A DNA stretch of 62,008 nt, filler included. It is 12 parts of 12 records of this genome, joined end to end, with 100 filler letters (N's around TTAATTAATTAA, not from the genome) between each part and the next. Parts side by side here need not be neighbours in the genome. Positions count along the whole stretch, not along the records: positions 1 to 7,063 come from SRR7504441_3573; 11 more parts are not named here. One strand, 5' to 3'. The translations under genes were made by a program, and so were the position numbers. Below, piece by piece: positions 1-62,008 of the stretch. Every line of letters begins with the position of its first letter. Positions within the stretch are counted from its first letter, which is position 1. The notes under the pieces are model-generated. The model saw only the letters and a list, made by a program, of their open reading frames with translations. It ran no database searches and was not told the origin of the DNA.

Positions 1-3000
1 CCAGAGATGGAGCCTTCCGCAGAGCCAGCAGCAGAGCCGGAGCCAGCAGCTGAGCCGGAGCCCGAGACGACGGAGGCGTCTGCCCCCAAGCCCAAGCCCC
101 CGGCGGAGGAGGCTGAAGAGCCTTACCAGGAGTATTTCGCATTAGACAATGAATCCATAAAGGCGATAGCAGCCAAGTGCGATGGCGTGACTGCGGCTCA
201 GCTGCTCGCCCTGAACAAGCCGCGGTATCGAGGACTCACCACGGTGGCGCGGCTGCAGGCCGGGACTTCGGTTCTACTGCCCCACGGTGCAATGCAGATG
301 CCAGAGGACCCGGGCGAGGACAGCGATGACAGTGACGCACCTCTCGGAGAACTGCATGGCGCCACGCCAGAAAAGCAACCGAAACCGGCTAAGCGCCCGC
401 CCACAGCCGCCAAGAGCGTGACGGCTGTTCCGGGTAAGGGCGCGCCTCGAGGCGGCAAGATGCCCGAGCGCGTGCTCGGTCCCGGGGCGCGGGTCCGAGT
501 GTATTGCTCGCTCGACCAGCCGGCGCCCAAGGAGTCTCCAGGGCTTTCCGCACTGACCAAGTGGCTAACCGAGCGCAAGAAGCGCCAGCGGAGGCGTTTC
601 AAACCGGATGAGTGGTGGGTGCGCCAGCTGGCAACTGCCGAGCGTGTATGGTAGGTTTTACGGCGTGGTGCTTGAGGCGAGTGACCAGGATAAGATATGC
701 GTTGAGTACCACAGGCCGCAGCTCGGCCGGCAGCCTCCGGTGCCTCACAGCGGGCGCTGTGCGCCTAGCTGGTCTGCAGGTGTGCTTGCGAGAGGTGACA
801 GTGCTGCTTGAGCAGTCTGTGCTCTGGGTCAAGACAAAGCCGCAGGACCCGATCTGGTGGCCGTCCTCGCTGTTGCTCAACGTCGGCCAGTGGACTGCTG
901 ACGACCAGGACCAGATTGTTGAGTACCTAGGCGAGCACCAGTGCAGCCACCGCGCGCCACACGTGACCGGCCGCTTTGGGCGCGGCTCAGATGTGTGCAG
1001 CCTGGAGACCTGATGGAGCCGTATGTGGAGGCGACTGCTGATCGGATCGACCAGCTGCGCCGGCATGCGGAGCTGGATGGGACTGGCAGTTGGGACTTTA
1101 GCAAGGCGAATGCTGCGATCGAGGTGCCACTTGACTGCTAGCCTGTGGCGAGCCCGATTGCAGGAGGCCGAGCAGCTGCAAGGCACGATCGACGAGCACG
1201 TTGCAGCCTACAACGCCAACCACGCGGGATTCGTTATCGGACAGAAGCAAAGCGCCGTAGCTGATGAGGAGTCGTCGTCGTCTGACGACGAGAAGGATCA
1301 ATGGGTACAATGCGATAAATGTGACAAATGGAGGCGGCTCGCCGGCTGGATCGCGCCGCTGGAGGGCGAGCAGTGGGTGTGCAGTGATAATCCTGACCCT
1401 CAGCGCAACTCGTGTGACATCCCACAAGAGGACACCGACGCTGACACGGAATCGGACCAGTCCGACAGTGACTCTGAGGAGGGTGCAGCAGCGGAGCAGG
1501 AGCAAGACCAGGACGGCGAGGACCACCAAGAGCCACGTAGCCGGCCGCCCAAGGCAAAAGTCGATAAGAACGCTTACCTCAAGGTGCAGCCCGCCCTGCA
1601 TAGTTCACTGAGCAATCTTCTAGTATGAGCTCTCTGAGGCGGACCAGAAAACTGTGGCGAATATTTGTGTGCGCCTAAAGAAGCTCGGGGACAAGAAGGG
1701 CGAGAATGGCTACAGCAGGGTGGAGTCGCAATGCAACGATTACGGGATCCAGATCGACGAAGACGACATGCACAGCACCGTGACCAAGCTGGTTCAATAC
1801 AAGCTGTGCCCGCCACATCCAGCTAGCAGTCCGATTGAGGTGGTCAGGTATCTTAAGGAACAGGGCGACGACGTAGACAAACGCCTGAGGCGAAAGAGAG
1901 AGCGAGAGGAGGCCAAGCGCGCCAAGGTGGCCGCATTAGCTTGTCGCGTCTGAGCGGGACTCCAGGAGGCCAACTCCGAGCAGGCAGCCGAGTCGAGGCC
2001 GCCAAAGAAGCCCAAAATCACATCGGCAGCCAACCTAACTCTCAAACCACGAAAGCCGGACGCCTCGCGGAAGCCTGGTAAACCGATGCATGGCATGAAG
2101 CACTCGGATCGGCCGCGGAAGAGCATGCCTAGTGAGCGCAAGGCCGACCCAGAGAGGCGACCGGGGGCACCGAGCTTCCTGGACAGCGGCGTTAACCATA
2201 TCTTGATCAGCTGGGCTCCGCCGGAGCAAGAGGCCGAGCTGGTGATCGGATACAAGATAGTGATGTGCAAGGCAGACGGGAACCGGGTGTTCACTCACAA
2301 AATGACAATACGAGGCAAGGTCCCGTCGGCCAAGGTCGACGAGCTTGAGCCAGGCACCTACTACTTCAAGGTCAGGCCTTGCTGCTCGAACAGCTGACTA
2401 GCGGTTGTTGCAGGTGTCGCCTCTTTTCAAAGGCAAGGACATGGATCGGCTTGGCATGGATCGGCTGGGCGCCATCCTGTCGGATAGCAGCAGGCCAATG
2501 CGGACTGAGGGCGCCCCGCCACTGCACAAGAGGCCCGAACAGCCTGCTGGCCCCGTGGGTGCTCAAGCTGCAAGCAACGGCGGCGTCAAGGTGACAGCGC
2601 CGCCGCATTGCTGGGGCGACGGTGGCCAGCAGGCTTCTGGTGTCAAGCGGCCCCTCGGAGACTCGGTTGATTCCAGGAAGCCGACTGCAACAGCTCCCGC
2701 GGCAAAGAAGCCCGCGGTTCAGAAGCCCATGGAAACAGCTCCAGCTGTCAAGGGCTCTGATGCAGCCGCGGTGGTGCATTGTGTCTCGTCTGATGACGAC
2801 TCAGATGACACACCCATCGCCAGCCTCTCTGTTAGGCGCGCTCAACTAGATCCAGTGAAGCCGCTTCAGCATTCGGAAGTCAAACCTGCGGCCGACGATC
2901 CTTCAACTCGGGTGAAACAGACGGCTCGCAAGAGCTGCGGAGGTAAGTTCCCAGAAAAGATTCTTGTCGCCGAGGGCATGTTGGCCGAACCCAAAGCGCA

Positions 3001-3094
3001 GCCGCCAGCCGAGGAGCCTAGTGATTCGGATGAAGATGTGCCGCTCTCATCCCTAAAGGCGGCCGCGCTGGCGGCCGCACCGGACTTGGACTAG
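1..3094 (+). CDS. Multi-exon chromatin-reader-like protein: LysM-like, Tudor-like, PWWP, CW zinc finger, FN3 and a C-terminal H3-tail-like peptide (5' end may be missing)
   Basis: The ORF pieces join through GT-AG introns at about 615-654, 740-779, 963-1000, 1124-1163, 1584-1623, 1927-1965 and 2371-2413. Motifs: LWVKTKPQDPIWWPS..VEYLGEH (PWWP), QWVQCDKCDKWRRL..WVCSDNPDPQRNSCDIPQE (CW), PGAP..ISWAPP..IGYKI..LEPGTYYFKV (FN3). Stop at 3092-3094. Confidence 0.8.
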
Positions 3095-3218
3095 GCAACT
3101 GGCAAAGTTCTAGCATAGTCATACATAGTTCTAGCAAAGTCCTATCGCGTTTATAATTATCATTCTTTCGATAATGAAAGAGTTTATGAAACTGAGATCA
3201 TGTTTTTATCGTGTGTTA

Positions 3219-5177
3219 TTATGTGTTATAAACTAAGCCATCGCAAAGGCACTCATCTTGTTGGAGCGAGCAACATTCGGATAAGTGGAACACTTGGGCA
3301 ATCTTGGCACTCACAAACAGCAGCATCGAGCCGTGCAAGAGCCAGAAAAGCGGCTTATACGCGTCACTGGGAGGCCGCGAGTGCAGCACTGCACCCAAGG
3401 AGAGCACACCGGCCATGACTATGATTCCGAACAAGGAGGTGGCAATCTCCTGATAGGAATGGAATCTCAGACACTCGAACGACAACTGCTCGTGGTCAGC
3501 ATGCATAGGCTGAGCCAGGCTTACCTCGATCACAGCCAGCGAGCAGCCGGTGCTGTACGCAAATATCGCCAGCACCATCAACCATGTGGTCTCGGGCTTT
3601 ATTAATGGACGCTTTCTCTCATTCTCAACCCTGCGACCAGCTCAACAATATAAAGGCGATGCCAGACCATTGCTTCTCCATCAGCTCGCGCATCCACCTA
3701 AGACAGCAATTAAGCTCCTAGGGTGGAAACAGCGGCGGCACCCGGCGCCGAACAGCTCGTGCTTCCACATGGCCACCTGAGACGACGCAACCCGTGACTA
3801 ATCGTAGAAGCCTGGGTGAAAATACCTGCAAACTGGCCGCAACAGCGAACATGAAGCTTCCTATCACATAGGGCCAGACAACAAGATTTGAGGTCTGGGT
3901 ATTGTTTAGATCAAAGTACCAAAGGCCGCACGTGGCAGCAAAGGTGAACAGGAGAGAGCCGACTGAATTCAACACACAAACCCACCAGACCAGCGTGCCG
4001 ACCCCCTGCCTCCACTCGAGTACCTTGTTGTGTGAGCATTCAATTGCCGACCCGACGCAAAAGAATATGCAGCCAATGAACGATGGCCCGTAATTGAGCA
4101 GTTCTTCGTCCTCTCGGTTAGCTGTAAACGTGAAGGGGCCTGAAATACAGCAATTGCATCAAGTGCACAAAATCAATTGCCTGAGAACACAGCAATCCCG
4201 AACACACTGGTGCCAATGAAAAAGCTGAGTGCACCCAGCGGCCCAGGCTTGAACGCAATCGACCGGTCGAAAGTAAACCAGATCTGCTGGTTGTCGGGAT
4301 TCTGGTCGTTTATGCATTCGTAATACGCTGCCGGCAAGGTCAGTACATCCCAGCAGGGGCCTGCCAACCGATATAAGACGAGAGAGAGAAGAGGGCCCCG
4401 CCCACAGCGAATGGATACGTTATCAACGCATCTGCGGCACCGGTCAGCGGAGCGCAGCATGGGGGGTGCACCTGAGGTCTCGGCGGTGTATGAGTCGTCA
4501 AATAGCCAATAGAACGATCCGATCGTGAAAAGAATCGAGCCCACAAGAGTCGTGATCGCCACCCAGTAGGTGAGTGTGTGCCTGAACTCCCACGCAGCCT
4601 CCTCCTGGTGCTTGCTCGCGATGAACCGGAGGAACCCGTCGAAGGTGATCCCGTGCTCGCACAGGAACTCCTGGCCTTCATTCTGCAGCAGCCAGTCCGA
4701 GGCTTCCGTTGACTCCTCGTCCAGCAGCTTCATCGCCGCCTCCAGCTCGCTCAGCGTGATCAACCCGTTGCTGCCCGCCAGCTCGGGCCAGTCCGACCGG
4801 TTGGCCGGCACTTGTTCCGGTCGAAGAGGTCGAACACCTGCCGTAGCTCCTGCTGGGTATATACCTTGGTCCCCAGACTAAAGATATACCTGCCGCCGGG
4901 ATCAGCCCCCGCAGCCCCTCCACACGCACCGCAGCTTGCTGCCCTGGTGCAGCCGCATTGCCGCCACCGCCGACTGCCGCTTCCGTTGCTCAGCCGCGGA
5001 CAGGGCCACCTTGCACCCCAGGCTGGCGGCAGGGTGCCCGGGGCGCACCTCGGTGCTCTGGCGGATCTGGTCGACCATCCCGTACAACTCGGTGCGGTCG
5101 GCGTCGCTCGAATCGAGCAGCGGGGTCCGGGCCCGTGAGCTCGGCGAGTCCAGCTTCTCCCGCACCCCCAGCTCCAT
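3219..5177 (-). CDS. Multi-pass membrane protein with N-terminal EF-hand and repeated YrhK-like transmembrane segments; multi-exon
   Basis: Spliced EF loop FDLFDRN-SNGLITLSEL. Repeated TM motifs GSILFTIGS, FFIGTSVFGIA, NSVGSLLFTFAA, YVIGSFMFAVAA. ATG at 5177; exon boundaries approximate. Confidence 0.6.
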
Positions 5178-5252
5178 CGCCGGCAAGTGATGCAACAGGG
5201 GCCTTGCCCGGGGCGGAACTGAAGTCTAACGGAATCCACGGCCGCGGCCGCG

Positions 5253-6709
5253 ATGAAAGGTAGCATGAAACGACCAGCAGTGGCGTCGCTCCTGCACACT
5301 CTCGGTGCGCCCGGCGTCCGGGCGCCCAAGCTGGTGTCGTGGGGGGTGGGCTCGTTCGGGGCTGTGGGCGATGGGAGCTACGTCACCCGTCCGACGCCGG
5401 TGCCGGTGGAGCTGCCGGGCCAGGTGGCTGCCGGTGGCGGCCCCCCGGCCAGCCTGGGCAGGTGAGCGGTGTGTGGGCCGGCTGGGGCGACTCGTACGCG
5501 CTGCTGGACGATGGGGAGCTTTGGAACTGGGGTCACCCGCTCGACTTCCAGTCGCTGCTCTTCACCAACACCATGCGCAGCCGGCTGCCCACTGCCACCA
5601 GCTGGCTCCAGAGCCTTCCGCTCGGCTGGGTATCTCTCAACACAGCCGAGCTCGAGCCGCGCCCGCTGCTCGGGACGGTGGACCAGCTATCCACGGGCGG
5701 GTGCTTCACGGCAGTTCTCACTGACAGCGGCCGGCTGCTCAGCTGGGGCATGAACAGGTGCGGCGGCCGGTCGGCGGGCTGCTCAGCGGCGGGGCAGGTG
5801 CGGCCAGTTGGGGCTCGGGCACAAGGACTTTGTGGACATCCCGACACCGGTGGAGGCGCCGCAGCTGGCCGCGCTCCGGTCGGTGGCATGTGGATTCCAG
5901 CACGCGGTGCGCCGGGCGATGGCAGAGTGCGAGCACGGGACAGGTTGCGCTGGACACGGACGGGCAGCTGTGGGCCTGGGGCAAGGGGCTGGTGCGCCCG
6001 GCGCCCGGGCAATGTGCCAGCCGGGGGCAGCGTGGGCAGCTGGGCGCGCGCCCTCCGGCTGATCAGGACGACGGCCGGCCCTTCCTGACTGCTCGCAAGG
6101 CGCAGCATGAGTGCTGAACGGTGTGAGCTGGCGCAGGTGGAGGGACTAGACCAGGAGCCAATCGGCCAGTTGGAATGCGGGTTCAACCATACGGTCTTAC
6201 TGGGCGAATGTGGCCGGGTCTGGTGCTGTGGCGCGGCGGGCCCTGCCGGGGTGGGCAAGCGAGACGTGCAGGCGAATGCCGATGCTAATCTCGAATGAGC
6301 GGGCCGGCAGGTACCGCGGGAGGTGAAAGGCCTCGAGCGGATAACGGAGATTGCAGCGGGGCAGAGCCACAGCCTGGCGATCAACGAGAGCGGGGAGGTG
6401 TTTGGATGGGGATCCAATAAGTTTGGCCAACTCGGAGCGGAGCAAGCCGAAATGGTTGCGCGGCCTGTCAGAATCGAGGCCAAAAGGCCAGTAGTCAAGG
6501 CTGTCGCGGGATGGCACCATACAATGCTCTTGACCGACGAGGGTGAGGTGGTTTGCTATGGTTCAGACCCCAGCACGAGTCAGTCTGACCCGAACCGGTT
6601 TGAAGCGACTGGGCACGAGGGAGCGGTTGAGCACCTGAATCAGGCGGGCTACGTGACCGACTTGGCGCTTGGTTGGAAGCACGGATTGGCCCTAATTATT
6701 GAAAAGTAG
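5253..6709 (+). CDS. RCC1-repeat beta-propeller protein; multi-exon
   Basis: Repeats LSWGMNRCGQLGLGH, VACGFQHAVALDTDGQLWAWG, IAAGQSHSLAINESGEVFGWGSNKFGQLG, AGWHHTMLLTDEGEV. Short introns, including a GC-AG intron at 6100-6136. Confidence 0.88.
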
Positions 6710-6767
6710 CACCCCCATAGATAGCTCATGGGATAGCCACTTTTATGAGCTCAGTACAGTAATACTA

Positions 6768-7063
6768 TTATACTCGCATACAATCAGAGCATTTTGGGCC
6801 GCTGCTGAAGGAGCCGCTGAGACCGACTGGGGGTACATGTACATCGTTGATGATGTCATTGCGTGCAACCACATGTATACTGCACACCTCCCTCGAAACC
6901 TACTCCTTGATCCTCGATATATATCTTCAAACTAATGATGTCATCATACGTGCAGTAACTCGTATACTGCACACCTCACTCCCAACAACATCCGGAGTGG
7001 CATGCCTGCACCACAGCCGCATCAGGTTGCTTGCTCGGGCAATGAGCACCTAGGCGATGTAGG
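6768..7063 (-). CDS. Probable 3' end of an unidentified multi-exon gene
   Basis: Removing three GT-AG introns (including 6932-6974 and 6827-6887) gives an open frame ..GMPLRMLLGVSLKIYIEDQGVGFEGVGLSGSFSSGPKCSDCMRV-stop. No homology recognised. Confidence 0.35.
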
Positions 7064-7163
7064 NNNNNNNNNNNNNNNNNNNNNNNNNNNNNNNNNNNNN
7101 NNNNNNNTTAATTAATTAANNNNNNNNNNNNNNNNNNNNNNNNNNNNNNNNNNNNNNNNNNNN
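7064..7163. other. Artificial contig-joining spacer
   Basis: N44-TTAATTAATTAA-N44 with stops in all six frames; identical at 11 sites. Confidence 0.98.
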
Positions 7164-10100
7164 GAGGGTACCGGCCACTCAAGCCAGGGCTGACCCGGCG
7201 ATAGGCGCGGCTGGCCCAGACCAAGGCGGAGGGCGCGAACGCTGCGCTAGACTCTGCAGCTGCGGCGGCTGCGGCCGGCCGTGCGGCGGATGGTGCTGCG
7301 ATGCAAGTGATGCAGGAGGAAGAATCAGGGCTGACGCCGGACGAGATCGACAACTACAACTACGGGCTCAAGCTGGCTGAGGCCGCGATGGAGCCAGACA
7401 AGACAAAGCAGCCGGACTCGGGGGTGAGTCTCGGCGAGGCCCAGGAGCCCACGGAGGCTGAAGATCCGATCGAGAAGGCCGAGGCTGAAGAGCAGGCCAA
7501 GAACGAGCTTGACCGCAAGAAAGTGGACGCTCAGATCGCCAAGGTGCCTGCCTGTTGCAACCCGTGCTGACGGGGCTTAGGACCAAGCGGCTGCTGCCAA
7601 GCAGAAGGCAGCCCGGCAGAAGAAGCAGGCGGCCATCGACAACAAGATGTCCAGACTGGAGGCGGCCGCTGCCAAGACCGATCGGGCCGCGCACACTGCG
7701 CTCTCCCGCCAGGCCGCAGTCATGCAGGGGCATGCAGAGCAGGCTGAGAGTGCCGTCGTGGGGAACGAGCCGGAGGCGCACGAGCAGCAGCTTGCGGGTC
7801 TGGGTGCGAGGCTGAGCGCTATGCGAGATGCGCTGCGCAAGACGGGTGATGCGACTGCACCGCTCCCGAATGTTCCCCAGGAGGCTGCTGGATCGAGTGA
7901 CTGGACTGTAAAGGAGCAAGCTTCAAATGAAGAGACCGAGCTGGCCAAGCGTGACGCCGAGAGTGCGGCGGCGGCGGCTGTCGCTAAGAGGGAGAAGCTT
8001 CGGGCTAAGTTGACTGGCGAGAAGGAGAGGCTGCGTGCAGAGGAGATGAAGTTGGCCCAGGATGCGGCCCAGAGCCAGCTGCAGCAGCAGATGGACTCTG
8101 AGGTGGCCCAGGAGAGGGCACAGATGCAGCTCCAAGCCAAGAAGGCCAGGCTGAGCAAGGCGACCGAGCGGCAGCTGGCAGACTTTGAGAGGGAGCAACT
8201 AGGCCAGGAGAGAGCTCTCAGGCAGGATGTTGACGCCAAGAAGAGCGAGCTGGCAGGCGTGCGGAGCCGGCTGGAAGCAGAGGAGCGGGAAGCGGCCCAG
8301 TCCAAGAACAAGAACAAGCTCAGGCTGGATGGCGTGCTCAAAGAGGCCAGGGCTCAGGCCAAGCTGCTGGCGGATCAAAATGAGGCCAGGAAGGCCAAGG
8401 TAGAGGCACTTGAGAAGCAAATTCAGAGCCAGGCCGCTATCAAGACACAGAAAGGGAAGAAGCTGGCGGCGATGAAGAACACGCTGAAAGATTTGGTGCA
8501 GAATGAGGCTGATGTCGGGGCGGAGTTGTCACAGAAGGGTAGCGAGACTGACTCGATTCTCAAGAGAAATTCGGACATGACCGAGCAGCTCCAGGCAACT
8601 ACTGCCAAGGTAGCGAAACTGCGGAACCAGATCGAGTCGCACCAATCTGCACTAGACAAACTCAAAGCCGACATCAAATTCAACACGGATGGTGGTGGTG
8701 AAAACATCAAGGCAGACACGGCAAATATTGCGCTCATTGAAAACCGACTTGCTGACGCCAATGCCAAGATTGCTGGAATGAAGCAGGAAGCCAAGTCGGC
8801 CCAGAAGGCTGCGGATTCCGAGATGGATCTTGCTAAGGATGATGTCAAGCACGCGCAGAGCAAGGCTGAGGTCCAGAAGAAGGCAGCTCTCGATTACGAC
8901 AAGGACATCACAAATCAAATCCAAGATGCTAAAAGCAAAGCCATAGCAGACACCAAGGCGGTAAAGGACAAAGAGGAGGTGGTGGAGAAGAAGGCCCGGG
9001 CGGAACTTGTGAAGGAGCGTCTGGCTGCCCGGACCGAAGAAAAGAAAAGAAAGCGACAAGAAAGGAAAAAGCTCGACCAGCTAGACGGAAAGTTTAAGCA
9101 GCAGGAGAGCCAGGCTGCTGGCCAGGAGGAGTTGCGGGCCCAGAAGGCAAAGAAGGAGGTGTCAGACTTTCAGCGGTCTGCTAGTCGCAAGGAGAGCAAG
9201 CTGCGTGGTGATCTGGAGGATGCGGAGCAGAGTTCACGCAAAGAGGAGCGGAAAGTGCAGCAAGAAGAGCGGCAGATGGAGGAGCAGCTGCGAGCCAAGA
9301 AGTCCGAGCTGGCAGCCGAGACGGAGGCGGAGGTAGCAAAGGTTCGATCGAAGCAGGCCCAGAAGGAGGCGGACCTCAAGGCCAAGTCGGACGCGGAGAC
9401 TTCAGATGCACAAGCCAAGGAGAGGAATGCTCAGGTGCGGCGGGGGGGTGCTGGGTGCTGACGCTGGGCTGTAGGACATGCTCCGCACCTTGAGAGCCAA
9501 GACTGAGAAGTCCCAGACCGACTTTGAGGCCAAACTGAACGCAGATGCAGCCAGTGGTGCCAGCTCGGTGCAACGGCAGCTCAAGCAGCAAGAGGATCAA
9601 GCGCTTGAAACCATCAATGTGAGTCCCAGATAGACACTCTATCTGACTGGCTGCTGGCTGCAGAAGAGCAAACGAAGGGAGCTTGAGAGTGCATTGCAGA
9701 GAAAGGAAGATGCCGAGAGGAAGCTCGCCTCTATGAAACTCAGTGCGGCAGCCGAGATGAAGAAGCTGAGGGAGTTCAAGATAACTGAGGAGAGCTCGAA
9801 CGGCAAGATCAAGGCCATGCTGGCAGTTGCGAGGTCCAAACTGGATCATGCAAACACTCAAATCCCAGCGCTCAAGTTTGAGCTAGAGCAACTGGTCCCA
9901 CGACTCGAGGCGATCACTCGGCAGACTGCCCAGGCACAGAACAGAGTGAAACAACTGCAGCAAGTCAATTCTGGGCTGAAGGGAAGAACTGCAAGAGCTG
10001 AGGCAGCCCAGCCACGCAGAGCTGCGTTGAGTGTGCCCTGTAGGGAAAACGCGATGTATTGAACAAGGAGCTGAAGGTGGCGCAGCAGAAGAGCGTGGTT

Positions 10101-10464
10101 GCGGTACGCATGCCCGGCCCTGCTTGCATGATTGTAGCTGCAGGCGGCGAAAGTGCACCAGATGTCAACGGACACAGCCAAATTCAATAAGCAGTCAAGG
10201 ATTCTCCTCAAGAAGATTGCGCTCCTGCAAAAGTCCCGTAGCAAGGTCGAGAGCGCAGCGGTAGCCGAAAGGCGGAAACGGGCGGCTCTAGAGAGGAAAA
10301 TGGGAGAAGCTCGGACCGCTCTCAGCCCTGAGCAACTTGAGGAGAAGCAGAAGCAGAAGGAGGAGGAGCTTGAAGGGCTGAAAAAAGCTGCCCAGGCGAA
10401 GAAAGCTGAAGCGGACAACGCGGAGGCAAAGCTCAATCCTGGCTGGTCTTTAGTGCACGTGTAA
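7164..10464 (+). CDS. Long A/E/K/Q-rich coiled-coil protein (5' partial, multi-exon)
   Basis: 604-aa core ORF 7647-9461 plus flanking exons joined by ~40-nt introns, including a GC-AG intron at 10003-10043. Charged heptad composition; stop at 10464. Confidence 0.75.
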
Positions 10465-10619
10465 ACTTGCCGTAAGACGTTCTTACCATTCATTGTTAGT
10501 ATGATTAGCAAAAGAAGCCAACGTCGATTAAAAGTCGATTGATCGGTTTACTCGTATACTTTATTGTAATGACGACTGTCTCGTGTTATCATGTCTATCT
10601 CATGATTTTCAATGTCTGA

Positions 10620-11140
10620 CTAATTGGCAGCGATCACAATCGCCGCGCTAATCGTCCCTAGTATCAGCACCGTTGCAGCTAACCACACCCATGGGGTCCA
10701 CCGCTGATGTAAACATCCGCCTTCCGGTGGCGACTCTGCGCTCGACCTGGGGCTGGGCTCGATGTCGATTGCACTTGGAGAAGCGAGGGGCGAGTGCTCA
10801 TCCAACGCCTCATCCAGATCAAGCTCCTTGTCGCCCATGGACGGCACACCGCTGTCGGCTATCTCTAGAGCTTGCTCCAACGGCAAGCCTCCGCAATCTA
10901 CTTTAGGCAGGCCTGTCGCGTCAATTCGCTTGGCGGCTGCAGGTGGAAGCTCTGCCATCTGGATACCCACCAAGCCAACGCTCCTTGACAGCGGGTTTCG
11001 GCTAACATCCAAGTCGCCTGCAGCTTTCGAAGCACGAGGCACTTCAATCAAGGAGTAGCGTCGTAAGAGCCTGCTTACGGTATAGCGCATTGACTCCTGG
11101 CGGGCTGGCTGAACCAACCATAAATAACAAACCTCGACTC
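10620..11140 (-). CDS. 3' part of a hypothetical protein with a C-terminal transmembrane anchor
   Basis: The ORF ends in WVWLAATVLILGTISAAIVIAAN-stop and runs toward the contig edge. Confidence 0.5.
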
Positions 11141-11240
11141 NNNNNNNNNNNNNNNNNNNNNNNNNNNNNNNNNNNNNNNNNNNNTTAATTAATTAANNNN
11201 NNNNNNNNNNNNNNNNNNNNNNNNNNNNNNNNNNNNNNNN
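11141..11240. other. Artificial contig-joining spacer
   Basis: N44-TTAATTAATTAA-N44. Confidence 0.98.
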
Positions 11241-12566
11241 AAACAAACCGTTGTTCTGGTAACCAAGATCACCATGCCCCACGCCCTCGCTCATACCAGA
11301 GTCCGCGCTGGCGAATCCGAACGGTGCAATGTGCGCCGGGAAGCTGAGAGCGGAGCAGTTTTTGTACCCCGCTGCTCTGCGGGCTTTAGGGACAAAGTCC
11401 ATCAACGGCTTGAAGAACGAGGACGCCTGATCAATCCGATTGGCCGGATACATTCCCCAAAAGTTTGCTTGGTAGTTGTAGTCTAGAGTGTAGTCCCCGC
11501 TCCACGGTGGGTTGTCTGAGAACACCCACGGCCCAAACAGCGCGGGCGCCACTGTGTCCGGACGACTCGTGCTCCCTGCCAGGAACTGTAGTGAATCCCA
11601 GAGCTGCTGCACTTGCTGGTTCGCAATGCTCACGGAGGTCTGGTTCCAGAATGTGCCCCACCACGATGCGTGCGGCTGCTCGATAGCGGCCATCGCCGCC
11701 GATGCGTCGGTCGCTGCCAGAGCTTTCACTGTCTGCTGTGCCACCGGAAGCGGGTTGCTGCAGCCGGCCCAGGTGTCGCAGAGGTCAGTGTTGGTCACCA
11801 CCGCTGCCAGCAGTGTGAGCTCGCCCGCCACGCCGTGATACACGCAGCTGGCAGCGAGCCCATCCGCAGAGCAGTTGGTCGGCGCAGGCAACCTCTCACC
11901 TACCAGCGCTGTCGCAGTAGCAACAGAGATCGGCTTGGCGGTGAAGCCAAACGGGGTCCGTTGCGCCCATGGCCCGGCGGCCGACCCACCGGCCTTGGTC
12001 GATCCATCCATATCAGCACACGGTGTGGCGTACGGCGGCGGGACCTTACGACCGCAAAGGCTCCCCAGCGGCAGCGACCAGGCTGTCACATTCAAGTCCA
12101 AGGCGCTGGCCGTCTCGATCGCCACCGCCAGCGCCGACCCGTTCGCCGTGCGTTCGCCGAGCAGCACCCTGAGCCGCAGCTGACCTAGCTGGATCCGGGC
12201 CTCGGCTCTGGCCATGTCCAGTTCGGCGCTGAAATTCGCCCCAACCAGCCCGGTGGCCGCCAGCGTGAGTCCGCCCACACCCAGCCGGCGGGGCCCGATC
12301 TGGTCAGCCGCGTTGTCCGACCAGTGCCTGTACTGATTGAGCAGCCACATCTGGTTGAGTCCGAGGTAGAGATGGACTGCGCCAGCCGACGGGTCGGCGC
12401 CGACGGACAGCCCGAGGTCGCCGTTGCCCAGGAACGGCCCTGACGGCAGCGGGGCGTTTGGGGCGCCGGTTGGGTCCATTGGCGGGGCGTCCCAGTGGTA
12501 GACGGTGGACGAGTCCGCGCAGAGCAGCCCCCACCAGCAGAGCAGCCCCCAGCACAGCCTCGACAT
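11241..12566 (-). CDS. Secreted GH95-like glycoside hydrolase (alpha-L-fucosidase-like), 3' partial
   Basis: Signal peptide; GPFLGNGDLG; HASWWGTFWNQTSVSI; LFGPW..PPWSGDYTLDYNYQANFWG..ANR, which resembles the GH95 W.gdyh.niN.qmnyW region. Confidence 0.72.
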
Positions 12567-12650
12567 CAGTGTTCTGGGGTGCCGTTACTGCACTAAAAAT
12601 ATCCTCGATCGAGGAGGTGGGCTGGGCCTCGGCGGTCAGCAGCAGTCGCG

Positions 12651-13620
12651 ATGATGGACGACGAGGAGATGCTCGAGATGCAGCTGCAGGCGCTGGAGGC
12701 GGAGGCCACGCAGTTTGACACGTACGAGGACTACCTGGACTCGCAGATCCAGAAGATCGACCTCTACTACCTGTGAGCCCGGCCCCCCGGCAGCCTGAGC
12801 CTGGCCGCAGCGAGGACGAGGACATGGCCCGGCAGCTGGTGGAGCTGGTGCCTTGACGGGAGGGTCGCCGGCTGATGGCTCGGCAGGGCTTCCGGGGCAC
12901 CAGCGCCGAGACGATGAAGCGGGAGGAGTTTGAGGGCAAGAAGCAGCAGCTGGACGACCTGCGCAAACAGATTAGCAAAAAGGCCAAGAAGACGCTGGCA
13001 TCGCACGGGCGGGACCTGGACGGATACCCGTGTGTGGGCTCAGGGGCGTGAGCGAGCCGTTGGGTAGGTTCTTGCTGACTCTGGCGGACCGCGAGGAGTT
13101 GGTGCGGAGCGGGAAGCTGACCACCATCATCTTCATCCGGGACAAAAACCACAAAGGGCAGGAGATTTCGGGGTACATCGATTATGGCCACCGATTAAAG
13201 ACTGAGAACTTTGAGCTGTATTTTGACGGCAAAAAGAAGGTGTGCACACGCATTGACAGTTACTCAGCCCGCCGTACAGCTGCTGCCCAAGCCGTCCGAC
13301 CTAAGCTATTATAACTGGGAGACACAGACGTCGACCTCCAACCATTCACAAAACTTCCAGGTGCAGGCTGCGCCCCGGGCAGGATGCAAATGCTGCGATC
13401 TTGTGCAGGTCATTGCAGATAATTACGAAGGCCTCCTGTTCAAAAACAAGCGCGACCGCAAGGTGCGAGCCAGAGGCGTGCTGGTGCATAGGCATCGGCC
13501 CAGGTAATCAATGTGGACCCCAAGGCAAAGCCCGGGGACAACTCCCAACGAGTAGAGATAAAGACGCAAGAGTACACTCAAGTGGTTCTATACGATCACG
13601 TGACGAGAAGAAAGAACTAG
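12651..13620 (+). CDS. CFAP299: Cilia- and flagella-associated protein 299 (C4orf22/DUF4464), 7 exons
   Basis: Spliced product [103 protein letters not shown]. Six GT-AG introns of 38-48 nt. Confidence 0.92.
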
Positions 13621-13957
13621 TTTCACTGCGAACGAATCATCCAACTTAGTACCACTGTGCGTTCATTGCACTTGAGGTTACATTCTGCTAATTTTGATGT
13701 TTTTTAAATACATGATCAAAACGTCGTAGTGTACGCAGTAGTCTCATTCCTATCTCCTCCAATAGGTCGCCCCTTTCGAAAGCCGTAGATTAAATCGCCA
13801 GCAAATCTATTGCAGCGTGCCCCCTCGCCAGGATCCTGGCGGGGTGCCGGCGCCTGCCAGCTGTCACCCTCCGCGCCCCTGCTATGCCTCTGATGGGAGT
13901 CACTTCACCGATTCATCACCTCAGAAGCAAGCAACGGCGCCCCATGGCAGCCGCCCT

Positions 13958-15155
13958 CTAGGCGTTGGCTGCCTCAGCTGGAGCTGGTTGCGGCGGCGCA
14001 CCCGCTCCTCTCCTGATTGGCTCAAAGAACGGATGCTCCATCGCCTCAGCAGCAGTCGGGCGCTCCTGGTGGTCGTAACGGAGCAATTTGTCTACGAAGT
14101 CTAAAGCCTCAGCAGATATCAGGTGCTGACACCTGGCCGAGATGAACGCGTCCCACGGCTTTCGCGCGTGCCGCCCGATCACACCATCAAACTGCCTCCC
14201 CAGCCTGATGTTGTATTTCAGCAGGTACTCCTGCAGTTCGTCTGTGCCGAGCACCCGAACAATCCTCACCAGCTGGTCAGTGTTGTCGTGCCCGTGGAAG
14301 AAGGGCTCCTTCCTGAAAATGAGCCCCGCGAACATGCACCCCAGGCTCCAGAGGTCGGTCGAGTAGTCGTACATCTTGTAGTCGACCAGCAGCTCCGGTG
14401 CCTTAAAGTAGCGAGAGGCCACCCGCACATTGTACTCTGTGCCCGGGTGGTAGAACTCAGCCAGGCCCCAGTCGATCAGCCGGAGCTTCCGTTGCTCGTG
14501 ATCGATCATGATGTTGTGCGGTTTGACGTCGCGGTGCATGATCCCGACAGAGTGGCAGAAGTCCAGAGCCTTGAGCACCTCATTTATGTAGTAGCGCACA
14601 TCTATGTCGTCGAACGTGGGGTAGAGCACCTTAAAGTCTGTGTTGTTCACGTGCTCGAAGATCAGCGACGGCGTCTTCGACTGCGGGTCCCGCACCTGCC
14701 CTGCACCCTCAGCGGGCTGCCTGGCCCCGGTGTGGGGGCACCACATCGAGCAGCTTGATGACGTTGATCCCGCCGCACAGATTCTGCAGGATCTTGATCT
14801 CGCGCTTGATCTTCCGCTTCTTCACTGGCTTCAGGATCTTGACAACGCACCTGCGCCCCGCGGCTGGCACTCGCCGGCTCGAAGAGGCGGCGGGGCACTT
14901 TTCTTCGTTGTTGGCGTTGACGCCTTCGAACACCTCACTGTACTTTCCTCGCCCGAGTTTCTTCACCAGCTCGTAGTCGTCCTGCTGCCTGCCGGGCCGC
15001 AGAGGCTCACAGCGCCGCCGGTGTTGGCCGTGCGGTTACCCCCATTCCACCACGAGCGAGTCGTAGTCCCAATACTCCTTCGGCTTCTTCTCGTTCACGT
15101 CCGCGTAGACCCGGGAGCGACTGATCACGTGCCCCTGCAGCGTCCGCGCCGCCAT
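13958..15155 (-). CDS. CSNK2A1: Casein kinase II catalytic subunit alpha, 4 exons
   Basis: [83 protein letters not shown]. Confidence 0.96.
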
Positions 15156-15248
15156 CCCGACACGAGGTGGCTACCCGCTCGCCCCCCTTTGCGACGTGCA
15201 CCCTCGAGGTCCTCGCTGGCTCGATTCCGTTGCCAGCTGCAGTGCATC

Positions 15249-16541
15249 ATGGGCGACATGGCCAGGAGGCTCGTCACTCTGGGGTTGCTGGCGGCGTTTG
15301 CGCACGGGCAGAGCTGCCACGACTGGCCGTCCACCTGCCCGGGCACGCTGCCCCGGATGAGGCAGACCTGGCTGATGAACCTGTCCACCATCATCATGCC
15401 GTGCAACAACACCGGATTCACCGACCCAGCCAGCACCCTCGGCTGGGGGATCGTCGACTTCGATTGGAGCAACTCTAAAGGGACCGGCACCGCCGATGGC
15501 TGGGCTAAGCACAAGCCAATGGACGACGAGGAGCTTCTCTACAAGCAGGTGCAGATGACCGCCGCCGCAACTCCTGGGACTACCGTTTGGGTTTACCGCA
15601 ACACAGTGTATGGCTACCCGTGGTATACCGATGTTCGCCGAATCCTCGAGGACCCGGCGTACTCGGCGTGGTGGTTCAAATTCAAGCCGGAGGGCCCCTG
15701 GTTCTCCAGCAAGTGTGACAGCGCCAACCACACGCTGTGCTCGGACTTGTACCACTCACAGGAACAAAGCCCCGGCTTCCCACATGGCGATGGCGACTGC
15801 CTAGCCCCGGCTTGCGACTGCGGCTCCGTGCCGTGCGGGTTTTATATTTGGAATCACTCGAGCGACGCGATCGTGAATGGTCAGCGCTTCCAGGATTGGT
15901 TTGTGCACGACTATGTGCTCAACTCAGTCGGCTCTTCGCCACTAGTTTCGGGATTCTTCTGGGACGATGTGTGGAACCCGGAGTGTAACATCCACGACCA
16001 GGTCAAGAACACGTGCGAAGATATCGGGCTGACCAAGCCTGAGCTGGCCAAGCTGACCGTTGATTATCAGGCCAACATGGCCGCTCTGCGGAACGCCACA
16101 CTCGCAGCCGGCAAGTTTGCCTGGCAGATGCTTTGGACTGGCGGGCCACCCGACAGCATCGGCGGCACAGGGCTTCGGCCGCTGGTGCAGAAGGGCTCGT
16201 GTGCAGCCGACTTGCGCTCTCTATGCCAGGTGGACAGCCCAGCACAGACCCGTGCGATGGCCTACGGGCTCAACACAGCAGACCCGGCCAGCCTGCCGGA
16301 GCTTGAGCAAGACCTGGCCAATTTCCTTTTGGTCCGGGGCGCGTACTCCTGGCTCGGGCACGGCTGGAGGGGCTGCAGCCGGGAGTACTACTTTCCTTCA
16401 GAGTTCAACCAGGATTACGGAGCGCCCAATGGCCTCTGTGCTGAGACAGCGGCCGGGAGCGGCGTTTTCCGGCGCGAGTTCTCCAAGAGCACCGTTGAGA
16501 TGGATTGCAACAAATGGCAGCCGACCATCCGAATGAAATAA
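15249..16541 (+). CDS. Secreted putative glycoside hydrolase (GH168/GHL15-like), intronless
   Basis: Signal peptide; VWVYRN; GFFWDD; ANFLLVRGAYSWLG; C-terminal DYGAPNG..GVFRREFSKSTVEMDC. Family call is from memory. The true start is inside ORF 14640-16541. Confidence 0.55.
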   Translation: MGDMARRLVTLGLLAAFAHGQSCHDWPSTCPGTLPRMRQTWLMNLSTIIMPCNNTGFTDPASTLGWGIVDFDWSNSKGTGTADGWAKHKPMDDEELLYKQVQMTAAATPGTTVWVYRNTVYGYPWYTDVRRILEDPAYSAWWFKFKPEGPWFSSKCDSANHTLCSDLYHSQEQSPGFPHGDGDCLAPACDCGSVPCGFYIWNHSSDAIVNGQRFQDWFVHDYVLNSVGSSPLVSGFFWDDVWNPECNIHDQVKNTCEDIGLTKPELAKLTVDYQANMAALRNATLAAGKFAWQMLWTGGPPDSIGGTGLRPLVQKGSCAADLRSLCQVDSPAQTRAMAYGLNTADPASLPELEQDLANFLLVRGAYSWLGHGWRGCSREYYFPSEFNQDYGAPNGLCAETAAGSGVFRREFSKSTVEMDCNKWQPTIRMK

Positions 16542-16621
16542 GTCACGTTAATTAAACGATTGTATTGCGTAAAAAACAATGGATATAATCTAAAACCAAT
16601 GAGGCATGAGAGCCCGCAAGA

Positions 16622-18169
16622 TCATGACTTGGCTAAGATGATGGCCGAAGCCAATTGGAACTTGGCGTCTTCATTGTCTTTGTTCCGTAACAGCTCGGCC
16701 TCAAAAGCTAGTATTGCATTCTGAAGATCGCCGGAATTGTAGAGGCTCGTTGCCGTGTCGTACGGGTTCTCGTCCTCGGCGTACGGGTTAGGCAGTGTGA
16801 ACTTGTGTTTGATCCCAGGCTCGCCGGTCAGAGGATTCGGATTTAGGCACAGCGCATCGCCATCCGTGAACTCATCAGCCCATTCACTCTGCCACCCAGC
16901 CAGTGAGCTTTCAGGCAAGCTGCGAGCGTGCCTGCTTCTTGTGGAATTGCTCTGCCCACGTCGGCTCGACCGGGGTCAATACTGGCTCGGCCGGCTTGGC
17001 GGCCCACGGGCCGAGGCCCTGCGGTGCTGAATCCTGTGGGTGAGCACCCTGCTGGTACTCCTGGGACCATTTGGACTGTGCATACTCCTGGGCCCATTGA
17101 GCCGCCTCGTCCATCGGCCGGTTGACCACACCCCCCTCGGCAAACTCGCGCGCCCAGTCGGTGCCCGGGAGCATCTGAGGGCCGTCGTGTTGGATAAGCT
17201 TGCCGTCCTTAATTTCGAGCTCACCAGTCGACATTTTGGTAATAAACTCAACAAACTGCGAGTTGCGCATTTTGGGGTCTCCCTGCAGGCCTTGCACCAC
17301 ATTGGCCGTCAGGCGTCGTGTCTGGGCCTCGTCCAAGTCACGTTCTTGCGGAAGCTCCTTAATCGGCTGCACATTGGAAGGCTCAGGGCCAGCTGCACAT
17401 GATGGCACACCTTGACCTCCACTTCTTGGCCTGCGGTGGCGACGGGCTGTGGCGCCGGTTGCTGAAACGCTTGCGGGTTGAACTGGGGCTGCATCATCCC
17501 CGGCTGCATCATCATCCCCGGTTGCATCATCATCCCCGGTTGCATCATACCCATCTGCGGCTGCATCATACTCATCTGCGGCTGCATCATCCTGCCCTGC
17601 TGCATCATCCCCGGCTGCATAGTTTGCTGTTGCGGCTGCCACCGCGACTCAGCTCCTATTTAGTGGAGCCGGGAGGCGAACCTGCATCCCGGCAAACTCG
17701 CCGGCCCAGTCGCTGCCCTGCTGCTGCTGTTGGAACCAGGCGCCTTGCATCGCCTCCGCAGGCTGCATTCCCTGCGGGCCACGGAACCTATCCTCGCCCA
17801 TTTGATCCCCGGGCATCATCCCTGGCTGCATCCCCCTGCACCCCCGCTCGCCGGCAGGCCCCGCGCGGCCACCCACTGCCAGCCTTGCATGAACGCCGCA
17901 TCCGCGGTGCCATTGCCCATGGGCATCTGACCCATCGGCTACCCACCCACTCAGGCCTCGCTCGCCCTCCGGCCGGCTGCGCACCTGGCCCGGCATTCCC
18001 TCCATCTGACCCGGCATCTGTCCCATCTCCTGCCGGTCGCCCGCGCTCAGCTCGGCAGGCCGAGTCCGGCCACCTGCTGCTGCATCATGTTCTGCGATAG
18101 CTTGCCGATCGCGTTGGCCGAGCCTTGCCCTGGCGCCCCGCACCCGCCGTCCACCATTCCTGCGAACAT
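16622..18169 (-). CDS. PEX5: PEX5-family peroxisomal import receptor with only one TPR remnant (PEX20-like architecture); multi-exon
   Basis: N-terminus MFAGMVDGGCG..ANAIGKL with the conserved Cys; six WxxxF/Y motifs; PEX7-binding box DPKMRNSQFVEFITKMSTGEL; NPY..GDLQNAILAFEAEL then stop. Confidence 0.85.
17485..17620 (-). repeat. Coding low-complexity MMQPG/MMQPQ repeat within the PEX5-like gene
   Basis: Repeated (c/t)tgcatcat(c/a) units on the + strand. Confidence 0.85.
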
Positions 18170-18436
18170 CCTCCGGACCTCTCCCCGTCTGGGCGAGCTG
18201 GCGCGCGGTCTTCACAGACTTGGCTGGTTCTTGAGAGATTTGGGAATGCGGGAATGCGGGAATGCTGACTCCATGGAGTCAATGCACAACTGCCGATAAC
18301 TACAAGTGCTTACTATTTGCTTACACATCAGATGCAGAACCGAAAGGTAAGTGCTCACGGGACGTAGACCTACCGACTATGATTATATTGAGTGAGCAGC
18401 TGTAAAACTTGTGATGGTCCACGTTAAATTAATTAT

Positions 18437-19105
18437 TTAAGAATTTAGCCGCTCAATCTCTCTAGTTAGTTGTGAAGCTCTAAGCATGAGCGCATCCATT
18501 TCACTAGTGCCAATGTTGCCGGCTGTGCCAGTTTCCGTAGCTGAAGTTCGTTGTTCCGGGCGGACGGGAGGCTTTGTGACAGTTCTCTCCTGAGAACTAG
18601 AGTGGAGAGCAACCCCACCACTGGCAGCATGGTCGAAACTCTGTGAGAGATATAGCTCTGTCGACGAATTGAGGTGCCCAGGTTGCTCGAGGGCGCTGCT
18701 AAACGATTCGGCTCCTTCAGCCCATGACATGTAGGCGTCCGAGCCGGTCACCCTTAGCGAGTCTGTAATATGTGGCGGAGTCACAGGTGTTGGCCTGATC
18801 ACAACCGGTGTTGGCTTGATGACAGCCTTGGTGCTCTTGAAATTGACCAAAGCCTCCTGATAAATCTTGTCATAGCACTCTTGATACGTGTTGACATCCC
18901 CCACATCCGCTCGAGCTGTGCTGCCGACAACGGCTTCTTCGCGCTGCGGAAGCAGCCCCATGCCGCTCCTGGCTTTGGCAATTTCTCTATCGACCACGTC
19001 TTGGGCGAGCAGGTCAAGCAGCCGTTCTTGCTCAGCAGCAGTCTGGCGCTCTGGGCCTTTCACTGCCGTGTGTACGCGACTAACTGATGTCGTCTGAGTG
19101 AGCTT
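18437..19105 (-). CDS. 3' part of a hypothetical protein
   Basis: More than 200 open codons reaching the contig edge; no family recognised. Confidence 0.5.
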   Translation of the reverse strand, partial: KLTQTTSVSRVHTAVKGPERQTAAEQERLLDLLAQDVVDREIAKARSGMGLLPQREEAVVGSTARADVGDVNTYQECYDKIYQEALVNFKSTKAVIKPTPVVIRPTPVTPPHITDSLRVTGSDAYMSWAEGAESFSSALEQPGHLNSSTELYLSQSFDHAASGGVALHSSSQERTVTKPPVRPEQRTSATETGTAGNIGTSEMDALMLRASQLTREIERLNS

Positions 19106-19205
19106 NNNNNNNNNNNNNNNNNNNNNNNNNNNNNNNNNNNNNNNNNNNNTTAATTAATTAANNNNNNNNNNNNNNNNNNNNNNNNNNNNNNNNNNNNNNN
19201 NNNNN
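19106..19205. other. Artificial contig-joining spacer
   Basis: N44-TTAATTAATTAA-N44. Confidence 0.98.
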
Positions 19206-20170
19206 GTGCCTGGCAGCCTCCGTCTCCGCCTCTTGAACAACCTTCGCCGCCTCTTTTTCCTTTGTGATCCCTGCCCAAGTTTCATGGGTGTCTTGTCGGC
19301 AAGGTGGCTCTCCATCGTCCTCTCCCCCCGCGGCCCCCACAGCGCCGATTTCGGGTGGCAGTTTGCCTGCGCGCTCTCGAAGTCCGTCGCTCATCCAGGT
19401 GCCATACCGGTCCTCCTGTTGCCCGTTCGGCACCTCGTGAACGGTCTCCTCATCGGAAAAAGAGACTTCCTTTGTGGCCTTCTTATTCTTATTCTTATTC
19501 TCCTCGGCGGCCTGACGCTTTGCTGCCTTCTTCTCCTGCTTGGTAGCGGCCTCACGCCTGGCTGCCTCCTTCACCTCCACAGCCCCGTTTGGGTCTGCCC
19601 GTGTGTGCTTGCGCCCCACGCCGTGTGCGAACCGGCACCCGGCGCCGGCCCGACAGCCGCCCGGCTTTGTGAAGAATTTGCACGGCGCCCGGCTGGCCGG
19701 CCTGGCCTTCCGGGGATGGGGGAGCTCATGCGTGATACCGCGGGCGGGCGTCCAGTCTTGCCCCCCCTTTCCGGCTGAGGACCCAGGGTTCTCCTCGAGA
19801 CTGAGGAGCTCGTAAATGTTGTTGTTGATGTTGTTGTTTGGCGACGCTGCGCATCGCGTTGATTGATTAGCTTGGTGAGGTGAGTCTGTACGGCCCTCCC
19901 CGGGGCTCAAAGCCCCGGGCTGCGAGCATCACCCTGAGCTCGCTGGACCGGCCACGCGCTTTCGTAGCGTGGCTCTACGCGGCGTTGTCTAGGCGCCGTC
20001 CCCCTTCGGGGCCTGTTGCTACCGCTCGGCTCTCTTGGAGCCGAGGGCCCGTGACGCGGGGCAGTGTCTACTCTGTAGAATGGCCCTGGCGTCCTTCCGG
20101 CGTAGCCCGCCGGCTCGCGAGCTCCCATGTGTGTACGAGTCGAGCTGCAGAGGGTTCTGAACCAGCCCCG
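19206..20170 (-). mobile_element. Candidate 5' end of a retroelement-like sequence: structured leader plus a CCCH zinc-finger ORF (3' partial)
   Basis: Intronless A-rich ORF with CKFFTKPGGCRAGAGCRFAH (C-x8-C-x5-C-x3-H), preceded by about 10 hairpins; the contig breaks inside it. No RT or integrase is visible, so mobility is inference. Confidence 0.35.
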
Positions 20171-20225
20171 CGCCAAACTGACGTTATAATAACGGAACGC
20201 CTCCGAGCGCCTTTGGAAGTGCGTC

Positions 20226-21350
20226 ATGAGGACCATCAGTGTCCTGCTGCTCTCTCTGCTCGGTTGCGCCGGGGCGATCCGCTGGGACGAGCTGACCCCC
20301 GAGTACGGGATCAGACAGTTTCAGCGCGAGTTCGGGATCAGCTACGCCTCGCAGGCCGAGACCGACCGTCGCGGAGCGCTGCTGGCCGGCCGGGTTGCGG
20401 CGGCAGTCCGACACAACGCCGATCCGTCCCAGAGCTGGAAACGAGGGATCAACAAGTTCAGCGATCGGACCGAGAGCGAGCTGGCCCGAGGCCGCGGGCT
20501 CGATCGGGCCATGCTGTACCACTCCAAGGAGACCGGGCCAGTGATGGCCGCGCTGGCCAACACCAGCCTGCCGGATCGGCTGGACTGGCGGGAGCACAGG
20601 CCGGCCGTGGTAACACCAGTCAAGAACCAGGGCGGGTGTGGCAGCTGCTGGGCCTTCGCGTCCACTGAGACCCTCGAGTCGCATTGGGCGCTGCACACCG
20701 GGCAGCTACAGGACCTGGCCCCCCAGTTCATCCTGGACTGCACCCCCAACCCCGACAAGTGCGGAGGACAGGGCGGCTGCCAGGGCGGCACAGCCAAACT
20801 GGCGTACGAGCGGCTCAAGGCCTTGACTGGGATCCCCTCGGAGTGGGAGTACCCGTATGTAAGCGGGACGGGCAATCCTGGAGGCAAGTGCCGGGGGCTG
20901 CCGCTCGGACAGGAACACCCGCACTCCGGGGCGATCATGCGGGCGGCCAACGTCACAGGCCACGTATCGGTTACGTCAAACAGCTACTCCGCGGTGATGC
21001 AGGCGCTGCAGCTAGGCCCCCTCACGATCACTGTCGATGCCGGAGCCTGGCACGATTACGAGTCTGGCGTATTTGCAGGCGGGAACCACACCAACCCGTC
21101 GCTGGACCACCTGGTGCAGCTGGTCGGGTACGGCACCGAGGGCGGCAAGGACTATTGGCTCGTACGCAACTCTTGGACTCCAGGCTGGGGTGAGGCCGGT
21201 TACATCAAGCTGCTCCGATCGGCCAGCCCGAGCTGTGGGGTCGATCTGGACCCGGCGGACGGGGACGGCTGCGCGGGCGGGCCTGCCACTGTCAAGGTCT
21301 GCGGACAGAGCGGGATCTTGTACGATGCGGCCTACCCGACCGTCAACTAG
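20226..21350 (+). CDS. Papain-family (C1A) cathepsin L-like cysteine protease preproprotein, intronless
   Basis: Signal peptide, I29 prodomain (GINKFSD), LDWRE..VTPVKNQGGCGSCWAF, LDHLVQLVGYG, YWLVRNSW..WGEAGY. Confidence 0.95.
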   Translation: MRTISVLLLSLLGCAGAIRWDELTPEYGIRQFQREFGISYASQAETDRRGALLAGRVAAAVRHNADPSQSWKRGINKFSDRTESELARGRGLDRAMLYHSKETGPVMAALANTSLPDRLDWREHRPAVVTPVKNQGGCGSCWAFASTETLESHWALHTGQLQDLAPQFILDCTPNPDKCGGQGGCQGGTAKLAYERLKALTGIPSEWEYPYVSGTGNPGGKCRGLPLGQEHPHSGAIMRAANVTGHVSVTSNSYSAVMQALQLGPLTITVDAGAWHDYESGVFAGGNHTNPSLDHLVQLVGYGTEGGKDYWLVRNSWTPGWGEAGYIKLLRSASPSCGVDLDPADGDGCAGGPATVKVCGQSGILYDAAYPTVN

Positions 21351-21567
21351 GCCCTGGAGAGCGAAGCGGCGGCAAGACACGCGCACACGCTCGTATAGCT
21401 GAATACATTGTGAGGGTAGGTGTACCGGTAGAGAGCGAGAAATCTCATCGTTTACAATAGATATGTGTAATTATCATGTAAATTTTTTATGATTGACTTC
21501 GTACAATCATATGTATGTGCACGCCTCAACCGATCAGCACCGCCGGCCTGTGCTCCATCAGATAGCA

Positions 21568-22431
21568 TCAAAGCATGAACGGCAGCAGCGCCTTCCTATG
21601 CTTCGGATAGTCCGCAAATCGGTCCAAGTACCATTGATGGGTGGTGAACGCCCGCGGGACCAGATTCCCTAGTGAGATCATGAGAACCGGGAGCGCCGTC
21701 GGGCTCCAGGTCATCAGGCTGAATCCGGCCCAGCAGAGCAGCTCGCCCAAATACTGCGGGCTTGACACCAGCTCAAAGCCGCCCCCATACGGGATTTTGT
21801 ACCGCGCTGCTGCAGAGCTGGGGTTTACGCTCCGGAGATTCCTCATAACGTACTCGGAGTGGATCGTAAGCCAAAACCCAAACTCGTACACCGTCACCCC
21901 TGAGATGAACCGGCTGTCACGGAACCAATCGCTGGTGAGGTGGCTGCCGTGAAGGCTGAGCAGTCGTCCGTTGAGGTAGCCATGCAAGGCCGTGAACAGG
22001 GCCCCTACCATCGAGTTGGCCAGCGCGAAAGAGGCCTTGGCCCCGGGGGCCGCCCGGATGGAGAGTGGGAAGAACCAGCCTCGGTTGAAGTAATGCCGTG
22101 CCCAGACCGCAAACAGGAACAGTGCCACACGCCGGTCAGGCGCCCCAGCTCTGCGGGCCCGCCAGCCGGCCGCCCACGACCAGAGGAAGCAGACAGTGGC
22201 GGGCAGCTCCATTAGCCACCAGCCCAGCCGCGGGTTGAGCGACACGCCCGCCTTGGGAGTGGCGAATCGTCCGTAAGGCGCCTTGCCTTGGAACTTGGCA
22301 GCAGCCATGCTGAGTGCCGCCGCGACCAGCGTGAAGCTAAGAACCCGGTCGAACGTGCGGTCGGTGCCGGTGTAACGGAAGAGCCGGTCCCGCCAGCTCG
22401 GCTCTGGCTCAACCCTGGTGTGCTGTTCCAT
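21568..22431 (-). CDS. Steroid 5-alpha-reductase (SRD5A/DET2) family membrane protein, intronless
   Basis: APYGRF, GWWLMELPA, HYFNR, IHSEYVMRNLR, YKIPYGGGFELVSSPQYLGE, NLVPRA..HQWY..F.DYPKHRKALLPF. Confidence 0.92.
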   Translation of the reverse strand: MEQHTRVEPEPSWRDRLFRYTGTDRTFDRVLSFTLVAAALSMAAAKFQGKAPYGRFATPKAGVSLNPRLGWWLMELPATVCFLWSWAAGWRARRAGAPDRRVALFLFAVWARHYFNRGWFFPLSIRAAPGAKASFALANSMVGALFTALHGYLNGRLLSLHGSHLTSDWFRDSRFISGVTVYEFGFWLTIHSEYVMRNLRSVNPSSAAARYKIPYGGGFELVSSPQYLGELLCWAGFSLMTWSPTALPVLMISLGNLVPRAFTTHQWYLDRFADYPKHRKALLPFML

Positions 22432-22475
22432 CTCTCGATTTTAACGGAACTCATCATCATGCATCTGAGCAGCTC
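22432..22475. promoter_or_regulatory. Minimal bidirectional promoter with TAACGGAA
   Basis: 44 nt between divergent ATGs; motif at 22442-22449. Confidence 0.5.
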
Positions 22476-25146
22476 ATGAGCTGCTGCGGAAGTCTGATGC
22501 GGGGCCACTCACTGCCGGCGCTCGCGCTCTTGCGCCTGCTACTGGTCACCTGCAGTGCTGCCAACGAGCCGGCCTGCCCCTGCGCCGCGTGCCCGTGCCC
22601 CGAGCGGAGCCTGCTGCCCCGCACCTGCGCTGCCGGATCCGTCGCGCACGGGCTGCCCTTTTGCGACGCGACCCAGCCGATCACGGCGCGCGTGGCCGAC
22701 CTGCTCGCCCGGTTGACGCGACAGGAGAAGATCTCGCTGATCGAGCGGGCGGACACGGGCTTCCTCCCGCGGCTGAACCTGAAGGAGTTCAACTTGTACA
22801 ACACCTGCCTGCATGGCTGGGCCACCAGCAACGTAACCAGCTTCGGGATGAACATAGGCCTGGCCGCCTCCTTCGACCTCGACCTGATGCGGCAGATCGG
22901 CGAGGTGGTCGGCAGTGAGGGCCAAGCGCTGAGTCAGCGCGACTACAGCGCCAGCTTCAACAACCAGCTTAAGCTGTACGGAGTAGCGTACAACTGTAAG
23001 TCTCCTTGGCGGGGGCGGGCTGAGCCGGGCTGCAGGGGGGGTGTGCAAGGACTCGTCTGAGGTGAACATGGCGCGCGATCCTCGCTGGGGCAGAGTGTCT
23101 GAGACTTACGGGGAGGACCCGACCCTTACTGGTACTATGGGTGAGGTGTTCACACAGCAGCTCCAGAGGCCGGATCCCGCAATCGACTTTCTTCGGGTCG
23201 CCGCGGTCACGAGGCATTCGGTTGTGTACAGCGGACCTGAATCTCTGTGCTCCGACGCAATAGCGCCCGGATGCAGCGGCTGGAAGCCTACCGAACCGGA
23301 GCGCTCGACCACGCAAGGGGGCTACCAAACTAGATTCGCATTCGATGCGACCGTAAGCGAACGAGACCTCGAAGACTATTTCTATCCCGCTTTTGAGGCT
23401 ACAATCTCTCGGAAGCGCGGTGCAAGCGCAGGTGTGATGTGCAGTGATGCGGCCCAAAATGGCGTGCCTTCCTGTGCCTCTTCGCTGGTGATGACACAGA
23501 AACTCAGGGACTGGAATGCCTCGGATGGCTTCTTTACAATTAGTGACATGGGTACCTACTGGAACGTCTTTGCTGCGCACAAGTACGAGAATAGCACAGC
23601 GCAGGCCCTATATGAGGGGCTTGGCGCCGGCCTGAACATCCTGTACGAACGCGATGGGAAGAAATGTGCGCCATACAACGTCAATTGCTCGTGCGTGACG
23701 CCGCAGAACCAGTCCTGCACCATCTCGCAACAGGCCGCCGAAACATTTGCCGCTCTGAATGCCGCCACCGACGGCACAGTCAGCGATCCGCGCTTTGGGC
23801 TAGAGCAGCTTGACTCCAAGGCAGCAGTTGTGCTACGTGTCCGCTTCTCGCTCGGTGAGTTCGACGAGACTGCGGCCAACTATCAGAAGCAGCCCAAACC
23901 AGCGTCCGTGATTCACTCCGCTGCGCATCGTGCGGTCGCGCGGCGGGCAGCGGGACAGGCCGTGGTGCTCGTTAAGAATAGCGACAGACTGCTGCCACTC
24001 AATAAGTCGGCGACGCACAAGCTTGCTCTCATTGGTCCGTGGATGCGGCCTGCGCTGCAGCCGCCAGTGAAGAACCAGAATGGTCGGTCTCTATCATACG
24101 TGCACACCTACGCCAACGAGCAGGGCGTGGAGGTGGACTTTCTGACTGGGATCCAAGCTGCGGTGAATGCCACCCAGCTTGGCACCGACATCCTGTTCGA
24201 GCACGGCTGCTTCATCGAGAAGCCGATCCCAGGGCAGGAAGACTACGCTCCTGCCATTGCCGCCGCAAAGCAAGCCGACGTGACAGTGATTGCCCTGGGC
24301 CTCTCTGAAAACATCTGGGACGCGCATGGCGTCGGCGGTGAGATGGAGGGGCGCGATAGGATCTCGCTAGACCTGCCGCAGGTGCAGCTCGATCTTCTCA
24401 AGGCCGTCCGCAAGGCGGCCAACAAACTCGTCCTGGTCATTGTATGCGGCTCCGCCGTGCGCATCGACGAGGCGCTCGCTGACTCGGCAGTGTATGCGCT
24501 CTACGGAGGCGAGGAAGCGGGCAACGGGCTAGCGGACGTGCTGTTTGGCAGTGTTCCGCCCTCGGCACGGCTGCCGTTTACAGTCTTCAACTCGACCGCG
24601 CAGCTGCCGCTGATGAAGGACTATAATCTGACAGCAAGCCCCGGCCGCACTCATCTGTACTACGACGAAAGTGCTGGCCCGCCGCAGCACTGGTTCGGGT
24701 TTGGGCTCAGCTACGAGCAGGTTGTGTACAGCGGTGCGAGTGCCCGCTTCGACAACACATCATGCTCACTTAGCGTGCAAGCGTCTATCAGCCGTGCGGA
24801 CACAACACTCGGTGCATCAGCCAGCGAGGTATCACAGCTCTATATTAGTGCACCACCTCAGACAAATCTGCCTGCCGCAAAGTGGGCACTGCGCGGTTAC
24901 ACACACACGGAGCTGGGTGCTGCACCGACACAACTCAACTTCAACTTGAACGCGTACGACCTCTCGACGGTGCTGCCCAATGGCTTACGTAAGGTTTTTG
25001 GCGGTGATTACGAGCTGAGGATCGGTGGTTGTCACCCGCGCGAGCCTTCACGCGATGACCCGATTAAAAGTTGTGGCTCAACGAGCACGACTGTTACCTT
25101 GGAGCAGATGATTGCGTGCCCGGTGGCGTTGCAAGAGCGTTGGTAG
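22476..25146 (+). CDS. Secreted GH3 beta-xylosidase/glucosidase-like enzyme, 2 exons
   Basis: PFCD..RVADLLARLT.QEK; NMARDPRWGRVSETYGEDP; ISD nucleophile; VLVKN..LPL; EGRDR..L.LP; GNGLADVLFG..PSARLP; FGFGLSY. Intron 22996-23035. Start may be 22497. Confidence 0.9.
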
Positions 25147-25582
25147 CTACATTTTATTCTTCCCGATACATGTAGCTTCTTCGCTTCTCATACGCTTCTT
25201 ACATGTAAAATTTTAACAGTATTCCACCGGCCGCAATTCTGCCGCAATTCAGTAGTATAATGATAATATTAAATTCCGCTAGTATTCCGCCTTGAGCAGT
25301 AGTCTCAGACGTTCTCGAAGGGCTGAATGTCCCCCCAAATCGCTCGCACCGGCAACTCCCCACCGAGGTACCATAGCACCTGCCTTTCGCACTCAGCGCC
25401 CTACACGCCTACAGTCGTATGGGCAAGGAGCCCTTCCACAAAGCTGAGCTCGAAGGGTCCGTTGATTCAAAACAACGGATAGACGTTTGGACCGATTTTC
25501 TTCGCTCGTCGATATCGTCAGCTGGCAATGCTGGCTACACAATTGCTCGGTGCTCTGATGCTTCTCTCCGTCGGCACCATCG

Positions 25583-25682
25583 NNNNNNNNNNNNNNNNNN
25601 NNNNNNNNNNNNNNNNNNNNNNNNNNTTAATTAATTAANNNNNNNNNNNNNNNNNNNNNNNNNNNNNNNNNNNNNNNNNNNN
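25583..25682. other. Artificial contig-joining spacer
   Basis: N44-TTAATTAATTAA-N44. Confidence 0.98.
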
Positions 25683-26335
25683 TTGGGTGCACTCGGCTTG
25701 ATGTCATCAAGTGACGACTATCAGAAATGGCCTTCCAGTAGTGTGGCTGAGGCAGGCCATTTCTGGCTTCTTGGAGACAACTGGGAGACGTCGGTCATCT
25801 TTTCCGTCGTATACTCTCAGTTCATTACTAGTGGAATGATTTTCTCATTCGGGTCTCACTGGCGCAAGGTTTGTCCCCGGTCATGGTGGCTAGCTCTAAT
25901 GCATTTGGACGCAGGCTGTCTGCTGCAACTGGATGCTTACAGTATTCTGGGCAATCATGTTTGGCTTTACATCTTTCCTACTTCTTGCAGACGCCAACGA
26001 CGTGTCTGATGTGCACTCGTGCGCCCGTTCAATGCTGACTCTACCTGCAGGTGTTTCACATGGCCAGTTCGGCATTCGGACCAGGCACTCGATTCGAGTC
26101 GCCTATTTGGGCTGCAGCTGGCAAGACATCGAAGGCCATGCCAAGTTCTTTGCGTTGGGAGCTCTGGGCTATGATTGTGGCATCTATGATCTGCACGGCG
26201 AGCTGGGAAAAGGTGAATCGTTGTGCCTAAGTGCACCCACTTGAGCACGGGCTATGGCAGGTCGTAGTGCTCGGGCCTGTGAGGGACTATTGCAAGGCAA
26301 AGTATAGCAAGCCAGGTGTCTCGTTGAAGCTCTAA
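25683..26335 (+). CDS. C-terminal membrane part of a probable P5-type ATPase (5' partial, multi-exon)
   Basis: DNWETSVIFSVVYSQF..FSFGSHWRK.VCCN; MPSSLRWELW..SWEK-VVVLGP; three ~40-nt introns. Confidence 0.6.
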
Positions 26336-26429
26336 AGTCGATACGAGTAACCTACTCATACAAATCGTACTCGTAGACGTATACGAGTACCTACTGTTTA
26401 AATATTAGTTGAAAGCTGCTAAGTCTCTA

Positions 26430-27091
26430 CTAAGTCTCTTCTAGATCTATCTCGGGTATCTCGAACGGAAAGTCGGCCGCTCTCATTTGTTGTAGTAACT
26501 CCGGGGCGTGTTGCTCGGTGTCCTCAAGATCGTGCTTGGCTGCCTCCCAGAGCGCCGCCTTGGCTAGCTGCATGTCAGGTGCTGCTGGGTCCATCGGAAA
26601 GACGATCACTTTCGTGAACCCAGCACTTCGCTTCCGATGCTCCTCATAGCACTCTTCCTCTTCGTCTTCCTCTTGCTCTTCGTCCTCTTCGTCCTCTTCG
26701 TCCTCTTCATCCTCCTCGTCCTCCTCGGACTGCGGATGCAATCCCCGGCCCCGAGACAACACCCAGTCGCCCACTAACCGGACTGACAGCAGTAGCCTGC
26801 AATTGTCTTCAGCCCGTGCATGCACGCCGCTGACCACCCCTCGGCCTCGGCAGTAAGCCTTTGAGTACCCCTGTGTGCACACTGTCGGCAGGCGCACGCC
26901 AGGGCATGCACCTCGGAAGATTTGTAGCGGAACCGGCCCGCCTCCACCAACAGCAATTGGCAGTACCTGCCCACGTACAACGTGTACAGACCATCGGGCA
27001 GCTCTGCAGCGTCACTCGAGTCCATCGCCTCGTTCGCCTCGTCCAGTCGCAACAGCTCGAAGCTCGCCTCGTCGAAATCACTCAATCCCAT
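26430..27091 (-). CDS. Hypothetical protein with an acidic E/D tract
   Basis: ORFs 26774-27091 and 26430-26897 join through a 41-nt GT-AG intron; (EED)n tract. Confidence 0.5.
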
Positions 27092-27307
27092 GGGCGCGCG
27101 CTGCCGACCTGCCCCTGCTTGCCTCAGGCGTCAGCTGCAAGGTCACCCGGCCCCTGACCGAGTCGCCCAGAGCGCAGCCCCTCTCCGGCCCGGCCTGCTT
27201 GGGGCGCTATTATAATAAAAAAAAGTTGGCGTTTCTGCCGTTGCTAATCGCGCTCTGCGTTGCCGAGAACAGAGGGGGAGAGTGTACCACCGGCTACTGC
27301 TTCGGAG

Positions 27308-28950
27308 ATGTCTACGCGTGGGCGAGCGCATAGCCGGTCGCGCTTGATCAGCCCGGTGAGCCGACTGCCCCCTGCGCCGGTTCACGTCCTGACCATCCGC
27401 TCTCTAGGGCCGGCGAAAGCGCGCTGAGGTTGGACGCCAGGTAGGACTTACCCCCACCCCACCCCCCGCCCCCTGGGCCACTCCTGGGGGCGCTGCGTGC
27501 TTATATACATGGCGCTCACGTGCAGCGCCGATCGCCCCCCTTCGTTCGCGACCGCCGCCCCGGCCGGTTGGCGGCGGCAGCCCCCGGAGCTAGCTCTGCG
27601 ATATATGGCTGGCGCGACCCTGGCGGGCCCCGTCCGGTGGTTGATTGATCTGGGTTGTGCAGGCCGAAGCCGTGGTCTCCGCAGAGGTCGAGCTGATGGT
27701 GAGTTAGCACCCACGGGCACAGGGAGAACCGGAGGGGGGTACCGGGCCGCTCTAGTTTCGCCAGTCCTTGTACCATCATAACCTGGCCCTGCCCAGCCCC
27801 CGCACTTCTTGGCCCAGCTGCCCGTGTACCTCGCGGCCCTATCCTCGGCTGTACTGTTTGCGTGCTGCCGGGCCAGTATGGGACACTGAAGGTGCGGGAT
27901 CAGGCCGAGGCGGCTGGCGTGCCGGCAGACCAACTGCCGGACATGGATCAAGCAGCCGAGCTGAGCTCCAACGTCTTTACGATCTTGTGCAACGGCAGCG
28001 ACCTTGTGCCAATCGAGAGATTCCGCGAAGCTGCCCAGGTGGCTGGCCGGTGCTGAACGAGCTGAGTGCTCCACTCTGTCAGACATGCTTCGAGCTGAGT
28101 GCGGTGGAGAACGCCCTGGACAAGGCCCGCGACGCGTCTTCCGAAATGGGAGATGCCAGCCAGGGGACGGCCGATGGCATCTCCCCGTTCGAGTTCAAAG
28201 TATGGGTCGTGTGCGTGATGAAGGGCTGCTACCAGCCTGCCAAGTTTAAATATGCCGGCAACCAGCTCGTCAAGGGCGTCGCGAAGTTCGTCGAAGCACA
28301 TCCGGCACCGAGTAATGACCACGGCCATTCGGAGGTAAGTGCAGAGGTGGCCTCGTTCAATCAAGCTATGCAGAGCACTGCCGATGCGCCTGAGGAGGAA
28401 GAGCAGTCTCCAGTCCTGCCTGAGCCTGAGACGCAGCCCGAGCCTGAGACCGCCCCTGCACCAGTTGTGGCGACGCCAGACTCAGAAGCCAAGAGAGATA
28501 GGATTAAGGCAGCGACAGAGGAGGCAAGAGAGCTTCTGAAGGCTGCAGCGGAGGCGCAGGCCGAGGGAAATAATTATGCTCAAGCCGAAAAGGAAAGCGC
28601 CGCTGAAGCCAAGAAGGCCCAGGAGATCGAGGAGCGCCAGCTCGCCCGGGCTGCTGCGATGAGTCGGCCGATTGAAGCCAGTTCGAAGCCCGTGTCGAAG
28701 CCAGGAACCGGGCCCGCAGGTGCAGTGCTGGAATCTGCTGTGAGCAGGGCAACGCAGCAGGCATCTGCCCTGGAGCATCTGATACAGCAAGAGGCGGAGA
28801 GGAAGAAGAGGGCCAAGGAGCGGCTCGAGGCTCTGGGTGGCAAGGCCGATCTGATTGTAGCGTCCACAGAAGCTGCCACAAAAGCAGACCAGGAGCCTGC
28901 CGAGAAGGAGCCGCTCTGCCATATCAATGGTCTGCCTGTGTATGAGGATA
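27308..28950 (+). CDS. Hypothetical A/E-rich protein (5' exons uncertain, 3' partial)
   Basis: Long open frame 28083-28950 with upstream short exons; possible degenerate EF-hands. Confidence 0.45.
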
Positions 28951-29050
28951 NNNNNNNNNNNNNNNNNNNNNNNNNNNNNNNNNNNNNNNNNNNNTTAATT
29001 AATTAANNNNNNNNNNNNNNNNNNNNNNNNNNNNNNNNNNNNNNNNNNNN
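28951..29050. other. Artificial contig-joining spacer
   Basis: N44-TTAATTAATTAA-N44. Confidence 0.98.
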
Positions 29051-29570
29051 GAGGGTGGTGTTCTTGAGTGTAAACAGCGGAGATCTTGAGCGTTTGTGGA
29101 CCTCGGTGTCGCTGTCGTCGTGCTCAAAACTGATACTAAGCGATTGATGGTCCTACAACACCCAACACGGTACCTCCACCTGCACTGCGCCTCCGTCACG
29201 CTCCGTCCTCCCTGCGCTCCTCTTCCTCCATCGCTGTGCAAAAGGGATCGTCCATGAGCGTCCACTCCCCCGGCGAGTCCTCGCCTCCTTGTACAAAGCC
29301 CCTCAGCCTTGCAAAATTAATGGCTCGATTGGCTCCGTACGCTCCGTATCAGTCGATCGCCGTGCGCCGTACGTACCACCATTGACGACGGAGCACTCCC
29401 CTGTCAACTGCCACAGTCGCACCAGATGGTACGGCACCGCCATCCTGTCCAATGCCAGAACCAGACGTCCTTCCATCTGTGGCGAATCGAAAGCATGCTT
29501 CTTGTCTTCATCTCCTATCCAGAGGTCCTTGCGGTACTGCCAGCAGTGCTAGCACCACTTGTGTCACCAT
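29051..29570 (-). CDS. Possible 5' part of a small-exon hypothetical gene
   Basis: ATG at 29570 and several intron-sized segments give plausible coding pieces; the structure is not uniquely resolved. Confidence 0.25.
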
Positions 29571-29660
29571 TCACAAATAGAATCTTGTTTATTATAGGTA
29601 GAACTCAGATTCATGAATTTTAATAAATGTGTTGACAATGATCTAAAAAGCTCATGACAA

Positions 29661-32600
29661 TCATTTCTGTTTCTTCCCCTTTGCGTTTTGCTTTGCATTC
29701 CGCTTCGCTTTCTCCAATCCCGGAGCGCTCACTTTCGAGTCGCTCACCTGCGGCGCCATGCTCAGAACAGCTATCTAGCCGACGTAGACGCACCATGACA
29801 GCGATCGCCTCTTGGTCGGGTATGGTGCGGACCAGCTCGCGCTCGCGCTGCGTGCAATCACCCTGACCCGTGAACAATGCCAGTGCTTGCTTGGTTGCCT
29901 TGCCCCGCTTCTGCGTGCCTGGCGTCACCTTCACCTGCAGCACCAGTGACGGCAGCAAAGCCTGCAGCCCGCCTTGAACTTGTACTTGGCAAGTGCAGTG
30001 TATGGCGCGCAGATAGCCATTGCGAAGTTGACTGTGTCTTGCGCAGTCGGGGCTGCAGTGAGGAACCGCACCTGCTCTGCCGACAGCTTATCAGCATCCT
30101 GCTTGGAGAGGGTGGTGATCCCCTCTTCCTCCAGCAACATGCGCACCTGCGCACCATTCAGCCATCTCCGCTAGTCAAGCACCTCAAGTGCTTCCTTGTC
30201 TCGGATTGCGCGCTTCTCGGCTGGGGTGAGCCGCCGCCATTCCCCATCTTCCTCAACCCACCCAGCTCTATCTTCCATCGACCAGGCAGCCTCGGCCTCG
30301 CCATCAGCTCCATCTGCGGTCTCTGGTGGTCCTGTCTCCGCGGCGCTGACTGGCTTGGAGTTGGGCCTGGTTTTGCTTGGCTTGTGCCCGAGCAGCTCCA
30401 TTCGGAGCGCGCGCTCATCCTCGTCCTGATCGGCGTATTTGCCCTTTAATTTCTTCTTCTGGCCTCGCTTACCCCGAACTGGGTCAGGTTGCTTTGGCTC
30501 TGGCTCTTCCTTCGGCTGCCACCAGGGTAAATCGGGGCATTAAGGAAAGGCTGAGTTGCACCTTTTCTATTTGCTCTGTCGCCTTTTCAGTGGCAGCGTT
30601 GGCCATAAACTCGGCAATCTCCTCTGTGCTCATCCCCTTCTTCCTCAACTGCCTCTCCTTCTTAGACATGCGCTTGGAGCCGTCACGTTTCTGCTGAGGT
30701 TTCTGCCGACACACCATTACCCACAGGCATTGAATTGTGGCACCTCGCTTTCTTCTATATCTTTCATCACTTGGTGCCTGAGTGAAGGATCTACCGACAA
30801 CAGCACTGCGTCACCGTATTTATCCTTAGTAGCAGCCGTGTTATTGTCTGGAATTCCTAGCGATATACCCCCTTCTTGCTGGTCATCGGAATTGGCATCA
30901 TCCTGCTGCCCATCGGTCCGACTGTCCACCTCTCCCTCGACAGCATCACTTTGACGCTCTGATTCAGATTCGCCCACCTGGGCGCTATCCTGTGTCTCCC
31001 CAGCGCTGTCAGCCTCCTCAGTCGAGCCACTCAGTGGCGGCTCTCTGATCTCCTCAACACAATCCTTCTCCTCGTCCCCATCATTGTCGACAGCACTGTC
31101 CTCCTGTGGCGCCTGCTCCTCATCCTCACTTGCCTCTGCCATTTCCTCCTCCGGCTCCTCTTCGTCCCTGACACTGCGCATACCAAGCTCGCCGGCTGCC
31201 CCAGCGTCCACTCCAGCTTCGAGCTTTGACGCAGCATAGGCCTTCCACTCGCCCTGGTGGTTGGCCAGCGACCCCTCGTCCAGCGAGAACAGCAATCCAA
31301 ACCCCAGCTCAAGCCTCGAAGGGGGCAGATAATTCTTCTTGCCTCGAATCTGAAAATTACAAGAGTCCAGTCAATCGCACAAAGCTGCGGTGGCTCACCA
31401 TGAAACTGCCCGTGGTGAGATATTCCCCTGAAGGCGCAGTTTTTGAGACTTGGTCTGGATAAACCCAATAAGCACTCGTTACAACCTTGGAACTCCATGC
31501 ATTACTTCTACAAATCGCCATCGCCCCCGCTTGCTCCATTGTCGCAGGTGGAATCGGCCCCGTGCCAGTGTTCTTGACCACGCACGAGGCAGCTCCGTGC
31601 AAATCGGCATGCACGTACACATCGTGAGCCTCGAGGTGCCTTTTGACTACAACCTCATTCTGCTGAGCATCATGCCCAGCAATGACAAGATAACCATCCG
31701 ACGAGACAAACCAGAAAAACTTTTCAAACCAGTAGACTTTCCTGATCGAAGTCACATGTGCCGTGATTTTGTCCTTTCGGAGTGCTGCCTCAGCTTTGGC
31801 CTCCGCTGACTTGATCCCCTTATCTGTTGCCAGCAGAGTCTTTTCCTTCTTGGCATCGGCGCCCTTCCGATTCGTGTACCTGCCTCGCGCATTTGCGAAC
31901 GCGCCCATGCTGATGTCCAGCTCCACCAGCAGCGGCTCCTCGTCGTCGTCGCTATCCTCATGAGGATCGTCCAGCTCCAACACGATCTGATTCTCAGCAA
32001 AGTTCACCTGCACTCGAGCTCAACTGCTGCGCCGCCACTCAACACCTTCTTGATCATGCAGGCCAACGGATTGCCGCGGCTGGCCTCGTCCTGAATCAAG
32101 TCCCAGAGCGATTCCCAGCCCATCCCCTGCCCGGCCGGTCAGTCTGCTGCTTGCTCGACTCTCTGCCACCTGTGCCAAGTATGACTGGACAACTTGGATC
32201 GCGCTGTCGACCAGCGAATGGTTGAGCTCGATCAGCATGCCCTTGCGCTCATTCAGCGCAGCCACCGCCCCCAGCTGCTCTAGCTGCTTGGCCTGAGCCG
32301 CTTTGACTTTATCGACCTTTGCTATTGCGTCCGCCTGACAGCAGCTCAGTCCAACTGCCTCAATGCCTCCACCTGCTGGGCCGCCTTCTGGGCTGCAATC
32401 CGCTGGGACTCAATCTCAGCGAAGAAAGTATCGATCGCGGCCCCAAACGAGCCGAATTTCCTGTGCTCCACCCCGTCGTACTGCCGGTACAGCGCAGGCA
32501 GGAACTCATCAAACACAAGAGGCGGCTCCTCGCCAGCCAGCCCTCGCTTGGCTTGTTTGAGCGTCACAAACCCCTGGTCCACACCGCTCGGGCCGGCCAC

Positions 32601-33604
32601 CGGCGAGCGGCACCTTGGACACCACCCCGGCCGTCTCTGCCACTAAGCTGTCTGCCTCCTCCAGGCACGGGAGCAGCAGCGCAGTGAGCTCGGCCTGGCC
32701 TCCGTGCTCCTCGACCAATGCCGCCACCTGTCCTCATTGACCGGGCGCTGGGTCCGAGCTGCACCTTGGCTCCCATCCGGAGCTCCAGCACGGCGAGACA
32801 GTGCGTGAGCAGAGCATTCCCGTAAACTGTTGTGCTGCCCAGCATCTGCTTGAGGCTGATCAAGTTGTCCGCCGCGGCCTCGGCCACCATCCCGGCCAGC
32901 CGCTCCTGCCCGGCCGGCTCCCGCGGATCCAGCCGGGTCCGGCCACCATGGTCATCGGGTGGTGCTCCCGGACATTTTGGTGCACATCATACAGGTCGCC
33001 CACTGTCCTCTGGTGCACCTGCGCGCCCGTTGGCCGCGGGCAGCCCCGACCGACCTACCTCATCGGGGGCGTGCTGCCGGAGCACGTGCATGATCTTGTA
33101 CTGGGCGTCGGTCATGATGATGTTCCCCATTCCGTACAACTCAAGCAGCAGGTGCACCTCCGCCTGTCCGGGCTCCCCCGCGGCCAGACCGGGACCACCT
33201 CGCCCCCGCCAAAGCACATGTCCACCACCCGGTCCATCCCGAGCTGCCGCACCTCCTCCAGCCGCTTGGTCCTGATCTCTTTACGCAGCTGCCCCAGCCT
33301 GTGGCTGACCGGGCAGTCCCGCGGGCACCTTGATGCAAAAGTTGTTGGGCGTGTCGGCCTTGTCGCGGGCAAAGCTGGTAGTGTGGAGCCGGACGCCAGA
33401 CTCCACCAGGATGAAAACCTTGGGCCGGTCTGGAGCCGCCAGCTTGAATAGGTACAGCTGCGCCCCCGCTGGCCCCCGCCGGCTGGTCAGCCCGGTCACC
33501 TTGCTGTTGACGTCGTAGATGTTTGCCACTCGCATGCCGAGGCAGCCGCGCATCTCGGCCACGACGGCCGAGACGTCCAGCCCGGTCATCCGCGTCTTGG
33601 GCAT
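29661..33604 (-). CDS. NEMF: Ribosome quality-control factor NEMF/Rqc2; intron-rich
   Basis: [125 protein letters not shown]. Confidence 0.95.
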
Positions 33605-33633
33605 TTTGGATGGCCCGACTATGCCCGACTCCC

Positions 33634-33733
33634 NNNNNNNNNNNNNNNNNNNNNNNNNNNNNNNNNNNNNNNNNNNNTTAATTAATTAANNNNNNNNNNN
33701 NNNNNNNNNNNNNNNNNNNNNNNNNNNNNNNNN
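33634..33733. other. Artificial contig-joining spacer
   Basis: N44-TTAATTAATTAA-N44. Confidence 0.98.
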
Positions 33734-33957
33734 TTATCTAGTACGGACCTAGACCTTGCCTCGTGCCTTGAGCAACACTCTCTGCTCGCTTACTTGTCGC
33801 TCAGAGGTCTGGGTTCGTTCGGAATCTTCAGATAAAACTGGCACACTGCTGACTGCAACTGTGGCTCCGGATCAACGGTCCTGAAGGGCGCTACAGCACT
33901 GTAGAGTGCACCGGGCCGGAAAAGCCGCTGCGCAGCAAGCTGCCGCCTGTGGGAGCA

Positions 33958-36754
33958 ATGCCTGAGAAGCGGTCGCGGTCGCCTAGCCCACCGCCGGCCG
34001 CCCCGCTCACGATCACAGTGGCCTGCCTCAAGGGCCGCCACGAGCTCCAGCTGCGCTCCAGCGACACTGTGGCCGGACTGCAGCGCGCCGTGGCCGCTCA
34101 AGTGTTCGAGCTCAGCCCGGACTGCGGATCGGTCCGGATCTGCTTCAAAGGCGCCGAGCTCACCAACCCGGCGCAGCCGCTGGCGCAGCTGTTCGGCCCA
34201 GGGGTGACCGCGGCGGTGGTTCAGGCCATCGAACGAAAGCAGCTGGTTCCGGCGGGCGCGGTGGCCCAGGCGATGCGGGCGGTGCAGGAGAGGCCGCGAG
34301 ACCCGCAGGCAATCACACTCATAGCCCGGGGTCTCGACAGGAACACGTTCCCAGTGATAGTGCCCGCCCCGTATGCGGTCGACACACTCTTCGACCAGCT
34401 GGCGAAGATCAAACAGAGCCCCAGGGCGGCGCTGCGGCTGGTGCACCAGGGTAAGGAGATCAAACCGTCCTCCAGCCTGCTCAGCGACCTCGGAATCGTG
34501 ACCCAAGACGAGGTGATTGTGCTGGTGACGCCCGCGCAGCCAGCGAACCGGGTTGTGGGGTGCGGGCTCCTCAACCACGGTGTGAGACCTGCCAGTCGAC
34601 CAGCCGAGCCCGCGGGGGACAGGGGCTACGTGTTATCTGAATGCGATGATCCAAGTGCTGCACCAGCTGCCGCAGTTTGAGCAGCTCATCATGAACATCG
34701 ATACCGCTGCTGAGCCAGAGCACAAGGTCTCTGCCTGTCGTGCCGCTGGCTCAGCCCCAGGGGCAGCAGCCAGGGGTGGTGCTGGCGCTGCAACGTCTGT
34801 TCATCGCACTGGAGCGGAACGACCGGCAGGAGCCTGCCAGTGCTCAGGAGCTGATAGAGGCGTTTGGGTGGGGCGGCGCGCAGTCGTGGGTGCAGCAAGA
34901 CATACAAGAATTCTGCAGAGTGTTACTTGAGCACATCGACGCGCGTATCCGACACACCCCGCTGGCCGGGGCCATCAACCAGCTGTTTGGTGCGCCTGTG
35001 TGCCTGACGGAGCGGCTGAGCGGCTGTGTCGCAGAGATAAGCACGCGCTCGTTCATCAAGTGAGAGGGCAGGGCGGCCGATGGCTCAGCCAAGGCGCAGG
35101 TGTAAGAACGTGCAGTTTGAGAGCGCGCGCGATGAGAAGCATCTGGACATCTCGCTGGACGTGAGGGGGTCAAACGACTTGATCAGGTGTGAGACACGAC
35201 CACTGATGACGCTCAATTACTGCTGACAGCTCGATCCGACGATACTTGGAGCCAGAATCGTTGGAGGGGGATAACCAGTATCACGCGGATGGGCTCGGCC
35301 CGCAGGTCGCTGGCCGGGGTGTCGTAATTACCAGCTGGGTCGCACAGGACGCTATCAAAGGTATCCAGTTGCAGGAGGTGCCACCGGTCCTTAACATCCA
35401 TCTGAAGCGGTTCGACTGGCTGCGAGCCGTCTGAATCGAGCGGGCAGGTTCCTCTACGATCCGGTCAAGAACGCGGTGCTCAAGGTGCACGATTACTTCG
35501 AGTTCCCGATGGTACTAGATCTCAGCGAGTTCCTGCCAGCTGACACGAGTGCTGACCTAGCAAAGTATGCGCTGCACGCTGTGGTCGTGCACAGTGGGGC
35601 TGGAGGGAATGGCGGGCATTACTATAGCTATGTTCGGCCGGACCCTTCAGGCGATGAGTGGCAGCTGTGCAATGACAGGCAGCAGGTGAACCAGTCAGTC
35701 GGTAGAATGGTGCTGAGCATGGCTGCAGCTGAGCACGAGTGCCGAAGAGGTGAAGAAGGCATACGGGGGCCGGCGTAAGTACTCTATGGTGGATTCGAGT
35801 AAGCGAGCCGGACCTCGCTAGCGCTTGACTGCTGCTGTCTGGGCTGCAGCTACTGGGAAGAGTGTACAGAAGGAGGCTGATGTCACAGGGAATGCGTACT
35901 TTCTTATTTATATTCGAGTCTCGGATGCAAGTAAGGCGGCGCTCACTCCGAAGCAGCAGCCGCCTCCCCATGTAGAGCAGCACTACGACAAACACAGACA
36001 GGAGTCAAAGAGGTATCCCTCCCAGCAACCACTGCTGGCAGCCTTAGCCTGCTGTGCTGACAGGAAGCGTGAAGAGCTGGAGCGGCGGCGCAACTGGTTG
36101 GATGTCAAGGTGCTCACTGACAGCGAGATTGGGCCAAAGGGCGATCTTGACTTTACGAGGGCATCCATGGAGCTTATGGTGGCACGGGGATCGACAGTAG
36201 GCCAAGTGGTGCGAGCAATGTGCTCCGACTCGCCTGAATCGAGCCAACACGTACAGTTCAAGCGTGGGGCCCCATTTGACAAGCCTGTGTGGCTATGGGG
36301 CTATGATACAGCTCATTTAAAAAAGGTGGGCTTTCTCAGCACCAAGAGTACGGTCAATGCTGCGGTGGAGTTGAGTCGCTGCAAAGAGCCGGCAGACGAA
36401 TGTGCGCGGATGGTAGCAATTTGTCGAGCAGACATGCCCGTCGACTGTGATGCAGCATGCCTGGTCTCAGTGTGGGGAGTTTACCCAGGACCAGCTGAAC
36501 AGGCTCTCCGGTTCCAAAGTTTGGCAGCAAGTGCAGCATGCTCAAAGATGCCAGATGTTTATAGGCAGCTTCAGTCCCTGTGCAGCCATGCGCAGCCTGG
36601 AGAAGCTATGCATTGCATCTCGCCCAATCGTCCATTGGAGTGCATGCCTGCGAGCACTCTTGGCATGTCCTCCTCGCAACGAACAAGGCGTCGTGTGTTG
36701 GTAAGTAGCCACACCCCCGCCGCGGCAGACGCAAACCAGCTGCACCCCAGGACA
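33958..36754 (+). CDS. USP7-like deubiquitinase (C19) with two N-terminal ubiquitin-like domains (3' partial, multi-exon)
   Basis: Cys box GLLNHGATCYLN; AFGW..VQQDIQEFCRVL; LEGDNQY; PPVLNIHLKRFLYD; FEFP..LDL; His box YALHAVVVHSG..GGHYYSY; NAYFLIYIR. Confidence 0.9.
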
Positions 36755-36854
36755 NNNNNNNNNNNNNNNNNNNNNNNNNNNNNNNNNNNNNNNNNNNNTT
36801 AATTAATTAANNNNNNNNNNNNNNNNNNNNNNNNNNNNNNNNNNNNNNNNNNNN
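36755..36854. other. Artificial contig-joining spacer
   Basis: N44-TTAATTAATTAA-N44. Confidence 0.98.
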
Positions 36855-36861
36855 CGACCTG

Positions 36862-39800
36862 ATGGCCGCCAAAGCGGCCCGGCAAAAGCCCCCAGCGGCT
36901 CCGCCAGCATCCCGCGAACAGCCGGAGACGGGTGTGGACGGGCCGTCGACGGCGCGGCTCCAGCATCAGGTGGATGCGCTAGAGGGTGAGTTGGAGTTGC
37001 GAGGTGCCCAGCTGGAGCAAGCAAGGCAGCGGAGTGCCACTCTGCAGGTCGTGCTCACACCCTCGCCGTGCTCAGCGGGCGGCAGGGGGAGCTCGCGGAT
37101 AAGGACCGGGAGCTGCATGCGCTTCTGGCGGAGGAGCAGTCGCATTCTGGACCGAGCCAGCGATGGTTCAGAGGAGAGCCGCAGGAGGTGGCAGACTCCG
37201 ACCGGCAGTGGTTCCAAGGGCAGCCTCGGGATACTGCTAAGAGCGCCGAGTGCAACCGGCTGCGGATTCAGGTGACAGAGCTGGGCACGGAGCTAGAATC
37301 AATACGGGCGGCTGCGCGGTTGCAAAAGGCAGTGCTGAGCAGCAGGTTGAGTCAGCTGAAGCAAGTGCAGCTGGCTGAAGCGAGCAAGACTGCTCGGAGC
37401 AACAGCAAGCTGCTGAACAAGCTGAAGCAACAGCTGGACGAAGTCACTGCTGCGCACAGTGTGCTGCGCACCCGGTTCGTGTCTGCAAAACTGCAAGGGG
37501 CTGCAGCGCTAAGTCACGAAGTAGACAAATACAACACAGAGGTGGACAGAATGTCCGCCCGCATCGGGCAACTAGAGCACGAGCGCGAGGGCGAAGCTGC
37601 CCGGGTCGAGGCAGCAGTGCACGCCTCGCAGGCCAAGGTGCGGGCTGGCTGGTCGTAAATCCCAACGGCTGGGGCAGATTGACCAGCAGATTGCGGCCAT
37701 CCAACGGGAGAGTGACCAGAAGATGGACGCGCTCCGTGGGTCGAGAGCGGCGGTGGATGGCGAGTTGGAGGCGGCCAGGAGGGAGCTGGAGCAGGCGAGA
37801 GAGGCGCATGCGGAGCTGAAAGCAGCCAAGCTGGAGCTGGAGGCGGCCCGTGGTGAGCTGAGGCTGAAGGACGAGTTGATTGAACAGATGAAGTCTCACG
37901 AGGCCGAGGCTGCCCAATTGGGGCGGAGCAGACATCAACATGCAGCTCCGGGCGGGCTGGCAACTCACCCAGAAGCGGAGCGGACTCGCGAGAAGGTGAA
38001 GCAAATCTCCCTCGAGGCGCTGGAGAGCCCAGACCCAAGCCGTGAGCCGAGCCGGGTCCAGGTAAAGAATCAGGTCGAGAATTGGCTCACTGGTGCCGAA
38101 GCCAGGAAGCTGGCCCGCCAGTGGGTGCAGCCATTTGGGGCATCCAAGCATTATAAGTTTAACGTACAGCACAAGGACGACAGGCTTTCTAGCGGACTCG
38201 AGTGTGAAGTGTACCGAGCCAAGAATACGACCTCGGGAGAGGTCGTGGCGCTCAAATGCGTCGAAATGTACGACCTTAGTGAGTACGATGTGATCAGCGA
38301 GGAGTTCAGGATCATGAAGGCCTGTGAAGGTCACCCTCATGTGATACAGCTCCGAGGCATCTATCATGACCGCAACCGAGGGCTGCTCCAAATTGCGATG
38401 GAGATGATGATTGGCGGCACCCTGTTCGACGCTGTGAACAAGCGCGGACGATTAAGCCATCCACAGACTTGCGATGTGCTGCGTAATGTTTCGTCAGCTC
38501 TTGCGCATATGCATAACCTTGACTTTATTCACCGGGATGTCAAGCCAGAGAGTGCGTGCTTCCTTTGTATAGACCCTGACCGCTGTGGCAGATATTCTTC
38601 TCCGCAGGATTGACGACCTCAGCTCCGTTGTGCTCAGCGACTTTGAAACCGCCATTCCCAACTCTGCATCAAGCCAAGGTCCCGCCCAACTCACTGATCT
38701 CGCCTCTGACTCACACTTTGTTTCGCAGCCAAAATTGGTGAAGTGGGCACAGCTGGCTACATTTCTCCAGAAATGCTCTGCCTAAATGATTACGACTTCA
38801 AGACCGATATTTGGTCTCTTGGGGTGGTGATGTTCGTCATGCTGATCGGTGGCACCCCATTCCCGCAGTCAAACCGCAAAGAGGCTCGCGAGACCACTTG
38901 CGCTGGGCTCGGTCCTGCACACCAGGTAAGACTCCAGGAGCTTCAACCAAAGGCTGTCGAACTGTTAGAGTGGATGCTTCAACCTGATCCTGTCAATCGA
39001 GCCAGCTCAATCGATGTGTGCCAGCATGGATTCGTCTCGGGCATGCAATCCCCTGAGTCAGCACACCACTCTCCAAGTTGGCGGGGCGCCAAGCACAAAT
39101 GGGCACAGGTAAGAAACGCAGTCAATGCAGTGTTTTCGCTGCGGCGCACATTCAACAAGCGGCCGAAGAAGCCAGATAACCGCCCCAGGTCAAACACAGC
39201 AGCACCTGCTCCTCCCGGAGAGTCGAGGTTGATGGACGACAAGGAGCTCTCCCGGTTCATCAATGATGAGTCGCAGCTCAATAAGAAGTATGGCTCGCGC
39301 AACTCGCTCACTACCAACGAGAACTGTGACATCTACACAGCCAAGCGGAAAAAGGGAGGCGAGCGTGTTGTCATTAAGGTGGTAGAATGTGACCCCTACG
39401 ACCTCGGCCGAAAGGAGAAGCTGACAGAGGAGATTCGGATATTTGCTAGCATGGGCAAACATTCGAGCATTGTGACGTTTTTCGAGGCGTTCTTCAACTC
39501 TTACGAGTGCTATACAGTAATGGCTTGGGCTAAGGGTGGGGAGTTGTTCGATCGGGTCCAGCGTCACGGGGTCTACAGCGAGTCCGAGGCCCAGCTAGCA
39601 TTTGCCAAGCTGGCCGATGCGCTGTGCCATGTGCATTCGCGCGGGGTAATCCATCGGGATATCAAGCCTGAGAGTGAGCCTGCCAACTGCCTGACTACTG
39701 ATCGCTGTCGCAGATATTCTGCTTGCCTCGCCCGACGACCCCACCTCAGTGCTGCTCTCAGACTTTGATATGGCCATTGAAGACTCAGCCTCTCCTAATG

Positions 39801-40215
39801 ATAAGTTTGGACTTGTTGGCACAGCGGGGTACACAGCCCCTGAGCTTGGATCAATAAACTACAGCTACAAGGTGATTTTCCGCCGGCTGATTCTGTGCCA
39901 GGAGGAGGCCAGGTGGATGTGTGGTCACTCGCAGTGGTGCTGCACATTGTGCTGATCGGTAGGCACCCTTGGCCGATCCACGATGACGCAATTGAGGGTG
40001 TCCAGAAGCTGCGGTTTGGGGAGGAGTGGCAGTATATCTCAAGGAGTGCAATCGCTCTCATGAATGGTATGCTTGAGGTGCTGCCGGCGAAGCGACTCTC
40101 TTCACGACAAGTATACGGACATCCATGGTTCAGTAAGGACGCGGTCGCCATGAGTCACAAGGAGCCGCCGCAACGGCGTTATATATCCGACCTTCACCGT
40201 GCTCCATTGATGTAG
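36862..40215 (+). CDS. Coiled-coil protein with two tandem CAMK-like Ser/Thr kinase domains; multi-exon
   Basis: Domain 1: VALK, GGTLFD, HRDVKPENILL, SDFE, GTAGYISPE, DIWSLG. Domain 2: VVIK, GGELFD, HRDIKPENILL, SDFD, GTAGYTAPE, DVWSLA. Confidence 0.88.
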
Positions 40216-40373
40216 AATCGAATTCTAGGGTTCTCGAAAGTAGAATCGAATAGACAAAATAAACAGGTCTAGAGTCTAGGGTATTCTGAAATAACTATGG
40301 TCGGCTATGGTCCCAACTAACTTGATGACCGGCCGGTGGATCCAACGTATCTACGAAGACGACCGGAGCCGCG

Positions 40374-41585
40374 ATGGAGCTGCAGGTGCTCACGGTGAGC
40401 GGCGAGGAGGGCACCGGTTTCCTGTGGGATCTGCACACCGGCAACCTGGCCGCCCGGTTCGTCGGCTGCACCGCGGGGGCTGGCCAGCTGGCAGCCGCCG
40501 GTCGGGGGGTGTTCTTCAGCGCGGCCACGGACCAGCCCAAGCTGATGGGCTGGGCCTGGGGGCACGAGCAGCCTCGCTCGCGCTCGGTGACGCCCGAGAA
40601 GCTCCGATCGGTGGCGATCACACCGGACGCGGTCTTCCTGCTCGGAGGGGGCGAGTCCGGAACGGTCTACTGCTGGGAACTCGGGAGCGGGCGTCTGCTC
40701 GCCGGGTTCCCGGGGCACTATGGCGCGGTGGGTAGCATCGCGGTGGCTGACGACGGCGAATTGGTCTGCACCGGGGGGGATGACGCCATCGTGCACACTT
40801 GGCGGTTGGGGGATCTTGTTGTAGCCGGCGCCTCGGTGCCGACCGAGCGAGGCTCGTGGACAGAGCATTCGCTGCCGGTGACCGCAGTGCGGTGCGGCTC
40901 GGGCGGACTGGCGGGGCACATTGTGACGGCGTCACAGGACCAGACGATCAAGGTGTGGCAGCCGATGCAGGAGCCGCATTGCGTGCTTTCTGTCTCACTG
41001 CCCACTCCGCTGAGCTGTGTCGCAATTGACTCGCTTGAGCGGTCGGTGGCCACGGCAGGCGAGGACGGCATGATCTACCATCTCCCATTGGTCCTCGTAC
41101 CGGGCGCGCCCACCCAGCACGTCCTAGCCGGACACACGGCTCCGGTACTCTCGCTGGCAATCACATTCGATGGAGCCCTGCTCGTGTCGTGCTCGCGTGA
41201 CCAAACCGCCCGAGTGTGGGACTTGGCCAGCGCCCAGCAGGTGCTCAGCTTCACACTGCACGCCGGGGCTGTGAGCAGCTGCCTGATCCTCAGCTGCTTC
41301 AACCGCCAGTCGAGCGCGCAGCAGCTGGTGCCGCTCCATCGCAGGCTGCCCCAGCACGACGACCCCGATGAGGTCAAGGACGCGCCCATCCCTGCTGTGC
41401 AGCTGGCGAGCAGCGGCAGTGAGCTGCTCGGGAGGCCTGGTGGCGAGCAGGGTCCCAAGGGCGATGCGCTGCATGAGCTGCAAGTTGAGCTGGCAGCAGA
41501 GCGGGAGCGGGCCGACCATTGGGAGGGGCTGGCTACTGAGCTGCAGAAGAGTGCGGTTGGGCGGGCCGCGGAGGCGCTGAAGTGA
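40374..41585 (+). CDS. WDR18: WD40 protein WDR18/Ipi3 (rixosome, pre-60S), intronless
   Basis: PEKLRSVA..GGGESGTVYCWELGSGRLL..GHY..TGGDDA..W; WTEHSLPVT..GSGG..VTASQDQTIKVW; C-terminal coiled coil. Confidence 0.85.
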   Translation: MELQVLTVSGEEGTGFLWDLHTGNLAARFVGCTAGAGQLAAAGRGVFFSAATDQPKLMGWAWGHEQPRSRSVTPEKLRSVAITPDAVFLLGGGESGTVYCWELGSGRLLAGFPGHYGAVGSIAVADDGELVCTGGDDAIVHTWRLGDLVVAGASVPTERGSWTEHSLPVTAVRCGSGGLAGHIVTASQDQTIKVWQPMQEPHCVLSVSLPTPLSCVAIDSLERSVATAGEDGMIYHLPLVLVPGAPTQHVLAGHTAPVLSLAITFDGALLVSCSRDQTARVWDLASAQQVLSFTLHAGAVSSCLILSCFNRQSSAQQLVPLHRRLPQHDDPDEVKDAPIPAVQLASSGSELLGRPGGEQGPKGDALHELQVELAAERERADHWEGLATELQKSAVGRAAEALK

Positions 41586-41776
41586 GGATCATCGATTCCG
41601 TTGGTCAATAAAGCTACAAAACGAATGTAATTGTTTACCACACTATAGCACGAGGTACGTACTGTACGTAGCTAAGGCCCCGTTTTTTCGATCGGCAACT
41701 CCTCTATCCCGGCGTAATCTCGTTACTCCTCTAATTCGGCAAACGGAAGCATGTGTAGGCCAGGCACCTCAGGTTC

Positions 41777-42340
41777 TCAGCCCAACAGCATCGGCCTCTC
41801 TTGATCGTCGAGCCGTTCCCCAGCCACCGCCAGCTGGGCCGCTCTGTGCTCCATCCCGTCTAAGTACCGCGTCAGATGCTCGTTCACAGACTTGCCCACC
41901 TCGCCAAGCAGCAGCTGGCCGCTCGCCCCGCCCGAGGCCCCGCCCACCGGCTCAGCCAGCGCCAGACTAACGAACAGCGCCACGAACTCGACGTCGTCCA
42001 CCCGGCCGTCCCTCGACGTATCGGCCTGCGCCTCCACCCATTCCAGCGGCACGCCGCACGCCTGGCTGAACAGGCGCAGTGGGATCCCGCTCGGCTCGGC
42101 CAAGTGGTTGTACGCTGCCTCCAGCCTCCGTCGGACGGATGGCAGCACAAGCACCGCTGCCGCCCCGAGAAGGTCGGCTGGGGCCGTGAGTGGCTCCGGC
42201 TGGCTGTGGCCGACCCGGGCCAGGTCGGCCCGCATCGAGGCCTTGAGCTCGGTCCGATGGTGCACGTCGTACGGCGAGAAACGCCTACTCTTCCACGGCG
42301 AGAGCCGCGTCCGCGCCTTGCCCCCTCCGAGAGCTTCCAT
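41777..42340 (-). CDS. Small EF-hand-containing hypothetical protein
   Basis: 187-aa ORF with the EF loop ADTSRDGRVDDVEFVALF. Confidence 0.6.
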   Translation of the reverse strand: MEALGGGKARTRLSPWKSRRFSPYDVHHRTELKASMRADLARVGHSQPEPLTAPADLLGAAAVLVLPSVRRRLEAAYNHLAEPSGIPLRLFSQACGVPLEWVEAQADTSRDGRVDDVEFVALFVSLALAEPVGGASGGASGQLLLGEVGKSVNEHLTRYLDGMEHRAAQLAVAGERLDDQERPMLLG

Positions 42341-42388
42341 AGGCTTCCGTTATTAAAACGGAATCTGGCCTGTGTCCGGTGCCTCTTC
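42341..42388. promoter_or_regulatory. Minimal bidirectional promoter with an inverted AACGGAA pair
   Basis: 48 nt between divergent ATGs, containing TTCCGTT-ATTAA-AACGGAA at 42345-42363. Confidence 0.55.
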
Positions 42389-43364
42389 ATGAAGATGCTC
42401 TTGCTTCTCCTGGCTACTGCCCTGCTGCCCTGCTCCTGGGCGGCCTCCGGTCCCATCGACAACCAGTGGCGCAGCTGGCTCGACGCCCCACCGGCCCGAG
42501 CCGTCAACCTCACCCGGCAGCTCCGTTCCCGAGCTGACGCTCTTGCAGCTGGGCTGAACGGGTCTTGGCCCGGACCGATCGACCTGGTGTGCAGTGGGGG
42601 TGGAGATCTGAATGCCTACTATGCGGGAATCGAGATGGTGCTCTCGAGGGTCTCCGCGAAGTCGCCGGGGCTCAAACAGTACCGGCGGGCCGGGGCGAGC
42701 GGAGGCGGTTGGATCATCTTCGAATTGGCGCTCAAGGGCGAGCAACGGACGCTCGAGTCGTACCTGTCGTATGGCATGCTCCAAGAGGTGAGTAGGGCCC
42801 GCCCCGTCCTTGCCCTCACAGCCTGCTTAGGCCAATCCGATTCACTTTGCGACCATCGCTAGCACGGTTCTGCTGCAGGATCATCATTGGCGGATCATGG
42901 CAGCGTGGCAAGCCCAAAAGTGGAACGCGACGCTGGACACGCTCGACGGCCGAGTCAATCTGGCCCTCGCCTGCGGCTGGACTGAGACCAAGCTCAAAGT
43001 AGTCAACCAGTTTACTTCGCCCGCGCAGGCAGCCTCAGCGTTTATTTCGACCGGTGCAATCAGCCAGATCTACCTCGGCGACTGGTGCGCTGACGGCAGC
43101 GGAGTTTCAGGACCAAACATGACCCCGCTGTTCCAAGACGCGGCCCGGCCGCAACTGATCGTGAACCTAATGGAGACTGGGTTTCCAACAATCGAAATGG
43201 GCGGCGGCAAGTTCAGCTCATCGCAATATTTTCAGCTGGTCCAGCGTGGTCAAGACGAGGCGGTGGAGTTCCTCCAGACTCGCAAGGTGGCGCGCAACAA
43301 AGCGGCCATCACACTGTGTCCGACTAGGGCGCGAGTCAAGTCCAACGTGTGTGAGACGCTCTAA
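42389..43364 (+). CDS. Secreted patatin-like acyl hydrolase, 2 exons
   Basis: Signal peptide; DLVCSGGG oxyanion motif, GASGG nucleophile elbow, ADGS; intron 42788-42830. Confidence 0.72.
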
Positions 43365-43602
43365 GCAAGATCTGAGCTTAATCTGAGCTTTATACCCTTA
43401 CGTACGTGTTCGTAGATGTAGCGAGCGATACAGCAAAAATACTACGTGTCAGTGTCCTAAATCTCGTATAACATTGCGTCTCCTAGACCTTCGTATCCAA
43501 CTCAGCTAGTGTGGCCAATTTTGCCGGAGCGCTATTAGAGCGCTATGGCTTTGACGAGGAGTCGATGACCGTTGTCGAGCTCCGCGACTACGACGTGCTC
43601 GG

Positions 43603-43702
43603 NNNNNNNNNNNNNNNNNNNNNNNNNNNNNNNNNNNNNNNNNNNNTTAATTAATTAANNNNNNNNNNNNNNNNNNNNNNNNNNNNNNNNNNNNNNNNNN
43701 NN
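43603..43702. other. Artificial contig-joining spacer
   Basis: N44-TTAATTAATTAA-N44. Confidence 0.98.
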
Positions 43703-43940
43703 CTTCGTGAGGCTTATATATAAGTTTTTCAAACGTGACGCACTGGACCTAGTGCCGCGAAGGCTCAGTAAGCCTAATTCTTACTTGACAATTTTAACTT
43801 GTAATCTCTACCTTGCAAGATTTCTCTGAATTCAGTCTGCTAGCACCATATAGTAAAGGAGCCACCCGGTGGCTTGAGTCCCCCCGTTGGGGGGGGTCGC
43901 TTGGTTGCTTAATAAACAGTACATGTAAGCGCTCCGTGAC

Positions 43941-44911
43941 TTAGTTTCCATTGGATTGCTCAGCCGTTGCCGCTGTTGGTTTGACCGATATCCTGAACGA
44001 GCATCTGCAAGGCAGCTATCATACTGATTGAACAAAAAATACCGGGGTAGATTGAGCCTCTTATTCTCCGCCAGCTCCACCTAGCCGCGTTCACTGGCCA
44101 ACCTAGCATTAGTTGCACCTCTGGTGTCACGTTAGCCTGGACTCCGAGGCTATCCAGTGCCCCTCTGATCATACCTGAAATTGGGGACAATTCATATGAA
44201 TAACAAAGCTTTCATACCGCAAGGGAAGGCCAAGTAGACCATCAGCCGCTCCTGTCCCAGCCTGCAGCCATACCGGCCTGTCCAGGTGATCACCTTGGGC
44301 GGGTTGCCAGCCAGGAATGGCTGAAGCACACGGAAGTCGTTGTCGCACAATAGGAATGTGCCTGAATGACACGAGATTACTCCCAGCAGCGTGACGACAG
44401 AGCAGAATATTGCCATACCTTGATAATCTGTCTTGAGCGTGTCGATATCTTTCAAGAACGTGCGCCGCCAAAATTCCTGAATGGGCCGGCCGCCGTGAAC
44501 GGGCTCCCACGGTGGCGGTTGGGTCTACCTTGCAGATATACTTGACCACCTGCCACCCTAGTTAGTCCATACCGGTTCACATCCCAAATCAGCCGCCTGC
44601 AGGTCGCCCACCAGTCGCGGCTCGTGCTTAATCGCGTATTTATCCCCAAGTCTTTGGCCCTGCCACCGACTCTCCCTCGTCAGCAGGGACCCGTGGCACA
44701 CCACATCGAACCCAAGCGCCTCTAGCCTGGCACTGTGCCTTCATGACCCACCGATTATGCGTCGCACCTGTAGAGCGCCAGTGGCCCCGGGCCGGTTGCA
44801 GCTGTCCATGTGGCCAGCTGCCTCCCGATGTGAGGCAGTTGCGGGGGCTGGAGGGATGTGGGCTACCTCCAGGTGCAGCAGCTCGAAGCTGGCTGCCGCC
44901 ACCATGGACAT
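43941..44911 (-). CDS. TRAPPC6: TRAPP complex subunit 6 (Trs33), about 10 introns; not visible as one ORF
   Basis: Manual splicing gives SFELLHLE..RLEALGFDVGQRL..PRLVGDLQVVKYICKEFWRRTFLKDIDTLKTDYQGTFLLCDNDF..YLAFPCGMIRGALDSLGV..LPRCSFRI. Confidence 0.88.
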
Positions 44912-45073
44912 TTCTACGCTGGCAGGTTGGAATGAGCTTTTCTATTCGGCACGGCCTGTCGCGAAGCACGCCGGGTACCTGGTATCCTCTGCTCTGTACA
45001 GCCGGTATATTTACAAGTACAACGCAGTATTGCTAGTACGGCCGCGGTAGAGTCTATAGGGACCAACTTGCAG

Positions 45074-47104
45074 ATGAGGCCAAATAATGCCAAGAGACAG
45101 CGTATCGAGCCGGGTGGGGTAGCGACGGTGGCCCAGGGGATGCTCGCCGGGGCGGCCAAGGGGCTCCAGTCACTACAGAACCTGTGGCGCTCGCGCCAGC
45201 TGCTCAGGCGGCTGACGATTCAGAAAGCATGGGACACTCTGGAGGCCGCCGAGGAGCGCGAGTCCGCTTGCAACAGCGGACTGCGGGAAGCACGCAAGGC
45301 GTTCGACGCAGTTAATCTGGTTGCTCATACAGCTGTTTCTGTGCCTGATGAACCCAATGCGGGGGTTGACCCGGCCGACGGTGGCGACAGCGGCGAGGGC
45401 CCGACCGAGGCCGCCTCGGAAGCTCTGCAGCTGGGCGAGGCGGCGCTGGTTACTATGGACTTTATGGAGAAAATGATCGAAGAATTTAGGCGTGACAAGC
45501 GGCTGCCCCGGAGTACCGTGGTGCAGATCGCCAACCGAGCCGAGGCCAGGTTCCGATCGCAGCCAAACGTCACCCATTGCTGGCCCGAGCCGAGCGGTTC
45601 AGTGACGGTAGTGGGCGACATCCACGGGCAGCTCAATGACTTACTGCATATATTGTCGAGCAATGGGATGCCCTCCCGAGCCAACCAGTATGTGTTCAAC
45701 GGCGACTTTGTAGACCGCGGCCCACGCTCCATAGAAGTGGTGCTGGTGCTGTTCGGACTGAAGCTGCTTGAGCCGCAGTCGGTCCACCTGAACAGAGGCA
45801 ACCATGAGACTCGGGCGGTCAATTCGGACGTGGACTACTACGACCGGTGCTTTTTCAAGGACTGCACTGCAGCCTACGACCGACAGGTGTATGAGGCTTT
45901 CATGGCAGCCTTCTGCTGGCTGCCACTCGCCACTGTGCTGCACGACCAGGCGCCACAACGGCTAACTAACTGAGTTTAACGGCCGGTCCAGGTGTTTATA
46001 GTGCACGGCGGGCTCTCGTGGCAGCCAGACCTCTCACTTCAGGCAATTGGACAGATTGAGCGGTCAGTTGACGACCCTGCGTATGGCTCGGTACTGGAGG
46101 ACCTGCTCTGGTCAGACCCGACCGCCGACCCAAGCATGCAAGGCCGGGTCAAGAGCGCGCGGGGATGCGGTGTGGAGTTTGGTGAGGCGGTAGTGGATGA
46201 GTTCCTGGCAGCCAATCCAGGGCTGACACGCATCCTGAGGAGCCATGAGCTTATGCAGGAAGGATACCAGGCCGTGTTCAGTGATAAGCTGGCCACTGTA
46301 TTCTCGGCGAGCAACTACTGCGGTGATTGCGCGAACCAGGGCGCGGTGGTGGTCTTCTCAGCTAGTCCTGACGGTTGCCTGCAGCATACGGTGGGGAGCC
46401 AGCCCCGCTTTTGAATGGTGAGTGTGCCACAGGTGAATCGGTATATGGCCGAGACCCTCGGCGCTGAGGTGCAGCTCTGGCTCCGGCGGGCGGCTGAGTC
46501 TGTTAAGGGTCGGCTCAACCACCGAATATTGGCACAGCATGACCGACTCTCCGCCAAGTTTGCACAAGTTGCAGCTGGGTCTACGCACGTGAGCTGGGAC
46601 CAGTGGTCGCAAGTGCTCAAGGAGCATCTGCGGCTCGAGATGCCCTGGAGGAGTCTGGCTCGACATCTTGGCCTGGCCGGCTACGCCGCACCGAACATTG
46701 ACTGGGCAAACTGGCTCGCTCAGCACCGACCAGCGGACCAGCCGGCGGCCAAGGCTCCGGCAAGCGTCCACAAGTTGGCTGCTGGGCTTTTGCTGCATCA
46801 GCTACCGCCGCGCAGCCTGTTTGTCTATTGCGACAGCAATGGAGACGGTGAGCTGTCGACCGACGAGCTGCGGAATGGACTACATGCATTGCAGGCTGTG
46901 ATGCCAGGGGATGTGGCACTCACAAGCGAGGAGGTGGAGGAGGTGAGGGAATACTTTGAGGACCGGGTGGACGGCACACTTGGACTGGAGGCTGTGCAGG
47001 CCGGGTTTGAAGCTGCGTGCCCGACGGTCATGCGGCAGCTTGACCGCTTTCGAGCTTGTCGAGTCACGCAATGTACCAAAGATGGCCATGGATCAATGCA
47101 GTAA
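45074..47104 (+). CDS. PPEF: PPEF/RdgC-type Ser/Thr phosphatase (IQ-like motif, PPP domain, EF-hands), 3 exons
   Basis: LQNLWRSRQ; GDIHGQ, GDFVDRG, RGNHE, HGG, RSHE, FSASNY; DSNGDGELSTDEL. GC-AG intron 45950-45991. Confidence 0.85.
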
Positions 47105-47329
47105 GCTAGCTAGCAATTATAAATATAAATATAATTATAATAAGAATCAGCAAATACACGAGCGGTTTGAAATAAAAAATCTGTTAAATTAATAGCTACA
47201 ATTAAATTAAATTCTACTACGGTTCTAATTCTAAACGTCGGGGGATCTAGTCGACGGAAGAGAAAAATTCAGTTAGGAAAGTTATTTTTATCTACCCTAT
47301 GGTTCACTCATCTATAGAACTGCCATAAC

Positions 47330-47429
47330 NNNNNNNNNNNNNNNNNNNNNNNNNNNNNNNNNNNNNNNNNNNNTTAATTAATTAANNNNNNNNNNNNNNN
47401 NNNNNNNNNNNNNNNNNNNNNNNNNNNNN
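47330..47429. other. Artificial contig-joining spacer
   Basis: N44-TTAATTAATTAA-N44. Confidence 0.98.
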
Positions 47430-48633
47430 CGTGGAGCAGGACTACAGCAAGGCGGCCGGGCTGTGGCAGCAGGCTTCCTACCAGGGACATGTGAATCCAG
47501 CATTACTGCAGTACCGTCTCAAAATGCTGGGCTACCAGGACACGGACGTGGAGCAGGACTATAGCGAGGCTCTCCTGGCCAAATCCATAATCCAGGATGC
47601 GCATCCTGAGCTCGGCGTGGACTGCAGGCTGCCACTGCTCCATCTCGACGCCGTCGCCGTAGAGCACCTCCTGCCTTGGTTCACAGCGGCGGAACTCAAT
47701 CAGCTAGGAACAGCCTGCAAGACACTTGTGCGGATCTGCCGTGATCGCATGGTCTGGCGTAGGCTGCTTGGTCGCAAGTGGGGCCTCAGCGTGCGACTGG
47801 ACTGGACTGGAGATGTACGGGAGATGTACCGAAAGCTGCGGCGAACGCTGGGGCCCTGTGATCGGCCCTTAGTATCGCCAACATGCCTAGAGCCGGTGAC
47901 TAGGGTGTGTACCCTGCCTTCAGATGTGATGCTACTGCTTGAGCTGCAGCTGCCGACCGGAACCATGCTACGCTTGACGAGCAATTTCGATACAAGCAGC
48001 GGGTCGATGCAACGCGTCCGGCGTGTCGAACATCCATGTGGGGGCACTGATGACAACATCCATGACCACAACGCTGTCAACGCCCATCCATATTGGGGCG
48101 TTGTGTTTAGCCACCCCGATGTGCATCACGCATTCGACGAGACTGGTGCTTGGGGTTATGGTACAAGTACCCTATTTCTGGTACGCAAATTTGATGGCAA
48201 GGTGGTGACCGTGCCTCTCCAAGGCCACGAGTGGGGAGCTTACGAGGGCGAATTTTGGCCATCACCAGGTGAGGCCCAGCTGCAACGCCTCGCTGCTCTA
48301 CGTGATGGCCTAGCATCCACAGAGCTCAGCGTCGAGATCACCCAGATCTGGAAGGACGGCGAGCTTGACGAGCAGAACATGCGAAATAATATTGCAGCCG
48401 ACAAGGTAGCCTTATTCATACGGCTGTGGAAGTGGACGAGATTACGTCAAGACCATAAAACAGGGGTCTGCTGTGGTGGCATCGGCACAATGGGCAGTGT
48501 GGAAGATTGGATCCGTCGAGAATTGGGTCACCAACCAGAAGATGTTGTTTTGCACCCAGTGGACCTAGATTACCAGTACCCGGATATCGCGGATATTCCT
48601 CGGGATACACTCAGTGGGTTGGCGTGGAAATGA
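47430..48633 (+). CDS. SEL1-repeat plus F-box-like protein (5' partial, intronless)
   Basis: VEQDYSKAAGLWQQASYQGH and VEQDYSEA; LLHLDAVAVEHLLPWFTAAELNQLGTACKTLVRICRDRMVWRRL. Confidence 0.65.
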
Positions 48634-49011
48634 TCGCGCTGTGGGTGTACCATAACACCTTAAGGCTTGCATGCAATGGAGATATGCATGCCGTGCATGC
48701 ATGCAGTGATGCACACACAATAACACGTACAATTAACGTAACAACCATATTAACGTAATAGCTTCACACAATGTGAAAAATCCGTACATGTATCGAAATT
48801 TTGTAACTAGAGCTTCACTCGAGATCGTTCGGACGCGAGGCATTCCTATTCATGATCAGCCATTCATGTACTGCGTAGATTCACTAGATCTATACCAAAC
48901 ATATGCTATGTTCTACAGTAGTCTAGGCGTCTACCAAGGGTCCACATTTATGTAAAGGGAGAATTATTAAATCTTCCTACAGCTACACTGCTCGGTGTGC
49001 TGGCTAGCGCT

Positions 49012-50964
49012 CTAGGCCTCCTTGAGCCCGGCCCAACGGCCAGCCACCCCCGAGGCCAGCACCCCCCACAGGCACCCCGCCGCACCACAATGAGCTGCCA
49101 GCACCGCCCCGTACGTGACAGCCCCGTAGCCGTGTCCGTTGACAAAGCTCTGCAGCGCCTTGTTGCCACAGGCATAGATCACCATCGTGCTCATGGATCC
49201 CAAGCTGATGATGCTCGCCCGGTGCTGCAACCCCTTAGGTTACCGGAGAGGCGCGCTGTTGATACCGTGTCTTCGATCAGGCCGTTGATCCGAGTAGACA
49301 GGTGCAGATCGGCCGTCATATGCGCCGCAACAAACACTCCACACCCGACCAGCCCGCACCTGCCGCTATAAAGTTATGCTGTTGATATTAATACACGCAC
49401 CAGCTGGGCGCCCCGACCGCCAATAGCCCGAACAGCCCTCCTGCGCAGCAGAGCAGCACCTGAGGCGTCAGTCAATAACAGATCGTTTCCTGATCAGGAA
49501 GGCGGCAGCGTCACCGGAAGAGAGCTCACCTAGAAAGCAGTTAATTGCAGTTAAAAGCAGTTACGCACCCAGCTGAGGCGATTGAATGCAGTTGGCGCCG
49601 CGCCTGTGAGTCAACAGATCACTACTCGACTAGCCAAGGCGACGGGTCACTAGCCAGCAGCAGCGGCGGGATCCGCGACAGCGTCAGCCCGGCCCAGGCG
49701 ATAGGCGCGCACGGGCAATTCGCCTGAGAGCCCGACAGTCGCTGATACCAATTGAATTAAACCACCTGGTCGTCGCAGATGCCCGCGCAGAGAGGGTCAA
49801 CTATCTGGAACATGATGGTGTAGACGAATGCACCCCAGAGCCCTGCAACAATCAGTCATAAACAGGCAGAGGAAGTGGTTGGGACACACCGCGGAGCAGC
49901 AGAAGTCGCTGGCAGCGGCGCGGGACCACCTGCGAGAATCAGTCACCCAGCCACATTGCGAGAATCAGTCACCAGCCGGGCCCACGCTGCTGGCTCCGGG
50001 CTCGCTCGGACCTCGGATATCTGCATATACGCGACCAATCCGACGCCGTGCAGCAGCAGCTCGATGGTCAGCAGCAGCTCAAACCGGGCCCCAAACCACA
50101 CCTGAGGCACAAACCCCGTTGGAGGCGGCTGCCCAACCGTGGAGGCACCAGCAGCGCAGCGGCGCCGTTGCCGAGGAGGTCGAGCAGCATGGCGTTACCT
50201 AGAATAACAGCAGAGGTCATTCCCTGATCGGATGACAGTCAGCCACCGTCAATCTGGCCCTTCTGGCGCTGGTAGAGCTCATCGAGCTTCGGCCCGGGCG
50301 GCAGCCGCGACTGGTGCCGGCACAGCTCGTGCAGCAGCGCCTCCAGCGAGCCTGAGTACAGCGCCTGCGAAGACTATCCGCCAGCCGCTGGTATTATTAG
50401 GAATGACCTGGCCGGCCGCCTCCAGGAAGGCCGAGACGTTACTGGCGAACGAGATATCAATGAACCCCCACAGCGCCCTGGAGGCCCCATCACTCCACAG
50501 CATTTCTATCGGCACCGGGCGGTGGCGAAGCACCCAACCGACATGGCCAGCGCGGTCCGCCGGCCGATCAAGTCGGCCACCACTCCGGACGGGATCTCCC
50601 AGAGCGCCATGTAGATCGAGAACATCATCAGCGGGTAGCTCAGCTCCGACTCGGCCCAGCCGCCCGACTGGCTGCGCCAATAGCCCACCTATCACCCGGC
50701 AGCCATCAGCCACCAATGCACACTCGTGGATCGCAGCGCACCATCAGCGCCGGAGTCAGCCAGAACTTGTGGATTTGGGCGGCCCGCGCCCACCACAGTC
50801 CGTTGCCCAGCCGCCCGCCGCCGCCGCCAGCCGCGCGTTCTCGGTCCAGGACCATCGCTCGCCAAGTCTCAACCGCTGTTGTTGTCCGCTGTGTTGTCGG
50901 ACGAGCTCAGAAAGACAGGAGACAATGCCACCTCCTTGTGCTTGGCCTCGAGCGCCGCGTACTT
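49012..50964 (-). CDS. MFS transporter (5' partial, intron-rich)
   Basis: WEIPSGVVADLIGRRTAL (motif A); spliced ALYSGSLEALLHE; many hydrophobic exons. The 3' end is approximate. Confidence 0.7.
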
Positions 50965-51064
50965 NNNNNNNNNNNNNNNNNNNNNNNNNNNNNNNNNNNN
51001 NNNNNNNNTTAATTAATTAANNNNNNNNNNNNNNNNNNNNNNNNNNNNNNNNNNNNNNNNNNNN
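50965..51064. other. Artificial contig-joining spacer
   Basis: N44-TTAATTAATTAA-N44. Confidence 0.98.
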
Positions 51065-54000
51065 CCGAAGGGTTTGCGCAGCTCGTGCCCGAGCTGTTTG
51101 CTCCGCTGGTCCAAACTCTCAGCAGGCGCGGGCAACTGTTGGGAGGCGTGCGGTGCGTGGCCTCGATGCTGGCCCGGATGGCCAGCGGGGATGCGACCAA
51201 CTTCCTGGACTCGCACACCAATGCGCTGCTGATAGCGCTCTTCCCGCCTATGTGCAGCCCTACAGCCGAGCTCGGGTCGGGCCAGGCGCGGGTGAGGTCC
51301 GAGGTGCTCCGGTGTTTCGAACTATTGGTTAAAGTTCGGCCAAACTTCGTGCTCCGGTTCCTGATGGGCAAGATCGAGGACCCGCGGGCCCAGGTGGAAT
51401 ATGCGGGCTCGCTTGGGGTGCTCAGGCATCTGATGGCCCACGACGAAGAGGACCTCGTCAAGCACAAGAAGGCGCTCGTGCAGCAGGTGGCCCGGCTGGC
51501 GGCCGGACCGCATAGCCCGGCGGTGGCCCGGGAGATCGGGCAGCTCACCATCGCCTTCTCGTCCAAGGGCTGGCTGGACGAAGCCTCAGCGCGCGTGTTC
51601 ATCCCGAAGCTGCTCCAGCAAGCTGCCCAGTCAGATGCGGCGATCACAGCTGCCGTGGCTCGGCTCAAGCCAGCAGACCAGGTGGCCAGCCGGCAGTCAC
51701 TGGAACAGCTGCGGACAATGAGCGACCACATTCTGGACCTGCTCACCAAGGGAGCCGACCAGTCGATGCTACCGCTGCTCTGGTCTCAGTTTGTTCCGGC
51801 GCTGACCAACAACGCGCTAGCAGGAGCGCTAGGGATCGTGTGCAAGTGCATCAGTGAGATCGGCTCGCGCAATCTGGACGGGCTGGCGCTACCCCAGCAG
51901 AACATCGCCTGGGCAGACGGGCTTGCGTGTCCGCCTGAGGATTCGGATGCGCAGACCATCCCAAAACAGGTGATGACAGTCCGTCTGACTGCACTACTCG
52001 GGATGCCCCACGAACGCAACCAGCTGGGTCTGAACCTGCTCTCGGCGATGAAGGTGCTCGCCAAGCCGATAGCTCCCAAGCTGCAGCAGCTCTGGGGTTC
52101 AGCCACCACCCAACTAGCCTCCCATCTGAGCCAAGCAGCCGATACGCTAAAGCAGCCGTTCTGGGAAGAGCAACTGATCCGGCTCTTCTCGGCGACCAGT
52201 GACGTTTGTGTGATCAGCGACACGAACGTGGCTGGTCACTGGACCGGTCTAGAGCTGGCGCAGGCGCTCACTGACCAGATAAAGGGCTGCACCGGCGTGC
52301 TGGCTGGAGCCAGGCCGGTGTTATTCAAGTATCTCGGACTCACGCTGCGTAAGCTCGAGCCGGAGCACGTACCGGCCCAGCTGGACTGCATGTTTGCACT
52401 GGCCAACCACGGGTTAGCAGTGGAGCAGGAAGCAATGGCCCAGGGGATTGGATTCTGTGCAACAGTACATCTGGAGCTGCTAGTGACCAAGGTGGGCTAT
52501 CCTGCGGGGTGGGCGCTGAGCTGGTGGGTTGTTACAGGTCAACTCGGTGTTGAGTGAGGCCTCCAGCTCGGGCAAGGGAGGGGCTGGAGGATGGAGCATG
52601 TTCTCCGGGCAGAAGCCAGGCAAGGCAACAACAGAACCGCTGCAGGCGTCGGTGCTTCTGTGCATTGGCTGGATTGCTGTGTACGCGCCTTCTGAGCTGG
52701 TCGAGCAGCATGTGGAAGAACAACTGGTGAACACGCTGACCCCGATGCTCTGGGATGTTAAGACTGACTTCCTCCGCGCAGTGGCTCTTCGGTCGATTGA
52801 ATTGATTTGCAAGGCGCTGCACAGTAAGCACCCGGGCAAGGTCGATGTGCTTAAGCAGCGGGATGAGCTGGTGGATCACTGCATATCGCTGCTGTCGAGT
52901 ACACCTGAGGAAGGACACAAGAGCAAGCTCCTTGGGATGCATGCGTGCACCCGGTTGGTGTTGCTTGAGCCGCCCCTTTCTCTCGAGGCGACCTCTCGGC
53001 TGGTGGAGACTGCATTGCCGTTCCTGTCCCTCGACGGGGAATCCATCAAAGAGCTCTTGTCGGCAGTGTGCGACATGCTGGCTGCCATTTTACACCAGAA
53101 TTGCTCGCAACAGTGCCTGGAAGCCATGGTAGATATGTTGCAAGGGCTGCTGCAGTCTGATGTGCAGCTTGAGCGTGAACGAGCGGTGATGACCATGCAC
53201 TTCCTACTCACAAAGTTCCAGGAGTACTTCAAAGAGGCACCAGCTGCATCGAGTGCGGATGGCGACCACTCTGAGCAATGCAGTCGATGCTTTGCGATGC
53301 TCTTGCCACGCGCTGTAGATGAGGCTGAGTCCATTCGGACTCTGGCGGTCAAGGCTGCTAGGACTGTGCTCACCCTGCAGACGGAGCTAATGGGAGGCTC
53401 AGTCAAGTTTGCAGACACCATCAAGACTATACTCGACAACTTGAGCTCAGCAGGAATGCAGCTCAAACAGCATGTTCAACCAGAACAGGAAATGGAAATG
53501 ACTCCGTCTCAGGAGCTGCAAACAATGGTGTTTATAGAGCAAGCAGTGGAAGGTCTGTGCCCGCTGATTTCGCATATTCAGGTCCAAGTCCTCACACGGG
53601 TGCTTCTCGATGTCATGAGCAATGAGCAAGAGCAGATTCTCTGCGCCCGTGCCGCTGCATGCGCCTTCACGTTGCTGTTGCGCGATAAGGTCGATGGAAT
53701 GGCCGGATCCGTGGTTCCAATCCTCGAGGAATGTATGGATCCCCTTGCACAAGTGGGCTACCAGCCGACTCTGAGCACTGCCATTTCAGGAGTGGCGTGC
53801 CTAGCATCCAGGTGTCTTGCACACGAGCCCAGACTGACTTCTTTTATATCAGGCACTTGCCGGAAGCCCTGCCCGTGATTTTGGAGCAGCCAATACCACA
53901 TTCTCTGGTGGTGGTCTCCCTGCTACAAGGAGTCGCCAGAGAGAACACGAAGCCTGCCGAGGCGAATGGTGACTGCTACCTTTACAGCTCAGAACTCAAT

Positions 54001-55655
54001 CGCCGTGGGCAGGGACTGAGCTATTGGAGCTGCTGCTTGATGCGGTATTCGCTGATGAAGGTGACGCTCCTGAGTCAACAGAAGCAAAGGCAGAAGAAGG
54101 GGACAAGGATGCCGAAGAAGAGGAGGACGTGGTGGCTGACAGCTCCTCTCTTCTGAGCTCTTCAGTGGCTGCTTTGAGCGAGTGTCTGTGTGTTGATGAT
54201 GTTGCCCTTACGGCAGCCAGCCCAAAGTGGCTTCCAAAGCTTTTTACAGCTGCCATCATAGCTATCAGTTGCACTCGTTATTCCCAGTCGCAAGGCTGCA
54301 TCGGCCAAGATGAAGGCGCTCTGACGATTGATGATGCGGTTGAGGTGACCACGCTGTTTGTCCGGTATGGCTGATTGAAGGGTTCAGATGACTTCAGTCC
54401 TCCTCCGCCGCAATGGTAGCACCACAGTGCTGGAGGTGACCCCGGACAGTGACCATGTTTTGTTTGTGAGCCCACAGCGCAGGTGCTCGAGTCACTTAAC
54501 GACGAGCTGCTAAGTTCAACCATTTCAAGCGCAGTGGGCGCATTTAGTGATGCAATTGCTCAGTACATCCAACCTCGCTCGTTGCTGTCAGGCTGGGTAG
54601 AGTGCTGCTTGCCGCTGTTGGGAGAAGGCGTTTCAGAGCCCCGCCAATTGGCAGCTGCAACCTGTCTGGGATCTGTGCTATCTCATGTTAATGGTAGCAA
54701 GCCTAGGGTCTGGCGTCATCTGAGTGAAGGGTGTGCAGCTGAATCCAGCGCCCTGAAAACAGGGTCGCGACCACTAGTGAGTGCGATTGTCAGTGCACTG
54801 CTACAAACAGCATCAGTTAAGTCCGAACTGGTTCGACATATTGTCTTCCAGTCTCTCAAAGGCCTCGTACATGTACCTCCAGCTGACGTCGCCGAGCTGA
54901 TTCCGCTCGCTGTTACGACTTTAGGCAACGCTCTGTGTGATGAGGTAACGCTGCGAATGTATGATGAGCGCTAACAGTTGACACAGGAGGCTCACATCAC
55001 TTGCATCGCCGCGTCTCTGCTGTCCCAGATTCTGAGCAGGTGTGAGAGCTATAATTATGAGCTGATGGAGGGCGTACTTCACACATTCCTTAGCTGTGCT
55101 CAAGAGATGCTTGAGAGGCCAGAGGCCTCACTGCGTGAGAGTGCTGCCGGGCTAGTCGCAGTTTTGTGCAAGCAGGGCACGGGCATAGAGAGCAAAGTGT
55201 ATCGCCTGCTTCCTGGCCTGCTGTTGCATCTGGACGCGTTGGATTTGGCAGTCCGCTCGGCCTGCGGGTCTGCACTCAAAGAATTCGCGGCTCACCCGCT
55301 CATGACCGAGCTTCGTACCATAGTCGACAGCTGGTGTGCAGACACAGCTGGGGAATGGGATGCTTTAGAAAAGCTGTTTGCCGAAACCGCGTGCTTACTA
55401 GCATCCAAGGAAGCTGAGGAGTCGATGGCCCGCAGAGCACTTGAGTCATGCTCACGGATGCTATGCAGTCAAGCCGTGCGCACCCGTTGTGCTGCCGCAT
55501 GTTTTGGGTTGATTTTGCTCTCCAAAGTCACGGCTGCTGAAAGAGAGTTGCTCAACGGAGCTGGGTTTCTGGGTGATGTGCTCGAGATGTTGCAGAATGA
55601 CGATGACGAGTACGTGCGGGCTCATATCGCTCAAACCTTGGGGAACTGCCAGTAA
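51065..55655 (+). CDS. MROH1: Maestro HEAT-like repeat protein (MROH1-like), 5' partial, multi-exon
   Basis: EVLRCFELL..FLMGKIE..GSLGVLRHL; AQGIGFCATVHLELLVTK; LCIGWIAVYAP; ERERAV; LLLHLD..VRSAC; Leu-rich HEAT character over about 1400 codons. Confidence 0.7.
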
Positions 55656-55824
55656 GGTCAATCAACTGAATACGTATACGTACTTCATGTGATTGATTTT
55701 GCGTGATTTTTAATTAATTGTTCTAAATTGCTTCCCATGTACGGTATGCGAAGTACTTAGGATACTACACTAGATCCGCACAATTGGTTGTGCTCCTTAT
55801 AAATGTGCTTTAAGGCTGGCGGCC

Positions 55825-57156
55825 CTACTTGCGATTGAGGTTGTGAGCAAATCTTTGCCAGGCCACGGCCGGATTGCGTAATCGAATCGTGTGCAGCAAG
55901 TAGATGGCCACCGTGAATACAGTGAGCGCTCCGGCCTGATGGGCTGCCCCGAGCTGCACCGGCACCGCGTAGTGCAGCGTGGTGATTCCCAGTCCCACCT
56001 GTGCCACAGTGGCCCCCAGCAACAGCCCGACTGCCATCCGAGCGTCCTTGGGCAGCTGAAGCGAACGGGCATAAGCCGCAATCCCGGCCACGCTGGTGAG
56101 CGTGCTCACGGCCAGCACCCGGTGATCGAACTGCACCGCGGCCACGTTCTCAAACATGTTCCTGTACCAGGGCTGCAGCTCCCAGTAGCGCTCTGGGAAC
56201 AACTGGCCATCCATCAGAGGGAACGTGTTGTAGTGGTGCCCCGCCTTCATCCCGGCCACGAACGCTCCCGAGATGGCCGTCACCCCGATCAGGAAGGCGG
56301 CCGGGTGCGCCACCCGCCGGAGCTTGAGGACCGACGCCAGCTGGGCTGGAGGCAACTCAGGTGGCACCCGGGCGTACACAGAGAGGCCGGTCCAGAGGAT
56401 GCCGGTGTAGATGGTGAAGGCTCCGAGAAGGTGGGTGGCCAGTCGGTACGGGCTGACGCGGACTATACTGTCATCGCCTGTGGACCTGCATGTCGACTCC
56501 TCCAGGCCACTCTTGACCATCCACCAACCGATCGCGCCCTGGCATCCACCCATCGTGAAGAGCGCTCCGAGCCGCCAGGCCAGCGGCGTCTTAACGTACC
56601 CCCGCATGGCAAAGTAGGTGGCCGGCACCGCGAAGAGCACCCCGATGGCCCGGCCAAGCATCCTATGCCCGTATTCGAACCAGAAGATCGGCTTGAACTG
56701 GTCGAGCGACATGTCCGGCCGGAGCTCCTTGAATTCAGGGAACTGCTTGTACTTGCCAAACTCCACCTCCCACTCCTCCTGGCTCAGCGGCGGGAGCAGC
56801 TGCCGCGGCTTCCACTCCACCATCGAGAGCCCCGAGTGGGTGAGCCGGGTCACCCCTCCCAGGATCACCATCGAGAACACCACCGCGCACGACCCGAACA
56901 GCCAGACCGCCACCGGCCGGCGGCCGGCCTCTGAGGTCAGCTCGGCCCAGAGCTTGATTGGGAGCCGGTCCACGCGCATCACCTCCGGGGCCGCGGGCTG
57001 ATGAAGCGGGATCGCCAGAGTTGACTTGCCCCGGGCGGCCGACTGGATCGACCGTCCGATCCGCCCGAAGCTGGCCTGGAAACGCCCAGGCGTCGCCCGC
57101 ACGAGCCGCCGCGGGAGCGAGCCGGAGAGCAGCCGCGAGCACCGCTGGAGCAACAT
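55825..57156 (-). CDS. COX15: Heme A synthase COX15 with mitochondrial presequence, intronless
   Basis: LGGVTRLTHSGLSMVEWKP, EFGKYKQFPEF, FWFEYGHRMLGR, QGAIGWWMVKSGL, VSPYRLATHL, SGAFVAG..YNTFPLM, VQFDHR, AAHQ. ATG at 57156. Confidence 0.95.
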   Translation of the reverse strand: MLLQRCSRLLSGSLPRRLVRATPGRFQASFGRIGRSIQSAARGKSTLAIPLHQPAAPEVMRVDRLPIKLWAELTSEAGRRPVAVWLFGSCAVVFSMVILGGVTRLTHSGLSMVEWKPRQLLPPLSQEEWEVEFGKYKQFPEFKELRPDMSLDQFKPIFWFEYGHRMLGRAIGVLFAVPATYFAMRGYVKTPLAWRLGALFTMGGCQGAIGWWMVKSGLEESTCRSTGDDSIVRVSPYRLATHLLGAFTIYTGILWTGLSVYARVPPELPPAQLASVLKLRRVAHPAAFLIGVTAISGAFVAGMKAGHHYNTFPLMDGQLFPERYWELQPWYRNMFENVAAVQFDHRVLAVSTLTSVAGIAAYARSLQLPKDARMAVGLLLGATVAQVGLGITTLHYAVPVQLGAAHQAGALTVFTVAIYLLHTIRLRNPAVAWQRFAHNLNRK

Positions 57157-57228
57157 TGCGCAGGCCGTGCGGAGAGAGAGGCGCGACTCCCAGTCTTTCC
57201 GTTGGCGTTGCTCAGCTCGCTGCGCCGT

Positions 57229-58465
57229 ATGGGGGCCCGGGCGTTCCTGCGGGGGCTCGGGTGCTGTTACGCCATCAGCTTCTACAGCTTCTCCGTCTGC
57301 GTGCGCCCGGCCAGTCTGCTCGGCCAGTCTGCGGGCGGCAGGGGCCTGGGCTGCTCGGCGACCACGGCGTGTGGCCGCTCCGAGAGCACCCGCGGGCGTG
57401 GAGCGGGCTGCATGCGGCGGAGCGGCTGGTCCCAAGCACCGAGCGGCGGCTGGAGATGGCGGCGGCGGCTGGGCTGGCCGGGAGCACGCTGGTGCTGGCG
57501 GGAGTGGACTCGCCCGGACTGCTCGGGCCGCTCTGGCTGCTGCACCATTGGTTCAGCTCCTGCGGAGGTGACTTCACCGGTTTCCAGTGGGACGGTGCCC
57601 GGCTGCCGCCGCCCGGCTGAGCCTGGACCGTGGGCAGCGCTGCTCTCGGAGGCTGGGGCGCTCGGGCTGCTGGCTAGCCCGGCCTGGCACCCGGGCGGGG
57701 AGGCCCCGAGGCTGGTTGACTGGCTGGTGCGCGGGCTGGCGGCCCGACTCATGCTCGGATCTGGGGCGCGTGCCTTGCGGGCGGGGTGAGGCTGATGGGG
57801 TGCGGGCAGATGGCCAAGCTGAAGAGCCAGGAGCCGGCCTGGAGAGACCTGAGTGCGCTCAGTCTGCACTATGAGACTCAGCCGGCGCCCACTCGGCTGG
57901 CCTGGCATCTGCATCGGGCCCCAGGCTGGCTGCATGCGCTCTCGGCGCTGGGAATGTTCATTGTCGAGCTGTTGGCCCCGTGAGTGGCGCACCCGCGGGC
58001 TGTCACGCTTGTGGCAGTTGGTGCTGGCTGCTACCCGTCGGTGGGCGACACAGGAACGTAGCGACTGGATCGGTTGCTGTGCTGCAAATGCTGATCGGGC
58101 TGACTGGTCATTTCTGCTACTTCAACTTGCTCACAGTGCCATCCCACTCGGCTCGGTTGATTGGCCGGCTGGTAGATCTCGTTGTGTTGTTATCTGTGGG
58201 AATCCAAGCAGTGGCCCGAACCTCCAGTCGGTCGCGACGCGCACTCAGGCTTCAGGCGGGTGTGGAGGTGCAAGCCCGACTGATCTAGCCTTGACTTGCG
58301 GCCAGATTTGCCGTGCTCGCTGCAGCTTGTGCACTTGTGCTGCTGAGCGTTGTGCCGACCGCTGGTCTGTTTGTCGAACTAGACGTTGTACCACGAGCTC
58401 TTCTAGTTTTACCCAAGGATACTGCAAACTTCTTTCCAATCCTTTTCCACATCATCAAAAACTAG
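57229..58465 (+). CDS. Lipase maturation factor (LMF1/LMF2) family protein, apparently interrupted near 58410
   Basis: FLRGLGCCYAISF, GLLGDHGVWP, GGDFTGFQWD-ALLSEAG, RLMLGSG-MAKL, WRDLSALSLHYETQPAPT.LAW, IGLTGHFCYFNLLT. The C-terminal domain is not seen. Confidence 0.82.
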
Positions 58466-58574
58466 ATTCTCAATAAGGTACTGACACTTCGGGTTGTGTT
58501 TTTGTACAACCGTGAGAATCTCAATGAAACGAAGAAAAAGGCGACCTCGGTTCAGTGGTTTTGCTCAGGTGTGA
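58409..58574 (-). pseudogene. AT-rich fragment resembling a DNA cytosine-5 methyltransferase (motif V-VI region)
   Basis: 58552->58412 translates as NRGRLFLRFIEILTVVQKHNPKCQYLIENLVFDDVEKDWKEVCSILG, bounded by stops; too short for the ORF track. Confidence 0.55.
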
Positions 58575-58674
58575 NNNNNNNNNNNNNNNNNNNNNNNNNN
58601 NNNNNNNNNNNNNNNNNNTTAATTAATTAANNNNNNNNNNNNNNNNNNNNNNNNNNNNNNNNNNNNNNNNNNNN
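58575..58674. other. Artificial contig-joining spacer
   Basis: N44-TTAATTAATTAA-N44. Confidence 0.98.
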
Positions 58675-61620
58675 TGGCTGAGACAAGGGGCAACGAGCTG
58701 GCCGCAGCCAAGCAGCAGCTGACTGAAGCGAGCCAGAAGGCCGAGGAAGAGCTGGAGAAAGTTGTCAAGCAGCTCGTCAGACTGGAGAGCGACAAGCAGG
58801 CGATCGCTGCCGAGCTGAGTGCAGCCAAGCACTCTGGCCAGCGTGCGCGTGACCAGGCTGAGGCTGCGGAGGCACAGCTCAATGAAGCCGAGCAGGCACG
58901 GGCACAGGCAGAACGCGAGGCTGGCGAGTACAGGCAGCAGCTTGGAGCGGCTAACAAGGCGGTGAATGAGGCGGACGATCTCGCACGGGCCGGAGCTGAG
59001 GCAGCCCAGGCGAGCGCCTCTGTTGCGAGCGAGGAGCTCGGCGCTGCCAGACAGACTCTGGCGGACGCCCAAGCGAAGCATACGGAATCGCTGGAGGCTC
59101 TGGCGGCTCGCCATGCCGCGGAGGTAGAGTCGCTACGAGCTGAGTTGAGCGAGCAGCAGCGGGCCGAGCAAAGCAACCTGGAGAGGCTTGAGGAAGCGAT
59201 GGCGGCTGTGCACAATGAGGAACTCGCGATTTTGCGTGCAAGCGAGGCTGAGCTGGAGGCCGCTAGCAAGAAGCAATACGAGGCGCTCTTTGCGGACGTG
59301 CACGCGACCCAGGAAGCTGCTAAGCAGGAGGCCGAGGCGCACGACGCTACCAAGGCTCTGCTTAAGGAAGCCACTGCTGAGGCATCGCGCCTGACTAACG
59401 AGATTAAGCAGCTCCAAACAAAGTTGGAGGCCGAGGTTCATGCTAAGGCTGAGGAATCTCGGATGCTCGAAGTTGACGTGAAGGCTGCTCAGGCCGAGGC
59501 TGAGCGGGCTCATTATGATCTCCAGTCAGTCAACGAGGAGCAGAAGCAAGCATTCGCCAAGCATGCCAGTGAACTGCGGTCTTTGCAGGGAGAGCTTCGC
59601 AACGAACGCAAGGCCAGGGAGCAGAACGCCGCATTTGCTGGGATGGAGGTCAAGGCCGCCAAGGAAGCTGCAGACGCGGCGAGCGGCGAGCTAGATGCCT
59701 CAAGCCGAGCGCTCGAAGTTGCCATGGCGCAGCACAACAAGGATCTGCAAGGCCTAAGGTCGGAACTGGATGCTGCTAATTCCGAGAACGAGCGTCTGCG
59801 CGAAGAACTCTCCAGCGAATCCACTGCTGCGCAGGAGGCCACCAAGAAGCTCGAAGATGCAGCGCACAAGCATGCTGAAGAACTCCGAGATCTGGCTAAA
59901 AGGTCCACTCAGCAGGAAGATGTGGGCAAGGCAGCTATAGAGGCAGCTGAGGCAACAAACCGGCTCGCAATGGACTCGTTGGCAGCAGGCCACGCCAAAG
60001 AGCTTGAGAAGCTCCGAGTGGAGATGAGTCAACTGCAGGGCCAGCGGCAGCAAGCCGTTGCGGATCTGGAGGCTGCGCAGCAATCGGTCGCCGGGCTGAA
60101 GGAGGTCAAGGAGGCTATGAACTCTGCTGCGGCTGCTCATGCCGAGGAGGTCGCTGTGCTGAAAGCCGAGGTGAACCAACAGAAGACACTGGCAGAGATG
60201 AAAGCTGGGGTGGACGCTGAGCTGGAGGCGGCAAAGGAGGCCATGGAGTCGATGCGAGTCGCCGCTGCGGAAGTCCACGCCGAAGAAGTGGAGAAGCTGA
60301 CCACACAGGTCGACGCGATGCGGTCTGAATTGGCACAGTCCACCGATGCGCTCGAGAAAGCCGAGGAGACCGAGAAGGCGACTGCGGCTCGGCTGCAGAA
60401 GGCGCTGGAAACGGCAGAGCGCACGGCTCAGGAGCTTGAGCAGACTACCACGCAGCTGGATGAGGCAACAACCCGGCATGAGACCGACCTGGAGTTGGCT
60501 CGTGACACTATCAAGATTTTCCGGGATAAGGCTGAGGAGGTCGCCAACACCCGGCTAGAGAAGCAGCTGGAATTAGTCGAGGTCACCAAGCAGCTCGAGG
60601 TAGCCAAAACTGAGGCAATCCTGCGGTCGCCAAGGTCAAGGTCTGGCTCAGTCAAATCGGACCGCGAAGGTAGCCAGGAGCCAGAGCTTGTGGAGGCAGC
60701 GACTGCGATCGCCAGGGAGCTGGCAGAGACCAAGACCGCGAACAAGCACCTTGAGGAGCAGGCCAAGGAGATGGGATCGGAGCTGGAGGAGATGTCCAAA
60801 GAGCTCGAGGCCATGCGGGCGAGAATGCGCTCAGAGAAGGCGTCCAAACCCGCAGAGGCTGCCACACTGGTGCTCTCAGACCTTCCTGACAAGGACCGGT
60901 TGACCAACAGCCTGAAGAAGCACTGGATGGTCGAGCTGCTCGAGGTAGTCTGGCGCTGTGAGCCTGGCTGAGTGGCGGATCGGCAGGCTAGAGAGCTCAA
61001 GGCTAAGCTCAAGGCAGACTTGGAGGCTCGGGCACTCCGCGAGTCGCGGTGAGTCGCTTGTTGCGTGAACTTTGTCGATTGCGGGTATCAGGCCTGAGCT
61101 CGCGAACGCTTCGGTGATGCCAATCAAGCTCCCAACCGGATTCATACAGGCGCCCCCAGCAGGGGTCTGCCTGCCTCCCTTAGCTTGTTCTCAGGTCGGG
61201 CTGATGCTGCTGGACGATCACTTGGATGTCAGCAAGACCTTCGACCACATCTCTGTGACCAGATTCACATTGCGTAGAGCCGAAGCGTTGAATGTGGCGA
61301 TTTCTTGGATCCAGGAAGTGCTCCACCAAATGAACGGCCTGGCTGGTAAGCGTCGCCCCCACCCTCTAGCACTGAAACGACCCGTGTCCAGAGAACGAGC
61401 AGCTGCGCGTTCTTTACTCTGTCAAGGATGGCAAAGTGCTATACCCATGCTCGAGTGAGCTTACTGGTGGCGACCCAATCGTTCACTACGTGTTTGAGGA
61501 CGATATGATCATGGTAGCCAGCTCAAAGCAGGTCTCCAGTCTCACAGCCAAGCAAGTCGCTTCTGCAGCGGCTCACCGCAGGCTCCACTCTCCCAGTCGG
61601 GTCAAACCGACACCGACTAG
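58675..61620 (+). CDS. Long A/E-rich coiled-coil protein with a small globular C-terminus (5' partial; 3' end uncertain)
   Basis: More than 750 open codons of heptad-like sequence, followed by short exons separated by ~40-60-nt introns. Confidence 0.7.
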
Positions 61621-62008
61621 GGTGCGGACTAGCATCGGACCGAATGCTACGTCGCAAGCGGCATCGCAGATCGCCTAAGCTGCCTCTGGCAGCACCGGCT
61701 GTGACCAGGTTTGGCATCTATTTGGCATTGGTCTATCGAGTGTAAAATATTTTCGTAGAAGCGGGAACGCCGTGCACCGATCAAGCAACTGAATCAATTA
61801 ATCAAATGTTTTTAATACATGTACACAAGATATCACTAACTCGTATACGACCCGTAATCGCTCTCGGCCCTATCTTGGCTATCTCGGCCCTGCGTATAAT
61901 TATGTGACGTAAATAAACCGTATCATTAATTTTGATCATTTAATCAAATCTAAGTTTGGTCGTGGACGTTTGTCTAGAGATAGCGAGGAGGAGGTCATCT
62001 CTGTTTTC

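Follow-up and report, generated by a model that had tools for sequence, protein, structure and literature searches.

The last exon of a gene for a CW-finger protein contains 17 codons that form an internal, in-frame copy of residues 2-18 of the histone H3 tail, a likeness that is not due to chance. The encoded peptide, RVKQTARKSCGGKFPEK (positions 2909..2959, plus strand), starts at residue 873 of the 933 that could be modelled and lies in a window (the whole stretch of DNA analysed here) of 62,008 nucleotides, filler included. The DNA comes from a marine green-lineage alga whose introns are tiny. That the peptide is a genuine mimic of the H3 tail, serving as a ligand or substrate for H3 readers or writers, is the preferred reading, and a probability of about 0.5 is assigned to it.

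The H3-like peptide

Of the 17 residues of the peptide RVKQTARKSCGGKFPEK, 13 (76%) are identical to those of H3 2-18, and the equivalents of K4, K9, S10, K14 and K18 are all retained. This degree of likeness had been pointed out in an earlier note on this DNA, and both a recount and a search of the PDB confirm it. The altered positions are T3>V, T11>C, A15>F and R17>E. QTARKS (H3 5-10) is kept exactly and the GGKxP part is also present, while the K4-like part reads RVKQTA. The residues directly before the peptide are ...DDPST, which places a Thr inside the chain at the position of H3 A1 and leaves no free Ala N-terminus. The frame that encodes the peptide is a stop-to-stop open reading frame at 2402-3094 of the plus strand, and translation in vivo would be expected from it.

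When the last exon (226 aa) was compared with the PDB by phmmer, 119 distinct sequences matched at E<=10. Every one of the best 60 of these is an H3 tail, H3 chain or H3 chimera, with one labelled Cse4, and query residues 163-191 are aligned to H3 residues 1-30 in them. Because the H3 match is short, the E-values are only 0.025, the best one, or worse. The probability of at least 13 identities in 17, computed with the composition of the protein itself, is 8.4e-13 per position, which corresponds to an expected chance count of 1e-7 for the window in six frames and 4e-6 for a proteome of 5e6 aa. The runner-up match to the H3 17-mer within the window reaches only 8/17. On these figures the likeness cannot be put down to chance. 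It lies around modifiable residues of the H3 tail, and it is this kind of beyond-chance resemblance by which a histone mimic is recognised.

Gene model and domains of the host protein

The protein has at least 933 residues, is cut at its 5' end and is encoded on the plus strand by eight exons joined across seven introns of 39-50 nt, all of which were inferred from frame continuity alone. Exon 1 (1..614, in an open frame 1-654) is cut by the window at its 5' end; it encodes an acidic, Pro-rich N-terminal part and the start of a segment that appears Tudor-like by eye. It is followed by intron 1 (615..654, 40 nt, GTGGGT...TAG), whose removal restores the frame, exon 2 (655..739) and intron 2 (740..779, 40 nt, GTGCCT...CAG). 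Exon 3 (780..940) may alternatively end at 962, which leaves two options for intron 3 (941-990 or 963-1000) and an alternative start at 1001 for exon 4 (991..1123). Intron 4 (1124..1163) and intron 5 (1584..1623), of 40 nt each, enclose exon 5 (1164..1583), which carries the zinc finger and then an acidic stretch. Exon 6 (1624..1926) holds no family recognised in Pfam and PDB scans and is separated by intron 6 (1927..1965, 39 nt) from exon 7 (1966..2370), which encodes the greater part of an fn3-like domain in addition to a basic stretch. After intron 7 (2371..2413, 43 nt, GTCAGG...CAG) comes exon 8 (2414..3094), which is the last one, so that the placement of the peptide in the last exon is upheld. 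It ends with the stop codon TAG at 3092-3094, directly past which the GC content falls from 0.65 to 0.33.

The CW-type zinc finger (1299-1430) that had been proposed for this protein is well supported by Pfam (zf-CW, PF07496; E 8.6e-16, 58.1 bits against a cut-off of 27.5). Among 11 CW sequences, C50, C53, C73, C84 and W56 are invariant and W71 is conserved in at least 90%. The closest solved chain is the CW finger of MORC3 (E 1.6e-11, entry 6o5w included), and in alignment with it both Trp residues of the lysine cage are kept. An AlphaFold2 (AF2) model of the CW exon, made from an 11-row alignment, has a pLDDT of 57 and two strands (46-49 and 56-59), at low confidence.

The PWWP and Tudor-like domains also claimed for the protein found no such support from the tools, although it must be noted that single exons were scanned for domains split by introns. 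For PWWP (PF00855), which would be split by intron 3, neither exon 3 alone nor its read-through gave a Pfam or PDB match, and what can be seen by eye is an IWWP motif in exon 3 (852-863). The Tudor-like domain, likewise seen by eye only, gave no Pfam or PDB match in the single-exon scans. Two further stretches score below their Pfam cut-offs: a weak LysM-like one at 151-282 (E 0.042, 14.2 bits, cut-off 20.9) and the fn3-like one at 2161-2364 (PF00041, E 8.9e-5, 23.1 bits, cut-off 25). In exon 7 the latter match spans positions 3-62 of a profile of 84, and the remainder would fall in exon 8.

The peptide had been described as lying in a disordered tail with no histone fold, and the data agree with this description. 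The tail encoded by exon 8 is predicted to be disordered: 65% of its residues are disorder-promoting, it is rich in A, P, S, K and G, and an AF2 model of its 226 aa has a mean pLDDT of 47.3 with one 6-residue helix, a single sequence being a weak test. There is no Pfam family on the last exon, no histone-core motif in six frames across the window and no H3 gene within it, and for the H3 chains among the best 60 of the 119 PDB matches the alignment is confined to their residues 1-30. An identification of the protein as histone H3 was rejected, as it has no histone fold and the peptide starts at residue 873 and not at the protein N-terminus.

A motif scan shows that the peptide is flanked by acidic motifs. 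The second acidic-P[LIV]xxL motif, SSDDDSDDTPIASL (2786..2827), lies upstream of it and the third, an acidic-PLxxL motif, SDSDEDVPLSSL (3020..3055), follows downstream in frame; the first acidic-PLxxL motif is found in exon 1 (316-354), all on the plus strand. A repeat scan of 1-3300 yielded just short, chance-like families near the peptide.

Search for relatives

The earlier note had suggested a check for homologues that conserve the peptide while their flanks diverge, but searches of protein and metagenome sets with the last exon and the CW exon gave no orthologue. With the last exon, phmmer found 0 matches at E<=0.001 among 1.84e9 representative proteins, a word-index search for longer proteins found none at E<=0.01 among 8000 scored candidates, a metagenome scan confirmed 0 of 245 pattern-matching stretches, and the ESM Atlas gave no usable match. 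The CW exon led to two proteins, both with multiple CW fingers and a different build, and to 25 metagenomic loci in which exon 5 alone matches (best non-CW E 0.057, 0.50 and 0.53). These CW relatives were rejected as orthologues, since they share nothing beyond the CW domain.

With their open reading frames read by eye, one of these loci (L001) appears to encode an HMG-like, CW and Myb-like protein and another (L002) a SET, CW and chromo protein. On a GC-rich marine contig (L021) a further CW protein is encoded, in which VKQTAR occurs along with an acidic-PIAL motif resembling those of the window protein. This hints that the K4-like core may date back further and recur among the CW proteins of algae.

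Origin of the match

The likeliest rival holds that the last exon acquired a coding fragment of H3, either by way of cDNA or from a gene without introns, and that the fragment has no mimic function. The peptide would then be kept solely as part of a basic, disordered tail, for example for nuclear localisation or for contact with DNA or an acidic patch, and would not be read as H3. As the match is too good for chance, an H3 gene is a natural source for it, and the absence of detectable relatives of the tail among the representative proteins searched is what would be expected of a young or fast-evolving sequence. However, the fall in identity from 13/17 in residues 2-18 to 1/9 over H3 positions 19-27 (PDB alignments) marks an edge sharper than uniform decay would leave. 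Moreover, at none of the four altered positions could a single base change lead from a codon for the H3 residue to the present one, two being needed each time by the genetic code, while 13 codons keep their residue; this combination suggests long divergence under constraint. The CW finger of the host protein, in addition, comes from a family that reads the H3 tail sequence itself. A relic without mimic function is therefore considered unlikely, though less so than the other alternatives.

Coding or splicing at position 2943

The earlier note had cautioned that AG|GTAAGT at 2941-2948 could be a splice donor. The sequence is present as described, and GTAAGT (2943..2948, plus strand) can equally be read as the codons GGT-AAG-T of Gly-Lys-Phe; it is most likely coding and unused as a donor. 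This is concluded from an exon-like codon score, the continuing H3 identity, the in-frame third acidic-PLxxL motif and unspliced, if thin, RNA contigs. The codon-usage score of 2945-2995 is 0.55 per codon, compared with 0.61+-0.27 in exon windows (n=51), and the seven introns of the gene score at most 0.26 per codon in every frame. After 2943 the unspliced frame scores +26.1 and the other two frames -7.0 and -36.0.

Splicing at this site would cut the mimic. With an AAG acceptor at 2996, 54 nt would be removed in frame and RVKQTARKSCG and the acidic C-terminus would be retained, whereas acceptors at 2974 or 3001 would shift the frame and end the protein at the TAG of 3019-3021. GTAAGT does match the donor consensus, a candidate intron of 40 nt in the GH3 gene of the window (22996-23035, one of eight candidates) begins with it, and 54 nt is near the 39-50-nt range of the introns of the gene while keeping the frame. 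Against this, all seven donors of the gene are GTG or GTC and all seven acceptors CAG or TAG, the would-be intron scores like an exon and holds the H3 identities K14, P16 and K18, and the frame-shifted products would fall into the worst-scoring frame.

RNA also reads through the site. In a poly(A) seawater metatranscriptome, contigs of 151 nt cover 2831-2981 and 2985-3135 with no joint; the first continues 39 nt past 2943 and the second begins inside the would-be intron. They differ from the window by 2 and 3 nucleotides; T>C at 2908, the single difference listed, leaves the amino acid unchanged. This cover probably stems from a single read pair, at depth 3, of a strain with 98-99% identity, and about 5% of the sampled words are present in two RNA runs only. 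Since none of the seven inferred introns is crossed by any contig in those runs, the contigs may come from unspliced pre-mRNA or DNA carry-over. For the proposed single transcript over 1-3094 this means that 2831-2981 is unbroken, but that no contig supports the joints at the seven introns. On balance, splicing that cuts the mimic is improbable.

Two further alternatives can be dismissed. A chimera in which H3 reads were wrongly joined into the contig, conceivable as the window may derive from an environmental assembly, is very improbable because the independent RNA contig 2831-2981 includes both flanks, the window is without any histone-fold sequence, and frame and codon usage are continuous. 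Chance resemblance of a Lys/Arg/Ala/Gly-rich low-complexity tail, for which its richness in A, P, S, K and G and the modest phmmer E-values could be cited, is virtually refuted by the calculation above, with 0.026 matches of this quality expected over 250,000 windows in six frames.

A possible function as histone mimic

If the peptide is a genuine H3-tail mimic, the host would be a nuclear multi-domain reader in which a CW finger is accompanied by a likely PWWP/Tudor-like and an fn3-like part, with the mimic in its disordered C-terminal tail. The peptide would act as a short linear motif that H3-tail enzymes and readers treat as H3. Two modes are considered likely. Acting in cis, RVKQTA would bind as a strand to the MORC3-like CW finger of the protein itself, in competition with real H3, thereby tuning chromatin binding, with a balance set by the flanking acidic motifs and by modification of the peptide. 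Acting in trans, QTARKS and the GGKxP part would be substrates for methylation, phosphorylation or acetylation by enzymes of the K9, S10 and K14 types, and the modified peptide would then be bound by readers, as are the automethylation sites of G9a and GLP. Both binding and modification are inferred. A predicted complex of CW exon residues 36-100 with tail residues 152-196, run without controls, has a score of 0.01 (mark 0.34), which speaks neither for nor against binding. The mimic reading is weakened by the fact that no orthologue was found, that T3, T11 and R17 are not kept, and that a free Ala N-terminus is missing.

A more far-reaching version can be put forward only tentatively, and it is rather doubtful as a whole. 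Here the protein would be a reader with its own writable H3 tail, in which a 17-residue surrogate covering K4, K9, S10, K14 and K18 is marked by the H3 machinery and read in cis by the CW, PWWP and Tudor-like modules. Depending on the activity of local writers and erasers, the protein would alternate between a closed form bound to itself and an open form bound to chromatin.

Among the endogenous H3-tail surrogates found in the literature searched, a copy of this length and identity in a protein with an H3K4-type reader finger would be the most complete one. Should the peptide be functional, it would offer a natural system for studying how marks at several sites of a tail are written and read away from the nucleosome, and would illustrate the auto-regulation of reader proteins. 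A captured H3 fragment, on the other hand, would be a clean example of a histone tail co-opted as a module. In either case the source lineage is a barely sampled marine green-lineage alga. In the literature searched, much of it available as partial text, the mimics quoted comprise four residues and each copies a single modification site, and no description of a comparably long H3-tail copy in a CW reader was found.

Comparison with known systems

The host protein resembles ZCWPW1 and ZCWPW2 in having a CW finger and a PWWP-like segment, the latter seen by eye in the window, and their CW chains match that of the window at E 4e-8 and 2.8e-4, respectively. In contrast to these proteins it adds LysM-like, fn3-like and tail parts. 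An assignment as a ZCWPW1/2-type reader was rejected, as the searches gave no orthologue and the relatives found share the CW domain alone. To our knowledge, no H3-like peptide is known in ZCWPW1 or ZCWPW2.

Intramolecular competition has a precedent in BAZ2B, for which the available part of the report describes a histone-like linker that lowers reader affinity within the molecule and whose own modification may serve to regulate it (PMC5663869). Like the tail studied here, this PHD-bromodomain linker is disordered and basic and belongs to a protein with several readers; it competes in cis with the H3 tail and tunes affinity. As far as that account goes, the linker resembles H3 by its lysine-rich charge alone, whereas the window peptide is 76% identical in sequence. 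UHRF1 is reportedly also subject to intramolecular regulation.

The closest parallel for the CW finger is that of MORC3. According to the accessible portion of the source, it binds the C-terminal mimic of NS1, whose lysine is held in a cage formed by W410 and W419, and NS1 is an imperfect mimic as it has no free N-terminal amine (PMC10612106). PDB entry 6o5w is a crystal structure of the MORC3 CW finger fused to this mimic of influenza A. A CW finger can thus apparently bind an H3-like R-x-K without a free H3 N-terminus, and the window CW, which keeps both Trp residues, may do the same. The objection that CW fingers usually need a free H3 N-terminus still holds in so far as the peptide is internal with Thr at A1, but it is weakened by this example. 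The two cases differ in that NS1 is viral and acts in trans on the host, while motif and CW finger here belong to one cellular protein, and in that Thr and not Ala precedes the R of the window peptide.

As in G9a/GLP, LIG1 and ATF7IP, an internal H3-like motif with an A-R-K-S/T core is found in a non-histone chromatin protein. In the excerpts available, automethylated H3-like motifs of G9a/GLP are reported to recruit HP1 (PMC9768651, PMC8166343); more generally, methylated H3-like motifs dock HP1, UHRF1 or MPP8, and phosphorylation of the next residue blocks this (PMC8166343, PMC9768651). Unlike G9a/GLP, the window protein has no methyltransferase domain that Pfam recognises in its visible part. 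The mimic motifs given in the same excerpts, ARKT in G9a and ARTK in PRMT6, comprise four residues (PMC8166343), which agrees with the statement of the earlier note that described mimics are generally shorter. In contrast to such four-residue motifs, the window peptide extends over 17 residues and brings the equivalents of K4, K9, S10, K14 and K18 together.

A histone H3-like peptide in the tail of a CW protein

The nucleotides of 2909-2959 (+), cgg gtg aaa cag acg gct cgc aag agc tgc gga ggt aag ttc cca gaa aag, read in phase with the ORF that extends from stop to stop at 2402-3094, encode RVKQTARKSCGGKFPEK, and this peptide is identical to histone H3 residues 2-18 at 13 of 17 positions, as the earlier note had reported. 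R2, K4, Q5, T6, A7, R8, K9, S10, G12, G13, K14, P16 and K18 are retained, so that H3 5-10 (QTARKS) is exact and G-G-K-x-P is kept too, while T3 is replaced by V, T11 by C, A15 by F and R17 by E. When the last exon (226 aa) was compared with all PDB chains by phmmer, 119 distinct sequences matched at E<=10; every one of the 60 listed is an H3 peptide, chain or chimera (one bears the label Cse4), and all align inside query residues 163-191 and H3 residues 1-30. With so short a match, the E-values are modest (best 0.025).

The peptide belongs to a gene at 1-3094 (+) that the window truncates at its 5' end. Eight exons and seven GT-AG introns of 39-50 nt give a single open frame of 933 codons with the stop TAG at 3092-3094; the introns (615-654, 740-779, 941-990 or 963-1000, 1124-1163, 1584-1623, 1927-1965 and 2371-2413, all +) were placed solely by continuity of the frame, with GTG as donor in six and GTC in one, and CAG as acceptor in five and TAG in two. 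Candidate introns of the same size occur in other genes of the window (22996-23035, 37638-37677, 42788-42830 and 52492-52537). Directly past the stop codon GC content falls from 0.65 to 0.33, which fits the end of a gene. The AT-rich stretch that follows holds a 21-nt tandem repeat (3103-3144, 86% identity), and since long minus-strand frames start near 3219, the next gene may be in convergent orientation.

Pfam was scanned exon by exon, that is, over contiguous stretches only. Exon 5 encodes a CW zinc finger (E 8.6e-16, 58.1 bits against a cut-off of 27.5), which bears out the CW domain proposed before, whereas the PWWP and Tudor-like domains named with it drew no match from any tool, such domains being split by introns in a scan of contiguous stretches; an IWWP motif is visible by eye at 852-863. 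Exon 7 matches fn3 just under the cut-off (23.1 bits against 25) over profile positions 3-62 of 84, so the remainder would be expected in exon 8, and an fn3-like domain probably continuing across intron 7 favours exon 8 as part of the same transcript. No Pfam family matches the roughly 100 residues of exon 6 (1624-1926), which appear ordered on visual inspection. A LysM-like stretch in exon 1 (151-282) is weak (E 0.042, below the cut-off) and, if real, would be an odd partner for an otherwise nuclear-looking protein.

The last exon (2414-3094) opens with a 15-nt tandem duplication (2440-2469) that gives MDRLG twice. Its disordered character, also claimed in the earlier note, agrees with a mean pLDDT of 47.3 and one 6-residue helix in AF2, a weak test as a single-sequence model, and with 65% disorder-promoting residues; no histone fold was found in the last exon (by Pfam), again as claimed, or anywhere in the six frames of the window. 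A histone identity was rejected for the peptide, which has no histone fold and is not N-terminal. Within the last 120 residues it forms the sole net-basic decade (+4), and it sits between two of the protein's three copies of a motif made up of an acidic Ser/Asp run and then P-[LIV]-x-x-L (316-354, 2786-2827 and 3020-3055), namely the second and the third. The Ser/Asp runs resemble CK2-type phosphorylation sites.

Possible modes of action

A-R-K-S is the core recognised by chromodomains and G-K-x-P the Gcn5 recognition core. The nearest solved chain to the CW finger of the host protein is that of MORC3 (E 1.6e-11), with both tryptophans of the methyl-lysine cage aligned, and one PDB match, 6o5w, is MORC3-CW fused to the H3-like C-terminal peptide of influenza NS1. 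According to excerpts of PMC10612106, the NS1 peptide adds a third strand to the CW sheet as an internal mimic and places its lysine between W410 and W419, yet is an imperfect mimic as it lacks a free N-terminal amine. The caveat that CW fingers usually need a free H3 N-terminus thus makes CW binding less likely but not implausible. An intramolecular precedent is BAZ2B, in which a lysine-rich linker reduces the affinity of the PHD finger for H3 (PMC5663869, in extract). In the portions available of PMC8166343 and PMC9768651, G9a/GLP automethylate H3-like motifs that then bind HP1 unless Aurora B phosphorylates the next residue, and H3K9-like sites in LIG1 and ATF7IP are read by UHRF1 and MPP8.

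With the MORC3-like CW, the BAZ2B and G9a/GLP precedents, the exact QTARKS and the G-G-K-x-P, we consider the peptide a putative mimic of the histone tail that would serve as ligand, substrate or both, with a probability of about one half. In cis, its K4-like part would bind the protein's own CW finger; in trans, it could be used by the K9/S10/K14 machinery.

Alternative explanations

The alternative that survives best, albeit as a doubtful one, is a captured H3 fragment that has no function as a mimic. Plain decay of a relic fits poorly with 13/17 identity inside residues 2-18 followed by identity at 1/9 positions, or with a codon pattern in which 13 codons still specify the H3 residue and each of the four replacements takes, by the genetic code, two base changes.

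Splicing that truncates the peptide is distinctly less probable. GTAAGT at 2943 forms the codons GGT-AAG-T of Gly-Lys-Phe, and since a candidate 40-nt intron at 22996-23035 also starts with GTAAGT, the organism may use such donors, which leaves a small chance for this variant. Candidate acceptors on the plus strand at 2974 and 3001 (introns of 32 and 59 nt) would shift the frame to the same stop at 3019-3021, and an AAG acceptor at 2996 (54 nt) would remain in frame and leave RVKQTARKSCG with an acidic C-terminus. By codon-usage log-odds for which the exons preceding the peptide served as training set, however, the unspliced frame scores +26.1 over 2945-3091 against -7.0 and -36.0 for the other frames; within the supposed intron, 2945-2995 reaches 0.55 per codon, compared with 0.61±0.27 in 51 exon windows of equal size and at most 0.26 in any frame of the seven introns of the gene model. 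This segment also retains the H3 identities K14, P16 and K18, with L20 matching as well, and the acidic motif recurs a third time in the unspliced frame. Two contigs of a poly(A) seawater metatranscriptome run over 2831-2981 (151 nt, 2 mismatches) and 2985-3135 (3 mismatches), neither showing a splice joint; the sole listed difference is a synonymous T>C at 2908. This RNA cover is thin: at depth 3, it probably amounts to a single read pair, contributed by a strain of 98-99% identity, and it could reflect unspliced pre-mRNA or DNA carry-over because the runs cover no true intron of the gene. The peptide is likely to be a genuine part of the translated protein.

Chance resemblance is most improbable, with P(>=13 identities) = 8.4e-13 per position under the protein's own composition, expected counts of 1e-7 in six frames of the window, 4e-6 in a 5e6-residue proteome and 0.026 in six frames of 250,000 windows, and a runner-up in the window of 8/17; an assembly chimera is equally improbable.

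Relatives and source lineage

Searches of protein, representative-set, metagenome and ESM Atlas collections found no relatives of the tail, and those with the CW exon returned unrelated CW proteins only; at the 25 metagenome loci matched by that exon, no other exon matched. One of these loci, the 71% GC marine contig L021, encodes a CW protein (CW at 869-1174) in which, after a putative intron, KKRQ is followed by VKQTARARAAA, with VKQTAR in frame at 1792-1812 and a Tudor-like segment shortly after it, and an acidic motif with ESLPIALRRL (about 1265-1290) resembles DDTPIASLSVRR of the window. Across the 25 loci, 262,534 residues when read in six frames, KQTAR occurs once, in this contig; a rough estimate puts the expectation for the exact hexamer VKQTAR at about 0.01-0.05. 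The resemblance suggests, without proving, a shared motif, and L021 may represent a remote counterpart of the tail or a product of chance.

Pfam matches elsewhere in the window are a GH95 catalytic domain (11196-12584, -), GH3 (22987-25143, +), a WD40 propeller (40329-41582, +), Maestro-type HEAT repeats (51013-53875, +) in two frames and thus probably split by an intron, and COX15/CtaA (55828-57552, -). The best named relatives of COX15 are Viridiplantae (53-56% identity; Ostreococcus tauri, Klebsormidium, Marchantia and others), environmental sequences reach 85%, and runs containing parts of the window are marine or seawater metatranscriptomes only. We infer from sequence that the source is probably a marine alga of the green lineage, none of whose close relatives has been sequenced.

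Comparison with known systems

In the literature searched, supplements aside, no peptide of this kind was found described for a CW/PWWP-type protein. The peptide would resemble known histone mimics in its mode of action, as the host protein would resemble cases of intramolecular reader regulation. Judging by the portions available of PMC8166343 and PMC9768651, the H3-like motifs described there comprise four residues, whereas the peptide of the window far exceeds them in length and covers five modifiable positions.
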